Origin: Alkaliphilus metalliredigens QYMF
Lineage (GTDB): Bacteria; Bacillota; Clostridia; Peptostreptococcales; Natronincolaceae
Direction of reading: 5' to 3'
Assembly: GCF_000016985.1 (NCBI RefSeq)
Contig: NC_009633.1
Span: 2,211,539-2,275,538 of the forward strand
Length of the DNA stretch: 64,000 bases
A program made the position numbers and the translations under genes. How positions within the stretch are numbered: position 1 is the first letter of the stretch; the number at the start of each line of letters is the position of its first letter. The notes under the pieces are model-generated. The model had not been told where the DNA came from and did not search any database. It saw only the letters and a program-made list of their open reading frames with translations. Below, piece after piece: positions 1 through 64,000 of this stretch.

Positions 1-42
1 TGTTAAGGGGGATTTTTTGTTGTTCAAAACTAATTTAGGAGG

Positions 43-394
43 ATGATGAAAATGAAAGATGTAAAGGTAATCACGCTACAAGAGGCCATTAAGGGAATGA
101 ATGAAGAGGAATTGGAGCGATTTAAGAAAGAGCGTTATGAGAAGTTTATTAAACCTTTGATGGGATTGAATATGAAAACCACTGATGAAGTGGAAAAAAT
201 ATCTCAAGGAGAAGCCTCGACAAAATGTGATCAATGATTTTAAGAAAGCAGTAATAACTGCAGTCAATAAGAATAGAGATCGTGACAGCACTGGAGCAAT
301 CACTGGCAATATATTAGGAGCTTATTTACGAATAACCGAAATTACACAAGAATGGATTGAAAAAGTAGAGATGAAAGATGAAAACAATCAGTAA
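43..394 (+). pseudogene. ADP-ribosylglycohydrolase family remnant (two short ORFs in different frames; C-terminal part resembles the DraG/ARH family)
   Basis: ORF 185..394 contains 'DRDSTGAITGNILGAY', which resembles the conserved C-terminal metal-binding segment of ADP-ribosylglycohydrolases. The upstream ORF 43..237 is in another frame. Total length is far short of the ~300-aa family size. Confidence 0.3.
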
Positions 395-648
395 CAGCTA
401 GAAATTGTTATACACATGAGCCATTAACGGGAACTTTAAGAGCATGGATGGTGAGAAATGTTTAATGTCAGAGTAGGTAAATTATGACTTTCAGAAATAA
501 GAAGCCTTTTTATTTGAAATTTTTGAATCTGACAAAGGGTATGAAAAAAAACTAGAGAATATAGATAATAAGCATAATTATTATGGAAAGGTGAGAAGTT
601 TCCTGACCCAGGCGAAAGAGTATATTAATTTAAAGTAGGTGATTCTCG

Positions 649-1521
649 ATGAATGATTTTCAATTAAAGGAAGCTGTTAGAAACTTGAGTATATGGAGGA
701 GAAGAGATGAGAGAGCTCCCCATAAACCATTACTCATTTTACTAGCACTTGGACAGCTTTATGCAAAAAAGACACAGCATCTACCTTATGAAGAAATTAG
801 AGAACCGTTGAAGGATTTATTGATAGAATTTGGTCCAACACGGCAATCATACCATCCAGAACACCCATTTGTTAGGCTTACAAATGACGGTATATGGAAT
901 TTAAATGTTCTGGTTAAAAACTCTAATATTAGAGGCAAATGGTTGCTAGATCATAATGTAGTTGGAGGATTTAATGACGAAGTTTATTCACTATTAATGA
1001 GTAATAAAACACTTATCAGAGAAGTGGCAGAAATAATATTGAATGATCACTTCCCTCAAACCATGCACGAAGATATACTGGCAACAGTTGGTTTAGATTT
1101 TGACGAAATCACCAATAGACATAGGGATCCTAAATTTAGAGAGAAGATACTACGTGCTTATGAATATAAGTGTGCTGTATGTGGATTCAACGTTAGACTG
1201 GGGAATAATCTAATTGCAGTAGAAGCGGCACATATCAAATGGCACCAAGCTGGAGGACCAGACAATGAGAATAATGGTATGGCACTATGCGTAATGCATC
1301 ATAAACTCTTTGACCGAGGGGTGTTCACATTAACCAGTTCACGTAAACTTCTGGTTGCTGAAAGGGCACATGGAACAAATGGATTTGAAGAATGGTTAAT
1401 GCGTTATCATGGAAAAGAGATAACTGCCCCTATCCGACCTGAATATAAACCAGAAGATTCATATGTGAACTGGCATGTAAAAGAAGTGTTTAAGGGGTCT
1501 AGCAGGTACCATGCTGGATAA
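649..1521 (+). CDS. HNH endonuclease (HNH_2-like; restriction-endonuclease-like, possibly modification-dependent type IV)
   Basis: The C-terminus has 'CAVCG...AAHIKWH...NGMALCVMHHKLFDRG' (Cys pair plus His-Me finger). The N-terminal ~150 aa is a separate putative recognition domain (PHKPLLILLALGQL). Confidence 0.7.
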   Translation: MNDFQLKEAVRNLSIWRRRDERAPHKPLLILLALGQLYAKKTQHLPYEEIREPLKDLLIEFGPTRQSYHPEHPFVRLTNDGIWNLNVLVKNSNIRGKWLLDHNVVGGFNDEVYSLLMSNKTLIREVAEIILNDHFPQTMHEDILATVGLDFDEITNRHRDPKFREKILRAYEYKCAVCGFNVRLGNNLIAVEAAHIKWHQAGGPDNENNGMALCVMHHKLFDRGVFTLTSSRKLLVAERAHGTNGFEEWLMRYHGKEITAPIRPEYKPEDSYVNWHVKEVFKGSSRYHAG

Positions 1522-1594
1522 TAGATATCTGGTACAGTCTTGCAGCGCACCTAGGAGATAAATAGATACAATAAATTGAAATCAGAGGGCTAGA

Positions 1595-1625
1595 GAAATC
1601 TAGTCCTTTTTACTTGGGTGATTTA
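1595..1625 (+). terminator. Putative intrinsic terminator after the HNH gene
   Basis: Hairpin gggctagag/tctagtcc followed by ttttt. Confidence 0.35.
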
Positions 1626-2174
1626 TGTTCCCTCAAACTAAGGAAGGCAACAGAAGAATGACCTCTGGGGAAAATAAATACGCGAATATATACTGACTCG
1701 CGAAAAGAAGGGAGATTTGCGTAATTATGTATAAAATAATAAACTTTATAATCTAAGAAAATAGTCACAAGTAAAGACGAATGTTGGTATTTGATCGTTA
1801 GTCTAAGAGCATGTTCTGTTCTGTTATCATTATAGTATCGGTATAATCATTGTAAAAACATGTAAAAATTAGAGGATTAAAAGAAATATTGTAGAATTTT
1901 AAAAGATAGAACAAGTAAACATTAGTTTGGTGTTATATTTGCAACTGAAGGAGCGAACAATGGTGAAAATGTATAAGTGACACATTGGATAAAAAGAATA
2001 ATTTAAAGATACTTGAAAAGAATTAGACATATAAAAATGGAGATAAAATTATGAACATACTTGAACACGAATCAAAAATGTAGCAACAGCTGATCTTCTA
2101 AGGGGTTTGGAATTGAAGAATATGGATAACCGATAAGGGGTTTAATATCATCTAATTGTCTGATAGATAAACTT

Positions 2175-2393
2175 ATGAATTTTGTAGCTAACAAAATATC
2201 TAAAGAGTTTGAATTGGATTTTAAAATTATTACTCAAAATAATGATAATATCTTTTGTTTTGGTGACTACAAGGCTGCAGTATCGATCGAAGAACTTATC
2301 TCTTTACAAAATATCTCTTTACAAAAGAAAAGTTGTTATGCTCTCGACAAGCGACTTCTTGAAGATTTAAAGACACTAAATATCCAACTTTAG
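2175..2393 (+). CDS. Hypothetical small protein (72 aa) in an AT-rich intergenic region
   Basis: ORF only. Contains an internal tandem repeat atctctttacaaaa x2. No recognizable motif. Confidence 0.15.
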   Translation: MNFVANKISKEFELDFKIITQNNDNIFCFGDYKAAVSIEELISLQNISLQKKSCYALDKRLLEDLKTLNIQL

Positions 2394-2639
2394 AATTCAT
2401 TTAACATTAGGATATTTAAGTCCCATCGAATATAAAATCCATAACCTTAAAAAACTGTTTAACTAAGTGTTGACAATCCATAATTCAAAGTGATGTTTAT
2501 TGGACTCAAAAAAGTGTATGATAAAGTAAAGGATATCAAGAGTTAAGGATTAAAAATAGTTTGATAAAATTTATTGGTGGACAAATTATATAAATTCACT
2601 GATCTAATGCATAGGTGATTAAATCGTTTGAACTTATTG

Positions 2640-2666
2640 TTGACAATCCAAGTGTACAGATATAAC
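2640..2666 (+). promoter_or_regulatory. Candidate sigma-A promoter for the 912-aa gene (TTGACA -35, TATAAC -10-like)
   Basis: TTGACA at 2640-2645 and tataac at 2661-2666 (15-nt spacer, suboptimal). RBS aaggaggtaaaagggg lies before ATG 2696. The same 12-mer gttgacaatcca also occurs at 2469-2480. Confidence 0.3.
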
Positions 2667-2695
2667 AGGATGGCATAAAGGAGGTAAAAGGGGAT

Positions 2696-5434
2696 ATGCA
2701 CTCTCATAATTATTCAGATTCAATCAGTACTCTAAACTTATCAACAAGATCATATAATACTCTTAGGAGAGAAGGTATACATACCACTAATGATTTACTA
2801 AATTGCTCAAAGGATGATATCATAAATTTTCGAAGTGTTGGTGTGAAGAGTTTAGAAGAGATCGTTAATGCGATTGATAGTTTAAACAAATATAAGTTAG
2901 AGATGTATTCTGAAAACATGTTGAATAAAAAACGTAATCATAAAACCTTTGTAGGCCATGATGGTTTAAAATACATCGATATTGCAATCGAGAACTTAAA
3001 TTTAAGTGTTCGTGCATTTAATTGTTTGAAATCAACGAGTGTTGATTATTATTCTCAATTAATTGATGTATTAGATGAAGAGTTAATTGCTATTCCAAAC
3101 ATGGGCAGAAAGACTCTTTTAGAATTAGAGCACATTAAAAAGACAGTTCAACCTACGAAATACGTCGAGGACAATAAGGGGCCACAAACTGATATAGAGG
3201 ACATAGGGTGTAAAATTTTTGCATCTATAAGTGAAAAAATAAATATTAAGCCTAAAAAGCTCTTTGAAATATTTAAACAAGTATACTCAAATTACATCAT
3301 TGAAAAGGACGTTACTCTTGATATCAAAGATATCCTAAAAGACAAAATATTTATGAAAACTTTATATGAAAATGAATATATGAAGTCAGTTATTAATGAC
3401 TATGTGCTTAACATAATTCGGGAGAACAATTATGGTTGTGATGAAAACTATTTGTTTGATAGAATCCCGTATTGCTTTAAGTTTAGAGAAATAATGAATG
3501 AATCTTTAAATGATTTGCTTATTAGAAATGACATAGATCTACTTTATGATGATAGATTTGTAGCGATTTATAATAGCTTTGTTATTGGAGCTAAGGATTA
3601 TCTAAACGATAAAGAATATGATGTTATTTGGCAAAGAATTCAAGGAAAAACTTTAGTGGATGTAGGAAAGACAAAAGATGTTTCTAAACAAAGGATACGT
3701 CAAATAGAGGAAAAGGCAATTAAAAAGTTGAATAATGCATCTATAAAATTCAAAGAAGATGTTTATTCAGATATTTTTAATAGATATATTATACTTAAAG
3801 AGGATTTTAAGATTGCATTCAATGATGATGAAGCTTATCAATACCTTGTAATTAGATACCATACCACTTCAGAAAAAGACAGGTTATTAAAAAAACCTTT
3901 GGAAAATATTTTACACGATAAAGATATTCCAATGTTTTTCAAGAGAGCTTGTGAAAAAGCAATATATAAAAATTATGTTAAGATAGGAAACGAATACATT
4001 CCATGTTCGCGAAATAGTATAAGTAAGTATGTTCTCAAGAATTTCGGTTCCAATGATCTAAACTTTGTCGAGTATTCTGATATATATTTTTCAATACTTA
4101 AAGACATAGATAAAATTAATGATCCCAAATTAGAAGTAATGGAGCGAGGATATGAAAATAAGTTAGCTGCTAGCAATATAGTACTTTGGAAATATGGGAA
4201 AAAATTTAGGTATTACAATATTGATTCATACGATTTTACAGATTTACTAAGTAGATTAAATATTAATCAGTATAAAAATGTAGAATATTCTACACTTAAA
4301 TTTTTCCGATTATTACCTGAACTTATGAAAGTTTATGATATCCGAGACGAATATGAACTTCACAACCTTTTAAAGAAAATTTGCAGCTCTGATGAATACC
4401 CAACTGTTAATTTTAAGCGTATGCCAAACATTGAATTTGGAAATGCAGATAGAGATAATCAAGTATTGGAATTATTAATAACATTAGCACCTATATCAAA
4501 TAGTGATTTTGCCAAAGAATATGAAAATGAGTATGGAGTTGCAGCTAATACGGTACTAGCTAATTATATGGGCAATTTTGATCAGTATTTTTATAATGGT
4601 GTTTATAAAATTGATTTCCCTGCATTACCTAATATAATTGCACAAAGATTAAAGCAAATATTAATAGAAGATTTTTATATGTTATCAACGATAAGAGAAA
4701 TATATCAAAAAGAATTTCCACAAGCCGACAAAAAACTTTTGAATCCGTTTTCATTAAAAAGCATTGGATTTAAAGTGTATTCAAATTATGCTGTAAGCGA
4801 CATCTATAGTTCAGCATCAGAATACTTTAATATGTTGTTTACGAAAACTGATATTACAGATTTAGTAAGAATTGCATCTAGTGTTAAAGAGATAATATCT
4901 TACACATCACAACTGTATAAGCTAAAGTCAGATTACGAAATAATTGAATTTATGCCAAACAAGATTATTCATTTTAGAAAATTGAAAGAATTTGGCATTA
5001 CTAAAGAAATGTTAAACGAATATCGTAATGATGTTCTTAACTTTGTAGGAGATGGAAAGTATTTCACATTGTTTTCATTAAGAAATGAAGGCTTTACTCA
5101 TGAATTAGATGATCTTGGTTTTGACGATTGGTTCTATACTTCAATTCTGATTGAAGATAAGTCTAATATTTCGTATCAAAGAATTGGTGGTAATAAAGTA
5201 ATGCTTAGTGGAAATTTTAATATACGATTTGAAGAGTTTTTAGAATATATAGTATTTAGTCAGGAATCGTTATCTATTGATATACATGATTTATCTGATA
5301 TCTTCAAGCAACAATACAATGTAAACGTTAATACAAGAAAATTGATTGATATCGTTAGATACAGCTCTCTGTACTATGATGCAATCTCAGAAAAGATTTT
5401 TGCAGACTACGATACTTATTATGAGGTGGTATAA
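2696..5434 (+). CDS. Large DNA-binding protein: two RNA polymerase alpha-subunit C-terminal-domain-like HhH modules plus a sigma-70 region-4-like HTH; C-terminal ~550 aa unknown. First gene of the candidate defence cassette.
   Basis: Residues ~10-60 'LNLSTRSYNTLRREGIHTTNDLL...FRSVGVKSLEEIVNAI' and ~95-145 'LNLSVRAFNCLKSTSVDYYSQLI...IPNMGRKTLLELEHI' follow the alpha-CTD pattern (L.LSVR..N.L..AGI.T..DL......L....N.G.KSL.EI). Residues ~325-350 'VGKTKDVSKQRIRQIEEKAIKKL' follow the sigma region 4.2 pattern (G.S.eRVRQIE.kAlrKL). Strong RBS. A 2-nt gap separates it from the next gene. Confidence 0.75.
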   Translation: MHSHNYSDSISTLNLSTRSYNTLRREGIHTTNDLLNCSKDDIINFRSVGVKSLEEIVNAIDSLNKYKLEMYSENMLNKKRNHKTFVGHDGLKYIDIAIENLNLSVRAFNCLKSTSVDYYSQLIDVLDEELIAIPNMGRKTLLELEHIKKTVQPTKYVEDNKGPQTDIEDIGCKIFASISEKINIKPKKLFEIFKQVYSNYIIEKDVTLDIKDILKDKIFMKTLYENEYMKSVINDYVLNIIRENNYGCDENYLFDRIPYCFKFREIMNESLNDLLIRNDIDLLYDDRFVAIYNSFVIGAKDYLNDKEYDVIWQRIQGKTLVDVGKTKDVSKQRIRQIEEKAIKKLNNASIKFKEDVYSDIFNRYIILKEDFKIAFNDDEAYQYLVIRYHTTSEKDRLLKKPLENILHDKDIPMFFKRACEKAIYKNYVKIGNEYIPCSRNSISKYVLKNFGSNDLNFVEYSDIYFSILKDIDKINDPKLEVMERGYENKLAASNIVLWKYGKKFRYYNIDSYDFTDLLSRLNINQYKNVEYSTLKFFRLLPELMKVYDIRDEYELHNLLKKICSSDEYPTVNFKRMPNIEFGNADRDNQVLELLITLAPISNSDFAKEYENEYGVAANTVLANYMGNFDQYFYNGVYKIDFPALPNIIAQRLKQILIEDFYMLSTIREIYQKEFPQADKKLLNPFSLKSIGFKVYSNYAVSDIYSSASEYFNMLFTKTDITDLVRIASSVKEIISYTSQLYKLKSDYEIIEFMPNKIIHFRKLKEFGITKEMLNEYRNDVLNFVGDGKYFTLFSLRNEGFTHELDDLGFDDWFYTSILIEDKSNISYQRIGGNKVMLSGNFNIRFEEFLEYIVFSQESLSIDIHDLSDIFKQQYNVNVNTRKLIDIVRYSSLYYDAISEKIFADYDTYYEVV

Positions 5435-5436
5435 TT

Positions 5437-6651
5437 ATGAATTTATTAAGAGAAGGATTAGAACAAAAGGTTGTAATACCAAATGAAACAGATAAGAGAC
5501 TTGTTATTGACAACATTTCTAAGAATTATCCTGTTTATAAAATTAAATTAGAAAAATTACATTATAATGATCAGAATGATCGTATTGCAACTTGGATGGC
5601 ACAATATAAGATTGAGAATAATATTGACAAGTTAGATCCATCTGATAGAGCTAATTATAATAATATTATTCATGAATTTATTACAGAGAGTAATAGAGAC
5701 GCTATAAAGAAAACTCAAGCAAATATAAAGATAGTGGGACAACAGGAACCGGGAGTAGTTCTTTCGGACGGTAGAATTATTGATGGAAATAGAAGATTTA
5801 CTTGTTTAAGAAATATTCAAAAAGAAACTGGAAAAACCCAGTATTTTGAAGCTGTAATTATAGATCATAGTATCGAAAATAATGCAAAACAAATCAAAAT
5901 GCTAGAGCTAATGTTGCAACATGGGGTAGATGAAAAAGTAGGATATAACCCAATTGATAGACTTGTAGGAATTTATACTGATATTATAGAAACTAAATTA
6001 CTTTCAGTAAAAGAATATGCTGATAGCGTTAATCTAAGTGAGTCTGACATTCAATTGGAAGTAGATAAAGCTAAGCTTATGGTCGATTTCTTAGAGTTTA
6101 TTAACGCACCTAAACAATTTCACTTAGCTCGCCACTTTAATCTTGCAGACCCATTGAAAGAATTGTATTTAATGTTGAAAAAGGTTAAGGATGATGATAA
6201 AAAAGAAGACTTAAAAAATGCGGTCTTTGCTCAATTCTTGACGCAACCGTTTGGTGATACAACTAGACATGTTAGAAAGATTAAAAAAATTGCTTCAAGC
6301 AGCAAATTTTTAAGCGAATTTTTAGAAGAACAGATGGAGATTGTTGAAAAAGTTTGTGACGAACTTGAAAAATATCCTACAGTATCAAATAAAGAAATAA
6401 ATATAATTAGATCGAATGAAAAGATAAAAAGCGACTTCTTGCATTCTACGGAAAAATATGTAAATAAAGTGGATGGTGACACTATACGAAATCAACCAAT
6501 AAAGCAAGCAGAAAAATCTTTCGATTCTCTCGATTTAATTGATATCAAAATTATTAAGAAATTAAATCAAGAACAAAAAGATGAAATTCGTGAAAAACTA
6601 GATGTGATTGATCAAATCGTACTAGACATTAGGAGAGAATTAGATGTTTAG
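5437..6651 (+). CDS. ParB/Sulfiredoxin-fold (DUF262/DGQHR-like) domain protein; second gene of the candidate defence cassette
   Basis: 'QQEPGVVLSDGRIIDGNRRFTCLRNI' matches the ParB N-terminal / DUF262 arginine-finger motif (DG[QN][HQR]R). Translationally coupled to both flanking genes. Confidence 0.6.
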   Translation: MNLLREGLEQKVVIPNETDKRLVIDNISKNYPVYKIKLEKLHYNDQNDRIATWMAQYKIENNIDKLDPSDRANYNNIIHEFITESNRDAIKKTQANIKIVGQQEPGVVLSDGRIIDGNRRFTCLRNIQKETGKTQYFEAVIIDHSIENNAKQIKMLELMLQHGVDEKVGYNPIDRLVGIYTDIIETKLLSVKEYADSVNLSESDIQLEVDKAKLMVDFLEFINAPKQFHLARHFNLADPLKELYLMLKKVKDDDKKEDLKNAVFAQFLTQPFGDTTRHVRKIKKIASSSKFLSEFLEEQMEIVEKVCDELEKYPTVSNKEINIIRSNEKIKSDFLHSTEKYVNKVDGDTIRNQPIKQAEKSFDSLDLIDIKIIKKLNQEQKDEIREKLDVIDQIVLDIRRELDV

Positions 6652-9214
6652 TGAATTAAATCTGCGTTCAACTTATTCAACTTATGAAAATGATATTGGA
6701 GCTGAGTTTTATGTACCAGTCTTGAGCAAATGTACGCACTATGATAGAGCATCTGCTTATTTTTCCGCAAAAGCCTTAGCAAATTATGCTAAAGGACTTG
6801 AGTTGTTTGCAAGCAACGGGCATAAATTTAGACTTATTGTATCTTCTGAAATTGGAGAAGATGATTATAATGAAATAATTCATGGATATCAATTAAGAGA
6901 AAAACTAAAAAATGATATGTTAGGTAGGTTGAATGAGCAGTTGTCAGCTGAAGAAGAAGCTAATATTTCAAATTTAGCGTATTTAATATCAATAGGTACA
7001 ATTGATATTAAAATGGCTTTTACTAAAAAAGGAATTTTTCATGATAAGTTCGGAATCATGAAAGATTTTGCTGGGAATATTATATGTTTCAGAGGATCAA
7101 ATAATGAAACTGATGCCGCGTTTCATGCAAATTATGAAGCGTTCGATATCACATGCAGTTGGTTAGCTTCCGCATTTGATTATTCTAAAATTACGAAAAG
7201 TATTGAATCTTTTAACAATTTATGGGAAAACCGAGCTAACGATGTTTATGTCTGCGATGTAGATGAAGTGGTTTATAAGAGAATTTTAGAATTTAGTAAA
7301 GGAGAGATTATTTTCGAACCTGTATTGCTAAAGGAGAATTGTTTGATACTAGATCATAAAAATAATTACTTGGAGTTAAATATCAAGATTGATCCTTCGA
7401 TTATATGGAATAATCAGATATATAAATTAAGATTAAAAAGATATATTGATTCAGAGTTAAGCAAACACGGAAGAATTGTTTTCAAGAAACAGCTTACTTA
7501 TCCCATCTACAAAAAAATTATCAATATTTTACAAGTTGATGCTCAAAAAAGAGGATATGCTTTTTATGTAACAAATAGACTACATACTTATATTAAAGAT
7601 CGTGAACTGAATATAAAAGAGCGGGCAAATGTCGGACTAGCAATAAAGCAACAGGCACCTGATATATGCGAAAGATTTAACAAATACAAGAACATTGTTG
7701 ATAATGAAATGGTAAGAAAACTTAGAGAAAAACAAGTATGGGATTCGTTTTATATGTGTATCATGAGAAAAGCTGCGAATTTTTCAGTACCTGGATCAGG
7801 AAAAACATCTTCTGTTTTGGGGGTTTATGCTTATTTAAATCAGCAAAAATTGGTAGACAAAATTATTATGGTTGGTCCAAAAAATTCTTTTGGATCATGG
7901 GTTGATGAATTCAGCCTTTGTTTTGAATCTAGGAAACATTTAAAACTTTTTAATGTCCAAGAATATAAGTTATTAGAACAAAAAAAAAATGCACTATTAT
8001 ATGATACAAAAGATAAAAATTTACTTCTCTTTAACTATGAAAGTCTAAACTCAATAATGGGTGAAATTAAACGAATTGTTGATAAAAGAACATTGCTAGT
8101 ATTTGATGAAGTCCATAAAGTAAAAGCAATTGACGGATTAAGAGCAGAGCATGCATTAGAAATATCAAAATTGTCTTATTATACAATTGCAATGACGGGT
8201 ACTCCTATACCTAATTCATATGCGGACATAAAAAACTTATTGGAAATATTGTATCATGATGAGTACGATGAGTATTTTGGTTTTTCAGAGGAACAATTAA
8301 AGAATCCAACTGATGTTGATATTGTTGAAATTAATAATAGGATTCAACCTTTTTTTTGTCGAACAACAAAAGGACAATTAGCTGTGCCAAATGCCAATGA
8401 TGATATCATAATCACCACTGTAGCTAGTGAATATGAGAATAGAATATTTCACATTTTATTATTAAAATATGCGAAGAATAAACTAACATTAATTATCAGG
8501 TTATTACAATTAGAATCAAATCCCCAAATGTTATTAAGATCATTAGAGGATAATGGAGAAGATTATTCAGATATTCTTGATACGTATGGCGATATTGATG
8601 ATATTGATTTTAAAGATTATTCTTCTGAAATAGTTACACTAATTAATTCAATAGAAAAAACTCGGAAATTTAATGCTTGCATTGAACAGACTTTAAAACT
8701 TAATTTTCAAAATGAACCGGTTATAATTTGGTGTATTTTTATTGACTCAATACTCAAGTTATCATCAGAACTTCAATCAAAAGGACTTAGAGTTGGGAGT
8801 ATTTATGGTTCAATTGAACCTAAAGAGAGAGAGTTGATTTTAAAATTATTTAAGGAAAAAAAACTTGACGTATTGATTACGAATCCGCATACACTTGCAG
8901 AATCTGTATCATTACACTCTGCTTGCCATAATGCTATATACTATGAATATAGTTATAATCTTGTTCATTTATTGCAATCAAAAGATAGAATTCATCGACT
9001 TGGATTGCCAGATAATCAGTATACACAATATTATTATTTGCAGAACGAGTTTCTAACCAGAGATAATGAAGTATTCTCTTTAGATAAAAAAATTTATGAA
9101 CGATTACATGAAAAAGAAAGAATTATGTTACAGGCGATTGAAAATAACAAGTTAGAACAGTTAAATTCAGTTGAAGAAGATATTGAACTGATTTTCAAAG
9201 ATTTAAATGTTTGA
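6644..9214 (+). CDS. PLD-family (HKD) nuclease fused to an SNF2-like SF2 helicase; third gene of the candidate defence cassette
   Basis: N-terminal 'FHDKFGIMKD' is HKD-like. Walker A 'VPGSGKTSSV', motif II 'LLVFDEVHKV' (DEVH), motif III 'MTGTPIPN', motif VI 'QSKDRIHRLG' (SNF2-type Q..DR.HR.G). The start overlaps the previous gene by 8 nt. Confidence 0.8.
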   Translation: MFSELNLRSTYSTYENDIGAEFYVPVLSKCTHYDRASAYFSAKALANYAKGLELFASNGHKFRLIVSSEIGEDDYNEIIHGYQLREKLKNDMLGRLNEQLSAEEEANISNLAYLISIGTIDIKMAFTKKGIFHDKFGIMKDFAGNIICFRGSNNETDAAFHANYEAFDITCSWLASAFDYSKITKSIESFNNLWENRANDVYVCDVDEVVYKRILEFSKGEIIFEPVLLKENCLILDHKNNYLELNIKIDPSIIWNNQIYKLRLKRYIDSELSKHGRIVFKKQLTYPIYKKIINILQVDAQKRGYAFYVTNRLHTYIKDRELNIKERANVGLAIKQQAPDICERFNKYKNIVDNEMVRKLREKQVWDSFYMCIMRKAANFSVPGSGKTSSVLGVYAYLNQQKLVDKIIMVGPKNSFGSWVDEFSLCFESRKHLKLFNVQEYKLLEQKKNALLYDTKDKNLLLFNYESLNSIMGEIKRIVDKRTLLVFDEVHKVKAIDGLRAEHALEISKLSYYTIAMTGTPIPNSYADIKNLLEILYHDEYDEYFGFSEEQLKNPTDVDIVEINNRIQPFFCRTTKGQLAVPNANDDIIITTVASEYENRIFHILLLKYAKNKLTLIIRLLQLESNPQMLLRSLEDNGEDYSDILDTYGDIDDIDFKDYSSEIVTLINSIEKTRKFNACIEQTLKLNFQNEPVIIWCIFIDSILKLSSELQSKGLRVGSIYGSIEPKERELILKLFKEKKLDVLITNPHTLAESVSLHSACHNAIYYEYSYNLVHLLQSKDRIHRLGLPDNQYTQYYYLQNEFLTRDNEVFSLDKKIYERLHEKERIMLQAIENNKLEQLNSVEEDIELIFKDLNV
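7980..7989 (+). repeat. A10 homopolymeric tract inside the PLD-helicase coding region
   Basis: caa aaa aaa aat encodes QKKN at 7978-7989. Longest coding homopolymer seen in the cassette. Confidence 0.9.
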
Positions 9215-9514
9215 TATCATTATAGCAATTTCAAACAATTATTTGGTTATGTGTTTAATTAAGTATTAATTATTTAATTGCGTTGAATAAAGCTTTCAAA
9301 TATGGCACAATTATTTGGAAGTTTTATTGCCCACAAATCTTACTTGTCATAAAGTTATAGAAGGATAAAAGTTTTTGATAAATATCCTTATATGGTTTGA
9401 AAAGCAAGAAAGAAAAGTCAAACAGAAATGTATCATATTATGCTGAGAAGTATATTAGAAAAATTAAGTAATACTTATGGCAAACAACGTCCCCTTGGTT
9501 AATTTGGTGATAGG

Positions 9515-9556
9515 CTACCCCAGATCTAAGTCTTTAAAGACCTGGATCTGGGGTAG
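9515..9556. terminator. Long near-perfect hairpin between convergent genes (bidirectional terminator)
   Basis: ctaccccagatctaagtctttaaagacctggatctggggtag. A 12-bp outer stem plus an inner palindrome agtctttaaagact. It sits between the stop of the + gene (9214) and the stop of the - gene (9569). Confidence 0.6.
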
Positions 9557-9568
9557 TAGTCTAAGCTA

Positions 9569-11899
9569 TTAATAAATCCGTGTCATCAGTAATCTTTGCA
9601 GCATCTTACTTAATTCGGGATCCAGGGAGCCATACTGATCATCAAAATCCTTCACCTCCTGGAATGTATCAACCGTGATGCTGGGTTCAATGATCTCTAG
9701 GCATAATTTTAACAGGGCCTGATGGGGGGGGGGATTGCCATTGCCTATATACTCAATAGCCTCTAGGGGACTTCGTAATAGGAGATTATTACGGAGATTT
9801 GCATCCATGGAAGCATAATTTTCCCCATAGGAATTCAGGGCATCCACCCATGCTTCCTTCATTAAGTCATTGCTATTTTTATCCCTAGGAGTGAGATCTG
9901 TAAAATCATTATTGATGATCCTTAATGCTGCCTCTAGATCACTATGGGGATGATCTATTGTCAACAACTCATCAAGGGATTCCCTGTAGTTCCCGTGGTG
10001 GGCCTGAATTCTCACTCGATAGCTTTGCTGCCAGGAATTTAAATCATAGTTCGTCTCAATAAATCCTAAAACTTCAAGGGTTTTTTCATAGTCCTGTAGA
10101 TTGCTATAGGAAATATCTGCAATACGATCTAAAGAGGAAGGATTTTCTGTAAGGGCATAGAGCCTTTCATAGTAGTCCAAGGCTTTGTTGAAATCTGCAT
10201 GGGGATAGGAAAACTCTTGGATGTTAAATGATATCCCATATAATTTCCCCAGCATAGCCAGAGCATAAGCATCCTCTGGGTCATAGGATAAATCTTCCTC
10301 GTAGGCATCTATTGCTCCCTGGTAATCCCTTGCTAGTATAAGCTCATCTCCATTTCTAAGGTCTCTTTCTTCAAAATGAAAATCCGTGTTTTGACTCCTT
10401 AGATAGCCTCTGGTGGAGGTTAATATGCTACCATTCTTATCATGGGCCCTTACTCCCCAAAAATATTTTCCACCGGGCTGGGCGAACCCAAACAAGGAGC
10501 TTGGGGTAGGACCCTCTGAATCATAGGACATCCCTGTTTGAGTATAGGTCAGTTCCTCAAGGGAAAGGATCGCTTCATTATTGTGGAACTTCTTGTCCGA
10601 ATAGATTGTTGAAATCCAGCCTGATCCATCGGAGGAATAGCTACCCATCTCCAGGGTATAATAGGCTGCCCCCTCAAAGGGCTCCCATTTAAAATGAACT
10701 TGATCACCGATTATTTTTTCGTTATCTACTGGAGAAGTGGCCCTTAGGGTGTCAACCAAATTAAAGTCCCAGTGATAGTTTTGATTTTCATCGATATATA
10801 TTGTGGACTCTGGAAAAAAGCCGCCCTCCAAAATCACATCTCCCACCTCATCTAAATCCAGAATAAAACCCAGACTATATCTTCCTGGAGGAAGCTTACC
10901 AAAGGAAAAGTTCCCACTACTGTCGGTTATAGACCAAATAGAATCCTCATAATGGCCTCCAAATATCACTCCCCTAGAGGGATCATTCTGTTCCTGAAGG
11001 AAAAACTGTATGGAAGCTAGGGCAGAATCCATAAGGGTTAAGGATCCTGTGATTTTTCCATACTGTAAGGGCTTATCCCCTAGGGAGGCAATTCTTCTAA
11101 GGATGACTTCCCGCTGGTTATCATAATAGCTTCTTTCTGAAATTGCGTCATTGCCTTCCTGCTGTGCAAACTCCGCTTCCCTTTGCCTGCCTTCCTCAAT
11201 GAGATCCAATAGCTTAAGGTAGTATTCCTCAGCCTGTTCTTGATTTCCTAAAAGAGCGTGGAGCTCTGCCATGGATTGGTATAGACGTTGATCGAATGAA
11301 TAATCCCTTTCCTCCAGGAGATAATTTGAAAACCTTAAGGCCTCATTATAGAGTCCCTGGCTCTTCAAAATCTGAGTAGCGCCTAGGGCTACGGAGGAAT
11401 CATAGTAGTTTGTTCTGGGGATGGCATTTATGGTTTCGTAGTGACTTACCATGATTTCAAAGGCCTCATCCACTCTCCCCTTAGACAGTAAATTTCTAAT
11501 ATTTTGTTTAGAGAGCTGGGTTTGTGCGCTTCGACCCTGCCAGGTTTGGGGGAATCTCTCCACCAATTTTTCGTAATATTCTTGGCTTTCCTTAGATAGT
11601 TCAACAGTCATACCCTGAACGCTCCCTGTGCCGGCGGAGGAAATCATTAGGAGGCTATTGGTGTCGGATATTTCAGCGAGCCTTTCCAATGCGGTGGCAG
11701 TTTCGGCACGATTTGGAAAGAAACGATCTAGACGATCATAATAGATTTTGGCTGCCATAGGCTCTCCATTTTGGTTATATCGTTCCCCCATATACAGGAT
11801 GATAGAGGGAATGAAGGTATAGGTTAGGAGTAAAAGGGCAAGGGAAATACCGATTCCAGCCAATACATGTTTAACTTTAATACGAATGATTTTTTTCAT
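9569..11899 (-). CDS. TPR-repeat protein with N-terminal transmembrane anchor (last gene of the ECF sigma operon)
   Basis: N-terminal hydrophobic segment LAGIGISLALLLLTYTFI. Multiple TPR-like helices (AYALAMLGKLY..., ALDYYERLYAL...). Same strand and directly downstream of the anti-sigma gene. Confidence 0.7.
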   Translation of the reverse strand: MKKIIRIKVKHVLAGIGISLALLLLTYTFIPSIILYMGERYNQNGEPMAAKIYYDRLDRFFPNRAETATALERLAEISDTNSLLMISSAGTGSVQGMTVELSKESQEYYEKLVERFPQTWQGRSAQTQLSKQNIRNLLSKGRVDEAFEIMVSHYETINAIPRTNYYDSSVALGATQILKSQGLYNEALRFSNYLLEERDYSFDQRLYQSMAELHALLGNQEQAEEYYLKLLDLIEEGRQREAEFAQQEGNDAISERSYYDNQREVILRRIASLGDKPLQYGKITGSLTLMDSALASIQFFLQEQNDPSRGVIFGGHYEDSIWSITDSSGNFSFGKLPPGRYSLGFILDLDEVGDVILEGGFFPESTIYIDENQNYHWDFNLVDTLRATSPVDNEKIIGDQVHFKWEPFEGAAYYTLEMGSYSSDGSGWISTIYSDKKFHNNEAILSLEELTYTQTGMSYDSEGPTPSSLFGFAQPGGKYFWGVRAHDKNGSILTSTRGYLRSQNTDFHFEERDLRNGDELILARDYQGAIDAYEEDLSYDPEDAYALAMLGKLYGISFNIQEFSYPHADFNKALDYYERLYALTENPSSLDRIADISYSNLQDYEKTLEVLGFIETNYDLNSWQQSYRVRIQAHHGNYRESLDELLTIDHPHSDLEAALRIINNDFTDLTPRDKNSNDLMKEAWVDALNSYGENYASMDANLRNNLLLRSPLEAIEYIGNGNPPPHQALLKLCLEIIEPSITVDTFQEVKDFDDQYGSLDPELSKMLQRLLMTRIY
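9724..9733 (-). repeat. G10/C10 homopolymer inside the TPR gene (encodes PPPH)
   Basis: gatggggggggggatt on + strand. The coding strand has CCC CCC CCC C. Unusual in a ~30-35% GC genome. Confidence 0.9.
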
Positions 11900-11970
11900 A
11901 GTATGACCTCCCAGTAATTTAGACTTGATTCCATAGGGCTAATATACTCCCATGAATTTAGGATTTTATA

Positions 11971-12312
11971 CTAGCGATAGGAATCGCTGGTATAAATGCT
12001 TCCGTTGGTGTTCTTCAGTTCTAAGATTTCATACTTTGGATGGGAGATTTCCCCGGGCAAAATAAAACTGTTCAAGGATACCGTAAGCAAAATGATAAAG
12101 CTAAGGGCAAGGACCGGAATCGTGGCAAGGGGAATACGGATTTCCCGCTCTAAAAAGGTCTCCATTCTAGATGGCGGTTGTTGTCCCTTGGGGAGAGCTA
12201 AAAGCTGATCCTTGAAAGAAGTACTTAATTCCAGGGGATCTAAGCCCTCATTAAAAAGGGTGGTAATTTCATGCTCCAACTGTTTATCTGTATAATTTTT
12301 ATTTTCCTTCAT
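11971..12312 (-). CDS. Putative anti-sigma factor (single-pass membrane protein)
   Basis: 113 aa with a central TM helix (LATIPVLALSFIILLTV). Its start abuts the ECF sigma stop (12312/12313). Confidence 0.55.
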   Translation of the reverse strand: MKENKNYTDKQLEHEITTLFNEGLDPLELSTSFKDQLLALPKGQQPPSRMETFLEREIRIPLATIPVLALSFIILLTVSLNSFILPGEISHPKYEILELKNTNGSIYTSDSYR

Positions 12313-12816
12313 CTAATCCGCCTCCCTTTCTAAAAGTAGTTTTTTCATATGCTCCCTACCCCTCTGGAGTCTAGACTTTATACCGGACTCACTGATATCC
12401 AATATTTCAGCGATTTCTTTGACTTTAGAATCTTGATAATAGTAAAGATAAAGAACCTCACGATATTTTATGGGAAGGGAGAGTAGTAGTTCCCTAATTT
12501 CCCTTTGTCTCTCTGTTATTTCCAAGGCCTCCTCCGGAAGTGGGGAGGAATCCTTAAGGATTATCTTCGATGTAGTAAAAATATTTTTTATTTTCCTTCG
12601 TCTGAGGATATTTTTTGAATTGTTTATGGCAACCCTGGTTAGCCAGGTGGTAACAGCGCTATCACCCCTGAACTTATCCATATTCCTATAGAGGGCTAGA
12701 AAGCTTTCCTGAACAACGTCCTCAGACATTTGGGAATCTCCTATGATCATAAAGGCCAGTCGAAAAAGCTTATCCCCATAGCCTTCAACCAATTCCCGGT
12801 ATTCTTTATCATGCAA
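12313..12816 (-). CDS. RNA polymerase ECF-type sigma-70 factor
   Basis: Region 2 'VQESFLALYRNMDKFRGDSAVTTWLTRVAINN'. Region 4 'REVLYLYYYQDSKVKEIAEILDISESGIKSRLQRGR'. 167 aa. Confidence 0.9.
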   Translation of the reverse strand: MHDKEYRELVEGYGDKLFRLAFMIIGDSQMSEDVVQESFLALYRNMDKFRGDSAVTTWLTRVAINNSKNILRRRKIKNIFTTSKIILKDSSPLPEEALEITERQREIRELLLSLPIKYREVLYLYYYQDSKVKEIAEILDISESGIKSRLQRGREHMKKLLLEREAD

Positions 12817-13151
12817 TCTATCTCACCCTCCCTCTTCAACCTATTAGACACATAACTCAGATTATGGTCTCAAAAATTATAAATTTCATATGAATAAATT
12901 TATTATAGCATAAAAGGAACCAAGTGAAGGAAGCCACAACTAAGGGGACGGCTCATCAGTGATGAAAAAAAGAAAGCCAACAGCTTTGTCTTTTTATTTT
13001 GCCTGTACTTTCACCTAGAAACATATTAATATGTAAAATGAGAAGGGATTTTGCATACTTTCAAGGAATATTTAGATAAATGAAGTCCTTTTGCATATTA
13101 ACCAGGACAGAGTAAAAATCATTAGAAAAAAAGCTGTTGGAGGTTCATCCA

Positions 13152-14546
13152 ATGAAATTATTTGAGATTGTACCAGATAAATTTTTTAGTATTCTTTCAT
13201 CGAAAAATAAAGAAATCTATAGTGATTGTTTGTTTATACTATTTAACCAATATACAGGAAACACATCCTTTGGTATAGATAGAGAAATTGTGGTGCATGT
13301 TTTGACAGATTATTTTGAGGAGCTGGGGGAAGTAGAGCTCTTTCAGGATGAGGATGTGACTGTGAAATCTGCTCGAGAAGAGGCTAACTTCATCATTAGA
13401 AAGCTTGATGAGTGTGGGTGGATAGATATTGAGACCACCACCAGCTATAAGCAAATCATTAACCTGACGGATTATACTGTTATGATGCTTGAAACATTAG
13501 AAAAGATTGTTAAGAATGAACAACTTGAGTACCAGGGCTATGTCTATACCATTTATTCTATATTATTTGGCAACGACAATGATCAGTATAATGTGATCCT
13601 GGATCAGGTTCATGAAAATACCATGAAGCTGATGAATGGGCTTAAAACCTTAAACGCCAACATCAAAAAATACATTGGTAGAATCACAGAGCAAAAAACC
13701 TCTGAGGAGATTATGAAGCTTCATTTTGAAGGCTATACCCAGGATATTATTGATAAAGGGTACCATCGATTGAAGACCTCGGATAATGTGAGTAAGTTTA
13801 GGCCTAAAATTCTTGAAAAGCTTGAAATTATTAAGCGAGACAAGGCCTATTTAGAGCGGGCCAGTCAACAAGAGGTTGACATCGAAAAGGCAGAGAGTCT
13901 AGAGGCTGCCAAGGAAAAAATAATGGGTCAATTGAATGGCATTATCTATGTTTTTGAAAATATGGATGAAACCATTGGTGAGATTGACAGGAAAAACACC
14001 CAATATATTAGGGCCTCCTTAACCAGGGTGAAGTATCTTTTAAATAGTTCCAAGGATATAGAGGGACAGATAAACGAAATCCTTAAATATGTGGTGGAGC
14101 GGATTGAAAGTGGTGAGATTGACCTAAAAAATGATCGCATCGATGAAATCGACAGCCTTTTTCGGTTTTATCCCCAGAGCTTCATAGACAATAAATCCCT
14201 GTACATAGCCACAGAAGGGAAAAAGGATTTTCAGTCACAAAAGCTGGATGAAGATCAAGTCATGAGACAAGAGGAAAGAGAAAGACGAATTAACGAAATT
14301 AAGGAAAAGAAGAAAAAGAGCTTAAGTAGAGGTAACATTGACACATATGTATTAGAGATGTTAGGGGATAGAGCGGTGATGAAGGCATCTAATTTACCCT
14401 TGGAAAATAAGCTGGATTTCATTAAGCTAATTTATGTATTAGTGTATGCTAAAAGTCGATTGGTTCATTATAAAGTGAATAAATTAGAGGAATCTATTGA
14501 AATAAAGGGATTTAAGTTCAATGACTTTGAAGTTTGGAGGAAATGA
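13152..14546 (+). CDS. jetA: Wadjet JetA (MksF-like kleisin-like subunit)
   Basis: ~465 aa, first of four co-directional overlapping genes with the JetA-B-C-D size pattern. RBS GGAGGT 7 nt before ATG 13152. The track start TTG 13137 lacks an RBS. Confidence 0.7.
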   Translation: MKLFEIVPDKFFSILSSKNKEIYSDCLFILFNQYTGNTSFGIDREIVVHVLTDYFEELGEVELFQDEDVTVKSAREEANFIIRKLDECGWIDIETTTSYKQIINLTDYTVMMLETLEKIVKNEQLEYQGYVYTIYSILFGNDNDQYNVILDQVHENTMKLMNGLKTLNANIKKYIGRITEQKTSEEIMKLHFEGYTQDIIDKGYHRLKTSDNVSKFRPKILEKLEIIKRDKAYLERASQQEVDIEKAESLEAAKEKIMGQLNGIIYVFENMDETIGEIDRKNTQYIRASLTRVKYLLNSSKDIEGQINEILKYVVERIESGEIDLKNDRIDEIDSLFRFYPQSFIDNKSLYIATEGKKDFQSQKLDEDQVMRQEERERRINEIKEKKKKSLSRGNIDTYVLEMLGDRAVMKASNLPLENKLDFIKLIYVLVYAKSRLVHYKVNKLEESIEIKGFKFNDFEVWRK

Positions 14547-14547
14547 A

Positions 14548-15174
14548 ATGGGTATGACAGAGAAGTACAATCACTTAAATAGTAAGCAAAAGGATGAATT
14601 TGCTAGAATTGCAAACAAGCTATTATCCATTGGTTTTTTAACCAAGAAGAAGGAAGATAATAAAAAAGATTATTATTTTATTGAAAATCATAAGGAGATC
14701 TTCGCCAACTATTTTGAAATATCCGGTTGGGAGCTGGAGATTGATGATACATATGGTGTGATTCATCTTGTGAATCACCATGATCAAAATAGGCACCATT
14801 TTAAGCTTTATGAAAGTATCATTTTGCTGGTATTGAGACTGTTATATTATGAAAAAATGCAGGAGCTGTCCTTGGCTGAAAATATGGTCATCACAGTGGA
14901 TGATCTTCACCAAAGATTTTTTGCCCTTAAGCTGAGGGACAAGCCATTGGACAAGACCACCCTCAGAAGTGCCCTGCGACTTTTTCGGAAATTCAACTTG
15001 ATTGATTTAATTGATTCAGATATTAGTCTGGGAGACGCTAGAATGATTATCTACCCCACCATTTTATTGGCTGTCAGGGTCGAGGATATTCGAAAGGTAT
15101 ATGAAAAACTAGATACCTATAGAAGTGGGGAGGTGGTAGAGGATGAAGAAGCTGACGAAGATCAAGTTGATTAA
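14548..15174 (+). CDS. jetB: Wadjet JetB (MksE-like)
   Basis: ~208 aa acidic protein between jetA and jetC. The start overlaps the jetA stop (TGAaATG). Confidence 0.7.
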   Translation: MGMTEKYNHLNSKQKDEFARIANKLLSIGFLTKKKEDNKKDYYFIENHKEIFANYFEISGWELEIDDTYGVIHLVNHHDQNRHHFKLYESIILLVLRLLYYEKMQELSLAENMVITVDDLHQRFFALKLRDKPLDKTTLRSALRLFRKFNLIDLIDSDISLGDARMIIYPTILLAVRVEDIRKVYEKLDTYRSGEVVEDEEADEDQVD

Positions 15175-18100
15175 TTGGCATTATCTGACCAATGTAACCA
15201 TTGATATTCATGACAACTGCCTCATAACCGGTGACAATGGTTCAGGAAAATCTACCATTCTCGATGCCATCCAATATGTACTAACGGGAGGTCGGGCAAG
15301 GTTTAATAGTGCTGCCCATGAAAAGGCAAAAAGGGATTTGTTGGGCTATGTACGCTGTAAGACAGGGAAAGATACCAATGCCTACGAAAGAAAGGGAGAT
15401 GTGACAGCCCATGTGGCCCTAGAGTTTTATGAGGAAAGTAAAAAGAGATCCTTTGTTTTGGGGGCTGTCATTGACTCATCCAGCGACCTAAGCAATCCAA
15501 AGGTGATTTTTTATCGAATCGTGAACCAAAAGATAGAGGACAAACTATTTCTTAATGGTGCTGTCCCTAAAAATATCAGTCAATTTAAGGTATCGACGAA
15601 ATCTTTTCAAACAAAAATATTGCCAACCCAAACTGCAGCCAGAGAGGATTTTAATCATTCATTAGGCTCCATTGGGCATCGGTTTTTTGAATTATTACCT
15701 AAAGCCTTAGCCTTTAAAGCCATAGAGAATGTCAAAGATTTTGTCTACTCATATATCTTAGATGAGAAAGAAGTCAACATTGATTATTTAAAGGAGAATG
15801 TCCGGACCTATATGGATTTTGAAAGGGTTCTTGAAGGAATTAAGCAAAAGCTAGAGCGTTTAGAGGAGATTCAAAAAGAATATGAAGAGGTCTTGCGGGT
15901 TGAAGAAAATATCAGAATTCACGATTATATTATTTTAAAATCCCAGAAGGATACGGAGGAAGAAAAGTTAAAGTCAAAAAACATGCTCTTGAGTAAACGT
16001 CAGGAGCAGTCCTCAAAGGAAAAGGAAAGTGAAGTTCAGCATATCAATCAGCTAGACCTATTGAAAGAGCGAGAAAGTGACATTCGAAAGAGTCTATTAA
16101 CCAATGATACCTATCAGTTAATGAGGAGCCTAGAGCATGACATTAAGCTCCTTGAAAACTCAAAACGGGAATTAGACAATGAACAGCAAGGATTCATGAC
16201 AGCATTGCAGACGGAGCTTGATAGAATGAAGAAAATCCACGGCTTGAATATTGAGATCAAGGGGTTAAAGGATTTTGTAGAACGCAGTCAAACCCTAGAC
16301 AATCCACCATCTGTAGGGGACTTTTGTGAATCCGCCTTTGTCCTGGAGGAAAGCTTTAATGAAGTCAGTGGACAATTCAACGAAAACTTATTTAAACTGA
16401 AATCCAGTAAAGAAGATAAGGAAAAGCAACTTAGGAAAGTCAATGAGGAAATTCAGATATTAGATAGTAAAAAGCTTGTTCATAATAAGGAAGTCATTGC
16501 CCTTCAAAGGGTGATCGGCAGTGAATTGGAAAAGCTTGAGGGGAAGCGGATTGAGGCTAAAATTATTTGTGAGTTACTAGAGGTATCAGATCCGATATGG
16601 CAGGATGCGGTGGAGGGTTATTTAAACACCCAGCGGTTTAACTTACTTGTGGATCCCCAATATTTTGATGATTCATTACATGCCTATGAGCGGTATAAAA
16701 AATCCAATGGCATACATGGGGTGGGCCTCATTAACACCCAACAACTTGAAAAATATCAAGAGTGTGATGAAAACAGTCTAGCGGCGGTGGTCACCTCTAA
16801 AAATAAGTATGCAAAGTATTATATTAATATGGTTTTAGGTAAGGTGATACGATGTGACGCTGTTGAGAATTTAAAGAAGTACCAACGATCCATCACCCCA
16901 ACCTGCATGGTGTATCAAAATCATACCGCCCGTCAAATCAATCCTCAGATTTATAAGAAGCCCTATATTGGTTCTGAAGCCTATAAAAAGCAGCTTGTGT
17001 TAAAGGTAGAAGAGCAAAAACAATTAAAAGAAGTGCTCCTGGGATTGGGAGAAGAAATAGAAAAATTGAATGAAATTATGAAACTAATGATAAAACCTAG
17101 GTTTGAGTACTTAAGAGAGCACAGTGATGTACAAATCAAGGTGAATCAGAAGCATGAGGAGATAGGAACCAAGCAGGAAGAGTTAAAGCGAATCGATAGA
17201 AGTACCATCATGGAATTAGATCTAGAGCTGGAGAGCATTAAAAAGACAATCGATGCAAAGGAGAAGGAACTCAAGACCATTAACGGTCGTGTCATTCGGC
17301 TAGATTTCGAAATGGAGCAACTGGAAAAAGAGATCAATCAGTTTGAAGATCGGGTTCATGGCATAGCCAAACAAATCATTAATTATGAAACCCAACACGG
17401 AGAAATACTGGATAAGGCCAATGAACGCTATCAGGCTGGACTCAAGCTAAGGAAGCCCTATGATATACACCAGAATTTTACCCGAAGTAGACAGGGATTA
17501 GATACAAAGCTCAATAATGCTGAGAACGAATTAATGTACCAGCAAAGGCAATATAATAATGATTATCACTTCGGTGGGGCTGAGGGCAAGGCTGGCATGG
17601 AGGATTTTAACCGAGAAAACAAGGTATTAAGGGAAAGTAAGGTCATTGAGTATGAGGAAAAGATCAATGGTGCAAGACAAAAGGCTGAAGAGGAGTTCAA
17701 GGAGCATTTCATCTCAAAGCTACAAGAGAATATTGTATCGGCTCAAAATGAATTTAAAAAATTGAATCAAGCATTGAAGGGAATCCAATTTGGGCAAGAT
17801 GAGTATAAATTTTATTTCAGTGCCAATAAGCAATATGATAAGTTCTATAGGATGATTATGGATGAAAACAACCTAGGAGGAAACACCCTGTTTACAGGGG
17901 TCTATCGTCAGAAGCATAAGGAAGCCATGGAAGAATTATTTGAACGAATTACAGTGGATAATGATGAATCTAGAAAGGCCCTAGAGAAGTTTACGGACTA
18001 TCGAACATTTATGGATTATGATATTAAGATCTATCACAGTGATGGGAGTACCTCTAGCTTTGCCAAGGTCTGTCGTGAAAAAAGTGGTGGTGAGACCCAA

Positions 18101-18388
18101 ACCCCTTATTATGTAGCCATTGCTGCATCCTTTGTACAGCTATATGATAGTGGTATTCACCAGGACAAGCTAGGCATTATTTTATTAGATGAAGCCTTTG
18201 ATAAAATGGATGAAAATCGTATCGACAGTATGATGTCCTTTTTTAGTAAACTAGACTTGCAGCTGTTGATTGCATCACCCCCACAAAAGATTGAGACAAT
18301 CGGACCCCATGTGGGGACAACCTTAGTTGTAACGAAGGAAGATAATTTTAGCTGGGTGGAGGCATTTAGAATCGATGAAGAATTATAA
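15143..18388 (+). CDS. jetC: Wadjet JetC (SMC/MksB-like ATPase)
   Basis: Walker A 'ITGDNGSGKSTILDAI'. Long coiled-coil arms. Signature and Walker B 'SGGETQ...IILLDEAFDKMD'. 1081 aa. Confidence 0.85.
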   Translation: MKKLTKIKLINWHYLTNVTIDIHDNCLITGDNGSGKSTILDAIQYVLTGGRARFNSAAHEKAKRDLLGYVRCKTGKDTNAYERKGDVTAHVALEFYEESKKRSFVLGAVIDSSSDLSNPKVIFYRIVNQKIEDKLFLNGAVPKNISQFKVSTKSFQTKILPTQTAAREDFNHSLGSIGHRFFELLPKALAFKAIENVKDFVYSYILDEKEVNIDYLKENVRTYMDFERVLEGIKQKLERLEEIQKEYEEVLRVEENIRIHDYIILKSQKDTEEEKLKSKNMLLSKRQEQSSKEKESEVQHINQLDLLKERESDIRKSLLTNDTYQLMRSLEHDIKLLENSKRELDNEQQGFMTALQTELDRMKKIHGLNIEIKGLKDFVERSQTLDNPPSVGDFCESAFVLEESFNEVSGQFNENLFKLKSSKEDKEKQLRKVNEEIQILDSKKLVHNKEVIALQRVIGSELEKLEGKRIEAKIICELLEVSDPIWQDAVEGYLNTQRFNLLVDPQYFDDSLHAYERYKKSNGIHGVGLINTQQLEKYQECDENSLAAVVTSKNKYAKYYINMVLGKVIRCDAVENLKKYQRSITPTCMVYQNHTARQINPQIYKKPYIGSEAYKKQLVLKVEEQKQLKEVLLGLGEEIEKLNEIMKLMIKPRFEYLREHSDVQIKVNQKHEEIGTKQEELKRIDRSTIMELDLELESIKKTIDAKEKELKTINGRVIRLDFEMEQLEKEINQFEDRVHGIAKQIINYETQHGEILDKANERYQAGLKLRKPYDIHQNFTRSRQGLDTKLNNAENELMYQQRQYNNDYHFGGAEGKAGMEDFNRENKVLRESKVIEYEEKINGARQKAEEEFKEHFISKLQENIVSAQNEFKKLNQALKGIQFGQDEYKFYFSANKQYDKFYRMIMDENNLGGNTLFTGVYRQKHKEAMEELFERITVDNDESRKALEKFTDYRTFMDYDIKIYHSDGSTSSFAKVCREKSGGETQTPYYVAIAASFVQLYDSGIHQDKLGIILLDEAFDKMDENRIDSMMSFFSKLDLQLLIASPPQKIETIGPHVGTTLVVTKEDNFSWVEAFRIDEEL

Positions 18389-19580
18389 AAAGATGATACT
18401 CAATCATTTGGTAGATAAATATGAAAAAAGTTCTTTGTACCGTGGGGATAATAAGGTCAATGTAACCATTGGCATGACCATCAATAAAAAAAACCTATCG
18501 GATTATTTTAATGAATGGGATTATACATTGAAAAAGGAGATCAATGAACAGGCCTTAAGTCTACAGGAGGAAGCGCTCATTGAAATCCAGTGGAAGAAGT
18601 TTCAAGAGGGAAACATCCTAGACAAATTAAAATTGAACATTGAATCACTGGATCGTGTTTATGAAGTATTAAAAAGACAGCCAAAGAGTCAGCTAGAGAA
18701 TGACGTTGGCACCATTGTCATGGGTTATTGTGATAGAACGGATTGGCTGGGTGATTTTGCAAGGGATATGAAAGAGAAGCTAGTTCAAAAGGGCAGTATT
18801 AAAAAATACTTGGACATAGAGGATCGGGTAGAGGTCAAGGATGTATTCATGGCTCTGGATCAAATACGAGCCCAGACCGATGAAATACCCAAGCGGGTTT
18901 TCAGTATAAGGGTATTTTCAGATTCCAAACGTTTTGAAAGGGTAGAGTCTAAAGTGGTGAGAATCATGAGGGACTACGGGCCCTATGAAGTGGATATGGA
19001 TATATTGGCGGAGGAAAATATTATCCAAAATCCTAGCTATGTCTTTCTGAAGGGAAAAGCTGTACTGCTCTGTAATGAAGAAACAATCAATTTAGAAAAG
19101 GTGGATGGTGAGATTGGTCTAGGTGCTGGTTTAATTGATAATCTAAGCTTCAAGACAATCGATGCAAAGAGAGTTTTAACCATTGAAAATTTAACAACCT
19201 TTCATTGCTATGAACCTAAGGATGAACTGGTGATCTATTTAGGTGGTTATCATAATGCCACAAGACGAAGACTCCTAAAGAAGATCCATGGGTTTAATCC
19301 TGATTTAGCCTTTTACCATTGGGGAGACATTGACCTGGGTGGCTTTAGAATTTTAAATCACCTTAGGAATAAGACTGGTATTAATGTGAAGTCTTATCGG
19401 ATGGATAGAGAGACATTAGAAATGTATAAAAATCATACCAAGAAGATAAAAAGTGAGCAATACAGTGGTGAATTAACAAAACTGTTGGAAAATGAGGAGT
19501 ATATAGAATTCCATGAAGTGATCAGATATATGATTGAGAATAATATGATATTGGAACAGGAAGCATTGGATATAGGATGA
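18375..19580 (+). CDS. jetD: Wadjet JetD (Toprim-domain nuclease subunit, MksG-like)
   Basis: C-terminal Toprim-like 'IYLGGYHN...FYHWGDIDLGGFRIL'. 401 aa. Overlaps jetC by 14 nt. Confidence 0.8.
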   Translation: MKNYKKMILNHLVDKYEKSSLYRGDNKVNVTIGMTINKKNLSDYFNEWDYTLKKEINEQALSLQEEALIEIQWKKFQEGNILDKLKLNIESLDRVYEVLKRQPKSQLENDVGTIVMGYCDRTDWLGDFARDMKEKLVQKGSIKKYLDIEDRVEVKDVFMALDQIRAQTDEIPKRVFSIRVFSDSKRFERVESKVVRIMRDYGPYEVDMDILAEENIIQNPSYVFLKGKAVLLCNEETINLEKVDGEIGLGAGLIDNLSFKTIDAKRVLTIENLTTFHCYEPKDELVIYLGGYHNATRRRLLKKIHGFNPDLAFYHWGDIDLGGFRILNHLRNKTGINVKSYRMDRETLEMYKNHTKKIKSEQYSGELTKLLENEEYIEFHEVIRYMIENNMILEQEALDIG

Positions 19581-19675
19581 TGGTTGCAGTAAAAGGGGTT
19601 ATCTTGCTATTAGATAATTGATGCGATAAGTGAAATTTCATATAACTTTATGATAAGAAATTTGGAGGTGAGACT

Positions 19676-19845
19676 ATGGAAATGGTATTCTATAAGTGTT
19701 CGGTATGTGGATTTATTCATCAAGTGCCGGCGTACTGGAGTGGCTTTTCACCAGAGGAAGAAATAGAAATGGTACATTTCAATCTAGAAACCAATGAAAT
19801 GTGTGGTAAATTGATGTTGAGCTTAGTTGAGGTATAGAAAAATAT
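19676..19845 (+). CDS. Small Cys-containing hypothetical protein (56 aa), not in the supplied ORF track
   Basis: Good RBS ggaggtgagact before ATG. Encodes MEMVFYKCSVCGFIHQVPAYWSG... with CxxCG. Confidence 0.25.
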
Positions 19846-19934
19846 ATAGATAAGGGAGATTAGTCCTGGAGGGCGACCACGGTGAGTCTTTTTCTATGGA
19901 TAGGTTAAAAACGTAGTACTGGAGGGGTTGGAAA

Positions 19935-21170
19935 TTGATTGAACTTATTAAGGATTTATTGATAAATTATGGTACAAATGAGAGGGTAGCCCAGTATTTC
20001 TCTAATACAATAGCGGTTATCGTGATTATCATGGTCAGCCTGATCGTTGATTCAATTGTGCGAAAGGTTCTTCTTAGAACGTTAAAGTCTTATACTGAGA
20101 AAACAAAAGCTAAATGGGACAATATCATTGTAGAGAAAAAGGTTTTTGATCGACTGGCTCGTATTGTGCCAATAGGAATCATACATGCATTTGCTCCAGT
20201 ATTTCCTGCTTATCAAATGTGGATTCAGAGAATTGCTTTTGCCTGTATTGTTTTCATTGTTTTACTAGCACTCAATCGATTCTTAGATGCCATAAATTAT
20301 ATCTACTCAAGCTATGGAATAGCTAAGGTAAGACCTATTAAAGGATATATTCAGGTGGTAGAGATCACTTTATATACCATTGGTATTATTATCATTATCA
20401 GTGTTTTGATAGATCGTTCTCCGTGGATTTTATTAAGTGGTGTAGGTGCTGCAACAGCAGTATTTATTCTTGTTTTTCAAAACTCCATACTGGGACTTGT
20501 AGCCAGTATTCAAATTACCACAAATAACATGCTACAAATCGGAGACTGGATCGAAATGCCTAAGTATGGAGCGGATGGAGATGTGTTAGAGATCTCTCTG
20601 CATACAGTAAAGGTACAAAACTGGGATCAAACGATTATTATGATTCCAACCTATTTACTTATATCAGAATCATTTAAGAACTGGAGAGGGATGCAGGAGT
20701 CCGGTGGTAGAAGAATTATGAGAGCTGTCTATATAGATGTCACAAGCATCAAATTTTGTGATGAAGAGATGCTAGCAGGATTTGAGGAAATCCAATACAT
20801 TAAAGAAGACCTTCAGAATAAGAGAAAAGAAATAGATAAATACAACAAGGATTATAAAGTGAATTCCGCACATGCTGCTAACGGAAGACACATAACCAAT
20901 ATAGGGATCTTTAGGAGTTATATAGAGAACTACTTAAAAAATCATCCTAAGGTAAGTCAAAATATGATCCAAATGGTGAGACAGCTTCAACCCACTGAAA
21001 ATGGATTGCCCATAGAAATATATGCTTTCACAAATGAAATCGCATGGGCAGATTATGAGGCAATACAAGCGGATATTTTTGATCATATATTAGCTGTGCT
21101 TCCTGAGTTTGATCTTAGGATTTATCAAGGGCCCACAGGATATGATTTTAGTAAACTGAGAAGTATATAG
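19935..21170 (+). CDS. Mechanosensitive ion channel (MscS family)
   Basis: N-terminal TM helices, then the MscS beta-domain 'IGDWIEMPKYGADGDVLEISLHTVKVQNWDQTIIMIPTYLL'. TTG start with RBS ggagggg. Confidence 0.8.
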   Translation: MIELIKDLLINYGTNERVAQYFSNTIAVIVIIMVSLIVDSIVRKVLLRTLKSYTEKTKAKWDNIIVEKKVFDRLARIVPIGIIHAFAPVFPAYQMWIQRIAFACIVFIVLLALNRFLDAINYIYSSYGIAKVRPIKGYIQVVEITLYTIGIIIIISVLIDRSPWILLSGVGAATAVFILVFQNSILGLVASIQITTNNMLQIGDWIEMPKYGADGDVLEISLHTVKVQNWDQTIIMIPTYLLISESFKNWRGMQESGGRRIMRAVYIDVTSIKFCDEEMLAGFEEIQYIKEDLQNKRKEIDKYNKDYKVNSAHAANGRHITNIGIFRSYIENYLKNHPKVSQNMIQMVRQLQPTENGLPIEIYAFTNEIAWADYEAIQADIFDHILAVLPEFDLRIYQGPTGYDFSKLRSI

Positions 21171-21228
21171 AATTCCATGAAGTGCTCAGCTATGGGTATA
21201 GTTGTAAATGAGGGAAGGAGAGAAGGGT

Positions 21229-21708
21229 ATGAAAAGAGTGGATAAAATACTAGGAAATCTGCAATATCAGATTTATCTTCAAAGGAATATGGAGGCAGAA
21301 ACGGACCGAGTTTTATGTAGGCATAATCTTCAACACTGTTTAGATGTAGCAAGGGTAGGATACATCGTCGCCCTAGAGAACAATCTAGAGGTAGAGAAGG
21401 AACTAATTTATGCAACGGCCCTATTGCATGATATTGGTAGGTGGAGACAATATGCCGATGGAACTGACCATGCTGTGACTGGTGGAGAGCTTGCTAAGGG
21501 GATACTCATGGATTGTGATTTTAGTGAATTTGAGATAGAACTTATTGTACAGGCTATTATAAAGCATCGGAAGGGTACGGATTTGGAGACGGCCTTAGAG
21601 CAGGTTATATTTGAAGGGGATAAAAAATCCCGTTTGTGTATAGACTGCGGAGCGATTCAAGGATGTAAAAGATTTACGGGGAATAATAAGCCCTTGCTGC
21701 ACTATTGA
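21229..21708 (+). CDS. HD-domain phosphohydrolase
   Basis: 'ALLHDIGRW' HD motif. RBS ggaaggagag before ATG 21229 (track start 21208). Confidence 0.7.
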   Translation: MKRVDKILGNLQYQIYLQRNMEAETDRVLCRHNLQHCLDVARVGYIVALENNLEVEKELIYATALLHDIGRWRQYADGTDHAVTGGELAKGILMDCDFSEFEIELIVQAIIKHRKGTDLETALEQVIFEGDKKSRLCIDCGAIQGCKRFTGNNKPLLHY

Positions 21709-21774
21709 GAAGGTATGGGTATTGATTTATCCAAATACAGTAGTTAAAAATTTAACTACTTTTAGCATTTAGGT

Positions 21775-21804
21775 TTGACCTTTTAGTTGGACAGCATATA
21801 TAAT
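21775..21804 (+). promoter_or_regulatory. Sigma-A-type promoter of the pab-fol operon
   Basis: TTGACC (21775-80), 18-nt spacer, TATAAT (21799-804). A small terminator-like hairpin agtagtt/aactact lies upstream. Confidence 0.5.
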
Positions 21805-21844
21805 GTAATTATGGAAAATTAAAGTAATTCTAAAAAATAAAGGG

Positions 21845-22453
21845 GTGAGGGACCTGATATTAATGATTGACAACTATGATTCCTTTACTTACAATTTGAC
21901 TCAATACCTAGCTTGTCTAAAGGAAGAGGTACTAGTCTATCGGAATGATTGTATTACTTTAGAAGAAATTGAAGCCTTAAAACCAGAAGTTATTGTGTTG
22001 TCTCCTGGACCATGTACACCAAATAAAGCTGGAATTTGTATAGATGTGGTTGAGAGATTTAAAGGGGAGATCCCGATCTTAGGAATATGCCTTGGACACC
22101 AGACAATAGGACAAGTCTTTGGTGGAAATGTAATTCGAGCTATAGAGCCTGTCCATGGTAAGGTCCATCCGATACACCACAAAAGTGTGGGGGTCTTCAG
22201 TGGGCTAAAAAACCCTCTGAATGTTACCCGATATCACTCCCTAGTAGTTGAACGGGAGAGCTTGCCACAGTGCTTTGAAATTACTGCAGAAACAAATGAG
22301 GGAGAAATCATGGGGATTAGGCATAGGGAATATATGATTGAAGGGGTACAGTTTCATCCCGAAGCCATCCTAACAGAAATGGGAATGGAGCTGTTAAATA
22401 ACTTTCTAATAGCGGCACGAGTACAATATGAGCAGGTGAAAAAATGTATATAG
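21845..22453 (+). CDS. pabA: Aminodeoxychorismate/anthranilate synthase component II (glutamine amidotransferase)
   Basis: '[13 protein letters not shown]', catalytic 'GICLGHQ', 'HPE'. The alternative ATG 21863 start is also possible. Confidence 0.85.
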
Positions 22454-23814
22454 AAAAAATCAACACCTCATTAAATAGTTTTGAATTATATACAGTTTTT
22501 AAAGAAGAGCCCTATAGCTTTTTCCTAGATAGTGGCATGGATTATGGGAAACTAGGAAAGTATTCCTTTATAGGTTTTGCGCCTAGCTTAGTATTTAAGA
22601 GTAAAAATAATAGAATCGATATCATTGATGGTGGGAAAATCCATACCTACTCTGGAGATCCCTTTGAAAAGTTAAGAGAACTATATAAAAAGTATAAAAG
22701 GGATTATAAAAGCGAGCTTCCCTTTCTGGGAGGATTTGTAGGATATTTTGGCTATGACCTGTGTCACCATGTGGAGCATCTACCTAGAACTGCTATTGAT
22801 GATGTACAGATTCCTGACTGTTTTATGGGTCTTTATGATGGGGTGATTATTATTGACCATATAAAAAATCAGACCTATGTGGCTGCCTTGGGAATAAAAG
22901 AAGATCCCAATGATATTGTTAATAAAATATCAAAACGGATATATGAAGAAGAAAGAAAAGGTGTTAAGACAGATATAAGGGATAAGGACAAATCTGTAGA
23001 ATTAAAATCTAATTTTAAAAAAGAGGAATATATTATTGCCCTTAGTAAACTTAAGGAATATATTCGAGCAGGGGATATTTATCAAGCTAATCTAACCCAA
23101 AGGTTTGAATGTGAGCTAGAGGAATCTCCCTATGAGCTATATAGCAAACTGCGTCAAATTAATCCAGCTCCCTTTGCAAGCTTTATTGATTATGGAGAAG
23201 GCCATATTGTCAGTAGTTCCCCTGAGCGATTCATCCAAATTAAAGACGGTCTGATAGAAACCCGACCCATTAAGGGAACAAGGCCTAGGGGACAAACCCC
23301 TGAGGAGGATTTGGCAAATCGAGAGGATTTGTTAACCAGTGAAAAGGACAAGGCCGAGCTTTTGATGATCGTTGATTTAGCAAGAAATGACTTGGGACGA
23401 GTATCAAAAGATGGTTCAGTAAAGGTAACGGAACTCTTCCATTTAGAAGAATATGCAACAGTATATCATTTGGTTTCTACTGTTCAAGGAGAGCTAAGGA
23501 AGGAATACGATGTAATTGATTGTATTCGATTAACCTTTCCAGGGGGCTCTATAACCGGGGCACCTAAAATAAGAGCTATGGAAATCATTGATGAGCTTGA
23601 ACCGACCCAAAGAAATATTTATACGGGATCTATAGGGTATATAGGTCTAAACGGAGACACAGACTTAAATATTGTAATTAGAACCATTGTATGTAAAGAC
23701 AATAAAGCCTATTTTCAAGTAGGGGGAGGAATCGTATGGGATTCTGATCCAGAGATGGAATACCAAGAAACCCTCCATAAGGCGAGGGCTTTAATACAGG
23801 CGTTAAAAAGTTAG
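22444..23814 (+). CDS. pabB: Aminodeoxychorismate synthase component I
   Basis: Chorismate-binding domain motifs '[13 protein letters not shown]', '[25 protein letters not shown]', '[19 protein letters not shown]'. Confidence 0.8.
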
Positions 23815-23856
23815 GGATATAGCTCTAATTTTAAGATGAGAAATGAAGGTGATTCC

Positions 23857-24675
23857 ATGTATATTTTAATGAATGGTCAACTCATAGGGGAAGGTGAGGG
23901 ACATTTATCCCCTAGTGGAGAGGCTCTTTTCTATGGCTATGGGTTGTTTGAGACCCTAAAGTATCATAACAAAAAAATATTTTTTCTAAGAGAGCATTTG
24001 GAAAGATTGACCCTGGGCTGTAGGAAATTAGATCTTCAATTGAAGATTGAGGAAGCCCTGATAGAAGAGTGGGCGTATCAATTAATCCAGGCAAATCAGC
24101 TCCCCACAGGTACATTGAAGATCACTTGTATAAAAAGTCAGGATCATGTGGATGTGATTTTATCGATTAGAAAAAATGTCTACACAAACAAGGATTATGA
24201 ACAGGGCTTTAAATTATGCTTTACTGAGGTAAAAAGAAATCCCTATTCTATCCTAACCTATATTAAGTCCAATAATTATTTGGAAAACCTGTTGGTGCGG
24301 AAAGAGGCACTGGCTCAGGGCTACCATGAGGTGGTATTTACAAATGTCCATGGGAAGATTTGTGAAGGAGCTATATCCAATATCTTTTTTGTAAGGGAAG
24401 GCATACTTTATACACCGGCTGTGGAATGTGGAATATTAGAGGGAATCATGCGAAATAAAATATTAGAAATAGCAAGGGGCCTAGACCTAAGGGTTGAAGC
24501 AGGAGGGTACACAGAGGAAGATCTTTTAAAGGCCGAGGAGGTATTTATAACTAATTCCCTACTAGAAATTATGCCAGTTGTAGAGATAGAGGGAAAACAG
24601 TTCAATTTACACAAGAATATAGTGACGCAAACTTTAAGAAAACAATATGAGGATTATATAGGTGCACAACAATAG
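23857..24675 (+). CDS. pabC: Aminodeoxychorismate lyase (class IV aminotransferase fold)
   Basis: Position after pabB. 'GYGLFETL', '[10 protein letters not shown]' PLP-fold type IV motifs. RBS before ATG 23857. Confidence 0.65.
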
Positions 24676-24695
24676 ATCAAGGAGGAGGGTCAAAA

Positions 24696-25262
24696 ATGGA
24701 TAAGGAAAAAATACAGCGAGCGGTTCGAGATATACTAGAGGCTATAGGAGAGGACCCAGACAGAGAGGGCTTAATTGATACACCAAAACGCATTGCCAAA
24801 ATGTATGATGAAATCTTCGAAGGATTAGTGGCGGATCCAAAGGATCATTTAGATATATATTTTGAAGATGAAAAGCATGAGGAAATGGTATTAGTAAAGG
24901 ATATTCCCTTTTATTCAGTGTGTGAGCATCACTTAGTACCCTTCTTTGGGAAAGCCCATGTAGGGTATATTCCTAAGGGTGGCAAGCTAACGGGATTAAG
25001 TAAGCTGGCAAGGGTAGTAGATACAGTAGCTAAAAGACCTCAGCTACAGGAACGTTTAACATCTATGATTGCTGAGACGATTATGGACAAACTAGATCCC
25101 CATGGGGTTATTGTAGTCGTTGAAGCAGAGCATATGTGTATGACCATGAGGGGTGTAAAGAAGTCAGGCTCCAAAACCGTTACTTCCGTTGTGAGGGGAA
25201 TCTTTAAAACCGATGCAAAGGCAAGGGCAGAAGCTATGTCATTGATTCAATTTGGTAGCTAA
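24696..25262 (+). CDS. folE: GTP cyclohydrolase I
   Basis: '[21 protein letters not shown]', 'HMCMTMRGV'. Confidence 0.9.
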
Positions 25263-25278
25263 ACTGGAGGCAGAGTCT

Positions 25279-26139
25279 ATGAAAAATATTCAATATGTTC
25301 CAAATAGAGAAGTAGAAGTAAAATGTGGAAAGCATACTTTCCATTTTGGAGCTAAAACCTACATTATGGGAATTCTCAATCTTACCCCTGACTCCTTTTC
25401 TGACGGTGGGAGCTATGTAGATGTGGAAAAGGCTGTAACCCACGCAAAAAAAATGGTAGAAGAGGGAGCCCATATCATAGATGTAGGGGGAGAATCAACC
25501 AGGCCAGGAGCCCAAGAGGTTACAGGAGAAGAGGAATTGAGAAGGGTTCTTCCAGTTGTGGAAAGACTGATAAAGGAAATTGATGTACCTATTTCTGTGG
25601 ATACCTATAAGGGGGAAGTGGCGGAAAAGGTACTAGAGGCAGGGGCCCATATGATTAATGATGTGTGGGGGTTACAGAGGGACCCAAAAATAGCCAAGGT
25701 GATTGCTAAATATGATGTGCCCGTAGTGATGATGCACAACCAAATAGGCACAGAATATAATCAAGATATTATCCAGTCTATGATTGATTTCTTAAGGGAA
25801 TCCATAGATATTGCTAAAAAAGCAGGAATTAAAGAAGAAAATATTATTTTAGATCCGGGCATAGGCTTTGGAAAAACCTCGGAGCAAAATATACATGTAA
25901 TGGGCAGGTTAGGGGAATTGAATGGTTTGGGATATCCTATTCTATTAGGAACCTCTAGAAAATCCATGATAGGAAAAATTTTAGATTTACCTCCTGAAGA
26001 AAGGGTGGAGGGAACCTTAGCCACTTCTGTTATGGGAATTATTCAAGGGGTAGATCTCCTACGGGTGCACGATATTAAAGAAAATATAAGGACAGCAATG
26101 GTTACAGATGCCATTGTAAGGGGGAGGGAAAATGGATAA
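25279..26139 (+). CDS. folP: Dihydropteroate synthase
   Basis: 'IMGILNLTPDSFSDGG', 'IIDVGGESTRPGA', 'DPGIGFGKT'. Confidence 0.9.
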   Translation: MKNIQYVPNREVEVKCGKHTFHFGAKTYIMGILNLTPDSFSDGGSYVDVEKAVTHAKKMVEEGAHIIDVGGESTRPGAQEVTGEEELRRVLPVVERLIKEIDVPISVDTYKGEVAEKVLEAGAHMINDVWGLQRDPKIAKVIAKYDVPVVMMHNQIGTEYNQDIIQSMIDFLRESIDIAKKAGIKEENIILDPGIGFGKTSEQNIHVMGRLGELNGLGYPILLGTSRKSMIGKILDLPPEERVEGTLATSVMGIIQGVDLLRVHDIKENIRTAMVTDAIVRGRENG

Positions 26140-26491
26140 AATTATTTTGAAAAACCTAGGGTTCTATGGCTACCATGGCGTGTTACCGGAGGAAAATCGA
26201 CTGGGACAAAAGTTTTTTGTAGATATAGAGCTATATGCAGATTTGAAGACAGCAGGGAATTCAGATGATGTAAAAGATACGATCAACTATGCTGAGGTAT
26301 ATGATGTTACGAAGGATATTGTAGAAAACCAAACATTTCAATTAATCGAAGCCTTGGCAGAAACTATTGCAGCTAAGGTGCTGAAGGATTTTTCTAGGGT
26401 AAATGAGATTCTTGTAACCATTAGAAAACCGGAGGCTCCAGTAAACGGGATTTATGATTACTTCGGGGTGGAAATAAGGAGAAAAAGGTAA
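26132..26491 (+). CDS. folB: Dihydroneopterin aldolase
   Basis: 119 aa. 'GYHGVLPEE...GQKFFVD', 'INYAEV'. Confidence 0.8.
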   Translation: MDKIILKNLGFYGYHGVLPEENRLGQKFFVDIELYADLKTAGNSDDVKDTINYAEVYDVTKDIVENQTFQLIEALAETIAAKVLKDFSRVNEILVTIRKPEAPVNGIYDYFGVEIRRKR

Positions 26492-26976
26492 TGGCGAAGG
26501 TATATCTAGGGCTGGGAAGTAATATGGGAGATAAAAAAAATTACATAGATGAGGCTATTCAAATGTTGAAGCAGCATGAATGCTTCACTGTCACAAAGAT
26601 ATCCTCCTATTATGAAACAGATCCAGTAGGCTATGAGGATCAGGATGTTTTCTTAAATGTAGTAGTGGAAGGAGATACCACCCTGACCCCCTATTATTTA
26701 CTCGGATACTGTAATGGGATCGAGGAAGCATTAAATAGAAAAAGATTGATTCGTTGGGGCCCCAGAACAATCGACGTAGATATACTACTTTATGAAAACT
26801 TTACCTCCAGGAAGAAAAAACTAACTGTCCCCCATCCTCGAATGACGGAAAGGGCCTTTGTCATAATTCCCTTACATGAGATTGCATCAAATATTACAAT
26901 AGGTGGAAATGCAATAAAAAATATCATTAAAATCCTTGAAGACCAAGGGATTAGGAAGGTTTACTATGATGGATAA
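26491..26976 (+). CDS. folK: 2-amino-4-hydroxy-6-hydroxymethyldihydropteridine pyrophosphokinase
   Basis: 'VYLGLGSNMGD', 'SSYYETDPVGY', 'GPRTIDVDILLY'. Confidence 0.85.
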   Translation: MAKVYLGLGSNMGDKKNYIDEAIQMLKQHECFTVTKISSYYETDPVGYEDQDVFLNVVVEGDTTLTPYYLLGYCNGIEEALNRKRLIRWGPRTIDVDILLYENFTSRKKKLTVPHPRMTERAFVIIPLHEIASNITIGGNAIKNIIKILEDQGIRKVYYDG

Positions 26977-27742
26977 AAGAATTTTAACTGGAGAACAAAT
27001 TATAGTAGAGGTCGGTAATTTAAAAATTGGGGGCAATCACCCTCCCATTTATATTGCAGGTCCTTGTTCCGTAGAGTCAAAGGAACAGATTATGGAGACG
27101 GCTTTTCAATTAAAGGAAATCGGAGTAGATGTTTTAAGAGGTGGGGTCTTCAAGCCTAGAACCAGTCCCTATGCCTTTCAGGGCTTAGGAATTGAGGGGC
27201 TAGAATACTTGAAAGAGGCTGGTAAAGCTACGGGTTTACCTATTATTACAGAGCTAATGGATGAAAAATATATGGATGTTGTAGCTGAACATGCTGATAT
27301 CATCCAAATTGGTTCTAGAAATATGTTTAACTATTCCTTCTTAAAAACCATGGGAAGACTGGACAAGCCTATTCTACTGAAGCGAGGGATGTGTGCTACT
27401 ATAGAAGAATGGGTTCTTGCAGCAGAATATATTGTAGCCCATGGGAATAAAAATGTTATCCTGTGTGAAAGAGGGATTAGGAGCTATGATCATTATACTA
27501 GAAATACTTTAGATTTAGCTGCTGTACCTATCATGCAAAAGGAAACAGGATTGCCTGTTATTGTTGACCCAAGCCATGGAACGGGAATTCGGGAGTTGGT
27601 GAAGCCTATGTCTAAGGCTGCCTTAGCCTGCGGTGCCAATGGATTAATGATCGAGGTCCATCCAAATCCTCCCTGTGCCCTAAGTGACGGGCACCAATCC
27701 CTGACCTTTGAAGAATATGAACAGGTACGGAGAGATAAATAA
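26966..27742 (+). CDS. 3-deoxy-7-phosphoheptulonate (DAHP) synthase, KDO8P-synthase-like type
   Basis: 'GPCSVES...VLRGGVFKPRTSPYAFQGLG', 'DPSHGTG'. RBS aggaagg before ATG 26966. Confidence 0.8.
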   Translation: MMDKRILTGEQIIVEVGNLKIGGNHPPIYIAGPCSVESKEQIMETAFQLKEIGVDVLRGGVFKPRTSPYAFQGLGIEGLEYLKEAGKATGLPIITELMDEKYMDVVAEHADIIQIGSRNMFNYSFLKTMGRLDKPILLKRGMCATIEEWVLAAEYIVAHGNKNVILCERGIRSYDHYTRNTLDLAAVPIMQKETGLPVIVDPSHGTGIRELVKPMSKAALACGANGLMIEVHPNPPCALSDGHQSLTFEEYEQVRRDK

Positions 27743-27757
27743 GTGGATCAATGAGCC

Positions 27758-27793
27758 TATGAAAAAGGACCTTCATTAGAAGGTCCTTTTTCA
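27758..27793 (+). terminator. Intrinsic terminator of the pab-fol-aro operon
   Basis: aaaaaggaccttcattagaaggtcctttttcat. Confidence 0.8.
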
Positions 27794-27922
27794 TCCTTGA
27801 AGGTAAAACCAAAATCATCTACTAGCTTTCTATTTAACTTAATAGGTAAAGAAGGAACATTTCAATTCATTTACACGTCTAAATAATAATAAAGTCAAAT
27901 CACATATAAGGAGTTGAATAAA

Positions 27923-29149
27923 ATGATCAAGAGAACTGCTATTGTCCTTTTGACAGCATTATTATTGATATCCACCACAGGCTGTGGGAGCTTATTCAAT
28001 ACAGTGACAGTCCATGAATATAATGAAGATAAGGTTGCTTCCAGTGTGATGGAGGGGAATAACCAATTTGCATGGGACATCTTTAAGGAGTTAAACCAAG
28101 AGGATTCTGGAGAAAGTATTTTCATCTCTCCCCTAAGCATATCAACGGCCCTTTCAATGACATATCAGGGAGCAGAGGGAACCACCAAGGATGGAATGGC
28201 TGAAGGCCTAAGATACCAAGGCATCGATATGGAGGTTCTCAATGAGAGCTACAGGGAGTTATTAAAATATATGAATAATATGGATCAAGGGATCGAGCTT
28301 AATATTGCCAACTCCATATGGGCTAGAGAAGGTGGCGGATTTAAAGAAGCCTTTCTTGACATCAATCAAGATGTTTTTGATGCCTATGTAACTGAATTGG
28401 ATTTTTCCAAAGCGGATTCAGCGGATAAAATTAATGGGTGGATTGAGGATGCCACAGAGGGAAAGATTGAGGAAATGATCCAGGGTCCTATTTCATCAAA
28501 TGTATTGATGTATCTAATCAATGCCATTTACTTTAAGGGTAGTTGGACAGTACCCTTTGAGGAGGCCCAAACATTTGATGGAGAATTCTTCACCGAGGAT
28601 GGCGATGTTAATGATATTAAAATGATGAGGAGAAATGGTAAGGTAGCCTATGGTGATGGAGTGGATTTTACCGCAGTTAAACTTCCCTATGGAAATGAAA
28701 GTACATCAATGTATGTGATTCTTCCAGAGGAAAACACTTCGATCAATGATTTTATTGGGTCAATGGATCACAAAAAATGGAATGAAATTCGTGAGGGTAT
28801 TTCCTCTCAAAAGGATGTAGAGCTTCAAATACCAAAATTTGAGCTAGAATATGGGATTAAGGAATTAAATAATAGTTTAGCTAATTTAGGAATGGGGGAG
28901 GCCTTTGGTCCTGCCGCAGACTTTTCTAAGATTAGAGAGGGAATATTTATCAGTGAGGTGCTGCATAAGGCAGTAATCGAGGTTAATGAAGAGGGAAGCG
29001 AGGCTGCAGCTGCAACGGTGGTTGTAATGACTGAGAGTGCAATGGCAGACCCATTAAGTTTTGTAGCCAATAGACCCTTTATGTTTGTGATTGCAAATGA
29101 TGAATCCGACACAATCCTCTTTATGGGAAAGTTAAGCGGTATTAACTAG
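27923..29149 (+). CDS. Serpin-family serine protease inhibitor, lipoprotein
   Basis: Lipobox 'LLISTTGCGS'. Serpin breach/shutter and C-terminal 'FVANRPFMFVIAND....ILFMGK'. Reactive-centre loop 'GSEAAAATVVVMTESAMAD'. Confidence 0.85.
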   Translation: MIKRTAIVLLTALLLISTTGCGSLFNTVTVHEYNEDKVASSVMEGNNQFAWDIFKELNQEDSGESIFISPLSISTALSMTYQGAEGTTKDGMAEGLRYQGIDMEVLNESYRELLKYMNNMDQGIELNIANSIWAREGGGFKEAFLDINQDVFDAYVTELDFSKADSADKINGWIEDATEGKIEEMIQGPISSNVLMYLINAIYFKGSWTVPFEEAQTFDGEFFTEDGDVNDIKMMRRNGKVAYGDGVDFTAVKLPYGNESTSMYVILPEENTSINDFIGSMDHKKWNEIREGISSQKDVELQIPKFELEYGIKELNNSLANLGMGEAFGPAADFSKIREGIFISEVLHKAVIEVNEEGSEAAAATVVVMTESAMADPLSFVANRPFMFVIANDESDTILFMGKLSGIN

Positions 29150-29292
29150 AATCAGTATCCTAAAGTCTGTTTTTTAGAGAAATAATAAACCTCTTGTTAT
29201 AGAAATAATGTTATGGATTTACATGAAAGAATATTTCATTCATATGATGTAAAAACTAACATTGATTGATAAATAATAAAGGAGGTAATATT

Positions 29293-29472
29293 GTGGATAA
29301 AACACGGGCACAAGAAATTATTTCTTCTCCAAATATGATTAGTGTAACTTATAATGGAAAAGAAATATATATTGAAAATGTAAACGAGAATACCCAAACG
29401 GCTAATATTCATCTACTTAATAAACCTGATAAGAAACAAGAGGTACCTTTAAATAACCTAGTGGAGCATTAA
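29293..29472 (+). CDS. sspH: Small acid-soluble spore protein, SspH family
   Basis: 'DKTRAQEIISSPNMISVTYNGKEIYIENVNE' matches the H-type SASP pattern. GTG start 6 nt after GGAGGT (track start 29266 lacks an RBS). Confidence 0.75.
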   Translation: MDKTRAQEIISSPNMISVTYNGKEIYIENVNENTQTANIHLLNKPDKKQEVPLNNLVEH

Positions 29473-29496
29473 ATTCTATGACATCCTGCCTCTCAT

Positions 29497-29536
29497 TTGC
29501 CACCGCTTTTTCAAAGTAGGTGGCAATTATTTTATT
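29497..29536 (+). terminator. Intrinsic terminator after sspH
   Basis: ttgccacc-gctttttcaaagta-ggtggcaa + ttattttatt. Confidence 0.7.
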
Positions 29537-29712
29537 AATTTTGAAAACAGTCAAATGAGAATCAATCCTGACAGTCATTGAAATGACACAATTAAGACAA
29601 TTGATTTTGGAGAATCTCTTTGTTATAATAAAATTGTTAGTAATCCTACATCAATGGGAATATATATCTTATAGAGTTTAACAAAATAAATTAACAAAAG
29701 TGGGGACGGGAA

Positions 29713-30270
29713 ATGGATGAAAAAGTGATTCGATTAAAGGCAAGCTTCAAAGGAATTATAAGCAGTTTATTGTTTTTACTTCTAAAGTTTATCATTACTT
29801 TCAGTTTTTTCACATTCATAAACAGAGTTAAGAATGGCATATTTAATAGGAACGACATTGGTTTTAGAAGTTCTTTTGCTAATCCAATGGATTCTACAAC
29901 ATCTCTACCAGATTTGGCAATTCTATATCTGATATACATTGGCATAACCATTTCACTTATTTTTTTAGGAATTCTTTTATATCGAGTGATCACTTTATTG
30001 ATGAAGGTCTCCAACAAAGCAATTTTTGATTATAACAACGAAAAGATCATTACTGCAAAACGAACATCACCTTTTACAAAACTAACAGAGGAAAATATTT
30101 TTTACAAAATCATCGAAGCAAGTGTGAGTCAGAACCATATCGAAAGGCTGTTCAACACAGGGAAATTATATATTGCCTATTTGGTTTTAGGGGAAACGGA
30201 CTCCCATATTAGGTATGTAGAGATGGACTACATTGAAGCACCTTTCAAGGCTAAGAAAAAACTAATATAA
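29713..30270 (+). CDS. Membrane protein with bacterial PH (bPH_2/YdbT-like) domain
   Basis: Two TM segments, then 'ASVSQNHIERLFNTGKLYIAYL' (bPH_2 SVSQ..RlFG.G motif). Confidence 0.6.
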   Translation: MDEKVIRLKASFKGIISSLLFLLLKFIITFSFFTFINRVKNGIFNRNDIGFRSSFANPMDSTTSLPDLAILYLIYIGITISLIFLGILLYRVITLLMKVSNKAIFDYNNEKIITAKRTSPFTKLTEENIFYKIIEASVSQNHIERLFNTGKLYIAYLVLGETDSHIRYVEMDYIEAPFKAKKKLI

Positions 30271-30684
30271 TTTTAATTATAAAGTCTGCCATTACAATCG
30301 TGAAGGAAATATGGTTGGAGATGGACTGGTTGATTCTTCGAATAAGCTGCAGTAATGAAAATATATCCTTAAGTAAAGGACGATATAAAGAAGACCATAA
30401 GGTAATGAAAGATGATTTCTGTTTTGTACAGGAGTCATCTTTTTTGTATTTATATATTTTTATATTACAATAAGATTAAATTTTAACTCATCTACTAAGG
30501 CGGTATTGTTTTAGTCAATTTCTGTGATACAATAGATAACAGATGTGGAATTTATTTACATAAGATAAGAGAAATAAATGATTGAAATGCAAAAAAATAT
30601 AGCTAGAAATTGGAACTTTTTAGCATCCTAGGAGTCTATTATATAGGATGAATTTTAATTTTTGGCTAGAAAGGAGGTGTTGGT

Positions 30685-31284
30685 TTGATAGATTGGCTTA
30701 CAGAAGTGTTAGTATTTGATAGGATTTATTGGTATTTAGCCATACCCTTCACCGTATTGTTGGTAATACAGCTAGTGGCGACTTTTGTAGGGATTGGCGG
30801 TGAAGGGGGCCTTGATGGCGGAGAAGATGGAATGGATCTAGGAGATGATGGTGATTTTGAACCGGGATTTCAAATATTTACTGTGAAAAACTTCATTACC
30901 TTTTTTGCAGTATTTGGATGGGCTGGAATCACATTTTCTAATGCAGGATTGGGACAATTCACTACCGTTTTATTATCCACCATACTTGGTATTATTGTAC
31001 TCCTCATTGTATCGGCACTTTTTTATTTTATTACAAAGCTTGCCGACAGTGGGACCATGGATATTCAACGGGCTAAAGGTGTCACTGGAGAAGTGTATCT
31101 GCGGATTCCTGCCAAAAGAAATGGCATGGGAAAAGTAAGTATCAAGCTTCAAGGTTCTTTTAGGGAATTGGATGCCATGACAGATGAAGATGATGTGATT
31201 ACAACAGGACATATTATTGTTGTAAAAGATGTAGTCAGTAATAGTATTTTATTAGTCGAAAAAATGAACAAGGGGGATGCTTAG
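30685..31284 (+). CDS. NfeD-like membrane protein (YuaF-like), partner of flotillin
   Basis: N-terminal TM helices plus a C-terminal OB-like domain. Immediately upstream of, and abutting, the flotillin gene. TTG start 6 nt after GGAGGT. Confidence 0.65.
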   Translation: MIDWLTEVLVFDRIYWYLAIPFTVLLVIQLVATFVGIGGEGGLDGGEDGMDLGDDGDFEPGFQIFTVKNFITFFAVFGWAGITFSNAGLGQFTTVLLSTILGIIVLLIVSALFYFITKLADSGTMDIQRAKGVTGEVYLRIPAKRNGMGKVSIKLQGSFRELDAMTDEDDVITTGHIIVVKDVVSNSILLVEKMNKGDA

Positions 31285-32717
31285 TGGGTTCAACATATGG
31301 AGTAATTTTAATAACGGTTATTGTAGTCGTGATATTTGGAACAATTGCGGCGCTTTTCGCAAGGTTTAAAAGATGTCCATCGGATAAGATTCTAGTTGTA
31401 TATGGTAAAGTGGGGAAAGAAGGAGATGAAAATAGGTCTTCTAAATGTATTCATGGAGGGGCCGCATTTGTATGGCCTGTGATTCAGCATTCTGAGTTTT
31501 TAGATTTGACTCCTTTATCCATAGAAGTAAATCTTCAAAATGCCCTGAGTAAGCAAAATATCAGGGTCGATGTACCTTCAAGGTTTACAGTGGGAATTTC
31601 TACTGAACCAGGGATCATGCAAAATGCCGCCGAAAGATTATTGGGATTAGGTCTTGCAGAAATACAGGAGTTGGCAAAGGACATTATCTTTGGTCAGCTA
31701 AGATTAGTCATTGCAACCATGGATATTGAGGAAATTAATACTGATAGAGATAAATTTCTTGAAGCTGTTTCTAGCAACGTAGAATCGGAGCTTAAAAAAA
31801 TAGGTCTACGATTAATCAATGTAAACGTAACAGATATTAATGATGAGTCGGGATACATACAGGCCCTAGGAAAAGAAGCGGCTGCTAAGGCAGTCAATGA
31901 TGCGAAAAAGAGTGTGGCTGAAAAGGATAGAGATGGATCCATTGGTGAAGCACAGGCCAGACGAGACCAAAGAGTTAAGGTTGCTGAAGCTGATGCCACA
32001 GCAGTAGAGGGTGAAAACAGATCTAAAATCACTGTAGCCAACTCTGATGCAGAGAAAAGAGAGCGGACTGCTGAGGCTGAGAGAAGAGCCAGTGCTTCAG
32101 AAAAGGTTCAATCAGCAAAGGCACTAGAGGAAGCTTATTTAGCTGAAGAAGAGGCAGAAAAATCTAGGGCTAGAAGAGAAAAAGCTACAATGGAAGCAGA
32201 TGTACTTGTTCATGCACAAATTGAAAAGCAAAAGTTAGAAATTGAATCAGAGGCCCAGGCTGAAGAATTCAGAAGAATAGCCAGAGGTGAAGCAGACGCC
32301 ATATTCTCTAAGATGGATGCACAGGCTAGGGGTACCAAGGAAATGCTTGAAAAACAAGCAGAAGGTTTCCAAAAGCTTATTGGAGCTGCCGGTGGGATAC
32401 CAGAAAAAGCAGTGATGATGATGATCGCTGATCGACTTCCAGAGCTAGTGAAAATACAGGTAGAAGCAATTAAAGGCATTAACATTGATAAAGTAACTGT
32501 ATGGGATAACATGGGTGGTGGAAAAGATGGTGGAAAGCCAGCTACAGCCAACTTTTTATCAGGAATGATGCAATCACTTCCACCTCTACAGGATATATTT
32601 AATAGTGCTGGTTTGGATTTACCAAACTATCTTTTACAAACAAAAGAAACCAAGGAAATTCCTATGAACACAAAGGAAGTCAACACAGAGAATCCTATAG
32701 AAAATAATCAAGAATAA
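31284..32717 (+). CDS. floT: Flotillin (SPFH/band-7 domain, FloT/YuaG-like)
   Basis: N-terminal TM, SPFH domain, long EA-rich coiled coil 'AEAERRASASEKVQSAKALEEAYLAEEEAEKSRARREKA'. Confidence 0.85.
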   Translation: MGSTYGVILITVIVVVIFGTIAALFARFKRCPSDKILVVYGKVGKEGDENRSSKCIHGGAAFVWPVIQHSEFLDLTPLSIEVNLQNALSKQNIRVDVPSRFTVGISTEPGIMQNAAERLLGLGLAEIQELAKDIIFGQLRLVIATMDIEEINTDRDKFLEAVSSNVESELKKIGLRLINVNVTDINDESGYIQALGKEAAAKAVNDAKKSVAEKDRDGSIGEAQARRDQRVKVAEADATAVEGENRSKITVANSDAEKRERTAEAERRASASEKVQSAKALEEAYLAEEEAEKSRARREKATMEADVLVHAQIEKQKLEIESEAQAEEFRRIARGEADAIFSKMDAQARGTKEMLEKQAEGFQKLIGAAGGIPEKAVMMMIADRLPELVKIQVEAIKGINIDKVTVWDNMGGGKDGGKPATANFLSGMMQSLPPLQDIFNSAGLDLPNYLLQTKETKEIPMNTKEVNTENPIENNQE

Positions 32718-32839
32718 TCGCAATGAAGGAAATTTAATCACACTCTTTAAATAAATAATTCTAGATCAACACAACTCCAAACTTAAATAACATACATCTT
32801 TAGTCGTTTAAAAAGAAGTTAAAGGCGTAAGAATAAAAA

Positions 32840-32880
32840 AGCATGATTTCTATGAATTTAGAAATCATGCTGTTTTATTT
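32840..32880 (+). terminator. Intrinsic terminator after flotillin
   Basis: agcatgatttc...gaaatcatgct + gttttatttg. Confidence 0.7.
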
Positions 32881-33063
32881 GATTGGGATTAAGGAGAATC
32901 TATTTATGAATCAACATTACAACAATTAGTAGATGAAAGGAGGCAATTTGTGATAGTATTAGAATAATCGTTTAACAAATGAAATTATACTTTTAATCCT
33001 GATCATAAAGGGTAAATAAATGGATATATTTACTCTTAATATAAAAACTATTTGGAGGTAAAC

Positions 33064-33135
33064 ATGAAACTAAATCCGATTATCAAAATAAATCTTCAAT
33101 TCCATCATCATCACAAACTGCGCTTGGAGCTATAG
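33064..33135 (+). CDS. Putative His-rich leader peptide (MKLNPIIKINLQFHHHHKLRLEL) upstream of hisS
   Basis: RBS GGAGGT 4-5 nt before ATG. Four consecutive His codons (cat cat cat cac) at 33103-33114. Followed by alternative hairpins and an intrinsic terminator before hisS. Confidence 0.45.
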   Translation: MKLNPIIKINLQFHHHHKLRLEL

Positions 33136-33143
33136 AATTTTCT

Positions 33144-33236
33144 GTAGACACAAGCGCTATTGGTGTTTGTGTCTACGATGGTCGGCTTAAATGAAGCTAC
33201 GTAGACAATTATGTCTATGTAGCTTTTGTGTTTTAT
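33144..33236 (+). promoter_or_regulatory. Attenuator RNA structures: a 10-14 bp hairpin, then an intrinsic terminator
   Basis: Hairpin 33144-33176 (gtagacacaa / ttgtgtctac). Terminator 33194-33225 (14-bp stem, one GU) plus U-tract 33226-33236. The hairpin 3' arm (tgtctacg) is also complementary to the terminator 5' arm (cgtagaca), giving a possible 8-bp antiterminator. Confidence 0.5.
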
Positions 33237-33263
33237 AAAACAATATAAAAGGAGGAATAAACA

Positions 33264-34574
33264 ATGGATCTTGAATTAAAAAATGTAAAAGGAACAAAAG
33301 ATTTTTTCCCAAATGAACAAATTATTAGAAATGGAATTATTAAGAAACTGCAAGAGGTTTTTGAACTTTATGGTTATCAACCACTGGAAACCCCTACACT
33401 TTACTATTTAGAGGTTTTAGCATCGAAATACGCAGGGGGAGCAGAAATTCTGAAGGAAACCTATAGTCTAAAGGATCAAGGAGAAAGAGAATTAGGATTA
33501 CGATATGATTTGACTATTCCTTTTTCAAAGGTAATAGGTATGAACCCTAACTTAAGAATGCCTTTCAAACGCTATGAGATTGGAAAAGTCTTTAGGGATG
33601 GACCAGTAAAATTAGGACGAATGAGAGAATTTATACAGTGTGATGTAGATGTCGTAGGGGTAAAGTCAATGATGGCAGAGGCTGAGTTGATGTTTATGGC
33701 AACTGAAGTATTTGATAAATTAGGGCTTGATATTTATCTATCCTATAACAATCGAAAATTGTTATCTGGGACGCTAATGAAGCTGAAAATAAACAAAGAA
33801 CTTGCCAGTGACGTGATACTCTCTTTAGATAAAGTTGAAAAAATAGGAATAGAAGGGGTTAAAAAAGAACTTTTGGAGAAGAACCTACAACCAGAGGTAG
33901 TGGAGAACATTATCGAGCTATTAAACAATAAAGAGGCGGCTTCCATAGATTATTATAAAGGAATAGCGTCAAATTCATTAATGCAAGAAGGAATTCAGGA
34001 ACTAGAAGAGCTTAATGATTATCTTGATGCCATGGGTATTGGAAGTAAAGTAAAGTATAATCCCTTTTTAGCAAGGGGACTTGAAATTTACACGGGGACT
34101 GTATATGAGATATTCCTAAAGGATGGCAGTATTACATCGAGTATGGGCGCAGGTGGAAGATATGATGATATTATTGGAAAGTTTATTCAAAATGAGGTGG
34201 GATATCCAGCGGTAGGTATTTCCTTTGGTCTTGATGTTATATACACAGCATTGAGCATGAAGAGGGATAATGAATTAGAGTCAAATTTAGATGTTTATAT
34301 TATTCCCCTAGGTACTGAGGCTGAAGCCTTGAAGATGGCTTGTGAATTGAGAGGACAAGGAATTAAAGTAGACATAGATATGACAGAGCGAAAGCTCAAG
34401 AAAAGACTTGATTATGCTAATAAAGAAAAAATTCCTTATGTGTTAATACTGGGAGAAGATGAAGTGAAGAGCCAACGGATTAAAATGAAGGATATGAAAA
34501 GCGGTACAGAGGAAGAAATGAAGATATCTGAAATAGGAAATAATGTATTGAGGCGAATACAAAGTTTAACATAA
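33264..34574 (+). CDS. hisS: Histidine--tRNA ligase
   Basis: 'KGTKDFFP', 'RYEIGKVFRDGP', 'QCDVDVVG', class II motif 3 'GGRYDDI', plus a C-terminal anticodon-binding domain. Confidence 0.9.
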   Translation: MDLELKNVKGTKDFFPNEQIIRNGIIKKLQEVFELYGYQPLETPTLYYLEVLASKYAGGAEILKETYSLKDQGERELGLRYDLTIPFSKVIGMNPNLRMPFKRYEIGKVFRDGPVKLGRMREFIQCDVDVVGVKSMMAEAELMFMATEVFDKLGLDIYLSYNNRKLLSGTLMKLKINKELASDVILSLDKVEKIGIEGVKKELLEKNLQPEVVENIIELLNNKEAASIDYYKGIASNSLMQEGIQELEELNDYLDAMGIGSKVKYNPFLARGLEIYTGTVYEIFLKDGSITSSMGAGGRYDDIIGKFIQNEVGYPAVGISFGLDVIYTALSMKRDNELESNLDVYIIPLGTEAEALKMACELRGQGIKVDIDMTERKLKKRLDYANKEKIPYVLILGEDEVKSQRIKMKDMKSGTEEEMKISEIGNNVLRRIQSLT

Positions 34575-34593
34575 AAAGGATTTCATTAAAACA

Positions 34594-34628
34594 AGAAGAA
34601 TATCTTTAGATAAGATATTCTTTTTTTT
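34594..34628 (+). terminator. Intrinsic terminator after hisS
   Basis: aagaatatctttagataagatattc + tttttttt. Confidence 0.75.
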
Positions 34629-34665
34629 GTTTAAAAGTAAATATTCAATTGATGGGGAGGTTATT

Positions 34666-35658
34666 ATGAAAAAACAGTGCATCCAAGTGGAGAGTAATCA
34701 TAAGACTTTTCATGCCAAGGAATCAGAACTTAATAAAAGTCTAATTATAAATACAATCATGACCAATTCCCACGATACAATTTATTTTAAAGATAGAAAT
34801 TCTACATTTCTTTTAAGCAGCAAGGCACATGCATCACTATTTGGTATTGATAATCCTATGGAGGTTATTGGAAAAAATGATTATGATTATTTTCCTGAGT
34901 ATTTTGCTAACAATGCTTATCATGATGAAGAGCAAATCATGAGGACAGGTGAGCCCATTATCAGTAGAATTGAAAAATTAATTAAAGCAGATGGTGAGAT
35001 CATGTGGCTTTCGGCTTCTAAATATCCGCTATATGATGGGCAGGGAAAGATTATTGGTACCTGGGGCACCTCTAGGGATATCACACCTTTGAAAAAAGCA
35101 GAAGAAGAGTTGACTAGCTTGAATGAAAAGCTAGAGGAAGCAAACAGGCAACTCAGGATTTTATCAGCTATCGACAGTCTTTCTGGACTTTATAATCATA
35201 GACATTTCTTTGAAGAATTGAATAAAGCATTTGAGCTTTACACAAGACAAAAAGAAGAAGGAAGTAGCCATGGCTTTTCTGTTATTTTATTTGATGTTGA
35301 TAATTTCAAGGTAATCAATGATAAACATGGTCATTTAATGGGAGATGTAGTAATTAGACAAATAGGGGAAATTATGAAAAGAAATACCCGTTCCACCGAT
35401 AGTTGTTTTAGATACGGTGGAGATGAATTTGCAATACTACTGCCAAATACCAGTATTGAGGATGCAAGACGAATTGCAGAAAAGATGCGGGTAGCTATAA
35501 AAAACACAGCCATTGCCTCTGAGCATAGTGAATTGAAAATTACTGTCAGTTTAGGTGTTGCCTCTTGCTGTGAAGCTAAAAGTGTTAAGGATTTATTTCG
35601 AAAATCTGATGAAAAGCTTTATTGTTCTAAAAATACAGGAAAGAATATGGTAAGTTAA
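34666..35658 (+). CDS. PAS-domain diguanylate cyclase (GGDEF)
   Basis: PAS 'DYFPEYFANNAYHDEEQIMRTGEPII'. 'RYGGDEF' active site. RBS ggggaggt before ATG 34666. Confidence 0.85.
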   Translation: MKKQCIQVESNHKTFHAKESELNKSLIINTIMTNSHDTIYFKDRNSTFLLSSKAHASLFGIDNPMEVIGKNDYDYFPEYFANNAYHDEEQIMRTGEPIISRIEKLIKADGEIMWLSASKYPLYDGQGKIIGTWGTSRDITPLKKAEEELTSLNEKLEEANRQLRILSAIDSLSGLYNHRHFFEELNKAFELYTRQKEEGSSHGFSVILFDVDNFKVINDKHGHLMGDVVIRQIGEIMKRNTRSTDSCFRYGGDEFAILLPNTSIEDARRIAEKMRVAIKNTAIASEHSELKITVSLGVASCCEAKSVKDLFRKSDEKLYCSKNTGKNMVS

Positions 35659-35868
35659 AGGAACAAGGAAGCCAAATATTTCAGATTATGCAAACACTGA
35701 AGGAAGAAGGAAATCTAAAGAAGATCACACCAGTATTATCAAGTACGATGAAAAAAGAGCAGGTGTAGAAGTGAGAGGGTAAGGACCATTACATTGAAAG
35801 GCAAAGTCTGATTAATTAATCTCATAAATTGAAATACTAAAGATAAATCATGCAGAGAGGTGATTCTT

Positions 35869-37275
35869 GTGAGTTTACAGGGTTTTTATTTACTTCCCCA
35901 TCCCCCCATTGTGGTTCCAGAGGTAGGAAAAGGAGAGGAAGAAAGGATTCGGGATACCGGTAATAGTTTGCATACCGTAGGAAAGGAGATTGCTGAAAAA
36001 TCTCCTAATGTGATTATACTTGTCACACCCCATGGTACCATGTTTCAAGATGCCATTGCACTTGCCGATGCTGATGAGATTTATGGAGATTTGAAAAGCT
36101 TTGGGGTTCCGAATGTTTCTATGAGGTCTCCGATCCATAAAGGTCTCACAAGTAGAATATTTGAACTTGCATATCATAAAGGCATATCTGTTGTCATGGC
36201 AACAAATTCTCTTTTAGATCAATATCATACTTCTCTTTTTTTGGATCATGGTGCTTTGGTTCCGCTGTATTTTATCAATCAGTATTATAACAAGTATCAA
36301 CTTGTACATATTACCTATGCAGCTTTAAGTGACATTGAGTTATATAAATTAGGTATTGAAATCAATAATGCAGTACAAGAACTAAAGGAAGATGCCATTT
36401 TGATAGCAAGCGGCGATTTATCTCATAAATTAAAGGAAGAAGGACCTTACGGACATCATCCTTCTGGTGAAAAATTCGACGCAGCTTTTCTTGACCATTT
36501 ACAAAGAGGAGATGTGGTGGGTGTATTAAGCATGGATGAAGAAATGATCTGTCATGCTGGGGAATGTGGAAGGCGTTCCGTAGCCATTTTACTTGGTGCA
36601 TTAGAAGGGAAGGAGTTTAGTGGCGATCTTTTAAGCTATGAAGGCACATTTGGTGTTGGCTATGGTGTCATGAGGTTTGATGTTCTTTCGGAGGATGCGC
36701 CTACATTAGAGAAATTAGAAGAACTACGGAGCGCTACTTATGAAAAAAGAAAATATGAAAGTGACCCCCATGTGAGACTGGCTAGAGAAAGTTTAACGAC
36801 TTACCTAGACTGTGAAGAAGTACTTAAAGAGCTTCCTGACTATGTAACAGAGGAAATGACAAATACAAAAAGAGGGGTGTTTGTGTCTCTAAAAATGCAT
36901 GGAGAGTTAAGGGGGTGCATTGGAACTGTATTTCCTACAACCAACAATATTGCTGAGGAGATTATACGCAATGCAATTGAAGCAGGGCTTAATGATCCTA
37001 GGTTTTATGAAGTTGAAGAAAAAGAGCTTATGGACATTGTTTTTTCAGTGGATGTGCTAACAGAGCCTGAATATGTTTCTAAAGAAGCCTTAAGTCCAAA
37101 GGAATATGGTGTCATTGTAAGTAGCAAAGGGAAAACAGGACTGCTACTTCCTGATCTAGAAGGGGTCGATACAGTGGAAGAACAGTTATCAATTGCCTTA
37201 GAAAAAGCCGGCATAAAGTCCAGTCAAATGTATAAAATACAGCGATTTAAAGTCATTCGCCATAAAGAGAATTAG
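35869..37275 (+). CDS. Fusion protein: MEMO/LigB-like class-III extradiol-dioxygenase-fold domain plus AMMECR1 domain (AmmeMemoRadiSam system proteins B+A fused)
   Basis: N-terminal 'PHPPIVVPE...ILVTPHG' (LigB/MEMO-like). C-terminal 'KRGVFVSLKMHGELRGCIGTVFPT...AIEAGLNDPRF' (AMMECR1). GTG 35869 after GAGAGG. Confidence 0.7.
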   Translation: MSLQGFYLLPHPPIVVPEVGKGEEERIRDTGNSLHTVGKEIAEKSPNVIILVTPHGTMFQDAIALADADEIYGDLKSFGVPNVSMRSPIHKGLTSRIFELAYHKGISVVMATNSLLDQYHTSLFLDHGALVPLYFINQYYNKYQLVHITYAALSDIELYKLGIEINNAVQELKEDAILIASGDLSHKLKEEGPYGHHPSGEKFDAAFLDHLQRGDVVGVLSMDEEMICHAGECGRRSVAILLGALEGKEFSGDLLSYEGTFGVGYGVMRFDVLSEDAPTLEKLEELRSATYEKRKYESDPHVRLARESLTTYLDCEEVLKELPDYVTEEMTNTKRGVFVSLKMHGELRGCIGTVFPTTNNIAEEIIRNAIEAGLNDPRFYEVEEKELMDIVFSVDVLTEPEYVSKEALSPKEYGVIVSSKGKTGLLLPDLEGVDTVEEQLSIALEKAGIKSSQMYKIQRFKVIRHKEN

Positions 37276-37291
37276 GAAGAAGGTCAACACC

Positions 37292-38146
37292 ATGAAAAAA
37301 GAAGCCATGTTTTATGAAATGAGTAAAGAAAAAGTTCATTGTTTCTTATGCCCACATAATTGTGTTATTGAAAATGGACATACAGGTAAGTGCAATGTAC
37401 GAACCCATGAAGATGGGAAACTTTATACGATAAATTATGGAGAAGTGACTTCTGTCTCTTTAGATCCTATCGAAAAAAAGCCACTTCATTATTTTAGGCC
37501 TGGTAGCCAGATTCTCTCCGTAGGGAGTTTTGGATGTAATTTTGTTTGTGGTTTTTGTCAAAACTATGATATCTCGCAATTTAAAGCAAAAAGTGAATTT
37601 GTATCTAAAGAAGAATTGATAAAGACGATATTGACAGCAAAAAATAACATAGGGGTGGCATTTACCTATAATGAGCCAAGTATCTGGTATGAATATGTAT
37701 ATGATTGTGCAAGGTTTTTAAAAGAAACGGACCCGAAGGCAGCGGTAGCCATTGTGACAAATGGATATATTAGCCAGGAACCCTTAAAAGAGCTACTACC
37801 CTATGTAGATGCCATGAATATTGATTTGAAGAGCATTAATGGTAAATATTATAAAGCTCTTTGTGGTGGAAGTTTAGAACCAGTATTAAAAACCATCGAA
37901 ACAGCTGCAAAAGCATGCCATGTGGAAGTCACGACATTATTAGTCACTGGTGAAAATGACACATTAGAGGAAGTAGAGGAAATTGCAAAAATTTTAAGTC
38001 ATGTAGACCCAGGCATTCCCTTACATCTATCAAGGTATTTTCCGAGATATAAGCTGGAGAACGCTCCAACAGACATCGGTTTTATGAGAAAAGCAGAAGA
38101 AATTGCTAGAAAATACCTGGATAAAGTCATTTTAGGAAATATATAG
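37292..38146 (+). CDS. AmmeMemoRadiSam-system radical SAM enzyme (PFL-activase-like)
   Basis: 'GSFGCNFVCGFCQNY' (Cx3Cx2C). Position next to the AMMECR1 gene. Confidence 0.75.
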   Translation: MKKEAMFYEMSKEKVHCFLCPHNCVIENGHTGKCNVRTHEDGKLYTINYGEVTSVSLDPIEKKPLHYFRPGSQILSVGSFGCNFVCGFCQNYDISQFKAKSEFVSKEELIKTILTAKNNIGVAFTYNEPSIWYEYVYDCARFLKETDPKAAVAIVTNGYISQEPLKELLPYVDAMNIDLKSINGKYYKALCGGSLEPVLKTIETAAKACHVEVTTLLVTGENDTLEEVEEIAKILSHVDPGIPLHLSRYFPRYKLENAPTDIGFMRKAEEIARKYLDKVILGNI

Positions 38147-38169
38147 GATAATTAGAAGGCCTTTCCTAT

Positions 38170-40050
38170 CTATGTTTTCACTAGATTGTTTTTCCCAGCA
38201 GTGAATTGACTATGATAAAGGTCTGCATAGAAACCCTTCTGGGCTAAAAGTTCTCTATGATTTCCTTTTTCGATAATACTACCTTCATCCATCACCAATA
38301 TGAGATCTGCATCCTTTATGGTGGAGAGCCTGTGAGCAATGACAAAGCTTGTTCTACCCATCATAAGGGTGTTCATTGCTTTTTGTATATACACTTCGGT
38401 TCGGGTATCTACGTTACTTGTGGCCTCATCCAAGATAAGTATCGCAGGGTCTGCCAGTAATGCACGGGCAATTGTCAGAAGCTGTTTTTGACCTTGTGAA
38501 ATATTTGAAGCCTCTTCTCCAAGTATTGTATGGTATCCATCTGGAAGTGTTCTGATAAAATGATCTGCATGGGCCGCCTTAGCCGCATTCATGATTTCCT
38601 CCTCGGTGCTATCAGCGCGACCATAGGCTATATTTTCTTTTATGGTGCCATTAAATAGCCATGTATCTTGTAGAACCATACCAAAGATACTTCTTAAATG
38701 TCCTCTTTTAAAATCCCTAATATCAACACCATCTACAGTAATCTTACCTTCACTTATTTCGTAAAAGCGCATTAGGAGATTGACTAGGGTTGTCTTACCT
38801 GCACCAGTTGGCCCCACAATGGCAATTGTTTGACCTGGCTTTACATCTATATTCATATTTTCCATTAAAGGCTCGTCTTCTTTATATCCAAATTTGACAT
38901 TTCTGAATGCAACTTCTCCCTTTGGCATTTTAACATGCTTACTCACTTTAATATCTGGGATTTCTTCTGTTTCATCCAATAGTTCGAAAACACGCTCTGC
39001 AGATGCCACCGTAGATTGGAGAATATTAGCAATGTTAGCTGTTTGGATAATGGGTTGTGTAAATTGTCTTGAATATTGTATGAATGCCTGAACGTCTCCA
39101 ATTTGGATTGCATTTCTAATGGCTAAAATACCACCAACAACAGAAATAAATACAAAACCAATATTATTGATAAATGACATCAGGGGCATAATGATACTTG
39201 AAATAAACTGAGCCTTCCATCCTACGTTATAAAGTTGGTCATTTATTTCACTAAAATGTGCAATGGATTGTTCTTCTCTAGAAAAAGCCTTAACAATTTT
39301 ATGTCCAGTATACATTTCTTCTATATGTCCATTGAGCTCTCCCAAAGTACTTTGTTGAGCTGAAAAATATTCCTGAGAGCGTGTAGCGATGGCTTTTGTA
39401 ATGAATGCATATAGAGGCAGTGTGACCACTAAAATAAGTGTCATAATAGGGCTGATGATAAGCATCATAATGATGATACCGATTAATGTGATGACTGATG
39501 TAATCATTTGGGTAATGCTTTGTTGCAATGTATTACTAATGTTATCAATGTCGTTGGTGACTCTACTTAATATTTCTCCATGTGTATGGGAGTCAAAAAA
39601 TGTAAGGGGTAATTTAGCCAGCTTATGGTTGACATCATTACGCATATGATAGACAGTTTTTTGTGCAACGATAGCCATAATTCGTTGCTGTGCGTAGGCG
39701 AAAACTGCACTGGCAATATACAATCCAGCTAAAATAAATAGTATCCTTAGGATATAGTCAAAATCGATAGGAGCCCCAAGGAATCCTTGCATTCGCTGGG
39801 TTGTTCCCTCAAAGAGTTTCGTTGTTGCCATCCCCATAATTCTTGGGCTTAGGACGTTAAAGCCTGTACTTAATAGGGCAGTGATAATAACGACAATGAT
39901 TCGAAATCTAAATGGTTTCAAATAACTTAATAATCTTTTCAATGTTCTTTTAAAGTCCTTGGGTTTTTCCCCGGGCATACCCAACATTGGGCCTTTACCA
40001 GGACCACCACCGGGTCTCATCATTGTTTTTTGTTGTTTGGGATCCTTCAT
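38170..40050 (-). CDS. ABC exporter, fused permease/ATPase subunit (heterodimer partner 2)
   Basis: 6-TM region, then Walker A 'GPTGAGKTT', signature 'ISQGQKQLL', Walker B 'ILILDEATS'. Confidence 0.85.
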   Translation of the reverse strand: MKDPKQQKTMMRPGGGPGKGPMLGMPGEKPKDFKRTLKRLLSYLKPFRFRIIVVIITALLSTGFNVLSPRIMGMATTKLFEGTTQRMQGFLGAPIDFDYILRILFILAGLYIASAVFAYAQQRIMAIVAQKTVYHMRNDVNHKLAKLPLTFFDSHTHGEILSRVTNDIDNISNTLQQSITQMITSVITLIGIIIMMLIISPIMTLILVVTLPLYAFITKAIATRSQEYFSAQQSTLGELNGHIEEMYTGHKIVKAFSREEQSIAHFSEINDQLYNVGWKAQFISSIIMPLMSFINNIGFVFISVVGGILAIRNAIQIGDVQAFIQYSRQFTQPIIQTANIANILQSTVASAERVFELLDETEEIPDIKVSKHVKMPKGEVAFRNVKFGYKEDEPLMENMNIDVKPGQTIAIVGPTGAGKTTLVNLLMRFYEISEGKITVDGVDIRDFKRGHLRSIFGMVLQDTWLFNGTIKENIAYGRADSTEEEIMNAAKAAHADHFIRTLPDGYHTILGEEASNISQGQKQLLTIARALLADPAILILDEATSNVDTRTEVYIQKAMNTLMMGRTSFVIAHRLSTIKDADLILVMDEGSIIEKGNHRELLAQKGFYADLYHSQFTAGKNNLVKT

Positions 40051-41786
40051 TGGGCCATCTCCTCCTCTGAAAGCTGGGAAGATACAATCTCCCGATAAAC
40101 ATCACAGGTTTTAAGAAGTTCCTTATGGGTTCCGATCCCTGCAATTTGACCTTTATCTAAAACAATAATTTGATCTGCATCTATAATCGTAGTGACTCTT
40201 TGCGCAACGATAATTTGGGTGGCGTTCTTCGTTTCATTTTTGAGAGCACCACGTAATTTTGAATCGGTTTTAAAGTCAAGTGCAGAAAAACTATCATCGA
40301 ATAAATAGATTTCTGGTCTTCTGACTAAGGCCCTGGCAATAGAAAGCCGTTGTTTTTGGCCTCCAGAAAGATTAGTGCCCCCCTGTGCAATGACGGAATC
40401 AAAGCCATCCTTCATATTGGATATAAAATCAGTTGCTTGGGCTATTTCAGATGCATATTGAATTTCTTCCATTGTTGCATTCTCTTTCCCGTATTTTATA
40501 TTATCTGCAATTGTTCCTGTAAAAAGAACTGCTCTTTGGGGAACAAATCCAATTTTTCCTCGTAAGGATTTTTGTGTCATTTCTCTGATATCCATACCAT
40601 TTACTAGAATATGACCACTATCAATATCATAAAATCGAGGGATCAAATTCACTAGTGTTGATTTTCCTGAGCCTGTACCCCCAATAATTGCTGTAATTTT
40701 ATTGGGTCTTGCAGTAAAGGAAATATCCTTTAGCACTGGATGCTCTGCACCGGGATAGCTAAATGTAACATGTTTAAACTCAATAAGGCCATCTCTTGTA
40801 TGAGTAGCCCTAGACTTTAGGGGATCTTTTATTTCTGGAATCGTATCAAATACCTCATTAATCCTGACTGCAGATGCAGAGGCACGAGGGAACATCACAA
40901 ACATCATGGAAAGCATAATTAAAGCGAACATAATTTGCATGACATATTGAATAAAGGCCATTAGGTCTCCTACCTGCATGGTTCCATTGTCAATTCTGGT
41001 GGCACCAAACCAAATGACAGCTATGGTGGTAAAATTAAAGATAAGGGACATAGCGGGCATCATCACTGCCATTATTTTAGTAACCTTAATGGATGTGCTT
41101 GTCAGGTCATGATTTGCTTCTTTGAAGCGATCTTTCTCATGTTCTACTCTATTGAATGCTCTAATGACTCTAACACCTGTAAGGGTTTCCCTTAGGACTT
41201 GGTTTAGATTATCCAGCTTGGTTTGCATTAATTTAAATAATGGGGTCACTTTTTTAGCCACAACAACGATCCCCAATGTAATGACAGGGACAACAAAGAC
41301 AATAATTAATGAGAGGGTTGCATTTTTGGAAACTGCCATAATAATCCCACCGATACCCATCATCGGTGCTCTGGCCATCATGCCCAGAGACATCATGACC
41401 ACTTGTTGCATTTGTGTAATGTCATTTGTGGTTCTGGTAATCAGGGAGGATGTCCCTATTTTATTAAATTCGTTAAGGGAAAAATCCTCGGCTCTTTCAA
41501 ACATCTGACTACGAAGATCTCGTCCAAAGGCCATGGCAGTCTTTGATGATAAATAGCTGGCGTAAACGGCACATAATGTACCTACCAATGCAATGATCAT
41601 CATGATGGCTCCTACTTTAAATATGTATGAGGTATTCCCTGTAACCACGCCTATATCAACGATATCAGCCATTAATGTAGGCAAAAATAACTCCGCAATG
41701 ACTTGTAGAAACACTAAACCTAAAGCAGATAACACTGACAGACGATAGGGCTTTAAATATCTGAGTAACTTAATCATGAAAATCAT
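40047..41786 (-). CDS. ABC exporter, fused permease/ATPase subunit (heterodimer partner 1)
   Basis: Walker A 'GGTGSGKST', signature 'LSGGQKQRL', Walker B 'IYLFDDSFSALD'. 4-nt overlap with the partner gene. Confidence 0.85.
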   Translation of the reverse strand: MIFMIKLLRYLKPYRLSVLSALGLVFLQVIAELFLPTLMADIVDIGVVTGNTSYIFKVGAIMMIIALVGTLCAVYASYLSSKTAMAFGRDLRSQMFERAEDFSLNEFNKIGTSSLITRTTNDITQMQQVVMMSLGMMARAPMMGIGGIIMAVSKNATLSLIIVFVVPVITLGIVVVAKKVTPLFKLMQTKLDNLNQVLRETLTGVRVIRAFNRVEHEKDRFKEANHDLTSTSIKVTKIMAVMMPAMSLIFNFTTIAVIWFGATRIDNGTMQVGDLMAFIQYVMQIMFALIMLSMMFVMFPRASASAVRINEVFDTIPEIKDPLKSRATHTRDGLIEFKHVTFSYPGAEHPVLKDISFTARPNKITAIIGGTGSGKSTLVNLIPRFYDIDSGHILVNGMDIREMTQKSLRGKIGFVPQRAVLFTGTIADNIKYGKENATMEEIQYASEIAQATDFISNMKDGFDSVIAQGGTNLSGGQKQRLSIARALVRRPEIYLFDDSFSALDFKTDSKLRGALKNETKNATQIIVAQRVTTIIDADQIIVLDKGQIAGIGTHKELLKTCDVYREIVSSQLSEEEMAQ

Positions 41787-41997
41787 CTCCCATTGTAAAT
41801 TATAACCTTGATCCCGAATCTATATAAATGTCTTGGCATATATTATCACTAAAAAATTTTCATGTCAATTTTAATTAAGTGACACCAGAGCTTAGGGTAA
41901 GATTGAAGTGGTAAAAATCTTAAATGTAACGGTCAAGACGAAGGGCAAAATAATTTCCATATAATGTGTAATATGTTAGTATAGTAGAGAGTGCATT

Positions 41998-43038
41998 ATG
42001 GATATTTTTTTATTTAAAAGGGGGGGTTTTTTGTTATTATATAATAATTTTTTTATTCTTATGGTTACCTCGTTAGTAATGCTAGGAGATGCAGTGTCAA
42101 AAATGAAAGGAAGACGGACCTTTAATAATATAAAGGCACTTTCTGCTTTAGCCCAATTGCTTGCAATTGCCTATGGGCTGACTGAAATTATGGATAATAC
42201 TTGGGGCGAAGAATATACGCCACTGTTTTTAGTGATGTTTATTCTTATTTATTTTATGATGCAATATTTTTTTGGAACAGATTATTCAGTGAAGGTAGAA
42301 AAATCTCAGCATTTATTAGAAGCAGTGACGGAAGCAATAGCAGCGGTAGAGTTTTCAAAGGCAGAAAAGAAACAGGAAAAGGATATTACAAAATTTATAT
42401 TTCCTGACTCCAAAAAGAGAATTGAAATTAAGGTGAGGGATTCTTATGTAAGTAGTACTGAAAAGGTGCATACAATCCACTTTAAAAGGTGGTTCAGTGC
42501 TCAAACGAAACGTGAAATTATGAGATCTGTTGAAGCATATTTGTATCTACATGATGATTTTAAATATAAAAAACGAAGTATTATTTTTCAATTCATAGGA
42601 GCATCTGTGGCAACGGTGGTGTGCATATTTTTACTAAGTGCTGCTGTAATGGAGCCAGAACGGATTGAAGTTATATCCAATGATAGGATGCCAGCTGAAA
42701 TTCATGAATTGACTACCGACACTCGTTATACCGATAAGGTGGTCATAGAAAGACTATATGAAATCCTAAATAGCACGGGTACCTATCGGTGGAAGGGGGT
42801 AACAGCTGAAGAAGTAAAAGAAGTCACTGAACTGGAAGTGAATTATGGATATCCATGGAGAACCCTTTATGTGGGGGAGAGAAATAACATGGTATTATTC
42901 ATAGATCATTCAGAGAGAGCTGAACAATCTGATCTTCATTGGATAGCCTCTAAAATTTATGGTATTTATAATAAAGCAGGAGGTACTTATTATCGAGTTT
43001 ATGGTGAAGATGGAATATATGAAATGCTAAAACAATAG
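41998..43038 (+). CDS. Hypothetical membrane protein (start uncertain; N-terminus crosses a low-complexity G7/T-run region)
   Basis: ORF only. Hydrophobic segments present. No recognizable motif. Confidence 0.3.
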   Translation: MDIFLFKRGGFLLLYNNFFILMVTSLVMLGDAVSKMKGRRTFNNIKALSALAQLLAIAYGLTEIMDNTWGEEYTPLFLVMFILIYFMMQYFFGTDYSVKVEKSQHLLEAVTEAIAAVEFSKAEKKQEKDITKFIFPDSKKRIEIKVRDSYVSSTEKVHTIHFKRWFSAQTKREIMRSVEAYLYLHDDFKYKKRSIIFQFIGASVATVVCIFLLSAAVMEPERIEVISNDRMPAEIHELTTDTRYTDKVVIERLYEILNSTGTYRWKGVTAEEVKEVTELEVNYGYPWRTLYVGERNNMVLFIDHSERAEQSDLHWIASKIYGIYNKAGGTYYRVYGEDGIYEMLKQ

Positions 43039-43438
43039 TTGAACACTGCCACCACATAGGCTAAGTCATGAAGTGGGAGATTCTTATTTCATAAAATTTA
43101 GACCGACTGGAAATTTTTCTTCTGGTTGGTCTTTTTTTGTGATGATGTTGATGCAGAAAGTAAGATAAATGAAGGATCTAGTTTTACTGTTGAGTTGCCA
43201 TTAAAAAAGGAATAGGTCCTCTAGGATGTACTATCTGGTGGCATATAAAGTAACACCATTATTTGGAAATAGATTTAATAAATAGTTAATGCTTTGTTCA
43301 TCTATAGTTTATAATTAGCTGATATACTCAATTATGAACGATAGCTAATTCAAATCCATGGGTTAATGGTCTAAATATAATTGATTTTAAGTTTGGATCT
43401 TGCCTGTGTAAAAATTGATTGAGAAGGGAGTTGTTCGT

Positions 43439-44095
43439 TTGTTGCACAAGGGATTACTAATTATATTAGTAGGAATACTTCTAATTTCATTTACAGCATG
43501 TGCTGCCACAGAAGAGGAAGTTGAAGTAGTAGCCATTGTAAATAGTCAGGAAATTCGGAGGGTAGATTTTGAAAGCGTAGTAGAGAACACCAAGTTATAT
43601 TACCAACAACAGTTTGGAATAGATTTCCAAAGTGAGGATGACAAAGGATTAATCGCATTGATAGAGGAAGATGCCTTAAATAACCTGATTGAACAGGAAC
43701 TACTTTTACAGAGTACATTAGAAAGGGATTACCAGGTCTCTAAGGATGAATTAAACTATGAAATAGAGCAAATTAAATCCCAGTTTGAAAGTGAAGAAGA
43801 ATTTTCAATGGCTTTGGAGGTAAACCAATTAACCCTAGCATTATTAGAAGAAGACATAGCTAATGAAATCATGCTTAGACAATATATCCAAGATGAAGTC
43901 GGAGACCCCACTGTATCTGAAGAGGAAATGATGGCGATGTATGATGAATACAGCGAAACCATGGAGGATCTACCATCCTTTGAAGAAATACAGCCTCAAT
44001 TACAGGAAGAGATTAAGTATCAAAAGTTTCAAGCCAGCCTTTGGGAGTTGCTTGAAACCTTAAAGGCGGAAGGTAACATAGAGATTTTACTTTAG
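43439..44095 (+). CDS. Acidic lipoprotein with SurA-N-terminal-like chaperone domain (PrsA-like without PPIase domain)
   Basis: Lipobox 'LLISFTAC'. SurA_N-like helical region (VVAIVNSQEIRRVDFESVVEN...). TTG 43439 with RBS aagggag. Confidence 0.5.
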   Translation: MLHKGLLIILVGILLISFTACAATEEEVEVVAIVNSQEIRRVDFESVVENTKLYYQQQFGIDFQSEDDKGLIALIEEDALNNLIEQELLLQSTLERDYQVSKDELNYEIEQIKSQFESEEEFSMALEVNQLTLALLEEDIANEIMLRQYIQDEVGDPTVSEEEMMAMYDEYSETMEDLPSFEEIQPQLQEEIKYQKFQASLWELLETLKAEGNIEILL

Positions 44096-44164
44096 AAAAA
44101 TTTCTATGGGATTACACGCTATTTGTAATTTAAATACAATGCCCTCCCTTAGATTTATGATATA

Positions 44165-44212
44165 TGCCAGGATTAAGCCTATATTTATAGGCAATCCTGG
44201 CAACTTATTTTT
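44165..44212 (+). terminator. Intrinsic terminator after the lipoprotein gene
   Basis: gccaggattaagcctata/tataggcaatcctggc + T-rich tail. Confidence 0.6.
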
Positions 44213-44269
44213 ATTGGTTTTCATCCTGGGGGCTACGATTTTTAGTAAAATAAATGATTATAGGGGGAA

Positions 44270-44929
44270 TTGGTTTTGAATTTTTTAACACAACCATTAG
44301 GTGCACTTTTGAAAATAATATTTGACGTGATTGGAAATTATGGTATTGCAATTATTGTATTTACAGTACTTGTGAAATTAGCAATGGTTCCTTTAACAAT
44401 GAAACAAACAAAATCCATGAAAAAAATGCAGGAAATACAACCAATGATTAAGGAGTTACAAGAGCAGCATAAAGATGATAAAGAACAAATGAATATTAAA
44501 GTAATGGAGCTTTATAAAGAGTATAATGTGAGTCCTTTTGGGGGATGTTTACCTTTATTAATTCAATTTCCTATAATTATTGGCTTATTTACAGTATTAA
44601 GAGAGCCTATGGATTATGGATTTACCCTAGAAGTAATACAGGCAGGTTTTTTATGGATACCGAATCTAGCTGAAGCAGATCCATGGATACTGCCTTTGTT
44701 AGCAGGTTTAACTACCTATTTATCTAGTATTTCCATGGCAGCCACAGGCAATAAAAAAGATCCAACCCAAGTTATCATGAAATATTTTTTTCCTATTATG
44801 ATTTTTTGGTGGGGAAGAAGTTTTCCTGCCGGATTGACTCTATATTGGGTAATAAGCAATCTATTTCAAGCAGGTCAGCAAATCGTGATTAATAAACCCT
44901 ATTTAAAACAAAGGGAAGGTTCAAGTTAA
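44270..44929 (+). CDS. yidC: YidC/Oxa1-family membrane protein insertase
   Basis: 'GIAIIVFTVLVKLAMVPLTMKQTKSM', 'GGCLPLLIQFPIIIGLF', 'GLTLYWVISNLFQAGQQ'. Confidence 0.8.
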   Translation: MVLNFLTQPLGALLKIIFDVIGNYGIAIIVFTVLVKLAMVPLTMKQTKSMKKMQEIQPMIKELQEQHKDDKEQMNIKVMELYKEYNVSPFGGCLPLLIQFPIIIGLFTVLREPMDYGFTLEVIQAGFLWIPNLAEADPWILPLLAGLTTYLSSISMAATGNKKDPTQVIMKYFFPIMIFWWGRSFPAGLTLYWVISNLFQAGQQIVINKPYLKQREGSS

Positions 44930-45094
44930 CATCAATGAGGATAAAAAACATGCTGAACTGGTTAAAGTACCAAGTGTAGCATTTTTTTTATAAATAGGAT
45001 AAACCTTTGTTCATAATTCTTCATATTTAGTCCACAGTTAAATTTATATAATAACCCTATAGCCGAACCTCACTGAGAAAAGGAGACAATCATT

Positions 45095-46174
45095 ATGGAT
45101 ACAAAACTATTTAAATTGGGTAAAGGAATTCTTCTTCTATTTTTAATTATATATGTTGGTTCACTAATCGATTGGATTTTTAATCCTCTGATAGTTATAT
45201 TTCAAACTTTATTTATTCCAGTGATCCTTTCTGGATTTCTTTTTTACTTATTGAGACCCCTTCGCGATGTAATAAACAAAAAATTATCAAAGGGAGTATC
45301 CATTTTACTATTATATGTTTTTCTAATTTTCATTATGATAAGTCTATTCATTATCATTGGTCCGATACTGCAGAGGCAGCTTCAGAGCTTAACTGACAAT
45401 ATGCCTGTTATTATTTCTGAAATCCAGAGAAGTGTCATCAATATCCAAGAAAGTGGAATTTTTCAAGGAAATCAATTAAGTGAGATGTTGAATGTAGAAG
45501 AGTTTATATTTCAACTAGGTGATTTGCTGAATGAACTGGGTAAAAACATTGCTTCCAACGTGGCAAGTTTTATAGGAGTACTAGCAAATGCAGTACTTGT
45601 ATTAATCATTGTTCCATTTATTCTTTTTTATATGCTAAGGGATGGAGAGAGATTTGGGAAGTCTATTTTAAATATTTTTAACGAGAAACAACGTGGTGAG
45701 GTTGAAGATATTTTGAAGGAGATCGATACAACCCTTAGTTCCTATATACAAGGGCAGGGAATTGTTTGTCTTTGTGTAGGTATTTTATGTTATATTACAT
45801 TCCTTATTGTTGGACTAGACTATGCATTACTATTGGCTGTAATAGCAGGTGTGACAAATATTATTCCTTACTTTGGACCTTGGATCGGGACTTTTCCTGC
45901 TGTAATTGTTGCCCTGTTTCAATCACCAATGATGGCACTGCTTATTGTCGTCACTGTTGTTGTTATTCAACAGATTGAAAGCAATCTCATCGCACCCCAA
46001 GTGATTGGGAAAAAACTAAAAATGCATCCCATTACGATTATGTTTTTAATATTAGTGGCAGGTCGTTTAATAGGTTTAATTGGCATGATACTGGTTGTTC
46101 CTACTTATGGAATTTGTAGAGTCCTATTCACACACGGCTTTCAAATTTGGAAGTTAAAACTTAGGGGAAAATAA
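45095..46174 (+). CDS. AI-2E family transporter (PerM/YhhT-like)
   Basis: 8 TM helices. 'TNIIPYFGPWIGTFPAVIVAL' conserved segment. Confidence 0.75.
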   Translation: MDTKLFKLGKGILLLFLIIYVGSLIDWIFNPLIVIFQTLFIPVILSGFLFYLLRPLRDVINKKLSKGVSILLLYVFLIFIMISLFIIIGPILQRQLQSLTDNMPVIISEIQRSVINIQESGIFQGNQLSEMLNVEEFIFQLGDLLNELGKNIASNVASFIGVLANAVLVLIIVPFILFYMLRDGERFGKSILNIFNEKQRGEVEDILKEIDTTLSSYIQGQGIVCLCVGILCYITFLIVGLDYALLLAVIAGVTNIIPYFGPWIGTFPAVIVALFQSPMMALLIVVTVVVIQQIESNLIAPQVIGKKLKMHPITIMFLILVAGRLIGLIGMILVVPTYGICRVLFTHGFQIWKLKLRGK

Positions 46175-46396
46175 TATGATATTAGCATATGTTCACAGTC
46201 GGTTCACATTGAAGCTTTAGAATAGGATTATAGTGAGAAGAAAAAACTAAAGGATTTAATAAAGAATACATAAAATGAGACTTAAGTCAAAGGAACCTAG
46301 TAAGATAGCAAAGATAGATTGAAGTAGGATGATGATGAGTTTGAGCAGGCTGTAAAAAAATTAGAAATTCACAGTAGATAAAAGGAGTGAAGGGAA

Positions 46397-47137
46397 ATGG
46401 AAATGAAACAAAAGAGCATAGACCCAAATCAAATAAAATTAATAAAGACAGAGTTAACTCGATTTATGATGTCTTATAAGTTTGCAATGGATGAACTCAA
46501 TACGAAAATTGATATTCTAAAACAAGAGTTTCGTTATATTCATGAATATAGCCCTATTGAACACGTGGAATCTCGACTTAAAACACCAGAAAGTATTGTA
46601 AAAAAAGCCTACAAAAAAGGATATGAGCTTACATTACCTTCAATAAAAGAAAATGTTCAAGATATCGCAGGACTTCGAATTACTTGTTCTTTTATCTCTG
46701 ATATTTATGAGTTAAGTGAGATGTTACGAAATCAGAAAGATATAAAAGTCATTAAGTGTAAGGATTATATAAAAAATCCTAAACCTAATGGCTACAAAAG
46801 TTTGCATTTAATATTACAAATTCCTATTTTTATGTCTGATAGGGTAGAAGAAGTTTATGTGGAAGTACAAATTAGAACCATTGCTATGGATTTTTGGGCA
46901 AGCTTGGAGCACAAAATTTACTATAAATATGATAAAGAGATTCCTGATAGGTTGGTGGCAGAGCTCAAGGAAGCAGCAACTTCAGTGTCAGAATTAGACA
47001 AGAAAATGGAAAACATTCATAAAGAGATCAGCCAAATTAAAGAACGAATTGATTCTAATGATGATCCACAAGAAATCTCGATTAACAATGAGAGATTTTA
47101 TCTCCCACATGACTTCTTACAGAGCATTTTAATTTAG
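46397..47137 (+). CDS. Small alarmone synthetase (RelA/SpoT-domain GTP pyrophosphokinase, RelQ/YjbM-like)
   Basis: 'IAGLRITCSF', 'NPKPNGYKSLHLILQIP', 'EVQIRTIAMDFWASLEHKIYYKY'. Confidence 0.85.
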   Translation: MEMKQKSIDPNQIKLIKTELTRFMMSYKFAMDELNTKIDILKQEFRYIHEYSPIEHVESRLKTPESIVKKAYKKGYELTLPSIKENVQDIAGLRITCSFISDIYELSEMLRNQKDIKVIKCKDYIKNPKPNGYKSLHLILQIPIFMSDRVEEVYVEVQIRTIAMDFWASLEHKIYYKYDKEIPDRLVAELKEAATSVSELDKKMENIHKEISQIKERIDSNDDPQEISINNERFYLPHDFLQSILI

Positions 47138-47373
47138 CAAAAATCATGCTGGTTTATTGAACAGCTATAGACATTCCGCACTTGTCAAATGATGTGTTTA
47201 AATGTAAAATGAGATGAATATATTTGCTTGGGCTAGTATCTCCACTGAAAAACACTTCATAAAGAATGTTTTATGAGATTGATAGAAAAGTGTAAGGTAT
47301 AATCCATGGGCAGGATATTTTGTTTTTAAAAACCCAGTGGTCTTATGCTGTTTAAACATACTGAGAAAGCAAG

Positions 47374-48201
47374 GTGAACTATTTGACTTTCAGCTACAAT
47401 AAGATGAAAGAGAAGTTACATACCATTATATTTGGAACTGATACGCCGGCAGGAAAGGCTTTTGATGTCATGCTGATTATTGCAATTATCGGCAATAGTC
47501 TTCTGGTTATTGCTGAAAGTGTGGATTCCATCAGGAATGCTTATGGATTGTTGATAACAGCACTAACTGGTTTTTTTCTTATTATTTTCACAATCGAGTA
47601 TATCCTAAGACTCTTAATTGTAGAAAGGCAAAAGGATTACGTCTTGAGCTTTTTTGGCATTATCGATTTGCTAGCGATTTTGCCAATATACTTCAGTTTT
47701 TTCTTGCCTCAAGTGCGATTTCTGGTTGTGATCCGGACCTTTAGACTGCTTAGATTGTTTAGTATTTTAAAGATGGGGCGCTACATTGATGAATCTAGTC
47801 AACTATTACGGGCATTGAAAGCCAGTAAAGCTAAAATCTCGGTCTTTCTTTTCACAATGCTATTCATTATCATGCTAGTGGGATCCATGATGTACATCAT
47901 TGAAGGACCTGAAAATGGCTTTGTCAATATTCCGGAGTCCATGTACTGGGCCGTGGTTACGGTTTCCACCGTGGGTTATGGGGATATTTCTCCACAGACT
48001 CCTGTGGGAAAGCTACTTTCCAGCCTGTTGATGATTGTCGGTTACGGAATTCTGGCTGTGCCTACTGGAATTATCTCTCACGAATTAGCCAATACCCCTA
48101 AGGGTGTAGTGAAAACCAAAATATGTCAAAAATGTAATACAGAAGCAAACTCCCAGGCTGATCGATTTTGTTCTAATTGTGGTAGTTCGTTTGGCTCTTG
48201 A
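47374..48201 (+). CDS. Voltage-gated-type K+ channel with C-terminal zinc-ribbon
   Basis: S4-like 'RTFRLLRLFSILKMGR'. Selectivity filter 'TVSTVGYGDI'. C-terminal 'CQKCN...CSNCGSSF'. Confidence 0.8.
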   Translation: MNYLTFSYNKMKEKLHTIIFGTDTPAGKAFDVMLIIAIIGNSLLVIAESVDSIRNAYGLLITALTGFFLIIFTIEYILRLLIVERQKDYVLSFFGIIDLLAILPIYFSFFLPQVRFLVVIRTFRLLRLFSILKMGRYIDESSQLLRALKASKAKISVFLFTMLFIIMLVGSMMYIIEGPENGFVNIPESMYWAVVTVSTVGYGDISPQTPVGKLLSSLLMIVGYGILAVPTGIISHELANTPKGVVKTKICQKCNTEANSQADRFCSNCGSSFGS

Positions 48202-48386
48202 CATAAGCATCTTTTCATGAGACTTTGGAATTTGCAGGGTAATTGCAGATGTGCATCACAATAAAAAATAAATTTTGATTTTCTAACCAATCATTTGTAC
48301 GGCTATTGCATGGAGAATGATTGGTTTTTATTTTTTGAAAATAAATCTGAATCATGTTAAAAAAGAAGAGAAGGCGGTAATAACAG

Positions 48387-50042
48387 ATGAAATTACAACT
48401 GAATAAGCGTCGTATACTTAAGGGAATATTTATTTTTGCTGCTGTATTTATGGTCATAATGGTCATGATACTGACCATATTAGTTGTGGGAGCATATCAG
48501 GAGGACCTTAGTCAGTTAGAGGATCCCTTGCCCAAGGCACTGATTATTTTTGATAAAGAAGAGGAGGTCGTATCGGAACGGTCTTCCGCCCAATTTAATC
48601 CAGTTCCATTATCACAAATACCAGAGGAGTTACTGGCTGCCATTGTTGCCGTTGAAGATCAGCGATTCTATGATCACTCAGGGGTCGACCTTCGGGGGAT
48701 TGTCCGTTCGGCTTGGCGAAATATGCGAGCAGGCTCTATTGTTGAAGGAGGCAGTACCCTGACACAACAATTGGCGAAAAATCTTTTCCTTACGTCGGAA
48801 CGGACATATACTCGTAAATTCAAAGAAGTCATTACCGCCTATCGAATCGAGGGCCAATATAGCAAAGAAGACATATTAGAGTTATATTTAAATCAAATCT
48901 ACTTTGGTGAAGGGACTTGGGGTATTCAGAATGCCGCACAAATTTATTTTGGTAAAGACATAGAAGAAATTACCCTATCTGAAGCAGCACTTTTAGCTGC
49001 CTTACCTAAGGCGCCAACTCATTATTCTCCCTTTAAAAATGAAGAAAAGGCCAAGGAACGACGGAACCTTGTTCTCTATTTACTTCATGATCAAAATGTG
49101 ATTGATGAAAATGAATATGATAGTGCAGTGAATGAGGAAATCATTTTGAGAGATTGGGAATTAGATGTTTTGAGAGGGAAATATCCTAGTTATGTTGACC
49201 ATGTTATTGAAGAAGCCATTCATAAACATGGGTTTGATGAGGAATATCTTTTAACAGGTGGATTACATATTTATACGCAAATGGACGTGGTTGTACAAAC
49301 TGCAATTGAAACCACTTATGAAAACGAGGCACTATTCCCAGAAAATAGTGGCGACGAAATTGTTCAAAGTGCAACTGTTGTGATGGATCCATCTAACGGT
49401 GGCATACGTGGCCTTGTAGGCTATCGTGGGGAGCACTTTCATCGTGGCTATAACCGGGCCACACAGTTAAAAAGACAACCAGGTTCTTCTATAAAGCCAT
49501 TGGCTGTTTATGCACCAGCCTTGGAAAATGGTTATAAACCTGACTCAATGCTAATTGATGAGAAAACAGATTTTAATGGCTATGCACCAAGGAACTACAA
49601 TGACAGCTACCAGGGGAGCGTTAGTCTATCTGATGCATTAGTCTATTCTATTAATGTACCTGCAGTGGCATTGCTACATGAAATAGGGATCGATACTGGT
49701 ATTGGTTTTCTAGAAAAGTCCGGTATTCCAATGCATCAAGACGATCGAAATTTAAGCATCGCACTTGGTGGATTCACAGAGAGGGTTTCTCCTTTAGAAA
49801 TGGCACAAGCATTTAGTATGTTTCCTAACTTAGGCTCAATGAACCAAGCACATGCCATTACAAGAATTACCTCTAGTACGGGTAAAGTTTTATTTGAAGT
49901 TGTTGAAAAAGCAGTTGACGTGATGAAACCAGAAAATGCCTATAGAATGACCCAAATGTTAATGGGAGTTGTTCAAGAAGGGACTGGGAAAAATACAGCC
50001 TCACACCAAAGCTTAGGATCTAATATGACTTTAATATTATGA
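48387..50042 (+). pseudogene. Class A penicillin-binding protein (GT51 transglycosylase + transpeptidase), 3'-truncated before the KTG motif
   Basis: GT51 'EDQRFYDHSGVDLRGIVRSAWRN'. TPase SxxK 'GSSIKP', SxN 'YSIN'. The reading frame ends right after '...GVVQEGTGKNTAS' with an unrelated tail and overlaps the convergent recombinase gene. No KTG(T/S) box. Confidence 0.55.
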
Positions 50043-50929
50043 AAACATTTACTGCCAGTAAGATTAATTGTATACTTTTTCGTTTCTTTATCCTTGAGGA
50101 ATATCTTATCTTTACCAGATGGACGCTGATATGCTATGTAGATTGGATTGGTTAACATATACACAACTTGACTTTGCTTTAAAGGTAAGGGGTCTTTTGA
50201 TGGTTTCATCTCATTGGCAAAGCCTAATAAACCGTCAATTGTAACGTTACTAGATAAATATTCTTCAAAAATTGCTTTCACAATAGGAGCTTCCACTTGA
50301 TGAGGAACTAACTCATATTCATCATCATACTGTTCTAAATATTCATCGACGTTCTCTGTAAGACCAAAAGGGATATGGGCTCCTCTAGAATAGAGTCCTT
50401 TTTCTCTTTTAACCTTTCTTCCTAAGGAAGTTCTTTCGTTGATTTCCTTAGACTCTAGTTCACTGATCCCCATCAGTATATTTTCAATAAAGTCTGAGTA
50501 GTAGTTATTGGAGTCTGCTTGAAATTCACCTGGCGCAGAGTATAGGATCTTCACATTATGTTTTTTACATAGCTTTTTAATACTGAGGAGTTCATTGAAG
50601 TTTCTAGAGAGTCGATCCCTCTTGAAGACGACAAGGGTTTTAAATTTATCCTGTTTCAAGTCATATAATAATTCACAAAAGCCATTTCTTTTGTCATAAG
50701 TATACGTAGATGCAGATTCGCTATCCCAATAGGATTTATATATAAGCAACCCCTTCGAATTAATGACTTGTTTTCCTGTGAAAATTTGAGAGGGGATCGA
50801 GTGACTCTCAGTTTTGATTAATTTTCTAGCATAAATGGCTGCATAGTCATAAGGTGTTAAAAATAAGATATCATCCTCAACGGTTGCAAAGTTTGCGCTG
50901 GGATCATCAACAATGATTTTTTCCTCCAT
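49973..50929 (-). CDS. Serine recombinase (resolvase/invertase-family catalytic + recombinase domains), apparently degenerate or truncated
   Basis: 'AAIYAR...HSIPSQ', 'LVVFKRDRLSRNFNELLSIKKLCKKHNVKIL', 'ERTSLGRKVKREKGLYSRGAHIPFGL'. The expected nucleophile Ser in YxRVS is replaced (YARKL). Only 318 aa; the large-serine-recombinase C-terminal domain is absent. Confidence 0.6.
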   Translation of the reverse strand: MEEKIIVDDPSANFATVEDDILFLTPYDYAAIYARKLIKTESHSIPSQIFTGKQVINSKGLLIYKSYWDSESASTYTYDKRNGFCELLYDLKQDKFKTLVVFKRDRLSRNFNELLSIKKLCKKHNVKILYSAPGEFQADSNNYYSDFIENILMGISELESKEINERTSLGRKVKREKGLYSRGAHIPFGLTENVDEYLEQYDDEYELVPHQVEAPIVKAIFEEYLSSNVTIDGLLGFANEMKPSKDPLPLKQSQVVYMLTNPIYIAYQRPSGKDKIFLKDKETKKYTINLTGSKCFHNIKVILDPKLWCEAVFFPVPS

Positions 50930-51056
50930 TTGAGCCTTCCTTTCTTATGAAATTTTCGTTCAGCATATAATCTAAAATGATATTAATCAATGCGTCTTTA
51001 GCATTTTTATCATTTCTGTAGGTAATTGAAATATTGTGTGTATTAGTATTTTTCAT
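50907..51056 (-). CDS. Small hypothetical ORF (49 aa) upstream of and overlapping the recombinase start; not in the ORF track
   Basis: RBS aaggag 6 nt before ATG (rc of 51054-51056). MKNTNTHNISITYRNDKNAKDALINIILDYML... Confidence 0.2.
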   Translation of the reverse strand: MKNTNTHNISITYRNDKNAKDALINIILDYMLNENFIRKEGSNGGKNHC

Positions 51057-51292
51057 CGACATCTCCTTAAAATATATTCTCAATGAATGAGAATCATTAT
51101 AAAGATTTTAAAAATTGTAAATAGGTTGTTTGATAATATTTCCTGAGCAATGTATTTAATAAATATATTTCTTAAAATCGTTGACTTTAGGCAACAAAAG
51201 TCATAAGAATTTTACGAAAGTACAAATTCTGACTCTATTTGAATGGGAGATTTTTTAAAAGTTATGACTTCGTAAAATTCTTACAACAGATT

Positions 51293-51508
51293 TTAAAAGG
51301 ATGTATGCGCTAGTCCACCATCTGCCATTTCCTTAAGAGAGTTTAAAGCCATAAGATTAGTGTCTTGAACCCCTTCACAGGAATCATAAAATTCACAGTT
51401 GTTTTTACAGTAAGGGGTAGGGCTATACTCAAATGATTCAGTATTACAAATCATTTCACACAGGGCATTTACTTGAGCCACTGCATCCTCGATAAACTTC
51501 TCATCCAC
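51293..51508 (-). CDS. Small Cys-rich hypothetical protein (CxxxCxxxxxC)
   Basis: 'YCKNNCEFYDSCEG'. The frame stays open upstream of the ATG, so it may be a gene fragment. Confidence 0.25.
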   Translation of the reverse strand: MDEKFIEDAVAQVNALCEMICNTESFEYSPTPYCKNNCEFYDSCEGVQDTNLMALNSLKEMADGGLAHTSF

Positions 51509-51577
51509 CTCTTGAACAATTCGTTTGTTTTGCGATAAATTTCAAATATATGAGAATGGTGGACATAAAAAAAGCCC

Positions 51578-52045
51578 CTATGATGCAGAGGCTTTGCTAT
51601 TGCTTACCTTTAAGTTTTTAATAAATTGAAGTTGGCTAATTACATGATCTGCTATAGAGTGAATTTTATCGACATCGCATTGATATTCTGAAATAGTGGC
51701 TAAGTAAGAGTGAATGAGGGTATTTAACTGTTCGTTGATAATATGAATTTGATCACTTGAGTCATTGGGCATTTCTTTGATAAGTACCTTCTTAACTGCT
51801 TCCTCAATATATAAACTTCTTATATCGATAGAATTGGTTTGTAATAGCTCACCTAAAGAAACACCAAGGGAATTTGTAATTCTATCTAGAAGACCAAGTC
51901 TAAAGACCTCATGATTTCCATTTTCAACGTTGCTCAATTGGCCAGTTGAAATATTAATATGCTTTGCAAATTCCACAGAAGTTAAGTTTTTTTCTTTCCT
52001 ATAATTTCTAATGTTTTTACCTAAGGTTTTATGGATATCAGACAT
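51578..52045 (-). CDS. XRE-family HTH transcriptional regulator
   Basis: 'LGKNIRNYRKEKNLTSVEFAKHINISTGQLSNVENG'. RBS aggggggag. Confidence 0.85.
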   Translation of the reverse strand: MSDIHKTLGKNIRNYRKEKNLTSVEFAKHINISTGQLSNVENGNHEVFRLGLLDRITNSLGVSLGELLQTNSIDIRSLYIEEAVKKVLIKEMPNDSSDQIHIINEQLNTLIHSYLATISEYQCDVDKIHSIADHVISQLQFIKNLKVSNSKASAS

Positions 52046-52348
52046 GGATCTCCCCCCTATAGGTGAGAGTCTTTACCAAAATATGAAATATACACAAATC
52101 TAGGTATTATGTACATAGGCTCTGAAGGCACTTTGATCCAAAATAACTTTAACATGAATTGTACTATGTTAGCTTACATGTTGAATATTAAGGAAAATAA
52201 AGGGTTAATAGGATTAATATAGAAACTAGACATATGCTAGAACATAGAAATTACATTTTTCAATTGAGTGATAGTGTCAGTAGTATATTTGGTATAGCAC
52301 TTATAGATATTAAAACATCTATATCTAGTGTTGAGGGAGGAGATTTTA

Positions 52349-53296
52349 ATGTCTAAGGTATCAAATGCCCTAAATATGTACTTTTTACTACAAGTCAGAG
52401 GAGCGATGAGGGTTAAAGAAATTGCGGAAGCACTAGAGGTAACTCCTAGGATGGTAAAAAAGTATAAGCAAGATTTAGAAATGGCAGGGATATATGTAGG
52501 CTCTAAACTAGGAAGAGCTGGAGGGTACTACTTAGAAAATAAGAGAAGATTAGATGCCATTGGCCTTACTGAAGAAGAGCTAATTACCTTGAAAATGGCA
52601 AACAAAACAATACAAAGCGGAAAATATCACTACCAATCAAGGTTTGAAACTACAGTAAACAAAATATTAAATTGCAATCAACACACAGAGGAAATTAATT
52701 ATCATAACAAGTCAATGAGAGAATCAGATGAAATTCTAAAAAAAGAAAAGCATACATGGGTAGATATAAATATTGCAGTTAACCAAAACAGAAGAGCGTC
52801 CATAAAATACAAATCTTTAAAAAAGCATGGAATAGAAATAAGAGAACGATTAGTCAATCCATATGGGATTTTTGATTATAAAGGGGCTACATATTTTTAT
52901 GGTTATTGCGATACCGCAAAGGACATACGATTTTTCAAACTGTCTCGAGTTATTGAATATAGGGTATTAGATGAAAAATTTACTGGGAATACTGACTTTA
53001 ATTTTGATAAAGTATTAGAAAAATCCTTTGGAATATACAATGATGAGTTCATAGATCTTAAATTAAATATTTCTTATCCTATGAGTGAAATTGTAAAGGA
53101 AAAACAGATCGCAAAGGATCAAAGGATAACAGAAATAGATGAGAAAACCATATGCTTTGAAGCAAAAATAAAGGGCTATGCAGAAATAAAAACATGGGTC
53201 ATGAGTCTTGGGAGTAGTGCTGAGGTAATACAACCATCAAAGTTGAAAGAAGAGATTATAGCGGAAGCCCATAAGATGACAAAGATATATCAGTAG
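52349..53296 (+). CDS. wHTH-WYL domain transcriptional regulator (CapW/BrxR-like), likely cas-operon regulator
   Basis: N-terminal wHTH 'MRVKEIAEALEVTPRMVKKYKQDLEMAGIYV'. WYL-like core 'YFYGYCDTAKDIRFFKLSRVIEY'. Encoded directly upstream of the cas operon. RBS gagggaggag before ATG 52349. Confidence 0.7.
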   Translation: MSKVSNALNMYFLLQVRGAMRVKEIAEALEVTPRMVKKYKQDLEMAGIYVGSKLGRAGGYYLENKRRLDAIGLTEEELITLKMANKTIQSGKYHYQSRFETTVNKILNCNQHTEEINYHNKSMRESDEILKKEKHTWVDINIAVNQNRRASIKYKSLKKHGIEIRERLVNPYGIFDYKGATYFYGYCDTAKDIRFFKLSRVIEYRVLDEKFTGNTDFNFDKVLEKSFGIYNDEFIDLKLNISYPMSEIVKEKQIAKDQRITEIDEKTICFEAKIKGYAEIKTWVMSLGSSAEVIQPSKLKEEIIAEAHKMTKIYQ

Positions 53297-53365
53297 GTAA
53301 AAATTTGAACTTATGTAGTTGTTTGCTAAATTACTTTTTAATGGTACATTCTATTTCCCCTTTAT

Positions 53366-53377
53366 ATACTACAATTA
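53366..53377. repeat. 12-bp direct repeat ATACTACAATTA (left copy), putative target-site duplication of the IS
   Basis: Identical 12-mer at 55066-55077, immediately flanking the IR-like ends. Confidence 0.6.
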
Positions 53378-55065
53378 TAGGTAATTGCGAAACTAAATTT
53401 GAAAAGTAGTTAGAAGGGCAGAAAATTGATTGCTGATTAAATTTTTTATAGAGACAAGGCGTACCGGTTAACTATGCAATAAGTGGTTTTAAACTTCTGA
53501 TGTATTTGTGTTGATGTATTTTATCAGCAAGTATAACAGTAACGAGCTGGGTGATACCAGCAAGCAATAAATCAGCATGTAATGTTTTAGCATTCTGTGT
53601 TCTTCGATTAGCAATACAAAAGCTATCTTTAAAATGGTTAATGGTTTGTTCAACTACACCTCTATTTTTATAGGTTTCATCCCAATCATCTGTGCCCCGA
53701 ATGGTACCAGGATAAGCACGTAAGTCTTTTTCAGGATACACATAAATCATTCGACCACAAGGTGATGAAGTACAGGGATTATCGCAGTTATGTCGACGTC
53801 GATACTTGCCGTCTCCACATTTAGTCCAAGACATTTTAGGACAGACAAACTTGAAAGTAGGAATACCACACCGAAGATGAGAAGTATTGCCTTCGGGCTT
53901 CATAGGTAGTTTAGGATCATGAGGACAACAGGGAATCCCATCTTCAGTAAGAGTGTATTCAGAGCTGCTAAGGGAAGACCTAGGATTTAGGGGGATATAA
54001 GCTTTATTGAACTTTAAATCCGAAAAAATTCCTTTGTAGATAGATATGGTATCAAAAGCAGCATCCCCGATGAAGGTATCTGGTTGAATGAGTGGATGTT
54101 TATTAAAAAAGTCAGATAACACTGGTAAAAGAGCTTTTGCATCACCAAGGGACTTATCTTCATCAGGAGAGTTAGATTTTTTGTCAACAACAATGTCAGG
54201 ATGAGCATTCATAAAATCTTGATCGTAAAAAGTAATATCACGCACAATACCAAGACCATTGGTGAGCATCCCAAATTTATAGACATAACAAAAATGACCA
54301 TTGATGTAAAGCTGCTTAATTTCTGGATTAGCCGCTGCATGAGAAGGCATGGAACCATAGGCTGCTTTATACGGATCATAGGAATCATCAAGGTTATGAG
54401 CCTTTTTAAAAGCTTTAAGTTGTTTAATAATTTTATTAGCGTATTTAGGATTGTTTTCAGTAACAAAAGCTTCAATGCCAGAAGTATCAAAGATAGTCAT
54501 AGAAGCCTTATGAGGATCAATAGCCTGGCAAACAGGTTCAGTGACATCCACAAGATGCTCAAAGAATGACTGTAAGTCTGGCAAAAAATCTTGTTTGAAC
54601 CTAGTAAATCTAGAAGCATCAGGTACATTGGTGAAACCACAAAAATCTCTAAGTTCCTTAGAAAACTGAAGAAAAGTCAGCAACAATGTATCGTTTGGAA
54701 TGGAGAAAATCCGCTGCAGAAGCAAAGCCCAAACCATTGATGTAAGATGATGTTTTCTAGGTCTGCCAGTAGATGCATAGTAATTACGATGAAAAGAAAG
54801 AGGTATTATCTCATTAAGATTAAGGTTTTCTTTTAAAAGAGAAAGAAAGTGATGTTTATCATTTTCAAAATAATTGGCACAATCGGAATGAATTTCAGCC
54901 AAAGAAAGCTGTTTATGTGGTAAAATAGCCATATATAACTCCTTTCAGGTTGGGTGAATTTGTTTCTGTCAATTCAATTTTACCACAATCTGGTGAGGAG
55001 TTATATTTTTTTATGCTTAAAAAAGTCCCGCAATAGTGCGGGTTGCGGCGTTTTGCAAACGCCTA
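53378..55065 (-). mobile_element. Insertion sequence (IS5/IS1182-family-like), 1688 bp, with imperfect terminal inverted repeats
   Basis: Left end TAGGTAATTGCGAAAC versus rc of right end TAGGCGTTTGCAAAAC (12/16 identical). Flanked by the 12-bp direct repeat. Carries a single transposase gene. Confidence 0.65.
53472..54932 (-). CDS. DDE transposase (IS5/IS1182 family; N-terminal DUF772-like region and Cys-rich insert)
   Basis: 'GRPRKHHLTSMVWALLLQRIFSIPNDTLLLTFLQFSKELRDFCGF' (DUF772-like). 'FIGDAAFD'. Cys cluster 'CPKMSWTKCGDGKYRRRHNCDNPC'. Confidence 0.7.
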   Translation of the reverse strand: MAILPHKQLSLAEIHSDCANYFENDKHHFLSLLKENLNLNEIIPLSFHRNYYASTGRPRKHHLTSMVWALLLQRIFSIPNDTLLLTFLQFSKELRDFCGFTNVPDASRFTRFKQDFLPDLQSFFEHLVDVTEPVCQAIDPHKASMTIFDTSGIEAFVTENNPKYANKIIKQLKAFKKAHNLDDSYDPYKAAYGSMPSHAAANPEIKQLYINGHFCYVYKFGMLTNGLGIVRDITFYDQDFMNAHPDIVVDKKSNSPDEDKSLGDAKALLPVLSDFFNKHPLIQPDTFIGDAAFDTISIYKGIFSDLKFNKAYIPLNPRSSLSSSEYTLTEDGIPCCPHDPKLPMKPEGNTSHLRCGIPTFKFVCPKMSWTKCGDGKYRRRHNCDNPCTSSPCGRMIYVYPEKDLRAYPGTIRGTDDWDETYKNRGVVEQTINHFKDSFCIANRRTQNAKTLHADLLLAGITQLVTVILADKIHQHKYIRSLKPLIA

Positions 55066-55077
55066 ATACTACAATTA
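55066..55077. repeat. 12-bp direct repeat ATACTACAATTA (right copy of the putative TSD)
   Basis: See left copy. Confidence 0.6.
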
Positions 55078-55097
55078 AAATGAAAGGAGGTGGAGAA

Positions 55098-55826
55098 GTG
55101 AGATTTGGTGTAGAAATTTTTTTAGAAAAAGAAATGTTACCTAAGGACAAAAACAGGATTATTTTATCAATCATTAAAAATTGCTTTAGTAGTTGCAATA
55201 AGGAGTACTATAAAGCCTTATATAAAGATACTCCCAATCAAACAAAAGATTTTACTTTCTCATTATACCTAGGTGATTGCAAATTTTTAAGAGAAGAGAT
55301 TTTAGTGCCTAGCAAGAAAATTTATTTGAATTTCTCTACATACCATAATGAGGATGGGATTATGTTCTTCAACTCTATGTTAATGAACAAAGGAAAAGCT
55401 TTTTCTATAAGAGATAACACATATACAATTGGTAAAATAAATTTGAAGAGGGAAAAATTAATCACTGAGCATCAAGTAATCTTTAAAACAATGAGTCCTA
55501 TTGTAGCTAGGGAACATCAAGGAGATAACAAAAAAACTTGGTACCACTCACTCAACACGGAAGAAGGACAAGCTGTTTTCCTAGAAAATCTTCAATATCA
55601 ATTGAAAGATGCGTTTGGAGAAGGGATTTTAATGGATTCTAGAAAGCTTAGTATAGAAGTATCCCAAGACAACAAAGAAGTGAAGGTAAAAAACTATGGG
55701 ATCGAAATACTTTCTAATTTAGCTAAGATTAGGATTCAGGGAGCACCTTATATCTTAGACTATCTATATAAAGCTGGGATAGGAAGCAAGAGAGGCAGTG
55801 GATTTGGCATGGTAGATATTGTGTAG
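55098..55826 (+). CDS. cas6: CRISPR endoribonuclease Cas6 (type I-B)
   Basis: Gly-rich loop 'GIGSKRGSGFGMV' near the C-terminus. GTG start after aaaggagg. First gene of the cas operon. Confidence 0.85.
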   Translation: MRFGVEIFLEKEMLPKDKNRIILSIIKNCFSSCNKEYYKALYKDTPNQTKDFTFSLYLGDCKFLREEILVPSKKIYLNFSTYHNEDGIMFFNSMLMNKGKAFSIRDNTYTIGKINLKREKLITEHQVIFKTMSPIVAREHQGDNKKTWYHSLNTEEGQAVFLENLQYQLKDAFGEGILMDSRKLSIEVSQDNKEVKVKNYGIEILSNLAKIRIQGAPYILDYLYKAGIGSKRGSGFGMVDIV

Positions 55827-55839
55827 AGGGGGTGAGATA

Positions 55840-57503
55840 GTGGCACAAAGAATACGATTGGAAATGAATGATTGGCTATATAATGCAGGGCTAGTAGGAT
55901 TATATAATATTTTAGTTCATTCCGGAGAAAAGGTAAAAATGAATGAACAAGGAATCGAAATGGATCAATCTCAACTAGAAAACTTTGAAGAAAGGTACTT
56001 CACTTACTTTATTGAGAAATATGAAGTATATTTGTCCTGGTATAAGATCATATCATACAAAGATGTACTTACTTATCATCAAAAACAAAACTTTAATAGT
56101 TTTGGAGAAGAAGAACTAGATTCATTAAATCAGTATATAAAAGACGTTAAGCATTACTTGAGTAGCAATAGCTACAAAGCTGCATATGAACTCATCGGAA
56201 GTCAAGTGACTCTCTTAGAACTTGCAAAGAAATTGCAAACGATCAAGTTAAAGAAGAAAGAAACAATTGGAGAAAAGTTGATAGAAATTAAAGAGACAGT
56301 GAATAAATTAAATGAAATTATTGGCCACTGTATGGAGGAAGATTATAAGAAGTATTTAGCAGGTAAAAATGTTATTTATACGATTATCAAAAATGGATGG
56401 AATGGGGTAAGTATCCTAAATCCACAGACAAAAGAAAAAGACATATATATGGATTATAAGAATTATTTCGTGAAACCAGTTGAAGATTACATGGGTGATG
56501 ATAAAAGCACGAAAAAGTATAATTGTTTTACATGTGATAGAGAAATGAAAGACTTGAAGAATGACTTAAGCTTCTTGAATCAGGTTGGTTTCGATGTTAG
56601 CAGAAAAGCGTCTCACACTTGGGACTTTGTCAACGATATTGCAATCTGTCCGATCTGTAAACTTGTCTTTTCTTGTGTGCCTGCGGGGATGACATATGTT
56701 TACTCGAAAGGTATTTATATTAATGACAATAATAGTTTTCAAAGGGCAGTCAATGTAAACCAGAGAATAAAAAGTGAGATTTTAAAAGAACATGAGGACA
56801 ACCGGTTGTTAACCTATAGGGCCTTAGTTAAATCTATTCAAGAGCAGATTCATGAGAAAATTAAATATGAATTGGCTGATATTCAAGTAATTAGATACGA
56901 AGAGGAGAAGTACAGGTTTAATATCTTAACAAGACAAATGATAAAAATTATTCAACAATCTAAACATAGTTTAGGATATATTCACAATAGTGGATTTAAA
57001 GAAGTGAACACATATTTTAATATTTACGAGCTAGTAATTGAACGAGTATTGAATAATCAAAACCTATTTACACTTATACATAAGCTTCTTTCGTACAAAC
57101 TATCAAGCCCTAAGAATTGTAGATTTACAACATCGCAAGTTATTAGTGTTTTGGAAATAAACTTTAGATTTTTGGAAGGGATGGGCTATATGCAAAATGC
57201 AGATCAAGATATGATTAAAAAGGCAAATGTATCAGGCTATTACCTGCGAGAGCAATATAAAGTAAAAGGAGCAAAGGATAAGTTAAATGGAGTTTCTTAC
57301 CGTCTATTAAATGCACTGAAAACTAACAAAAAAGATATGTTTATGGATACTTTATTAAACTGTTATCTGTATGCTCAAAAGACAGTACCTAGTATATTCT
57401 TGGATGCCTTAGAGGATGAGGAAAAATATAAGACAATAGGATATGCTTTTGTGGCTGGATTAATTGAAGGTAAAGACCATCAAAATAAAGAGGGGGATCA
57501 ATA

Positions 57504-57504
<1 letters not shown>
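55840..57504 (+). CDS. cas8b: Cas8b (Csh1) large subunit, type I-B
   Basis: N-terminal 'WLYNAGLVGL'. Zn-finger-like 'CFTCD...CPICK'. Size and position between cas6 and cas7. Confidence 0.8.
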
Positions 57505-59154
<1,650 letters not shown>

Positions 59155-59175
59155 AAATGATATAGGAGGAAAACA

Positions 59176-61407
59176 ATGAAACGATATCTAGCAAAATCTA
59201 ATCCGGAAGAAACCATCCAGGAGCATACGGATCATTTGATTGAAAACTATAAGCTGTTAAAATTAATATATCCCAATTTACAAGTAAATTGGGATATATT
59301 ATATCTTGCATGCCTTTATCATGATTTAGGTAAAATGAACTTGAAGTTTCAAGATAAGATTAAAGGAATAAAAAAATCGGAAGACGAAATTCCCCATGGA
59401 ATTTTAAGTCTAGCGTTTATTAATTCAAAAGAGTTGAAAGATAAAGGGTTTAGTAAAAGCGATATAAAAATTTTAGCCCATGCCATCGCCTATCATCATG
59501 AAAGAGAGTTTAACTATGATCACAATGACATTAAAGAAGAAATAGAGTTGTTAAAAGGTGAAGGCATCCATTTTAGCTATGATAAGATAGAAAAAATAAG
59601 TGTCAAAAATTTAAGCGCAAAATATTTTTCCAAGGATAGAATTTATCAGCAAGAGGATGAAGAAATGTTTTTATCATATATCAAGGTAAAAGGCCTATTA
59701 AATCGAATTGACTATGCTTCTAGTGGAGATATAGACATAGAAGTGAAAAACAACTTCTTAAACAATTGTTTAAGAGATTTGATGAAAGAATGGCAAGAAA
59801 AAAACTCCAATGCAGAATGGAATGAATTACAAAGGCATATGCTCTTTCATAAAAATGATAATGTCATCGCTATTGCAGAAACGGGCATGGGGAAAACAGA
59901 AGCGGGTCTTTTATGGATTGGAGATAACAAAGGATTTTTTACGCTTCCACTTAAAACTGCTATCAATGCCATGTATGATCGTATCGCATTAGACATGATA
60001 AAAGAAGGCTATGAAAATAAAATTGGATTACTACATTCTGATACTTATAGTGAATACTTGAATCGAGATGGAGAGGCAATTGACATTGATGAATATTATA
60101 ACAAGACCAAACAATTATCCCTGCCGTTAACAATATGTACATTAGACCAAATTTTTGATTTTGTTTACCGATACAGAGGATTTGAGTCTAAGTTAGCTAC
60201 TTTAGCATATGCTAAGGTTGTGATTGATGAGGTTCAAATGTACTCAGCAGATTTACTAGCATATCTAATCATTGGATTGTCTTATATTACAAAAATTGGA
60301 GGCAAGTTTGCCATACTGACAGCCACTTTACCAGATTTGGTGCTGGATTTGTTACAAGAGGAAGAGATAACTTTTGTTTCTCCTAAAACCTTTACCAACA
60401 ATCAAAGGATTCGTCATAGTGTAAAAGTCCTCAATGAACAACTAAACCACAATACTGTTCTGGATTTATACAATGAAAACAAAGTATTAGTAATTTGTAA
60501 TACGGTAAAGGAAGCTCAAAGGATGTATAAGCTGTTGAAGGATTCAAAGAAAATAAGGAATTTGAATTTATTTCATAGTAACTTTATCAAGAAGGACCGT
60601 AAGGAAAAAGAAAAACAGATACTAGAAATAGGGCATAGGGAGTCTAAGCAATATGGGGTATGGGTAACGACTCAGGTAGTAGAAGCTTCTTTAGATATTG
60701 ATTTTGATATACTTATTACTGAATTATCAGATTTGAATGGACTCTTTCAACGAATGGGCAGATGCTACAGAGGGAGAGAGTGGGAGAAAGACGGATATAA
60801 CTGCTATGTATTTGATGGAGGAGCAGAAGAGTGTAGTGGTATTGGATATGTCATAGATGAGGATATTTTTCAATTATCCAAAACAGCGTTACAAGATGTT
60901 GGGGGGGAGTTAAAAGAAGAAAAGAAGATGAACTTGGTTCAATCTTTATATACTACAGAAAATTTAAAGGCTACAAAGTATTATAAACAAATCAAAAGTA
61001 ATATAGACTATGTAACCAGTATAGAAGACCATGAAAAATCTAAAAACGAAGTAAAGAAAATATTTAGGAATATCCATTCTATTACAGTAATTCCAAGAGA
61101 AGTATATGAAGAAAATCAAGAAGCAATTAGTGAGTATATTCTTATCTTATCCAAAAACTACAGTAAGCTCATGGATGAAGAAGAAAGAAGGGTACTAAGA
61201 ACAAAAAAGTCGGTCATTAGAAGTCGGTTAATGGAGTTTACGATGAGTGTGCCCTATCATAGGGGGCAAGGTAATATCATAAAAAATATCAATATCAATC
61301 GATATGAGTCTATTCCTATACTCAATTGCAACTACTCTAAAGAGTTAGGGATTCAGTACATTGAACAAAGTAAAGTGAAAAAGGCTCCATTTGATAATTT
61401 CATATAA
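59176..61407 (+). CDS. cas3: Cas3 HD nuclease-helicase fusion
   Basis: HD 'LACLYHDLGK', 'IAYHHE'. Helicase motifs 'AETGMGKTEA', 'VVIDEVQMY'. Confidence 0.9.
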   Translation: MKRYLAKSNPEETIQEHTDHLIENYKLLKLIYPNLQVNWDILYLACLYHDLGKMNLKFQDKIKGIKKSEDEIPHGILSLAFINSKELKDKGFSKSDIKILAHAIAYHHEREFNYDHNDIKEEIELLKGEGIHFSYDKIEKISVKNLSAKYFSKDRIYQQEDEEMFLSYIKVKGLLNRIDYASSGDIDIEVKNNFLNNCLRDLMKEWQEKNSNAEWNELQRHMLFHKNDNVIAIAETGMGKTEAGLLWIGDNKGFFTLPLKTAINAMYDRIALDMIKEGYENKIGLLHSDTYSEYLNRDGEAIDIDEYYNKTKQLSLPLTICTLDQIFDFVYRYRGFESKLATLAYAKVVIDEVQMYSADLLAYLIIGLSYITKIGGKFAILTATLPDLVLDLLQEEEITFVSPKTFTNNQRIRHSVKVLNEQLNHNTVLDLYNENKVLVICNTVKEAQRMYKLLKDSKKIRNLNLFHSNFIKKDRKEKEKQILEIGHRESKQYGVWVTTQVVEASLDIDFDILITELSDLNGLFQRMGRCYRGREWEKDGYNCYVFDGGAEECSGIGYVIDEDIFQLSKTALQDVGGELKEEKKMNLVQSLYTTENLKATKYYKQIKSNIDYVTSIEDHEKSKNEVKKIFRNIHSITVIPREVYEENQEAISEYILILSKNYSKLMDEEERRVLRTKKSVIRSRLMEFTMSVPYHRGQGNIIKNININRYESIPILNCNYSKELGIQYIEQSKVKKAPFDNFI

Positions 61408-61421
61408 AAAATGGGATTAGG

Positions 61422-61922
61422 GTGAGAGATATGCAAAAGATAACAGGTGTAATGGTGTACTATTATTTTGTCTGTCAAAGAAAACTATGGTTTTTTAGTC
61501 GTCACTATACAATGGAAGACAATAGTGAGTTGGTAAGTATGGGAAAATTGATAGACGAAACCTCATATAAAAGAGAAAAGAAAAATATTCTAATTGATGA
61601 AGAGATTAATATAGATTTTCTTAAGGATTGGAAAGTGATACACGAAGTTAAAAAGTCAAGAAAAGTGAATGAAGCTTCAAAATGGCAATTAAAATATTAT
61701 ATATGGCTATTGAGAAATAAAGGTGTTGAGATTGAGAAGGGGGTATTAGATTACCCCCTTCTTAGAAAAAGAGAAGATGTGTTTGTGAGTGAAAAGGATG
61801 GAAAAGATTTAAATGAGATATTAGATAAAATAGATGAGATCAGATCATTGAAAATTCCACCTGTGATCAGTACAAAAGGCATATGTAAAAAATGTGCTTA
61901 TTATGAGCTTTGCTACATATAG
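61422..61922 (+). CDS. cas4: Cas4 (RecB-like nuclease with 4Fe-4S Cys cluster)
   Basis: N-terminal 'YYFVCQRKLWFF'. C-terminal 'CKKCAYYELC'. Confidence 0.85.
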   Translation: MRDMQKITGVMVYYYFVCQRKLWFFSRHYTMEDNSELVSMGKLIDETSYKREKKNILIDEEINIDFLKDWKVIHEVKKSRKVNEASKWQLKYYIWLLRNKGVEIEKGVLDYPLLRKREDVFVSEKDGKDLNEILDKIDEIRSLKIPPVISTKGICKKCAYYELCYI

Positions 61923-61932
61923 GAGGGGTAAT

Positions 61933-62925
61933 GTGGGCGAGACTTTTTATATTTTCCAGGATGGTCAATTGAAAAGAAAAGATAATAATATAGTGATGAG
62001 CACATTATCGGGCCAGAAGAAAAATTTGAAATCTGAAGTAACAGATGAAATATATATTTTTGGTGAAATAGAGACAAACAGTAAACTACTTAATTTTTTA
62101 TCCCAGCAAAAAACTACGATGCATATTTTTAATTATTATGGTTTTTATAGTGGGAGCTTTTACCCTAGAGAAAGTAACGTAAGTGGACATTTGCTTGTAA
62201 ATCAAGTGAAAAAATATGATAATACTGAAGAACGAGTAAGAATTGCAAAAGAGATGTTGAAATCTGCTGCTCATAACATATACAGAAATTTAAGGTATTA
62301 CAATGGTAGAGGAACTGATGTTGAATCAGCTATGAAAGATATTCAGAGATTGATTAAGCGTTTAGATTACTGTGCAAGTATTCATGAACTTATGGGAACT
62401 GAGGGAAACATCAGAAAAATATACTACTCTACTTGGAATGCAATAGTGAAACAAGATATTAGATTTGAAAAAAGAAAGAAAAGACCCCCAGATAATTTGA
62501 TTAATTCATTGCTCTCTTTTGTAAATAGCTTGATTTATACCACTGTGCTGTCTGAAATATATAAGACACAATTAAATCCTACTATCAGTTATTTACATGA
62601 GCCAGGAACCAAGAGGTTTTCTTTATCCTTAGATATAGCAGAGATATTTAAACCTTTAATTGGTGAAAGAATGATATTTTCATTACTTAACAAAAATCAA
62701 ATCACTGAGCAGGATTTTGAAAAAGAATCTAATTACTTGTATTTGAAAGAAGCTGGTAAGAAGAAAATCTTAATAGAGTACGATCAACGACTTAAAAGAA
62801 CATTATTCCATAAAGGGCTGGGGCGAGAAGTTTCTTACCGATACTTGATTAGGTTAGAATGTTATAAGCTGATCAAAGATATTATTGATGAAAAACAATA
62901 TGATGGATTTAAAATTTGGTGGTGA
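61933..62925 (+). CDS. cas1: Cas1 integrase
   Basis: 'TFYIFQDGQLKRKDN', 'LMGTEGNIRKIYY', 'DPTISYLHEPGTKRFSLSLDIAEIFKP'. GTG 61933 after aggagggg. Confidence 0.85.
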   Translation: MGETFYIFQDGQLKRKDNNIVMSTLSGQKKNLKSEVTDEIYIFGEIETNSKLLNFLSQQKTTMHIFNYYGFYSGSFYPRESNVSGHLLVNQVKKYDNTEERVRIAKEMLKSAAHNIYRNLRYYNGRGTDVESAMKDIQRLIKRLDYCASIHELMGTEGNIRKIYYSTWNAIVKQDIRFEKRKKRPPDNLINSLLSFVNSLIYTTVLSEIYKTQLNPTISYLHEPGTKRFSLSLDIAEIFKPLIGERMIFSLLNKNQITEQDFEKESNYLYLKEAGKKKILIEYDQRLKRTLFHKGLGREVSYRYLIRLECYKLIKDIIDEKQYDGFKIWW

Positions 62926-62929
62926 GCAT

Positions 62930-63208
62930 ATGTATATCATTTTAATGTATGATATAATGATGGACAAGACTGGAGCCAAGGTACAGAGAAATACTTTTAA
63001 AATTTGCAAAAGGTATTTAACCCATATACAAAATTCTGTATTTGAAGGAAACTTGACGGAGTTAAACTTGATGAAATTGAAGAAAGAATTAAGTGAATAC
63101 ATCCGAAAGGAGCAAGATTCATTTATCATATTTAACAGTAGAGATGAGAAGTGGCTAACAAAAGAATTTTTAGGAAAAGAAGATGATAAAACATCTAATT
63201 TTTTTTAG
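62930..63208 (+). CDS. cas2: Cas2
   Basis: 'MYIILMYDIMMDKTGAKVQRNTFKICKRYLTHIQNSVFEG', the canonical Cas2 N-terminus. RBS ggtggtgag. Confidence 0.9.
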   Translation: MYIILMYDIMMDKTGAKVQRNTFKICKRYLTHIQNSVFEGNLTELNLMKLKKELSEYIRKEQDSFIIFNSRDEKWLTKEFLGKEDDKTSNFF

Positions 63209-63391
63209 AAACTCATCTGTCGACCTATGGTAGTGTAAAAAATAAGGGAGATAGACAATGATTGATAGCAACATGAATAAAAGGTATTTTGTGAAGAATT
63301 CATTTTTAGAAATACTTAATTTTTTGTAAAAGCTGTGGTTAGACAGGATATTAGCCAATAAGCCAGTTGTTTGAACGCTTTTAAGTGAACG

Positions 63392-64000
63392 CCCTTTAAT
63401 TGAACTAGAGTAGAATGTAAATGGTGTTACTGGACATAATAAATATTGCACCAGACTGCCTTTAATTGAACTAGAGTAGAATGTAAATAATAATTGTGAT
63501 GTGACTTAAATTATCCTTTGCTGCCTTTAATTGAACTAGAGTAGAATGTAAATTTTGGAGTAATTTGCAATCTGCTATATAATCCCTCCCCTTTAATTGA
63601 ACTAGAGTAGAATGTAAATTTGCATTGGCAAGCAATTCTAAAGCTTCGGTATTATCCCTTTAATTGAACTAGAGTAGAATGTAAATTTTTAAAACCATTA
63701 GAAAAGTCTTGTGGTGATGCAGTCCTTTAATTGAACTAGAGTAGAATGTAAATTATTTTGCATACATTGCTATAACCCTCAAATCATCTTCCTTTAATTG
63801 AACTAGAGTAGAATGTAAATGTGTTAGAACATTGTAGTAAAAACAGTATCGCCAACCCTTTAATTGAACTAGAGTAGAATGTAAATAAAGTATTCCGCTA
63901 TACTGGTTTTGTTCTTCTCAAAACCTTTAATTGAACTAGAGTAGAATGTAAATAGATTTAACAGTGTTGATACTAACATCATATTTTACACCTTTAATTG
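63392..64000 (+). CRISPR. CRISPR array, 30-bp repeat CCTTTAATTGAACTAGAGTAGAATGTAAAT, 9 complete spacers (35-37 bp), runs off the window end
   Basis: Repeats start at 63392, 63458, 63523, 63589, 63656, 63723, 63790, 63857, 63924 and 63991 (partial). The repeat ends in GAATGTAAAT, typical of Clostridial I-B arrays. Leader 63209-63391 adjoins cas2. Confidence 0.95.

Follow-up and report, generated by a model that had tools for sequence, protein, structure and literature searches.

In Alkaliphilus metalliredigens QYMF, three adjacent genes (g1, g2 and g3) encode what we judge, with moderate confidence, to be an unnamed, self-contained and mobile three-protein DNA conflict system, most probably a restriction-like defence against mobile DNA. 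We infer the defensive function from several properties of the family. The genes form an exact unit with conserved synteny and unrelated flanks, fusions occur, g1 has diverged faster than the other subunits, and related pairs are embedded in restriction-modification (R-M) operons; in addition, g3 carries a PbeA-like HKD domain, an HNH nuclease and a Wadjet system make up the local setting, and the family is nearly absent from phages. Counted against defence are the light enrichment of defence genes in the flanks, the majority of members without a recognisable nuclease, and the fact that no basis for self/non-self discrimination was found.

The three-gene cassette and its boundaries

The cassette lies near the start of the window, by which we mean the whole 64-kb stretch of DNA analysed, and consists of the following genes:

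2696-5434, + strand: g1, ORF of 912 aa
5437-6651, + strand: g2, ORF of 404 aa
6644-9214, + strand: g3, ORF of 856 aa

The ORF coordinates agree with the original prediction of three co-directional genes with a 2-nt gap between g1 and g2 and an 8-nt overlap between g2 and g3. The cassette is also more AT-rich than its surroundings, as had been claimed: its GC content is 0.27-0.31 throughout, against 0.34-0.43 outside (0.34-0.36 at the upstream HNH gene, 0.35-0.40 over Wadjet and 0.41-0.43 at 9.5-12.5 kb, where TPR and ECF sigma genes lie). The expected HNH nuclease upstream and complete Wadjet system downstream were both recovered; the triad thus has a type IV phosphorothioate-dependent HNH enzyme on one side and Wadjet I on the other. 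The HNH gene (649-1521), 1.2 kb upstream of the triad, matches over its full length the NCBIfam model NF045808, which describes a phosphorothioated-DNA-binding restriction endonuclease (7e-113). The Wadjet system is a complete type I JetABCD at 13137-19580. The SBD-HNH gene is not conserved beside the triad in other genomes.

The limits of the unit are sharp. DNA similarity to the closest loci (71-79%) starts at 2678-2710 and stops at 9205-9226, that is, it runs from the ATG of g1 to the stop codon of g3, and the comparison of related loci revealed no conserved non-coding DNA, such as a parS-like site, travelling with the triad. g1-g2-g3 has been transferred across phyla as a single exact unit. 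Outside this unit, 5' of g1, lies a repeat:

2451-2480 and 2621-2650, + strand: two copies of a 30-nt direct repeat with the core TGTTGACAATCCA

The 13-mer core occurs twice in the 64-kb window, both times in the repeats, and is absent from all 123 of 123 related loci. The repeats may be local promoter or operator elements. A putative promoter near 2640 has a TTGACA hexamer with a -10-like hexamer only 14-15 nt away; a consensus promoter scan does not include it among its listed sites, which at 62 are not in excess of the 53 +/- 7 found in shuffled sequence.

Architecture of the three proteins

The largest protein, g1, is an array of DNA-binding modules, comprising two alpha-CTDs, one sigma-A region 4 and winged helices:

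2702-2905, + strand: alpha-CTD copy 1 (aa 3-70)
2963-3130, + strand: alpha-CTD copy 2 (aa 90-145), the best Pfam stretch
3146-3595, + strand: helical region of variable sequence (aa 151-300), more divergent than any other segment
3602-3730, + strand: sigma region 4 HTH (aa 303-345; Pfam Sigma70_r4)
3743-5431, + strand: C-terminal tandem winged-helix array (aa 350-912)

Pfam matches to RNA_pol_A_CTD (twice, 2.9e-35) and Sigma70_r4 (2.3e-06) bear out the earlier view that g1 is built from modules of the transcription machinery; its AF2 model has a pLDDT of 86.3. The profile of the second alpha-CTD matches alpha-CTD chains in the PDB at 1e-16, and in the family alignment G137 is invariant and R106 and N109 almost so; the conserved residues presumably align with the DNA-contact positions of alpha-CTD. 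The sigma module is nearest to primary sigma A/RpoD (profile match to SigA/RpoD region 4 chains at 5e-10), with R333, R335 and Q336 invariant and a family consensus, TRERIRQIE, that we take to be that of the sigma-70 4.2 helix. Scans of g1 with Pfam, NCBIfam and further models picked up no known reader of modified bases, whether SRA, SBD or another. Among the three subunits g1 is the least conserved in 56 of 56 loci, with a mean identity of 38% versus 55% and 56%, and its column entropy reaches 2.4-3.1 bits at aa 151-300 versus 1.1-1.5 bits at aa 480-630.

The second protein, g2, belongs to a family of 883 clusters at 50% identity and is modelled with a ParB/Noc-type fold that bears a conserved arginine motif:

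5782-5796, + strand: D-G-N-R-R motif of g2 (aa 116-120), equivalent of ParB box II (GERR)

First scans against Pfam, NCBIfam and PADLOC, limited to E <= 0.01, returned no match. In the AF2 model (pLDDT 94.4) an NTP-binding-type domain at the N-terminus is followed by a helical middle part and by a long C-terminus that is also helical. In a Foldseek search against the PDB its top matches are ParB with CDP or CTPgS, Noc, pNOB8 ParB-N and Spo0J (E 1e-5 to 1e-3), spanning the nucleotide-binding domain and the HTH region. Because the model matches these CTP-binding ParB, Noc and Spo0J structures, the ParB-like label is right. All of 75 diverse homologues share G117, N118, R119 and R120, and the g2 profile pairs D-G-N-R-R with IIAGERRW of M. 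xanthus ParB, at an E of 0.36 that is not significant alone. The nearest Pfam family is ddrB-ParB (PF18763), which is matched below threshold by 22 of the 75 members (best E 3.6e-4); the window g2 scores 15.7 bits, short of the 27.6-bit cut-off for membership. Pfam ParBc matches none of the 75. The original prediction had described g2 as ParB/DUF262-like, and the ParB half of that description stands. The DUF262 half does not: Pfam GmrSD_N (DUF262), a domain with the motif DGQQR, has no match in g2 or among the families listed for the 75 members.

The third protein, g3, is predicted from its sequence to be a translocase on double-strand DNA, of the SNF2 family and with all motor motifs intact, joined in this genome to an intact predicted HKD nuclease:

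6644-7333, + strand: PbeA-like HKD/PLD nuclease domain at the N-terminus (aa 1 to ~230)
7790-9004, + strand: SNF2 motor (aa 383-787; Pfam SNF2-rel_dom, Helicase_C)

Pfam identifies SNF2-rel_dom (2.5e-14), ResIII and Helicase_C (2.6e-10), the first and last of which pass the Pfam cut-offs, and the nearest solved relatives of the motor are DDM1 (5e-10), CHD1L, SsoRad54 and INO80. Motor motifs I, II, III and VI show little or no variation: GSGKT, DExH (DEVH in the window g3), TGTP and QSKDRIHRLG, the last resembling QxxxRxxRxGQ, are each kept in 75-77 of 77 sequences. The best match of the motor is phrog_62, a phage helicase (3e-49, far better than any PADLOC helicase). At the N-terminus, Pfam PLDc_2 stays below threshold (23.6 bits against a 27-bit cut-off), and we assign a PLD domain because the match to PADLOC PbeA is strong (3.2e-66, residues 2-222, with the best stretch at residues 2-219). 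The predicted catalytic residues of the HxK(x)nD...GSxN signature, H133-D-K135 and G151-S-N-N, recur in 32-33 of the 33 long g3 forms. The predicted fusion of an HKD nuclease to an SNF2 motor is thus confirmed, but not as a core part of the system. Of 78 distinct g3 sequences, 31 have the HKD domain and 45 lack it, with at least eight gain or loss events, which makes the domain an optional module, repeatedly gained or lost. No consistent replacement gene was found in the nuclease-less members, which make up over half of the family.

The likeness to PbeA raises the question whether g3 is PbeA itself and the locus a phosphorothioate-dependent Pbe/Dnd restriction module. PbeABCD was described by Xiong 2019 (PMC6459918) and re-annotated later, with an ABC-ATPase and DndE core as its definition (PMC10853773). 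Both PbeA and g3 join an N-terminal HKD/PLD endonuclease to an SF2 motor, PADLOC PbeA models match g3 at 3e-66 to 6e-18, and the upstream SBD-HNH gene is phosphorothioate-related. However, the best stretch of all five PbeA models falls within the first ~220-240 residues (two had further stretches), the motor of g3 is clearly SNF2, and the PbeA-like domain is missing from those 45 of 78 g3 sequences. The triad has no CxC ABC ATPase (PbeC), DndE-like two-RHH protein (PbeD), small disordered protein or dnd genes; the partners of g3 are an alpha-CTD/sigma-4/winged-helix protein and a ParB-like one. PbeB, PbeC, PbeD and dndCDEA are absent from the window neighbourhood, where the family-library scan covered ORFs up to 21 kb and the only partners are g1 and g2; none of them is among the 25 most recurrent families of the flank scan. 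Moreover, since the upstream HNH enzyme cuts phosphorothioate-modified DNA, the host is unlikely to modify its own DNA in this way. Gene content effectively refutes a Pbe/Dnd identity, which we regard as extremely improbable.

Distribution, variants and possible function

The family occurs in no fewer than 557 of some 185,600 species genomes, including many gut Bacillota and Collinsella, and spans at least six phyla, with hosts in Bacillota, Fusobacteriota, Spirochaetota, Actinomycetota, Melainabacteria, Desulfovibrionaceae and one alphaproteobacterial MAG. Of 80 species genomes that contain a g2 relative, 70 keep the order g1-g2-g3 on one strand, in line with the co-conservation that the original prediction demanded. 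The remaining 10 loci comprise six cut by contig ends, one g2-g3 fusion and three without g3; g1 accompanies g2 in every case, and an SNF2 ATPase does so in nearly every case. The flanks are unrelated to each other, with matches to 154 Pfam families among 146 flanking ORFs from about 60 loci. The most recurrent families are a MutH/Sau3AI-type REase (4/146 ORFs), an integrase (3/146) and a C5 methylase (2/146), a modest enrichment for defence genes; the proposed defence islands are therefore variable, as expected, but only modestly defence-like. Neither the window nor the flank scans revealed a methyltransferase linked to the triad. Embedding in phages, raised at the outset as a point to check, is almost absent: a search of 50,697 phage records gave 4 partial matches, and one of 2.9 million viral contigs gave 32 distant relatives. 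Overall, the computational tests proposed with the prediction all came out in its favour.

The system also has variants. In some of them g2 carries HEPN_Swt1, an HEPN RNase (a HEPN-fused relative scores 18.2 bits against GmrSD_N, whose cut-off is 33.2 bits), and in others a standalone HIRAN protein is found. Together with the gain and loss of HKD, these variants point to an effector modularity typical of immune systems. A g2-SNF2 fusion was found in one Staphylococcus genome, and an SNF2 protein bearing three alpha-CTDs exists. Distant g2-like and g3-like pairs are embedded in tightly coupled R-M operons, beside a type III Mod-Res in one operon and a C5 methylase, a DpnII-like REase and a NOV_C nuclease in others. 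Such ParB-like and SNF2 pairs, lying within type II/III R-M operons, point to an accessory layer of restriction systems that has so far gone unrecognised.

The same modules could, on the other hand, be the weaponry of a mobile element, serving plasmid or ICE establishment, restriction evasion or the exclusion of rivals. We consider this unlikely. The sole Pfam affinity of g2 is to ddrB-ParB, the ParB clade of polyvalent proteins, and this affinity and that of the g3 motor to phrog_62 are typical of phage and plasmid proteins, so that the triad could serve such an element. ParB and SNF2 modules are known from polyvalent proteins (PMC5512222), other triads lie in an ICE-like element or share one element with MobL and a recombinase, and 66 copies are plasmid-borne, 52 of them in Enterococcus faecalis. 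These plasmid copies are distant from replication genes, however, and on the plasmid examined the triad sits in an accessory region, outside the transfer/leading region. Some triads are solitary chromosomal insertions among housekeeping genes with no mobility genes nearby, and the triad is devoid of a methylase, whereas the DarB-type dyad consists of SNF2 and an adenine methylase (PMC5512222). HKD and HEPN effectors fit an attack on nucleic acids; as this could also serve competition between elements, the mobile-element account overlaps with the defensive one.

An altogether non-immune role is conceivable as well, in which a ParB clamp like those of KorB, Noc or VirB and an RNA-polymerase-associated, RapA-like SNF2 ATPase form a DNA-organising or transcription module that g1 targets to promoters, where it would silence or remodel transcription. 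The best structural matches of g2 are indeed CTP-dependent ParB and Noc, and g1 retains the sigma 4.2 helix and the residues aligned with alpha-CTD DNA contacts. KorB reportedly silences through clamp sliding, and the nuclease is missing in over half of the family. Yet a conserved HKD in about 40% of members and the HEPN fusions are unlike a housekeeping regulator, as are the patchy, transfer-driven distribution, the low GC relative to the flanks and the relatives inside R-M operons. No ParA was found in any triad neighbourhood examined, plasmids included, and no parS-like DNA travels with the unit. We rate a regulatory role as quite improbable.

If the triad is a restriction-like defence, g1 would be its specificity or sensor subunit, recognising target DNA, perhaps through AT-rich UP-element and -35-like features, or being triggered on it. 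g2 would link g1 to the motor as a switch or clamp under the control of a nucleotide, and g3 would move along the duplex while its HKD domain cuts DNA; since each chain has one HKD motif, the nuclease is probably dimeric. In HKD-less relatives the g1-g2-SNF2 core may act without cutting or depend on another effector, which in some variants could be the HEPN RNase fused to g2.

A different role for g1 can be imagined from the fate of RNA polymerase during infection. Sigma region 4 is targeted by T4 AsiA and phage G1 gp67, and alpha-CTD by phi29 p4 and T4 Alt/ModA. g1 might be an integrated decoy that mimics the polymerase surfaces seized by phage or plasmid hijackers, analogous to the integrated decoys in plant NLR receptors. 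A hijacker captured by g1 would then license the g2 switch and the SNF2 motor against the invader DNA, with or without a nuclease. We offer this as a speculative and rather unlikely idea.

As a defence system, the triad would be a widespread module with Enterococcus faecalis resistance plasmids among its carriers, and it could have consequences for phage therapy and for the spread of plasmids in enterococci. It would also give the ParB-CTPase fold an additional role, in immunity, and the long and short g3 forms offer a natural experiment on the need for a nuclease.

Comparison with known systems

The claim that the triad corresponds to no named system held up: PADLOC and NCBIfam system models assign it to none, the partners that define DISARM, Zorya and GmrSD are absent, and a literature search found no paper covering it. 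ZorD, DrmD, BrxHI/II and DpdE resemble g3 in that an SNF2/SF2 motor and a nuclease act in a multi-gene anti-invader operon. Their PADLOC models match g3 weakly (1e-8 to 1e-4), all far under the family cut-offs. In Zorya, ZorD matches the SNF2 motor only (1.4e-08), and the membrane motor ZorA/ZorB and ZorC have no counterpart here. DrmD, the class 1 DISARM protein, gives g3 35.6 bits where its cut-off demands 610, and the helicase DrmA, the DUF1998 protein DrmB, the PLD protein DrmC and a methylase are missing; likewise, the triad has neither the PglZ/PglX of BREX nor Dpd genes.

Defence proteins with an RNA-polymerase-derived module, as in g1, are found in PglW and in MzaA, a sigma-70-family protein of Mza. 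In PglW (BREX type 2) an alpha-CTD-like domain is followed by winged helices (PMC12839542). The PADLOC matches of g1 to PglW and MzaA are weak (1e-05 and 7e-05) and cover only small common domains; in contrast to both, g1 joins two alpha-CTDs to a sigma-A-like region 4 and has no kinase, nuclease or STAND domain.

Similarly, g2 resembles the N-domain and HTH region of the CTP-dependent ParB clamps (ParB/Spo0J, Noc, KorB and VirB), whose box II arginines recur in it as an invariant G-N-R-R. It differs from canonical ParB in falling below the ParBc threshold and in having neither a ParA partner nor a travelling cis site. Polyvalent proteins of phages and plasmids, which combine ParB and SWI2/SNF2 domains (Iyer et al. 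2017, PMC5512222), come close through the sub-threshold ddrB-ParB affinity of g2 and the phrog_62 match of g3. They are, however, single giant injected proteins, whereas the triad consists of separate genes without metallopeptidase or methylase modules, is mostly chromosomal or located in plasmid accessory regions, and includes in g1 a subunit that is not known from polyvalent proteins.

Finally, GmrSD, BrxU and SspE couple a ParB-superfamily NTP-binding domain to a DNA nuclease, and the triad might accordingly be read as a modification-dependent (type IV) restriction enzyme of the SauUSI/GmrSD kind, split across three genes. The winged helices of g1 would read modified DNA, and g2 would work like the ParB-like NTPase of GmrSD, BrxU and SspE. 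The absence of a linked methyltransferase, the PLD nuclease followed by an SF2 motor in g3, the many winged-helix modules of g1 and the regulation of nucleases by ParB-like NTPase domains in GmrSD-type enzymes (PMC5512222) all agree with this. We nevertheless find it distinctly improbable. g1 has no detected modified-base reader, a sequence search of solved structures (E <= 0.01) gave no match to SauUSI, not one member of the family scores high enough for DUF262/GmrSD_N, and the alpha-CTD and sigma-4 modules are left unexplained. GmrSD-type enzymes, moreover, hold DUF262 and DUF1524 in one protein, whereas g2 is nearer to ParB/Noc in fold and is not accompanied by a DUF1524. If the triad is a defence system, its RNA-polymerase-derived sensor and ParB/Noc switch driving an SNF2 motor would be unprecedented in named systems.

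Conservation and surroundings of the triad

The candidate cassette consists of three genes whose predicted open reading frames and coupling proved exact: g1, g2 and g3 all lie on the plus strand, with a 2-nt gap followed by an 8-nt overlap. The lower GC content ascribed to the cassette (0.27-0.31) was borne out against the TPR/ECF-sigma genes (0.41-0.43) and Wadjet (0.35-0.40), and the HNH gene upstream stands at 0.34-0.36. The HNH restriction-like nuclease and the complete Wadjet system proposed to flank the cassette are likewise present.

Features of the window around the triad
649-1521, plus: HNH_2-domain protein, full-length match (7e-113) to NCBIfam NF045808, 'phosphorothioated DNA-binding restriction endonuclease'
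2451-2480 and 2621-2650, plus: two copies of a 30-nt direct repeat upstream of g1, 80% identical and 170 nt apart
2696-5434, plus: g1, 912 aa
5437-6651, plus: g2, 404 aa
6644-9214, plus: g3, 856 aa
9569-12816, minus: higher-GC block (41-43%) with a 776-aa TPR-repeat protein, a 113-aa ORF without matches and an ECF sigma factor (Sigma70_r2 and r4_2)
13137-19580, plus: type I Wadjet operon JetA, JetB, JetC, JetD, near-full-length PADLOC matches (E 2e-82 to 0)

The product of 649-1521 is a predicted type IV enzyme directed at PT-modified DNA; its presence suggests that the host's own DNA would be free of PT modification. A gene of this type is not conserved beside the triad in other genomes, nor is the small ORF at 2175-2393 conserved with the cassette. 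The higher-GC block stands between cassette and Wadjet, and an inverted repeat at about 9519-9555 resembles a terminator of its TPR gene; a terminator scan downstream of g3 gave nothing convincing in this AT-rich DNA. Both copies of the 30-nt repeat share the 13-mer TGTTGACAATCCA, which includes TTGACA, a perfect -35 hexamer, and has no further copy in the 64-kb window and none in 123 related loci. The pair may be a duplicated promoter or operator, and the sigma region 4 of g1 raises the possibility of autoregulation at this site. A promoter scan returned 62 promoter-like sites against 53 expected, which is uninformative in AT-rich DNA, and the promoter proposed at 2640 received no confirmation.

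Counted with one genome per species, relatives of g2 occur in at least 557 species genomes. The original prediction had called for a search for co-occurrence across genomes, and this revealed that the order g1-type gene, g2, g3 on one strand is kept in 70 of the best 80 of these loci, amid unrelated flanks; the rest comprise six loci cut by contig ends, one g2-g3 fusion and three without g3. Hosts among the matches listed include Bacillota, Fusobacteriota, Spirochaetota, Actinomycetota, Melainabacteria, Desulfovibrionaceae and an alphaproteobacterial MAG. Compared with its closest relatives, the window shows 71-79% DNA similarity that starts at 2678-2710 and ends at 9205-9226. As these limits coincide with the ends of the triad, the transferred unit is exactly this triad.

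The flanks were scanned with Pfam using 146 ORFs, three very large ones being left out. They match 154 Pfam families, most often MutH/Sau3AI-type restriction endonucleases (4), integrases, DUF1351 and RNase_T (3 each), with C5 methylases and McrB-like AAA_5 proteins (2 each) further down, and none of the 146 is a conserved partner of the triad. Some copies are solitary insertions amid housekeeping genes, and others lie inside an element with a relaxase or serine recombinase. Plasmids carry the triad in 66 cases, 52 of them from E. faecalis; on the plasmid examined its place is the accessory region, where MazF, Fic and IS elements lie nearby and neither replication genes nor ParA adjoin. Among 50,697 phage genome records there were four partial matches, and the family is essentially absent from phages. 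Fic-domain genes neighbour the triad both on an E. faecalis plasmid and on the chromosome of a metagenomic Bacillota member; the two contexts are unrelated, and the adjacency may be coincidental.

Fic-domain genes adjoining the triad in related loci
L088, 2708-3310
L124, 14065-15186
L125, 7352-8473

Architecture of the three proteins

The protein g1 combines two alpha-CTD domains (Pfam 2.9e-35) with one sigma-70 region 4. With a profile built from 44 homologues, the alpha-CTDs of Firmicute RpoA are matched at 1e-16, and the sigma module finds its counterpart in primary, not ECF, sigma factors (SigA/RpoD region 4, 5e-10). Invariant or nearly so are R18, N21, G49 and K51 in the first alpha-CTD copy and R106, N109 and G137 in the second, positions equivalent to the alpha-CTD DNA-contact residues R265, N268, G296 and K298 of E. 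coli RNA polymerase. Conserved to the same degree are R333, R335 and Q336 in the sigma helix (family consensus TRERIRQIE), the equivalent of the -35-recognition helix of sigma-70. Variability is highest at residues 151-300 and conservation best at 480-630, and g1 is the fastest-evolving subunit in 56 of 56 loci. Across the family, the number of alpha-CTDs in g1 ranges from two to four. Its winged-helix array has a paralogue that forms a separate extra gene or, in Collinsella, is fused into a g1 of about 1500 aa, and a 1581-aa protein joins an SNF2 motor with three alpha-CTDs. That the RNA-polymerase modules are decoys for invaders' transcription-hijacking proteins appears rather unlikely.

No model in Pfam, NCBIfam, PADLOC or PHROG matches g2 above threshold. 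Its family is large, with 883 clusters when grouped at 50% identity, of which 228 fall at E <= 1e-30. Sequence searches of the PDB, with the single sequence or a profile, returned ParB alone at a non-significant E of 0.36, so a fold search was needed. The AF2 model is very confident (pLDDT 94.4, pTM 0.89), and among PDB entries it comes closest to CTP- or CDP-bound ParB, Noc, pNOB8 ParB-N and Spo0J, in alignments of about 250 columns, long enough to take in the HTH region as well as the nucleotide-binding N-domain. The family is invariant at N44, N47, R49, G112, the G117-N-R-R120 stretch, E157, Y170 and R280. When 75 family members were searched against Pfam, the sole family found was ddrB-ParB, below threshold and in 22 of 75 (best E 3.6e-4); ParBc, DUF262/GmrSD_N and DndB had zero matches. 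Of the assignment 'ParB/DUF262-like', the first half is therefore upheld by the fold matches, and the second falls with 0 of 75 matching GmrSD_N. Some relatives (P0133, P0148, P0207) bear a HEPN (Swt1-like) RNase domain at the N-terminus, and in one operon such a protein is followed by a HIRAN gene, with no SNF2 gene between this and the contig end about 340 nt on. In Staphylococcus pasteuri g2 is fused to the SNF2 motor, a Rosetta-stone indication of physical contact between g2 and g3.

Variant loci of the family
L090, 431-5484: g1, HEPN-g2 and a standalone 167-aa HIRAN protein, in this order
L060, 13-3087, S. pasteuri: 1024-aa g2-SNF2 fusion with a full g2-like part (aa 10-392) and the motor (aa 387-1020)
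L071-L087, Collinsella and related Coriobacteriia: g1 of about 1500-1600 aa that includes additional winged-helix array sequence

Judged from sequence, the motor of g3 is a genuine SNF2 ATPase. Its motifs GSGKT, DExH (read as DEVH in the window), TGTP and QSKDRIHRLG are fully or almost fully conserved among homologues (75-77 of 77), and K387, D488 and E489 of the window's protein belong to the motor. The nearest solved relatives are DDM1, CHD1L, SsoRad54 and INO80. PADLOC PbeA profiles recognise the first ~220 residues (best E 3e-66), which bear the signature HxK and GSxN; each chain has a single HKD motif, to which H133 and K135 belong. The family has a long form of about 856 aa (31 of 78 distinct sequences) and a short form of about 620-640 aa (45 of 78), which starts at the equivalent of residue ~240 and so lacks the HKD domain. 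The triad of an E. faecalis plasmid (WP_002362439, WP_002403427, WP_002362442) is of the short form. Members that have the domain conserve its catalytic residues, and at least eight gains or losses map onto the g2 tree. No consistent replacement nuclease lies 3' of short forms; their downstream neighbours are heterogeneous (TnpB-like, McrB-like AAA, VWA-type, unknowns), and a constant fourth gene follows in the Collinsella clade only. Its product, of 310-364 aa, is acidic and of low complexity in the middle, has a coiled coil at the C-terminus and found no match in a Pfam scan.

A role on the mobile element's side is a serious rival to defence, if an improbable one, because the defence signal of the flanks is weak, most family members are without a nuclease, and the sequence families nearest to the triad's proteins, ddrB-ParB for g2 and phrog_62 (3e-49) for the g3 motor, are of a kind typical of phage and plasmid proteins (PMC5512222). 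We count these three points against defence.

Relatives in restriction operons and a restriction-like reading

Among 2.9 million viral contigs we found 32 remote relatives with 30-50% identity over the g2 N-domain, and 26 of the 32 have a short g3-like SNF2 gene (29-36% identity). Three of these IMG/VR loci were inspected for context. In each, a ParB-like gene of ~428-430 aa is directly followed by an SNF2 gene of ~630-655 aa, and in all three the pair adjoins restriction genes.

Gene order in the inspected loci
L092, 2918-11614: type III Mod, Res, ParB-like, SNF2
L104, 5615-12154: C5 methylase, DpnII-like restriction endonuclease, ParB-like, SNF2, NOV_C (DUF3883) nuclease
L106, 3990-12062: restriction endonuclease-like, ParB-like, SNF2, NOV_C-like, ordered as in L104

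The NOV_C domain of L104 resembles that of PD-T4-1, and the ParB-like protein of these pairs is not covered by any PADLOC model. Their setting indicates that ParB-like plus SNF2 is a module recurring with restriction machinery, perhaps as an accessory of R-M systems that has so far gone unrecognised.

On balance we lean towards restriction-like defence for the triad. A nucleic-acid-targeting conflict system fits the gene content, the swapping of effectors, the fusions, the mobility as an exact unit, the fast evolution of the putative specificity subunit g1 and the R-M association of the relatives. In such a system g1 would recognise or sense the target, g2 would act as a nucleotide-gated adaptor or clamp, and g3 would translocate along duplex DNA, its long form also cleaving; no basis for sparing self DNA was found. 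The ParB-like clamp and SNF2 motor could also serve a non-immune regulatory role, and the three genes could form a split type IV enzyme; we regard the former as quite unlikely and give the latter an equally small chance.

Comparison with named systems

The proposed PADLOC check assigned the triad to nothing known: none of the PADLOC v2 systems, PDC candidates included, covers it, and NCBIfam (June 2026) has no model for it. Menshen, Azaca, MADS and Druantia were rejected, as none of their PADLOC models matches g1-g3 at E <= 0.01. Pbe-type systems are defined by a core of a CxC ABC ATPase and DndE pair (PMC10853773), which is absent at the triad, and Pbe is excluded by this gene content. No description was found in the literature searched, whose scope excluded most subscription journals; the triad is not described in a ParB-fold survey (PMC12704722), in comparative studies of Dnd and BREX (PMC10853773, PMC12839542) or in the polyvalent-protein paper (PMC5512222). 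Set against these systems, we see in the triad a putative restriction-like helicase-nuclease system whose accessory subunits are unprecedented.

Follow-up and report, generated by a model that had tools for sequence, protein, structure and literature searches.

Which mechanism controls transcription of hisS in Alkaliphilus metalliredigens QYMF? Canonical Firmicute aminoacyl-tRNA synthetase genes, including hisS, are commonly T-box regulated (PMC2965389), and a first-pass annotation of the DNA analysed here, a 64-kb stretch of this genome (the window), had proposed a ribosome-mediated attenuator in the place of the expected T-box. The gene in question (33264-34574; this and the following features lie on the plus strand unless stated otherwise) encodes a PRK12420-type histidine--tRNA ligase of 436 aa. 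Its product matches the A. metalliredigens QYMF protein at 100% identity and is a complete HisRS, with the Pfam domains tRNA-synt_His and HGTP_anticodon and a score of 695 bits for NCBIfam NF009085 (NF009085/PRK12420 equivalog cut-off 540 bits). The PRK12420 clade is closer to eukaryotic/archaeal-type HisRS than to canonical bacterial HisRS. The first-pass statement that Firmicute hisS genes normally carry a T-box, which this locus lacks, was right about the locus, whereas the expectation itself fits canonical hisS and not an enzyme of this clade. Comparison of orthologous loci indicates that hisS genes of the PRK12420 clade are usually preceded by a His leader peptide.

Ahead of hisS we found an ORF of 23 codons followed by TAG (33064-33135, stop codon 33133-33135), whose putative translation is MKLNPIIKINLQFHHHHKLRLEL*. 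A Shine-Dalgarno (SD) sequence, GGAGG, at 33054-33058 precedes its ATG by 5 nt. Within the ORF, four consecutive His codons, CAT CAT CAT CAC (33103-33114, segment 0), form the proposed sensing site, so that reading the sequence anew yielded the same SD-led 23-codon ORF with four His codons that had been described before. On its own, such a CAYx4 run is mildly unusual (2 in the window versus 0.31 expected). The regulated gene has an SD sequence of its own, AGGAGG at 33250-33255, outside the switching helices. It is unpaired in the centroid structure, and the minimum-energy fold pairs part of it solely in a weak long-range helix that is none of the switching ones.

The leader ORF runs into a chain of five complementary segments, the last two of which make up the intrinsic terminator. 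Segment 1 (33120-33136), made up of the stop codon and the codons that close the leader, has as its partner the 5' arm of P1, the first hairpin: 33120-33126 pairs with 33151-33157 and 33130-33136 with 33141-33147. As a hairpin this 1:2 pairing reaches -20.5 kcal/mol (z -5.6). Segment 2 (33141-33158) is the P1 5' arm itself, with either segment 1 or segment 3 as partner. The alternative, P1, joins 33143-33158 to 33162-33177 (16 bp, -22.2 kcal/mol, z -7.7); the strong hairpin previously placed at 33144-33176 is thus refined to 33143-33177. Segment 3 (the P1 3' arm, 33162-33177) together with its flank GAUGGUCGG spans 33162-33185 and has three partners: segment 2 in P1, the His codons in a helix termed P0, and the terminator 5' arm in the antiterminator (33170-33182). 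The His codons double as the 5' strand of P0, and their partner, 33177-33185, is a GAUGG motif just 3' of P1. In the window the P0 duplex is weak (-8.0 kcal/mol, p 0.043); it is far stronger in relatives, for example L002 (-18.7) and L005 (-17.2); duplex scoring found no P0 in Fictibacillus L019.

The antiterminator, 3:4, pairs 33170-33182 with 33196-33207 (12 bp with one bulge; hairpin -13.3 kcal/mol, z -3.25). An alternative pairing of 8 bp (33170-33177 with 33200-33207) had been noticed earlier; it is real, and is the core that extends to these 12 bp. The intrinsic terminator occupies 33193-33234, with the 5' arm (segment 4) at 33193-33207, the loop at 33208-33211, the 3' arm (segment 5) at 33212-33226 and a U-rich tract that ends at 33234, 29 nt ahead of the hisS ATG (33264). 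Its stem, 33193-33207 with 33212-33226, comprises 15 bp (-20.4 kcal/mol, z -8.6), compared with the 14-bp terminator at 33194-33236, ~28 nt before hisS, of the first-pass annotation. The z values of 1:2, P1, 3:4 and the terminator in the window all lie between -3.3 and -8.6. Altogether, every feature described earlier exists, with slightly refined coordinates. Folding of the window alone also proposes a pairing of 33076-33084 with 33178-33186, which was seen in none of the relatives.

How could a ribosome on the His codons influence a terminator that far downstream? The caveat that the His codons sit upstream of the first hairpin is correct as a description of the geometry. As an objection it dissolves, since segment 1 pairs with the P1 5' arm and the His codons pair with GAUGG. 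Ribosome position therefore reaches the switch via a longer chain and not by direct overlap. We propose, with a probability of about 0.85, that the leader is a ribosome-mediated (leader-peptide) transcription attenuator which would couple transcription of hisS to the supply of charged tRNA-His. Ribosome-mediated attenuation instead of a T-box is supported in silico, by comparative and by folding evidence.

We infer the stalling, the kinetic order of folding and the response to histidine as follows. Two sets of helices would compete. In the terminating set, P1 (2:3) would be locked by P0, in which the His codons pair with the GAUGG flank, and the terminator (4:5) would form. In the read-through set, the 1:2 pairing would free segment 3 and its flank for the terminator 5' arm (3:4). 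When His-tRNA is scarce, a ribosome would stall at the first His codons and cover them, so that P0 would be blocked while segment 1 stays uncovered and 1:2 could form as the RNA emerges. With 1:2 in place, 3:4 could form and RNA polymerase would continue into hisS. With an ample supply of His-tRNA, translation would proceed across segment 1 as far as the stop codon that lies within it, which would prevent 1:2 and allow P1, and then the terminator, to form. After release of the ribosome, or without translation, P0 and P1 would keep the leader in the terminating fold.

Conservation of the leader was analysed across orthologous loci. At least three CAY codons within 400 nt upstream of hisS were present at 17 of the 22 distinct loci, versus 0.026 expected per locus (binomial P 2.5e-23, a value uncorrected for relatedness among the loci). 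Because the His run recurs in this way, the leader is more than a chance arrangement, and a His-codon run is conserved in relatives as the first reading would have it. Short SD-led ORFs in which 3-4 His codons follow one another stand ahead of hisS in Clostridia, Tissierellia and Bacilli. A purine run resembling an SD sequence lies upstream of the leader ATG in Firmicute orthologues too, and an SD precedes the ORF in all of those having the element. The short ORFs end in, or just past, the His run. Within the run the sole variation is between CAU and CAC; the remaining peptide varies and is poorly conserved. In every Firmicute leader the stop codon is either within segment 1 or directly ahead of it. 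Three bacterial loci of the clade (L001, L027 and L010) lack three His codons in a row, and no leader ORF was found at L001 (L021 is the same sequence) or L027. In the CPR, represented by two Roizmanbacteria loci, the upstream ORF has three His codons in L011 and two in L010, so that an ORF with at least three is present at one of the two, without an SD. L011 is arranged as a classical four-segment attenuator with its His codons within segment 1; the CPR design is independent.

In an alignment of 16 leaders, 89.7% of the cells were paired in the terminating fold and compensatory changes occurred at 23 of its 38 pairs, 12 of the 15 terminator pairs among them. Its covariation score of 0.461 (0.272 when shuffled) was reached by none of 500 shuffles. 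The same alignment, which had not been fitted to the read-through fold, gave 87.7% paired cells for that fold as well, with compensatory changes at 16 of 26 pairs and a covariation score of 0.426 (0.261 shuffled; 0 of 500 shuffles reach it). Slid controls were 31-51% paired, and a MAFFT-only alignment gave the same covariation picture. Across alignments, the P0 columns were 87-92% paired, the inner helix of segment 1 was 97-99% paired (compensatory changes at 3-4 of 7 pairs) and the antiterminator helix 85-89% (5-7 of 12 pairs). Scored as a duplex, 1:2 beat shuffles at p<=0.007 in 13 of 13 loci, and for 3:4 the corresponding p ranged from 0 to 0.067 (13 loci scored). These patterns indicate that the mutually exclusive antiterminator fold is maintained by selection. 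A covariance model built from 14 leaders found two leaders on which it had not been trained, one from Brevibacillus (79.6 bits) and one from the B. cereus group (39.1 bits, E 2e-6).

Rfam holds no family for the Firmicute His leader, and no Rfam family reached its gathering score anywhere in the 64-kb window. Below that threshold, one family recurred. The trpB motif (RF04312), an orphan riboswitch candidate described by the Breaker laboratory in 2024 (PMC11109978) with more than 900 representatives in Firmicutes and Fusobacteria, matched the leader in the window with 41.1 bits and six other leaders with 33-44 bits; its gathering score is 59. In these 7 of 16 leaders the match covered the full length of the model (positions 1-107), and in each of the seven RF04312 was the best Rfam family. 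The authors of the motif describe the same architecture, with P1 as the first of two hairpins, a terminator as the second and the antiterminator located in P1's right (3') shoulder (PMC11109978). Their motif shares the Firmicute distribution and the variable downstream genes, and by eye the consensus strings AYAGAUAC, UCURUG and GUAGRC are common to the seven matching His leaders. P1 and the terminator could thus form a switch like the trpB motif that binds a ligand or a protein, with the His ORF incidental. We consider this improbable. All scores are under the gathering threshold of 59 bits, an SD-led ORF with an in-frame His run is kept across very divergent leaders, segment 1, which overlaps the ORF end, covaries with P1, and P1 is conserved no more than the alternative pairings require. 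For the trpB motif, which was compared here via its consensus and model, a leader ORF has not been reported.

The resemblance also permits the converse relation, which we raise tentatively and regard as doubtful: the trpB motif may be the P1-plus-terminator half of a leader-peptide attenuator superfamily shared with the His leader, and not a ligand-binding riboswitch. Such a modular Firmicute scaffold would be retargeted by the codon run in a mini-ORF upstream of the published boundaries. The suggestion is drawn from the full-length, sub-threshold matches of 7 of the 16 His leaders and the shared architecture. If true, it would account for one of the larger orphan riboswitch candidates. A pattern with 20 specified bases, taken from the RF04312 consensus, had one metagenome match (L032), which proved to be a chance match without RF04312 signal, and 0 matches in viral contigs.

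For the preferred reading, a leader-peptide attenuator that senses His-tRNA, the position of the ribosome has to matter. We folded the leader of the window, cut off ahead of the terminator 3' arm, under a mask for a ribosome with an assumed footprint of -15 to +12 nt. With no mask, P1 formed and the terminator 5' arm was unpaired (0 of 15 nt). With the A site on His1, 1:2 and the antiterminator formed and 13 of the 15 nt of the terminator 5' arm were paired. P1 returned, and the terminator 5' arm was free, when the A site was on either the last His codon or the stop codon. In the masked folding that the first-pass annotation had suggested, the window leader thus switched to the antiterminator solely with a ribosome at the first His codons. 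With the same assumed footprint, switching was clear for the window, L014, L024, L006, L009 and L031 and weak or absent in L015, L004 and L019; the Lutispora leader L015 folded P1 under every mask, and L004 and L019 changed little. A scan of ribosome positions placed the antiterminator-permissive ones on or just before the His codons in most loci. In the window they were His1-His2 only, since with His3 or His4 in the A site the +12 footprint extends into segment 1. There is noise in the ensemble probabilities: even without a mask, the truncated RNA of the window has a value of 0.67 for 'terminator 5' arm paired upstream'.

A reversed logic, in which a stall masks segment 1 and leads to termination, was rejected for the first His codons, because with the +12 nt footprint segment 1 is free and the antiterminator is the minimum-energy fold. 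It is still a concern where the ribosome stalls at the third or fourth His codon.

The masked folds also bear on whether the element would sense His-tRNA specifically or the general rate or coupling of translation, in the manner of the ermC leader or of Rho/ribosome uncoupling. Any ribosome parked at the His-codon positions gives the identical predicted fold, and in the equilibrium ensemble of the window, positions upstream of the His codons are permissive as well. However, the one strictly conserved coding feature is a His run, ahead of the gene that charges tRNA-His, and homologous leaders stand before histidine biosynthesis operons. General translation sensing is accordingly an account to which we give little credence.

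At equilibrium, the full-length RNA always takes the terminator fold: summed over helices, the terminating fold amounts to -42.6 kcal/mol and the read-through fold to -33.8 kcal/mol. Since the terminating fold is the more stable one, read-through would depend on kinetic trapping. The same observation would suit hairpins that act as an unregulated partial terminator or as an RNA-stability element, with accidental alternative pairings. This explanation is very unlikely, as covariation in the read-through fold is as strong as in the terminating fold and both 1:2 and 3:4 beat shuffles at nearly every locus. A T-box that has degenerated or diverged and reads uncharged tRNA-His directly, to which the CAU/CAC run could in principle lend a specifier and the habits of canonical Firmicute synthetase genes some plausibility, has next to no chance, given a leader of ~170 nt with two simple hairpins and without Stem I architecture, and given that the Rfam scan proposed earlier found no T-box at E<=10 in 32600-33400 or at E<=5 across the whole window, and reported none in the orthologous leaders at E<=1 or E<=10.

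The leader is real and conserved, yet it belongs to a family already predicted in related bacteria. Naville and Gautheret (2010; PMC2965389) predicted a His leader peptide upstream of hisZ and of a hisS paralogue (hisS*) in the B. cereus group, a paralogue they treated as specific to bacilli; the family described here spans Clostridia, Tissierellia and Bacilli. In the B. cereus-group leader, MRTFNTSFQLHHHT* is followed by the same hairpin chain, and the HisRS is of the same clade. The B. cereus-group HisRS proteins fall into the PRK12420 clade and are ~59% identical to the Fictibacillus member, like the A. metalliredigens protein. From its clade and the matching description, the B. cereus-group member is probably the hisS* paralogue of the 2010 paper. 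The leaders differ in that the B. cereus-group ORF stops one codon after the His run, where the window's leader is six codons longer. By eye the B. cereus-group leader also has no GAUGG 3' of P1, and hence no P0, whereas the window has a weak one.

Ashniev et al. (2022; PMC9413887) described candidate His attenuators of his biosynthesis operons in Peptostreptococcaceae, Lutispora, the B. cereus group and Erysipelotrichales. Our family HMM matched two of their hisZ leaders (Additional file 6) over the full length, those of Terrisporobacter glycolicus (37.0 bits) and Lutispora thermophila (31.4 bits). In both, the profile of the hisS leaders aligns from end to end, from the His codons and segment 1 across P1 and the CUAUGAUGG flank to the terminator. 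The leaders of that study regulate biosynthesis operons; hisS is absent from the paper. In A. metalliredigens, the his operon, hisR and yuiF were assigned to the HisR repressor (PMC9413887), and the attenuator is therefore known in this organism only before the synthetase gene.

We also inspected the surroundings of the leader. A bidirectional terminator-like hairpin (32840-32871, no strand assigned) closes the upstream SPFH gene and sets the 5' limit of the hisS regulatory region. A crude HisR operator core, TTTA-N6-TAAA, taken from three A. metalliredigens sites of Ashniev et al., was not found in 32872-33063; the nearest occurrence, at 32799-32812, is beyond the upstream terminator. A search of 32872-33062 for a sigma-70-type promoter of the leader gave no convincing candidate, as no site exceeded 8/12. 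By eye, TAATAT at 33037-33042, which lacks a good -35, aligns with the -10 box of L014.

The 16-sequence alignment and the matched published his-operon leaders would support an Rfam family, with which such leaders would no longer be misread as missing T-boxes or as unexplained terminators before an essential-looking gene. In Bacilli and Clostridia, one attenuator family would serve histidine biosynthesis operons as well as a HisRS that is eukaryote/archaeal-like and has spread horizontally. In A. metalliredigens, the attenuator on hisS would work beside a different system, the HisR repressor, on the his operon.

Several well described systems resemble this proposal in part. The T-box likewise raises a synthetase when charging of the cognate tRNA falls, by a choice between terminator and antiterminator; it differs in that it reads uncharged tRNA directly, without translation, and none is present at the hisS of the window. 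The enterobacterial his (RF00514) and trp leaders work on the principle proposed for the window's leader: a leader with tandem regulatory codons is translated, and hairpins that exclude each other determine whether the terminator forms. The enterobacterial his leader also has a chain of more than four segments. The window's leader has no sequence or covariance-model similarity to RF00514, and the enterobacterial His_leader model had no match at E<=10 in 32600-33400. In contrast to the enterobacterial leaders, the regulatory codons of the window lie upstream of the first competing segment and would act by leaving segment 1 free and vacating P0, not by masking segment 1. The leader thus illustrates a switch built on a longer chain, whose regulatory codons would vacate a helix and leave the next segment free.

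The classical case of a synthetase gene under a leader peptide rich in the cognate residue is the E. coli pheST attenuator, with its pheM leader peptide (Rfam Phe_leader, RF01859). It parallels the hisS leader as an aminoacyl-tRNA synthetase gene preceded by such a peptide, and differs in phylum, sequence and structure, all of which are unrelated. The window contains a single Phe_leader match (51565-51641, minus strand; 29 bits, sub-threshold), which we rejected as a gene-end terminator.

A short ORF (33064–33135, peptide MKLNPIIKINLQFHHHHKLRLEL) precedes hisS in the window. Its start codon lies 5 nt downstream of an SD sequence (GGAGG, 33054–33058), and it contains four consecutive His codons, CAT CAT CAT CAC, at 33103–33114. 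A 16-bp hairpin, P1 (33143–33158 with 33162–33177, -22.2 kcal/mol), and a 15-bp terminator (33193–33207 with 33212–33226, -20.4 kcal/mol, U tract to 33234) follow, before the SD sequence (AGGAGG, 33250–33255) and ATG (33264) of hisS. Thus, the leader ORF, His codons, hairpin and terminator described in the first-pass annotation were all confirmed in the window sequence. The 8-bp antiterminator proposed there was also recovered and proved to be longer, with 12 bp and one bulge (33170–33182 with 33196–33207). A second exact copy of CATCATCATCAC occurs on the minus strand at 32412–32423, antisense inside an SPFH/Band 7 gene (31284–32717); lacking ORF or terminator context, it was taken as a chance match.

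We then compared 22 distinct loci of this HisRS clade, drawn from assembled genomes and metagenomes (designated by L numbers). At least three CAU/CAC codons in a row were found within 400 nt upstream of hisS in 17 of them, against a background of 0.026 per locus (binomial P = 2.5e-23, uncorrected for relatedness). A short ORF held the His run in 17/17 loci and was preceded by an SD sequence in all 16 Firmicute loci. The leader peptides read MKLKNSIKINLHHHHRQRL and MDFINTAKANLQLHHHS in the metagenomic loci L014 and L012 (HisRS identity 71% and 73%), MIYAVVAKLNNHIHHHRKGACS in Lutispora thermophila (L015), MFINYCLIKKLHHHHRKHL in Clostridium polyendosporum (L031), MNIKNLNNLNQSSKLHHH in Wukongibacter (L030), MNNIITLMQLHHHT in Fictibacillus gelatini (L019), MRTFNTSFQLHHHT in the B. 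cereus group (L033) and MIGLRTFLQLHHHH in Brevibacillus (L035). Only the His run was conserved, and inside the run the codons differed only by synonymous C/U exchanges in their third position. The His-run ORF was missing at two archaeal and two bacterial loci (L001, identical in sequence to L021, and L027). L001 is among the closest relatives (HisRS 71%); its region 2330–2500 kept a promoter-like TTGCTA...TATTAT and the terminator, having lost the His ORF, segment 1 (the ORF end, see below) and most of P1, so that a terminator remains before hisS with no evident antiterminator. In Dethiothermospora halolimnae (L005, 2339–2459), a 28-nt unit, repeated 4.3 times in tandem (consensus CGTAATCCCTGTGAGTTGTTGAGGGATT, each copy with a small GGGATT...AATCCC palindrome), separates the attenuator terminator from hisS.

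When the leaders were placed side by side, the end of the ORF (segment 1) resembled the P1 3' arm (segment 3), and the P1 5' arm (segment 2) resembled the terminator 5' arm (segment 4), so each segment is able to pair with either neighbour. The leader is thus a five-segment chain with an additional codon-pairing helix, P0. Segment 1 spans 33120–33136, that is, codons 20–23 and the stop codon, and pairs with segment 2 (33120–33126 with 33151–33157; 33130–33136 with 33141–33147) in a hairpin of -20.5 kcal/mol, close to P1 in stability. P0 joins the His codons to the GAUGG(U) directly 3' of P1 (33102–33109 with 33177–33185, -8.0 kcal/mol) and reaches 12 bp in L002, L003, L005 and L030. Tested against dinucleotide shuffles in the 13 loci scored, the 1:2 pairing was significant in 13/13 (p<=0.007), the antiterminator 3:4 gave p values from 0 to 0.067, and P0 was significant in 7/13, including the window; it was absent from the Fictibacillus leader.

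Both folds were supported by covariation. In a MAFFT alignment of 14 leaders, the terminating fold (P0, P1 and terminator) was paired in 83.9% of cells, with compensatory changes in 16/38 pairs and a covariation of 0.370 (shuffled 0.251); the read-through fold (1:2 and 3:4) was paired in 86.5%, with 11/26 pairs and 0.406 (shuffled 0.250). A model-based alignment of 16 leaders, including those of B. cereus and Brevibacillus, gave 89.7%, 23/38 and 0.461 (shuffled 0.272) for the terminating and 87.7%, 16/26 and 0.426 (shuffled 0.261) for the read-through fold. As only the terminating fold was used in fitting this second alignment, its read-through counts carry no bias toward the read-through fold. 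All four values were matched in 0 of 500 shuffles, and sliding the 3' partner by 1–3 columns lowered pairing to 31–51%. These alignments show that both folds are under selection; a pair of conserved folds that exclude each other is what marks a switch.

To follow the effect of ribosome position, each leader was cut just before the terminator 3' arm and folded with an assumed footprint masked (-15 to +12 nt from the first base of the A-site codon). Without a mask, the window leader formed P1 and 0/15 nt of the terminator 5' arm were paired. Placing the A site at the first His codon gave 1:2 plus the antiterminator (13/15 nt paired); at the last His or the stop codon, P1 formed again and the arm was free. 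L014, the closest functional relative, gave 0, 11, 11 and 5 of 14 nt for no mask, first His, last His and stop codon. In a codon-by-codon ensemble scan, which was noisy, the His codons fell on the permissive interval or immediately ahead of it. The upstream limit of this interval, which depends on P0, was clear in L014, L030, L005 and L002; the downstream limit, where the footprint masks segment 1, was clear in the window, L009, L031 and L006. Leaders L015, L004 and L019 hardly switched at equilibrium. The terminating fold was the more stable one in every full-length RNA; as in classical attenuators, read-through would therefore have to rely on the order in which the helices fold while the RNA is transcribed.

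We propose that, when His-tRNA is scarce, the ribosome would stall at the first His codons, covering the P0 strand and stopping short of segment 1. Segments 1 and 2 of the emerging RNA would then pair, segment 3 together with its flank would capture the terminator 5' arm, and the polymerase would enter hisS. With plentiful His-tRNA, the ribosome would cross segment 1 up to the stop codon, whose position is within or immediately upstream of that segment in every Firmicute leader, so that 1:2 would be blocked and P1 and then the terminator would form. Once the ribosome is released, P0 and P1 would hold the off state. This chain through segment 1 and P0 answers the earlier caveat about the position of the His codons relative to the first hairpin. 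Taken together, the finding is real and the attenuator interpretation of the first-pass annotation is supported at the level of sequence.

Related leaders have been predicted before. A histidine leader peptide was predicted upstream of Bacillus hisS* (a hisS paralogue) and hisZ, the two leaders being similar (Naville and Gautheret 2010, PMC2965389), and His-leader attenuators were predicted before the his operons of the B. cereus group, Peptostreptococcaceae, Lutispora and Erysipelotrichales in a study that does not mention hisS (Ashniev et al. 2022, PMC9413887). The leaders of the B. cereus group and Brevibacillus were left out of the training set of a covariance model, which still detected them at 39.1 bits (E = 2e-6) and 79.6 bits, respectively. 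A profile HMM of the 16 leaders matched two hisZ leaders given in Additional file 6 of PMC9413887 over their full length, that of Terrisporobacter glycolicus at 37.0 bits and that of L. thermophila at 31.4 bits. Judged by these matches, the window element belongs to the published Firmicute His-leader family. In the literature searched we found no experimental test of any member; the S. aureus ilv-leu leader is a reported experimental precedent for a leader-peptide attenuator in a Firmicute (PMC5794164). The kind of element was already predicted computationally, and what is new here is the host lineage and a clearer structural model.

No Rfam family reached its gathering score in the window. 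The best Rfam match of the window leader and six others was the trpB motif (RF04312), full-length at 33–44 bits (gathering score 59): window 33141–33234, its sole match in 64 kb, L002 2371–2478, L003 2378–2482, L030 943–1054, L012 871–969, L014 1081–1176 and L024 995–1084. These matches cover the P1-plus-terminator half of the His leader. The motif, an orphan 'strong riboswitch candidate', combines P1 with a terminator, has its antiterminator in the 3' shoulder of P1 and precedes various genes; its authors could not exclude a classical attenuator (PMC11109978). From this sub-threshold likeness, the trpB motif may belong to a related leader-peptide attenuator, as its 3' half. A sub-threshold Phe_leader match at 51565–51641 (minus strand; 29 bits, E = 0.88) was merely the terminator closing a coding region.

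A T-box, the usual expectation for a Firmicute hisS, was searched for with Rfam, and neither it nor the enterobacterial His_leader matched even at E<=10; the first of these negatives agrees with the absence of a T-box consensus claimed earlier. The expectation itself did not hold: the enzyme (33264–34574, 436 aa, 100% identical to histidyl-tRNA synthetase of A. metalliredigens QYMF) is an equivalog-level member of NCBIfam NF009085/PRK12420 (695 bits, cut-off 540) and therefore not the canonical Firmicute hisS. It contains both catalytic and anticodon-binding domains. Among solved structures, it is nearest to HisRS of the eukaryotic cytoplasmic and archaeal types (6nhi, human 4g84, Thermoplasma 1wu7), and its matches to canonical bacterial enzymes (S. 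aureus 1qe0, T. thermophilus 1adj, E. coli 1kmm) were much weaker. Relatives with 57–73% identity are dispersed over Clostridia, Tissierellia and Bacilli, and the HisRS of the B. cereus group, Brevibacillus and Fictibacillus fall in the same clade. HisRS from archaeal MAGs are ~50% identical, L007 and L008 (Nanoarchaeota and Methanosarcinales MAGs) lacking the leader. This identity and the eukaryote- and archaeal-like nearest structures point to an inter-domain history of the PRK12420 clade.

Two Candidatus Roizmanbacteria (CPR) loci, L011 (2359–2460) and L010 (2372–2475), carry a His-codon mini-ORF (MLKRDIKFVFHHHLH and MKIFCLSNGVHHFLPNGG, respectively) and a terminator before a HisRS only 35% identical. 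In L011, the 17th locus with a His run, the attenuator is of a plain four-segment type, and segment 1 itself contains the His codons. These loci reach the same end as the Firmicute leaders by a different route. Neither mini-ORF has an SD sequence, and a TATAAT box lies ~6–7 nt upstream of each ATG, a spacing which suggests leaderless mRNAs.

Upstream of the leader, no convincing sigma-70-type promoter was found in 32872–33063; comparison with L014 favours TAATAT at 33037–33042, with a poor -35, as the best candidate. The same region contains a 7-codon ORF with an SD sequence (32906–32929, MNQHYNN). In A. metalliredigens, control of the his operon, hisR and yuiF has been attributed to the repressor HisR (Ashniev et al. 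2022, PMC9413887), and the three operator sites given there share a crude core, TTTA-N6-TAAA. The leader region of hisS contained no core of this type. The core occurs 15 times in the window (7.5 expected), including 32799–32812 (TTTAGTCGTTTAAA); control of hisS by this site is doubtful because it lies upstream of a bidirectional terminator (32840–32871).

Directly 3' of the hisS stop codon, an AT-rich hairpin is followed by eight T (34590–34627, GAAGAATATCTT...AAGATATTCTTTTTTTTT), which suggests that hisS is monocistronic; the terminator scan missed it because its stem has too few G-C pairs. Further downstream lie genes for a PAS-GGDEF diguanylate cyclase (34627–35658), a LigB/AMMECR1 fusion protein (35860–37275) and a radical SAM protein (37292–38146), the latter two of which look like an AmmeMemoRadiSam-type pair.

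What the first reader, a model, noticed from the sequence alone, without database searches (positions are those of the whole stretch)
48387..50929. Class A PBP gene truncated before its KTG motif and overlapped by a degenerate, short serine recombinase: rearrangement scar at the left edge of the CRISPR-Cas region
The PBP ORF has GT51 and the TPase SxxK and SxN motifs, but ends (….GVVQEGTGKNTAS + unrelated tail) ~10-15 aa before where KTG(T/S) is expected. Its last 70 nt overlap the 3' end of a convergent serine recombinase. That recombinase lacks the usual nucleophile Ser context (YARKL instead of YxRVS), has 28 extra N-terminal residues, and at 318 aa lacks the large-recombinase C-terminal domain.

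Inference: an integrative element inserted into the PBP gene and later decayed. The element plausibly includes the XRE/WYL regulators and the whole type I-B CRISPR-Cas locus, which extends beyond the window. The downstream PBP remainder might lie past 64 kb.
Basis: partly seen in the sequence, partly recalled or inferred. Interest (0 to 1): 0.55.

Follow-up and report, generated by a model that had tools for sequence, protein, structure and literature searches.

The report
Deletion scar: dead PBP meets dead recombinase
A cell-wall synthase gene and a mobile-element recombinase gene in Alkaliphilus metalliredigens have both lost their ends and are fused tail to tail, most likely by one ordinary deletion, so this is genome decay and not a working system.

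Summary
The window is Alkaliphilus metalliredigens QYMF.

**PBP.** The class A PBP ORF (48387-50042) keeps GT51, SxxK and SxN. It matches full-length orthologues (646-690 aa) only to codon 538, at nt 50000, just before KTG.

**Recombinase.** The convergent serine recombinase ORF (49973-50929) matches its ~515-540 aa relatives only to codon ~311. Its nucleophile Ser is Leu (TCA>TTA). The N-terminal extension is normal for this family.

**Junction.** It lies inside both coding sequences, at a 5-nt microhomology (RCAGC, 49996-50000). It has no att-like sequence.

**Module.** In relatives the recombinase is "rec1" of a conserved module: XRE, PDDEXK nuclease, 46-aa ORF, rec1, rec2. Here rec2 is absent and the PDDEXK gene is cut to its last ~80 codons. 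The missing parts should lie on the PBP side.

**Reading.** This is most likely a non-site-specific deletion joint. It is not an att junction, and nothing shows that the PBP was the integration target or that CRISPR-Cas is cargo. No PBP or rec1 remainder is in the 64 kb. I could not search the rest of the genome, so an inversion or a displaced remainder is not excluded.

**Side result.** The same module lies in elements that split sporulation genes (ylbJ, cotJC) in other organisms.

The parts
48387..50000 (+). Class A PBP pseudogene, homologous part (codons 1-538): TM anchor, GT51 domain, transpeptidase domain with SxxK (367) and SxN (421), no KTG
   Evidence: Pfam and NCBIfam matches. 85.8% nt identity to the intact orthologue in L001, ending exactly at 50000. 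Motifs.
50001..50042 (+). Unrelated 13-codon tail (SHQSLGSNMTLIL) plus stop. It is the antisense of recombinase codons
   Evidence: Identity to L001 is lost after 50000. Translation.
49996..50000 (.). Junction: 5-nt microhomology ACAGC (GCAGC in both parental-type sequences) shared by PBP codons N-A-A and the antisense of rec1 codons Q-A-A
   Evidence: Nucleotide comparison with the L001 PBP and the rec1 genes of L091, L092 and L002.
49994..50929 (-). rec1 remnant: large serine recombinase codons 1 to ~312 of an expected ~515-540. Resolvase domain plus the first 60% of the Recombinase domain. Zinc-ribbon and coiled-coil region missing
   Evidence: Pfam, tblastn end points 49991-50018, alignment A2.
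49973..49993 (-). Unrelated recombinase tail (FFPVPS plus stop). It is the antisense of PBP codons
50819..50821 (-). TTA (Leu) codon at the position of the catalytic Ser (TCA/TCT in relatives)
   Evidence: Confirmed by the independent Logan contig L106.
50907..51083 (-). Small ORF. Its 3' part (50934-51029) is homologous to the conserved 46-aa ORF that precedes rec1 in relatives
   Evidence: tblastx and tblastn against L002. Gene order in L002 and L091.
51293..51541 (-). Remnant of the module's PDDEXK_1 (Cas4-like) nuclease gene. Only the last ~80 of ~250-267 codons remain, indicating a second internal deletion
   Evidence: tblastn: L002 PDDEXK residues 187-267, L091 186-243, L092 176-246.
51578..52058 (-). 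XRE-family HTH regulator (155 aa, apparently intact) plus 13 nt upstream. This marks the end of module homology
   Evidence: Pfam HTH_19/HTH_3. 39-48% identity to the XRE proteins of L092 and L091. blastn to L091 reaches 52058.
52328..53296 (+). Context, no demonstrated link to the element: WYL/WCX transcriptional regulator
   Evidence: Pfam.
53472..54932 (-). Context: IS1182-family transposase between the WYL gene and cas6
   Evidence: Pfam DUF772 and DDE_Tnp_1. NCBIfam transpos_IS1182 is the best match but weak: 60.9 bits against a cut-off of 270.
54954..64000 (+). Context: type I-B-like cas operon (cas6, cas8b-like CXXC, cas7, cas5, cas3, cas4, cas1, cas2) and a CRISPR array from ~63459 that runs off the window
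   Evidence: Pfam. Repeats visible.

Best explanation
The boundary at 49996-50000 is a non-site-specific (illegitimate, microhomology-associated) deletion joint.

**Inferred starting state.** An integrative element carrying the module XRE, PDDEXK nuclease, 46-aa ORF, rec1, rec2 lay downstream of, or possibly within, a complete class A PBP gene. Its recombinase genes pointed towards the PBP.

**Inferred event.** One deletion removed:
- the last ~130 PBP codons, including KTG;
- whatever lay between the two genes;
- the element's far arm and rec2;
- the last ~210 codons of rec1.

This fused the two convergent genes inside their coding sequences.

**Shown.**
- Both genes end at the same 5-nt microhomology.
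- rec2 and both C-termini are absent from the window.
- The recombinase lacks its nucleophile.
- The PDDEXK gene carries a second deletion.

**Inferred consequences.**
- The recombinase remnant cannot cut or bind DNA as an integrase, so what is left of the element (about 49994-52058) is immobile.
- The PBP product cannot be a DD-transpeptidase. At best it is a membrane-anchored glycosyltransferase with a crippled second domain.
- The lost sequences are gone rather than relocated.
For: **1. Coincident end points.**
- PBP DNA homology to the intact orthologue stops at 50000.
- rec1 homology stops at 49991-49999.
- The two share RCAGC.

**2. The break is inside rec1's Recombinase domain.**
- It falls at Pfam profile position 64/102.
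- Real att sites of this element family lie outside the recombinase genes.
- In L094 the element splits ylbJ exactly at TIGR02871 profile position 91|92.
- That element has a direct repeat CAAGTGGTTAYCC and inverted termini TAGTGGGTGC.
- No such sequence is present at the window junction.

**3. Module order.**
- XRE > PDDEXK > orf > rec1 > rec2 is conserved, at DNA level, over ~4.9 kb in L091 and L092.
- In the window rec2 is absent. Its only tblastn hit is the paralogous match onto rec1.
- The place where rec2 should be is occupied by the PBP.

**4. Further decay in the same remnant.**
- Ser>Leu at the nucleophile.
- PDDEXK reduced to ~80 codons.
- Both are confirmed by independent reads.

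**5. No remainder found.**
- No PBP residues 539-668 and no rec1 residues beyond 308 anywhere in the 64 kb, at E<=10.
- No protein of this genome matched a profile of both C-termini.

**6. The PBP looks dispensable.**
- Another organism keeps only a 3' fragment of this orthologue (L084).
- The closest intact copy (L001) shares no flanking synteny.
Against: - The rest of the 4.93-Mb chromosome could not be searched, so 'lost' is not proven.
- The ancestral sequences are known only from 50-86% identical relatives, so the 5-nt microhomology is approximate and could be chance.
- The PBP remnant shows no further decay. It has an open frame of 538 codons and dN/dS 0.12 against L001. The event is therefore recent, or the truncated protein is still under selection.
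- rec1's 311 codons and the XRE gene are also still open.
- The junction itself is supported only by the reference assembly. The independent contigs stop at 50241.
Confidence: 0.6

Rival explanations
1. The element integrated site-specifically into the PBP gene as a gene-intervening element. XRE, WYL and the type I-B CRISPR-Cas locus are its cargo, and the PBP 3' part survives at the distal end beyond 64 kb. The recombinase decayed afterwards.
For: - Relatives of this recombinase module do sit in elements that split genes: ylbJ in L094, with both halves found, and cotJC in L092.
- Relatives can carry several kb of defence-type cargo on the XRE side (L091).
- So a long XRE-side arm containing CRISPR-Cas is conceivable.
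Against: - The junction is inside rec1's coding sequence, not at an element terminus. A secondary deletion is needed in any case.
- In both informative relatives the 5' half of the split gene lies on the XRE side and is co-oriented with rec1/rec2. Here the PBP 5' part is on the rec2 side and convergent.
- No family-type terminal motif lies near 50000 or right of XRE.
- No PBP 3' fragment is in the window or among this genome's proteins.
- Module homology stops at 52058, 270 nt before the WYL gene.
Confidence: 0.12
2. An inversion, not a deletion. Breakpoints in the PBP and in rec1 inverted the segment between them, possibly including WYL, the IS, cas and the CRISPR array. The reciprocal junction (PBP 3' part on the minus strand abutting the rec1 3' part and rec2) would then lie to the right of the window.
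For: - An inversion predicts exactly the observed convergent 5'-part/5'-part arrangement.
- It would leave both remnants otherwise intact, as seen.
- Nothing in the window contradicts it.
Against: - No protein from this genome resembling the rec1 C-terminus was retrieved.
- The rec1 query returned no protein of this genome other than the query itself (P0121), so no rec2-like paralogue was seen. Both searches are word-seeded and protein-only, so this is weak evidence.
- Strand-composition tests were uninformative.
- An inversion needs two joints where one deletion suffices.
Confidence: 0.15
3. Artefact or trivial lesion. Either a misassembly or a frameshift/sequencing error makes an intact PBP look truncated, or the PBP is naturally short.
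For: The junction itself is seen only in the reference assembly. The independent contigs stop 240 nt short of it.
Against: - No KTG-containing frame follows in any of the three frames.
- Homology is replaced by genuine recombinase antisense sequence, not by shifted PBP sequence.
- Among the 120 best hits, the only other protein under 640 aa is one of 619 aa on a 3.7-kb contig, and the ten closest orthologues are 667-691 aa.
- The adjacent lesions are confirmed at 100% identity by two independent runs.
- A chimeric misassembly at a 5-nt overlap in a finished genome is unlikely.
Confidence: 0.04

Closest known systems
Class A (bifunctional GT51 + transpeptidase) penicillin-binding proteins, PBP1A family (TIGR02074). 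Nearest named models are streptococcal PBP2A and PbpC-type
   Same: Same TM anchor, GT51 domain with the EDxxF motif, linker, and transpeptidase fold with SxxK and SxN. 86% identical over 538 residues to a 668-aa metagenomic orthologue, and 73-75% to Anaerobacillus and Bacillaceae PBPs.
   Different: Ends about 7 residues before KTG. It lacks the last ~64 positions of the 535-position family profile and carries a 13-residue tail that is antisense recombinase sequence. It cannot be a complete transpeptidase.
Large serine recombinases/integrases (Resolvase + Recombinase + zinc-ribbon/coiled-coil; e.g. XisF, CcrA/CcrB, SprA, SpoIVCA)
   Same: Resolvase catalytic domain with the conserved YxR and DRLSR motifs, and the start of the Recombinase domain. 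Its full-length relatives are 514-540 aa with a Cys-rich ribbon and a long helical C-terminus. The best named models are XisF and CcrA/B, far below their cut-offs.
   Different: The nucleophile Ser is Leu. The protein stops at about residue 311 of ~520, so the zinc-ribbon/coiled-coil DNA-binding and synapsis region is absent. The subfamily is small and divergent. It has 32 hits in the 5.8-billion-protein database and none in IMG/VR, and is at most 27% identical to anything in the phage or plasmid collections.
Gene-intervening elements of spore formers (skin in sigK, SPbeta in spsM, gin in gerE; PMC4191935, PMC5595907)
   Same: Relatives of this recombinase module lie in elements that split sporulation genes. 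L094 holds a 13.4-kb element in ylbJ with short direct repeats and inverted termini. L092 holds an element in cotJC.
   Different: Those relatives carry two tandem (plus sometimes a third) large serine recombinases instead of one recombinase with a small directionality factor. The window copy is a dead stump with no identifiable termini, and its neighbour, a class A PBP, is not shown to be its target or to be sporulation-specific.
Ordinary deletion-generated pseudogene pairs (illegitimate recombination at short microhomology)
   Same: Two unrelated coding sequences are joined in the middle of conserved domains at a 5-nt shared string, with loss of everything between them.
   Different: Nothing unusual.

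Membership tests
Class A PBP (PBP1A family) | GT51 glycosyltransferase domain with catalytic Glu motif (EDxxF) | tested here: met
   Pfam Transgly E=3e-69 at residues 62-231. EDQRF at residue 90.
Class A PBP (PBP1A family) | Transpeptidase motifs 1 and 2 (SxxK, SxN) | tested here: met
   SSIK at 367 and SIN at 421.
Class A PBP (PBP1A family) | Transpeptidase motif 3 (KTG[T/S]) and a complete transpeptidase fold | tested here: not met
   No KTG in the ORF or in any downstream frame. Pfam profile covered to 230/299 and TIGR02074 to 471/535. Orthologues have AGKTGTTQ eight residues past the break.
Large serine recombinase | Nucleophilic serine in the N-terminal Y-x-R-x-S motif | tested here: not met
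   YARKL in the window against YARKS in all five aligned homologues. Codon TTA against TCA/TCT. Confirmed by independent contig L106.
Large serine recombinase | Resolvase catalytic domain | tested here: met
   Pfam PF00239 E=1.4e-22, profile 1-143/145.
Large serine recombinase | Complete Recombinase domain followed by the zinc-ribbon and coiled-coil C-terminal region | tested here: not met
   PF07508 is matched only at profile 2-64/102. The alignment ends at column ~341 of 581. No C-terminal part elsewhere in the window.
Integrated element with intact att junction (site-specific insertion into the PBP) | The junction lies at an element terminus outside the recombinase ORF, with family-type terminal inverted repeats and a short direct repeat at both ends | tested here: not met
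   The junction is inside rec1. The L094 termini (TAGTGGGTGC inverted, CAAGTGGTTAYCC direct) have no counterpart at 50000 or right of XRE.
Integrated element with intact att junction (site-specific insertion into the PBP) | The other half of the target gene is present at the distal end of the element | not testable with these tools
   Not in the 64-kb window. The genome record is not indexed for walking.
XRE / PDDEXK / orf / rec1 / rec2 module | All five genes present, in the conserved order | tested here: not met
   XRE is intact, PDDEXK keeps only its last ~80 codons, the small ORF is present, rec1 is truncated and rec2 is absent. Reference order comes from L002, L091 and L092.

The most novel reading that the evidence does not exclude
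The stump is what remains of a member of an undescribed family of tandem-serine-recombinase, sporulation-gene-intervening elements. In this reading the class A PBP was its genuine integration target, the WYL/type I-B CRISPR-Cas locus is cargo, and the PBP 3' part (perhaps with the rec1 3' part and rec2) survives beyond the CRISPR array. A cell-wall synthase gene would then have been split by a CRISPR-carrying developmental element.
Probability: 0.08. Interest if true: 0.5.

Novelty: new member of a known kind. Interest (0 to 1): 0.17.

Why it matters
For this locus it matters little.

- Both ORFs are annotated as ordinary proteins in this genome, as 'penicillin-binding protein, 1A family' and 'Resolvase, N-terminal domain'. 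They should be treated as pseudogenes.
- The PBP should not be counted among this organism's functional transpeptidases.
- The recombinase stump should not be used to call an active island, or to argue that the neighbouring CRISPR-Cas locus is mobile.

The more useful by-product concerns the stump's intact relatives. They form a rare, divergent large-serine-recombinase pair (rec1-rec2). In other anaerobic spore formers this pair lies in elements that precisely split sporulation genes (ylbJ, cotJC). That lead is worth following independently of this window.

Tried and rejected
1. **Frameshift or sequencing error.** Six-frame translation of 49700-51100 shows no KTG-containing continuation. Rejected.
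2. **Naturally short PBP.** The closest orthologues are 646-691 aa and continue through KTG. Rejected.
3. **attP inside the recombinase gene, as in SSV1 or Mx8.**
   - I considered this because the A. hydrothermalis homologue P0123 also diverges near the same position.
   - There, an overlapping downstream ORF and fragmented rec2 ORFs point to a frameshifted pseudogene. I inferred this from the gene calls and did not confirm it by alignment.
   - The true att sites of L094 lie outside the recombinase genes. Rejected.
4. **Remainder elsewhere in the window.** tblastn of full-length homologues at E<=10 found nothing.
5. **Remainder elsewhere in the genome.**
   - A chimeric profile of the PBP C-terminus plus the rec1 C-terminus found no protein from this genome. 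This is negative but weak.
   - Walking with the look-up of encoding contigs failed because the NCBI record is not indexed.
6. **att-like repeats.**
   - A 13-mer spanning the junction recurs at 43986 inside a SurA-like gene, with no extended similarity.
   - A 15-nt inverted match (48945 and 52069) and other short repeats are at chance level.
   - The L094/L092 terminal motif TTTCTAGTG is not found in the expected place.
7. **Strand-composition test for a recent inversion.** GC skew and four-fold-site skews per gene were too noisy.
8. **Synteny with the closest intact PBP locus (L001).** Similarity is confined to the gene itself, so the ancestral downstream sequence cannot be reconstructed.
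9. **Phage or plasmid origin of the module.** No IMG/VR hit. At most 27% identity in the phage and plasmid collections.
10. **Literature.** Nothing on this locus or on tandem-recombinase intervening elements in ylbJ or cotJC in the papers searched.
Full report
**What is there**

The window comes from Alkaliphilus metalliredigens QYMF. Both ORFs are 100% identical to proteins of that genome, on a contig of 4,929,566 bp.

The PBP ORF is 48387..50042(+), 551 aa. The recombinase ORF is 49973..50929(-), 318 aa. They exist as described and overlap by 70 nt.

**The PBP**

- Pfam finds a full GT51 domain at residues 62-231.
- The transpeptidase match covers residues 329-542 and stops at profile position 230 of 299.
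- NCBIfam PBP_1a_fam is covered to 471/535, while the intact orthologue P0002 covers all 535 positions.
- EDQRF, SSIK (SxxK) and SIN (SxN) are present. KTG is not.
- The ten closest orthologues are 667-691 aa, and nearly all of the rest are 646 aa or longer. All six orthologues I inspected read ...GKNAAL.RPTAGKTGTTQLP... across the break.
- At DNA level the closest intact copy (L001, a metagenomic contig) is 85.8% identical from 48370 to exactly 50000, and unrelated beyond.
- No frame downstream contains the KTG region, so this is not a frameshift.
- dN/dS against L001 is 0.12 with no internal lesions. The truncation is therefore recent relative to that divergence, or the remnant is still useful.

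**The recombinase**

- Pfam finds a complete Resolvase domain but only positions 2-64 of 102 of the Recombinase domain.
- Its relatives are few: 32 hits in the 5.8-billion-protein database. The closest full-length ones are 514-540 aa and 48-53% identical.
- In an alignment of five of them, the motif AAIYARKS is invariant. The window has AAIYARKL.
- The codon is TTA where relatives have TCA or TCT. The nucleophile has been lost by one transition.
- Homology ends at ...DPKLWCEA(V), about codon 311. Relatives continue with ALKYLNxKR, a Cys-rich ribbon and a ~170-residue helical tail.

**The junction**

- On the + strand the window reads GGGAAAAATACAGCC|TCACACCAAAG.
- The PBP orthologue reads GGAAAAAATGCAGCC|CTGGAC.
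- The reverse complement of the rec1 orthologue in L091, derived by hand from the forward sequence printed, reads ...TTTAAAGCAGC|TTGAATCC.
- The window follows the PBP up to RCAGC and follows rec1 antisense from RCAGC onward.
- The two truncations therefore coincide at a ~5-nt microhomology, 49996-50000.
- This is what an illegitimate-recombination joint looks like. It does not resemble a serine-integrase att site.

**What the recombinase belonged to**

Context look-ups show that this recombinase (rec1) is part of a conserved module: XRE regulator, PDDEXK_1 nuclease (~250-267 aa), a 46-aa ORF, rec1, and an overlapping second large serine recombinase, rec2 (~530-556 aa).

- The module is seen in L091, L092 and, in decayed form, in A. 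hydrothermalis (L002/L003).
- L091 and L092 are alignable at DNA level from about 30 nt upstream of XRE to the end of rec2, and not beyond.
- In the window the XRE gene is intact (51578-52045).
- Only the last ~80 codons of the nuclease gene survive (51293-51541).
- The small ORF is present, rec1 is cut and rec2 is missing.
- Homology to the module ends at 52058, 270 nt before the WYL gene.
- By the module's orientation, the rec1 3' end, rec2 and the cargo that follows them should lie to the left of 49994, which is where the PBP now is.

**What real ends of such elements look like**

L094 holds more distant relatives of rec1 and rec2 (about 34% identity). There the sporulation gene ylbJ is split exactly.

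- ORF 5576-5941 matches TIGR02871 positions 7-91.
- ORF 19321-20229 matches positions 92-342.
- The ~13.4 kb between them carries three serine recombinases, an XRE gene and restriction-modification-like genes.
- The ends show a direct repeat CAAGTGGTTAYCC and inverted termini TAGTGGGTGC/GCACCCACTA.

In L092 the module lies 1.6 kb from a cotJC gene cut after about 50 codons, next to a similar TTTCTACTAGTG string.

In both cases the 5' half of the target lies on the XRE side and is co-oriented with rec1/rec2, and the att site is outside the recombinase genes.

The window junction has none of these properties. It lies inside rec1, on the rec2 side, with the PBP convergent, and without the motif or any convincing repeat.

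**Interpretation**

The simplest account is a single deletion whose end points fell in the PBP and in rec1. It removed the PBP 3' end, any intervening host DNA, the element's far arm, rec2 and the rec1 3' end.

- The Ser>Leu change and the second deletion in the nuclease gene show that the stump is decaying.
- Two independent sequencing runs reproduce both lesions at 100% identity.
- The stump cannot act as an integrase, since it lacks both the nucleophile and the DNA-binding C-terminal region.
- The PBP product cannot be a transpeptidase. Residual glycosyltransferase activity is possible but is only an inference.
- This PBP looks accessory. Its closest intact copy has no flanking synteny. Its nearest named relatives are in Bacillaceae. 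Another organism retains only a 3' fragment of it (L084).

**What remains open**

I could not search the rest of the chromosome.

- The genome record is not indexed for walking.
- A profile combining the two missing C-termini retrieved no protein of this genome. That is weak negative evidence.

An inversion would place the reciprocal junction beyond the CRISPR array. An original insertion into the PBP would leave a distal PBP 3' fragment. Neither is excluded, and I give them about 0.15 and 0.12. Composition-based tests for inversion were uninformative. An assembly artefact is unlikely, but the junction itself is not covered by the independent contigs.

**Comparison with known things, and verdict**

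- The PBP is a class A PBP by its GT51, SxxK and SxN features, but fails the KTG/complete-domain criterion.
- The recombinase is a large serine recombinase by descent. It fails the nucleophile and C-terminal-domain criteria.
- The junction fails the criteria for an att site.

The locus is therefore a pair of pseudogenes created by ordinary genome decay at the edge of a defence-rich region. The window also holds Wadjet, a type I-B CRISPR-Cas locus and an IS1182-family transposase.

Interest is low. The one lead worth keeping lies outside the finding: the rec1-rec2 module appears to mark a little-known group of elements that split sporulation genes.

Noticed in passing
L094 5576-20229 (metagenome contig Ga0208826_1000155): A complete ~13.4-kb element splits the sporulation gene ylbJ exactly at TIGR02871 profile position 91|92. 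It has a direct repeat CAAGTGGTTAYCC and inverted termini TAGTGGGTGC. It carries three large serine recombinases (rec3 divergent, rec1-rec2 tandem), an XRE gene and restriction-modification-like cargo. It may belong to an undescribed family of tandem-recombinase intervening elements.
   Followed up: partly
L092 5960-13100 (GCA_009711765.1, VEND01000135.1): The order is cotJA, cotJB, then cotJC cut after ~50 codons (60-aa ORF). A SpoIID-like gene and the XRE-PDDEXK-rec1-rec2 module follow. This is a second sporulation gene interrupted by an element with this module. The contig ends before the other half.
   Followed up: partly
L002/L003 7668-13189 (Alkaliphilus hydrothermalis JAFBEE010000031.1): The same module in a second Alkaliphilus species is also decaying. 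rec1 appears frameshifted (373-aa ORF plus an overlapping 215-aa ORF), rec2 is broken into three ORFs, and an IS21 element follows. A third serine recombinase and an MrpR/HNH gene lie upstream.
   Followed up: partly
window 13137-19580: A complete Wadjet anti-plasmid system: JetA, a JetB-like DUF4194 protein, a JetC-like SMC ATPase and JetD.
   Followed up: no
window 2696-9214 (GC ~0.28): A low-GC block encodes three proteins. One is a 912-aa protein with two RNA polymerase alpha C-terminal domains plus a sigma-70 region 4. One is a 404-aa protein with no Pfam match. One is an 856-aa SNF2-type helicase with a weak N-terminal PLD-like match. An HNH_2 gene lies upstream at 649-1521. It looks like a defence island of unclear type.
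   Followed up: no
window 53472-54932 (-): An IS1182-family transposase gene sits between the WYL/WCX regulator gene and cas6, possibly uncoupling the regulator from the cas operon.
   Followed up: no
window 63459-64000: A CRISPR array with the 30-nt repeat CCTTTAATTGAACTAGAGTAGAATGTAAAT runs off the end of the window, with at least 8 repeats visible.
   Followed up: no
L084 9746-10576 (ENA ERZ27301263 contig; the same fragment is in GCA_007126525.1): Another organism retains only a 276-aa 3' fragment of this PBP orthologue (83% identical to the window PBP where they overlap). It lies inside a contig, next to a full 821-aa class A PBP. This PBP paralogue seems to be lost repeatedly.
   Followed up: no
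L093, L106, L107 (Logan assemblies of SRR9436252 and SRR9436253): Short contigs 100% identical to window 57945-63421, 50241-52143 and 51175-52552. They are independent reads of this strain. The fragmented contigs may come from transcriptome data, in which case the XRE-to-rec1 stump would be transcribed.
   Followed up: no
window 49991-50003 and 43986-43998: An exact 13-mer, AAATACAGCCTCA, spans the junction and recurs inside a SurA-like gene 6 kb upstream. There is no similarity beyond the 13 nt, so I judged it a chance match.
   Followed up: yes

Follow-up and report, generated by a model that had tools for sequence, protein, structure and literature searches.

An insertion sequence between a WYL regulator gene and a type I-B cas operon in Alkaliphilus metalliredigens, and a ribosome-binding-site target rule in its family

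The locus and the inserted element

The window, meaning the whole 64,000-nucleotide stretch of Alkaliphilus metalliredigens QYMF DNA that was analysed, contains a gene for an HTH-WYL-WCX regulator of the CRISPR-associated WYL type (52349–53296, plus strand), recognised by the Pfam WYL, WCX and HTH_11 domains and by the PADLOC cas-associated WYL models (E 4e-35); its ATG at 52349 is preceded by GAGGGAGGAG. Downstream on the same strand lies an intact cas operon (55098–63208) consisting of cas6 (55098–55826), cas8b (55819–57504), cas7 (57504–58388), cas5 (58366–59154), cas3 (59176–61407), cas4 (61422–61922), cas1 (61894–62925) and cas2 (62885–63208). The operon is followed by a CRISPR array (63393–63953, plus strand) with the 30-nt repeat CCTTTAATTGAACTAGAGTAGAATGTAAAT, which has at least nine repeats and extends beyond the window. 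The cas6 gene starts at the GTG at 55098, and its product matches the 242-aa NCBI Cas6 of A. metalliredigens at 100%. Pfam domains were found for Cas6 (also matched by NCBIfam), the large subunit (Cas_CXXC_CXXC), DevR/Cas7, Cas5, Cas3 (HD and helicase), Cas4, Cas1 and Cas2, and this gene set with its adjacent array identifies a type I-B system; the large subunit has no NCBIfam match, and the subtype is assigned from Pfam and gene order. None of the spacers in the visible part of the array matches the element described below or any other locus compared. The Pfam results for these neighbours bear out the first-pass annotation, which had placed an insertion sequence (IS) between a WYL gene and a type I-B cas operon.

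The complete IS occupies 53378–55065 (1688 bp) and is filled by a single minus-strand ORF (53472–54932) encoding a 486-aa transposase that is 100% identical to an A. metalliredigens QYMF protein. Perfect 12-bp target-site duplications, ATACTACAATTA, flank it on the left (53366–53377) and right (55066–55077); this 12-mer occurs twice in the 64 kb, both times at the IS junctions, against a chance expectation of 0.03, and two or more matches arose in 0 of 100 shuffles. The terminal repeats are TAGGTAATTGCGAAAC at the transposase 3' side (IRR, 53378–53393, plus strand), which most family members carry identically or with one or two mismatches, and TAGGCGTTTGCAAAACGCC at the transposase 5' side (IRL, 55047–55065, minus strand), which includes a 7-bp self-hairpin, GGCGTTT/AAACGCC, that is 99.5% paired but invariant and so offers no covariation evidence. 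Between the two repeats only 12 of 16 positions agree, weak evidence if taken alone, and a search for TAGGTAATTGCGAAAC allowing up to three mismatches found no match besides TAGGTAATTGCGAAAC itself; we accept them because the termini are conserved across the family. A related copy (L001) aligns with the window IS over positions 1–1688 at 89.6% nucleotide identity, the alignments of dozens of further loci begin at its base 1, and the consensus ends, TAGGCGTTTGCGAAACGCC at the transposase 5' side (the right end in the window) and TAGGTAATTGCGAAAC at the other, are conserved in about 70 copies. The IS ends, inverted repeats and duplication all lie where they had first been placed. An earlier distance of 21 bp to cas6 agrees with a count from the duplication, whose end is 20 nt from the start codon, but not with the IS end itself, which is 32 nt away.

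We found 332 relatives of this IS, with at least five copies in single genomes, and more than 80 genomes carry related copies with the same termini and 10–14 bp duplications. Across 28 independent family sites the duplication was 10 bp long at four, 11 bp at 14, 12 bp at six, 13 bp at three and 14 bp at one, and viral contigs supplied eight more sites with a duplication. Many copies in MAGs had no detectable duplication, for which recombination, assembly joins or end-calling may be responsible. The insertion had been called recent on the strength of its intact duplication, a dating we do not retain: an intact 12-bp duplication bounds divergence only loosely, and other A. metalliredigens homologues are 3–4% different in protein.

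Family assignment and internal control regions

The transposase has a DDE triad (D149, D290 and E428) and the signature Y421-R424-E428-K435, that is, Y-(2)-R-(3)-E-(6)-K, which together place it in the IS4/IS5/IS1182 superfamily by motif rather than by structure. Among 29 homologues of 71–100% identity, D149, D290, E428, R424 and K435 never vary and Y421 is kept in at least 90%; four cysteines located between D290 and E428 (Cys 336, 364, 383 and 387) are also invariant. The N-terminal DUF772 domain passes its Pfam gathering score (45.1 against 23.1), DDE_Tnp_1 falls just short of threshold (20.5 against 23 bits), and the NCBIfam IS1182 equivalog model NF033551 scores 60.9 bits against a 270-bit cut-off, with only residues 263–462 aligned. 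No IS5 model of NCBIfam matched the transposase, and the duplications of 10–14 bp lie outside the 2–9 bp range of IS5-family elements. Several near-identical transposase homologues are present in QYMF, and NCBI labels the A. metalliredigens homologues P0004 and P0005 (96%) 'ISNCY family transposase'; tblastn showed that eight annotated plasmids carry the family, where the features are unnamed or plain 'transposase'. No meaningful match emerged when PDB sequences were searched with a profile, and the AlphaFold model (mean pLDDT 59, catalytic core below 50) is too poor for any claim about a target-binding domain.

The initial label of 'IS5/IS1182 family' therefore stands at the level of the superfamily, on DUF772, the DDE triad and the Y-R-E-K residues, and fails at the level of either family, given the low IS1182 score, the lack of an IS5 match and the NCBI name. 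On these sequence comparisons, the window IS is a distant member of the IS1182/IS5 superfamily, filed by NCBI under ISNCY. It shares with IS1182 and the wider superfamily a single transposase ORF, a length of about 1.7 kb, terminal inverted repeats, an N-terminal DUF772, and the catalytic triad and signature with a long stretch inserted between its second D and its E; the C-terminal catalytic part aligns to the NCBIfam IS1182 model. Unlike IS1182, it scores under the model cut-off, makes 10–14 bp duplications and has a strict oriented target motif, a property that to our knowledge no IS1182 or IS5 member has.

The region between the right end and the transposase gene contains several predicted control elements, all on the minus strand. 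An inward-facing intrinsic terminator, CCCGCA-CTAT-TGCGGG with a T-run (55019–55042), is predicted between the IS end and the transposase promoter; its hairpin is conserved with compensatory CG/GC changes, and most relatives have a weaker stem that contains an internal mismatch. The likely transposase promoter, found by an inward promoter scan, is a conserved extended -10, TGGTAAAAT (54977–54985), present in at least 90% of aligned sequences. The transposase ribosome-binding site GAAAGGAG (54939–54946) has a C-rich upstream context, unlike real targets of the family, and its AGGAGTT is complementary to AACTCCT at 54996–55002, with which it is predicted to fold back. In the family alignment the seven pairs of this fold-back are formed in 98.6% of cells, and one pair covaries (AU in 22, UA in 9, none unpaired), a pattern that may stem from a single clade split. 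The fold-back would hide the transposase ribosome-binding site only in transcripts entering from outside, and together with the inward terminator it may shield transposase translation from outside transcription. This resembles the fold-back inhibition of IS10 and IS50, where sequence upstream of the transposase promoter likewise pairs with the ribosome-binding site in read-in transcripts only; those elements belong to different families, and the mechanism, with its covarying AACTCCT/AGGAGTT pairing and a terminator before it, is predicted here from sequence and covariation only.

Possible consequences for cas expression

The left part of the native WYL–cas6 spacer (53297–53365, plus strand), which aligns with the spacer of an IS-free relative (L083), is now severed from cas6. 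A scan of the reconstructed empty site found weak promoter-like sites in this segment (TTGAAC-16-TAAATT, TTGCTA-16-TACATT and GGTACA-16-TATACT), and no plus-strand terminator was predicted there. Within the IS, an outward promoter-like site, TTTACC-17-TATATT (54979–55007, plus strand), points to cas6, and a match ending 55–58 nt from the terminus recurs in the family (46 scan hits and 58 distinct members, with double counting possible). The conservation of this outward site is ambiguous because it overlaps the conserved transposase promoter, and it may be a by-product. Two other candidates near IRL were rejected: a hybrid promoter for cas6, formed by TTGCAA in IRL and TAAAAT in the flank (55053–55081), would start transcription within or after the ribosome-binding site, and a supposedly conserved outward small ORF (MLKKVPQ-stop) is confined to L001 and the window copy and absent from the family consensus.

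With the IS in place, the native spacer would no longer drive cas6–cas2 from next to its ribosome-binding site, and these genes may now depend on the outward promoter-like site, on transcripts that cross the IS from the WYL side, or on the two together. Because promoter linkage is altered while the cas genes and array are intact, WYL control of the operon is probably weakened and the operon itself not destroyed. An alternative outcome, which we take seriously without expecting it, is that the insertion silences the operon, its promoter having been displaced by 1.7 kb with no useful read-through or IS-borne promoter, such that CRISPR-Cas would be switched off without damage to any gene. Consistent with this, promoter-like matches in the region are no commoner than chance (10 sites against 7.6 expected), two hairpins separate the outward site from cas6, and Rho classically acts on long antisense RNAs that are not translated; transcription toward cas6 could be blocked by the hairpins near IRL, or by Rho on the 1.6-kb untranslated antisense RNA. 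Silencing fits less well with the lack of any predicted plus-strand intrinsic terminator in the window IS and in 35 of 67 family copies, with the conserved position of the outward site, with the absence of any sign of decay in all eight cas genes and the array, and with the placement of the family upstream of intact metabolic genes in many genomes. Natural IS insertions are documented to inactivate CRISPR-Cas, in those cases from inside cas coding sequences (Nat Commun 2023, PMC10359306). The present case is alike in being a natural IS in a cas locus through which immunity may be lost or rewired, and differs in that all cas genes are intact and it is the leader/promoter linkage and the WYL link that are altered. 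Weakened WYL control of an otherwise intact operon is the reading we prefer.

Target choice and its implications

All 28 independent insertions with a clear duplication have the motif [G/A]AAAGGAG 4 nt past the duplication, and this spacer is constant at every one of these sites regardless of duplication length. Counted from the duplication edge that faces the motif, GG was present in 28 of 28 sites at +9/+10, A in 26 at +8, 24 at +7 and 25 at +11, and G in 23 at +12, and the offset of the motif from the IS end moves one-for-one with duplication length. When up to one mismatch was allowed, the motif was found at offsets 13–20 from IRL in 50 of 63 unique sites (background 0.0016 per position), and the identical test on the IRR flank found it in 0 of 54. 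Orientation is fixed, with the motif on the transposase 5' (IRL) side. The viral contigs serve as an independent replicate, in which the rule holds at seven of the eight sites with a clear duplication. Roughly 20% of IRL flanks are without a clear motif, again possibly through recombination, assembly joins or end-calling. A constant distance and orientation relative to a host motif give the family the functional character of a site-specific, oriented IS.

The genes downstream of the insertions are diverse and real, GcvT, PrpF, DegV and solute-binding proteins among them. About one third of the sites have the motif with no obvious gene start, which argues for recognition of a DNA motif rather than of a gene. 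The cas6 site, ATACTACAATTA-AAAT-GAAAGGAGG, fits the rule exactly, with the constant 4-nt spacer AAAT (55078–55081, plus strand) between the duplication and the target motif GAAAGGAGG (55082–55090, plus strand), which is the cas6 ribosome-binding site. An IS-free relative has AGGGGAGG at the aligned position, so this ribosome-binding site is native to cas6. Throughout the family, insertion falls upstream of GAAAGGAG-type ribosome-binding sites, at a distance of 4 nt plus one duplication and in a single orientation; what made cas6 a target was its strong ribosome-binding site and not its role in CRISPR. For the same reason, the insertion is no evidence for an IS–CRISPR relationship. We found no description of ribosome-binding-site targeting in the searchable full text, a body of text that leaves most subscription journals and the ISfinder/TnCentral notes outside.

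In our best explanation, the transpososome recognises [G/A]AAAGGAG, the typical Firmicutes ribosome-binding site, as duplex DNA, with one strand transfer falling precisely 4 bp before the motif and the other 10–14 bp beyond that. IRL always faces the motif, so that the transposase gene is directed away from the targeted gene, and recognition would be carried out by the transposase protein, perhaps via its conserved Cys-rich insertion domain.

It is very unlikely that the link to the motif instead arose by selection after random or AT-biased insertion, with a transposase that recognises no motif. The purging of IS copies within genes would enrich intergenic AT-rich sites generally, and non-random intergenic IS placement is discussed in a previous report (PMC2942039). 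However, selection cannot yield a constant 4-nt spacing with an invariant GG, a motif that shifts with duplication length, or the complete lack of motifs on the IRR flank, and it sits poorly with the third of sites where the motif has no plausible gene start. We consider it more improbable still that targeting is guided by nucleic acid, with an IS-encoded RNA or the 16S rRNA 3' end (CCUCCUUUC) pairing with the GAAAGGAG strand in a manner likened to the bridge/seeker RNAs of IS110/IS1111. The motif complements the Firmicute anti-Shine-Dalgarno sequence exactly, and the IS has a conserved CTCCT-containing block (54996–55002), but that block is fully accounted for by its covarying pairing with the transposase ribosome-binding site. 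RNA-guided IS targeting does exist in another family (PMC11187229). The enzyme here, however, belongs to the DDE transposases and not to the DEDD recombinases, its terminal repeats are ordinary and its duplications long, and the IS is without a structured non-coding region of any length, with 94 nt and 133 nt flanking the ORF.

In its target choice the family resembles other elements with fixed target preferences. IS1202 and ISAjo2-type elements, which target dif and pdif, are also DDE-type and also insert in a single orientation at a fixed short distance from a host sequence. Their transposases are unrelated, and their target is a recombinase-binding site with one or a few copies per replicon, whereas the ribosome-binding-site motif offers roughly a thousand potential sites per genome; it has 13 exact matches within the 64-kb window. 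In the TnsD pathway of Tn7, a conserved host sequence is recognised and insertion occurs beside it at a fixed offset and orientation (at attTn7, downstream of glmS), leaving the recognised feature intact, as in the window IS. Tn7 differs in using a dedicated target-selector protein together with TnsC at a single site, where the window IS has one protein and many sites, and in inserting downstream of a gene rather than between a promoter and a ribosome-binding site.

The IS-free homologous locus (L083–L085) consists of a WYL gene, 97 nt and then cas6. Its spacer (L083) is colinear with 53297–53377 joined to 55078–55097, which lends support to the empty-site sequence proposed in the first-pass annotation; for this species the empty site is a reconstruction, not an observed sequence. 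Two exact-pattern scans of metagenome contigs, one junction-spanning and one for the cas6 start, found no same-species empty site, and exact-protein look-ups of Cas6 with either start found nothing. The same look-up with Cas7 and WYL returned short Logan contigs only, one of which (L082) encodes the exact WYL protein and has the IS at the same site, its sequence running on from WYL through the duplication and into the end of the IS. We regard it as highly probable that this is a genuine IS inserted in the short cas6 leader, at the junction of an ancestrally adjacent WYL gene and cas6, following the target rule and orientation of its family. That the segment is no insertion, and instead belonged to the locus from the start or arose in assembly, would agree with the failure to find a same-species IS-free strain, but is effectively refuted by the perfect duplication and conserved termini, the hundreds of copies at unrelated sites in unrelated genomes, the colinear IS-free locus and the independent Logan assembly.

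A broader reading, which we put forward tentatively and think rather unlikely to hold in full, is that this widespread clostridial IS family is a dedicated 'ribosome-binding-site hunter'. One DDE transposase would read duplex GAAAGGAG, possibly via its invariant Cys-rich domain, and place the IS 4 bp upstream in one direction; the IS would then substitute its own outward promoter for that of the host and shield its transposase from read-in transcription, making it a natural promoter-swapping element. If this were true, such an IS could free any gene from its regulator and leave the gene undamaged, as here with an entire CRISPR-Cas operon. For a classical IS, target selection by a single-protein DDE transposon that counts 4 bp from a ribosome-binding-site motif and keeps one orientation would be of a new kind. 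It would predict systematic expression rewiring in gut and environmental Clostridia, home to thousands of homologues, contrary to the common assumption that IS copies are disfavoured in positions upstream of genes, and the element might find use as a promoter-trap or knock-down tool. At the locus itself, the cas operon is intact yet physically uncoupled from the WYL regulator, and it may be silent, constitutive or still regulated. The insertion also affects annotation, as the longest ORF of a targeted gene can begin within the IS, as does the 54954 ORF for cas6.

The element, its ends and its relatives

The insertion sequence (IS) occupies 53378-55065 (1688 bp), is bounded by TAGGTAATTGCGAAAC on the left and GTTTTGCAAACGCCTA on the right as read in the window, and is spanned by a single minus-strand ORF for a 486-aa transposase (53472-54932). 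The locus reads, in order, CCCTTTAT-ATACTACAATTA-[IS TAGGTAATTGCGAAAC ... GTTTTGCAAACGCCTA]-ATACTACAATTA-AAAT-GAAAGGAGGTGGAGAA-GTG, with identical copies of the target-site duplication, the 12-mer ATACTACAATTA, at 53366-77 and 55066-77; across the whole 64-kb window this 12-mer was confined to the two IS junctions, against a chance expectation of 0.03. The terminal repeats, IRL on the transposase 5' side (facing cas6) and IRR on the 3' side, are identical at 12/16 positions, on its own weak evidence for the IS ends, which are nevertheless settled because relatives share the termini.

Of 332 relatives detected in a genome scan, 80 loci were retained. One full-length match (L001) aligned over positions 1-1688 at 89.6% nucleotide identity, dozens of further loci aligned from base 1 onward, many short contigs started or stopped precisely at the termini of the element, and the family conserved TAGGCGTTTGCGAAACGCC at IRL and TAGGTAATTGCGAAAC at IRR. 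Perfect duplications of 10-14 bp were detected at 28 independent insertions (10 bp at 4, 11 at 14, 12 at 6, 13 at 3 and 14 at 1), a range that makes the 12-bp duplication of the window copy typical; about half of the IRL-flanked copies had no detectable duplication, and many copies come from MAGs. Family termini, the L001 match and the duplications at the 28 insertions thus agree with the first-pass annotation in identifying a genuine insertion with these ends and a 12-bp duplication. One further contig (L050:1900-1944, a 1980-bp MAG contig) joins an IRR end through 10 nt, CCCAATGGAA, to a second IRL, a single case of a head-to-tail junction that could be explained by a tandem dimer or by reads of a circular intermediate, and the latter would point toward copy-out-paste-in transposition.

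The transposase is 100% identical to an A. metalliredigens QYMF protein and 96-97% identical to four more from this species; the window copy is itself an ordinary, previously annotated transposase gene. Two metagenome scans turned up no strain of the species that lacks the IS. The nearest homologous locus available, in a Tissierellales MAG (Cas6 69% identity), has the WYL regulator gene, 97 nt and cas6 without an IS, and its spacer is colinear, ribosome-binding site included, with 53297-53377 joined to 55078-55097 (reconstructed 101 nt). An independent Logan assembly (L082:1-1151, SRR9436253) runs from WYL across the duplication and stops 31 nt inside the IS, as expected for an assembler reaching a multi-copy repeat; this sample has the same insertion as the window.

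The label IS5/IS1182 held for the superfamily and, by the curated test, not for the family. Pfam returned DUF772 (45.1 bits), with DDE_Tnp_1 below threshold (20.5 vs 23), the NCBIfam IS1182 model reached 60.9 bits where its cut-off is 270, and none of the IS5 models in NCBIfam matched. IS1182 is the closest family by homology, although its curated score was not reached, and two of the near-identical proteins of A. metalliredigens carry the NCBI name 'ISNCY family transposase'. All of 29 homologues keep D149, D290, E428, R424 and K435, and at least 90% keep Y421, together forming a Y-(2)-R-(3)-E-(6)-K signature; four Cys between D290 and E428 are likewise invariant.

A ribosome-binding-site-like target

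Outward from IRL, almost all flanks carry GAAAGGAG about 15-18 nt away, mostly followed by a start codon. In 28 rebuilt empty sites, anchored at the motif-side edge of the duplication, the consensus [G/A]AAAGGAG appeared as G or A at +5 (27/28), A at +6 (21/28), +7 (24/28) and +8 (26/28), G at +9 and +10 (28/28 each), A at +11 (25/28) and G at +12 (23/28); the four spacer bases and neighbouring duplication bases are A/T-rich with C nearly absent. The spacer between duplication and motif is 4 nt at every duplication length, and therefore the distance from motif to IS end moves one-for-one with that length. One cut is set by distance from the motif and the other is flexible; under a staggered-cut geometry of the usual kind, the fixed joint would be that of the IRR end. 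The motif, with at most one mismatch, was found at offsets 13-20 from IRL at 50 of 63 unique sites and in the IRR flank at 0 of 54 (background 0.0016 per position), and in a separate set of viral contigs the rule was reproduced at 7 of the 8 sites whose duplication was clear.

The genes downstream are varied and ordinary (GcvT, a polysaccharide dehydratase, PrpF, DegV, solute-binding proteins, a recombinase), and at about a third of sites the motif stands without a convincing gene start, which favours recognition of the DNA motif itself. The window site obeys the rule exactly, with the ATACTACAATTA duplication, an AAAT spacer, the motif GAAAGGAGG and IRL toward cas6. Exact matches to [G/A]AAAGGAG number 13 in the 64-kb window, so candidate sites per genome are on the order of a thousand, and nothing points to the insertion upstream of cas6 as a CRISPR-specific event.

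The nearest functional analogues are the oriented, distance-measuring elements IS1202/ISAjo2 and Tn7. Tn7 inserts at attTn7. IS1202/ISAjo2 elements sit at dif sites (PMC10132070). Our search of the full-text literature, which included the terminal-repeat sequences and had ISfinder outside its scope, found no IS aimed at ribosome-binding sites; the target rule is not proven to be new. On a Clostridium tetani plasmid (L111:1030-1075, NZ_AP026807.1), a relative sharing only 36% protein identity is bounded by similar ends (TAGTCGCTTGCAAAAC / TAGCTGATTGCAAAAC); 11 nt separate its transposase-5' end from the AAAGGGGGG ribosome-binding site belonging to a divergent gene, and no duplication is visible. 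Distant relatives may share the targeting habit with other spacing.

Conserved features behind IRL

The 133 nt separating IRL from the transposase start are strongly conserved in the family. Proceeding inward, they comprise an invariant 7-bp hairpin inside IRL, whose invariance leaves no covariation evidence; a hairpin with a T-run, scored as an intrinsic terminator acting on transcripts that enter the IS, with CG/GC compensatory changes and weaker in most relatives; a block AACTCCT; an extended -10 (TGGTAAAAT); and the transposase's own ribosome-binding site, GAAAGGAG. AACTCCT is complementary to AGGAGTT of this last site, and one pair covaries (AU in 22, UA in 9, unpaired in 0), though each covariation signal may stem from a single clade split. 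Because the likely transposase promoter begins downstream of AACTCCT, pairing would be restricted to read-in transcripts, in which alone the fold-back would hide the ribosome-binding site. This resembles fold-back inhibition in IS10 and IS50. The element's own GAAAGGAG site (54925-54946, minus strand; columns 110-135 of the family alignment) has a conserved C-rich stretch upstream, with C at -2 and -3 in 33-37 of 53 copies, whereas C is nearly absent from the equivalent positions of real targets. This C-rich context may guard the element against self-insertion.

The interrupted cas locus

As first annotated, the IS lies between the WYL regulator gene and the cas operon. The HTH-WYL-WCX regulator (52349-53296; Pfam WYL and WCX, PADLOC cas-associated WYL models E 4e-35) is upstream, and downstream cas6 starts at GTG 55098, identical to NCBI's 242-aa Cas6, followed by the Cas_CXXC_CXXC large subunit, cas7 (DevR), cas5, cas3 (HD + helicase), cas4, cas1, cas2 and a CRISPR array from 63393 (30-nt repeat). 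All cas genes are intact. Known CRISPR-Cas-disabling IS insertions are located inside cas genes (PMC10359306), whereas this one is outside them.

The cas6 ribosome-binding site now stands 1.7 kb away from the native spacer and from any promoter or WYL operator in 53297-53377. Transcription of cas6 could come from an outward promoter-like site of the IS (TTTACC-17-TATATT, 54979-55007), which overlaps the transposase promoter and has counterparts in the family (46 scan hits over 58 distinct members) that end at most 55-58 nt from the terminus, or from read-through from the WYL side across the IS. No plus-strand terminator was predicted after WYL or within the window copy, nor in 35 of 67 copies of the family. 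We tentatively favour a cas operon that is still expressed but deregulated. Silencing, with no cas6 transcription at all, is a possibility of real but lesser weight; promoter-like matches in the region are no more frequent than chance. Unchanged regulation through read-through takes the small remaining probability and seems unlikely. A hybrid promoter at 55053-55081 would probably not function, as its start site would lie in or past the ribosome-binding site.

The longest cas6 ORF opens at GTG 54954 within the IS, with an in-frame ATG at 55080 ahead of NCBI's start at 55098, and gene callers could similarly stretch targeted genes into the IS end. Inside the duplication, TACAAT (53370-53375 and 55070-55075) aligns with a perfect TATAAT in the WYL-cas6 spacer of the IS-free relative, where the surrounding block TTTCCnCnTTAnATA is likewise conserved; this region could be a native -10 or WYL operator, in which case the duplication places copies on both sides of the IS.

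Upstream, a short serine recombinase (49973-50929, minus strand, 318 aa; Resolvase and partial Recombinase domains) overlaps the 3' end of a penicillin-binding-protein gene, and an HTH (Cro/C1-type) gene (51578-52045, minus strand) immediately precedes the WYL-cas locus; the CRISPR locus may adjoin a mobile-element remnant. A 41-nt direct repeat unrelated to the IS (19489-19529 and 21153-21193, 90% identity, 1664 nt apart) is probably a mark of paralogous neighbouring genes.
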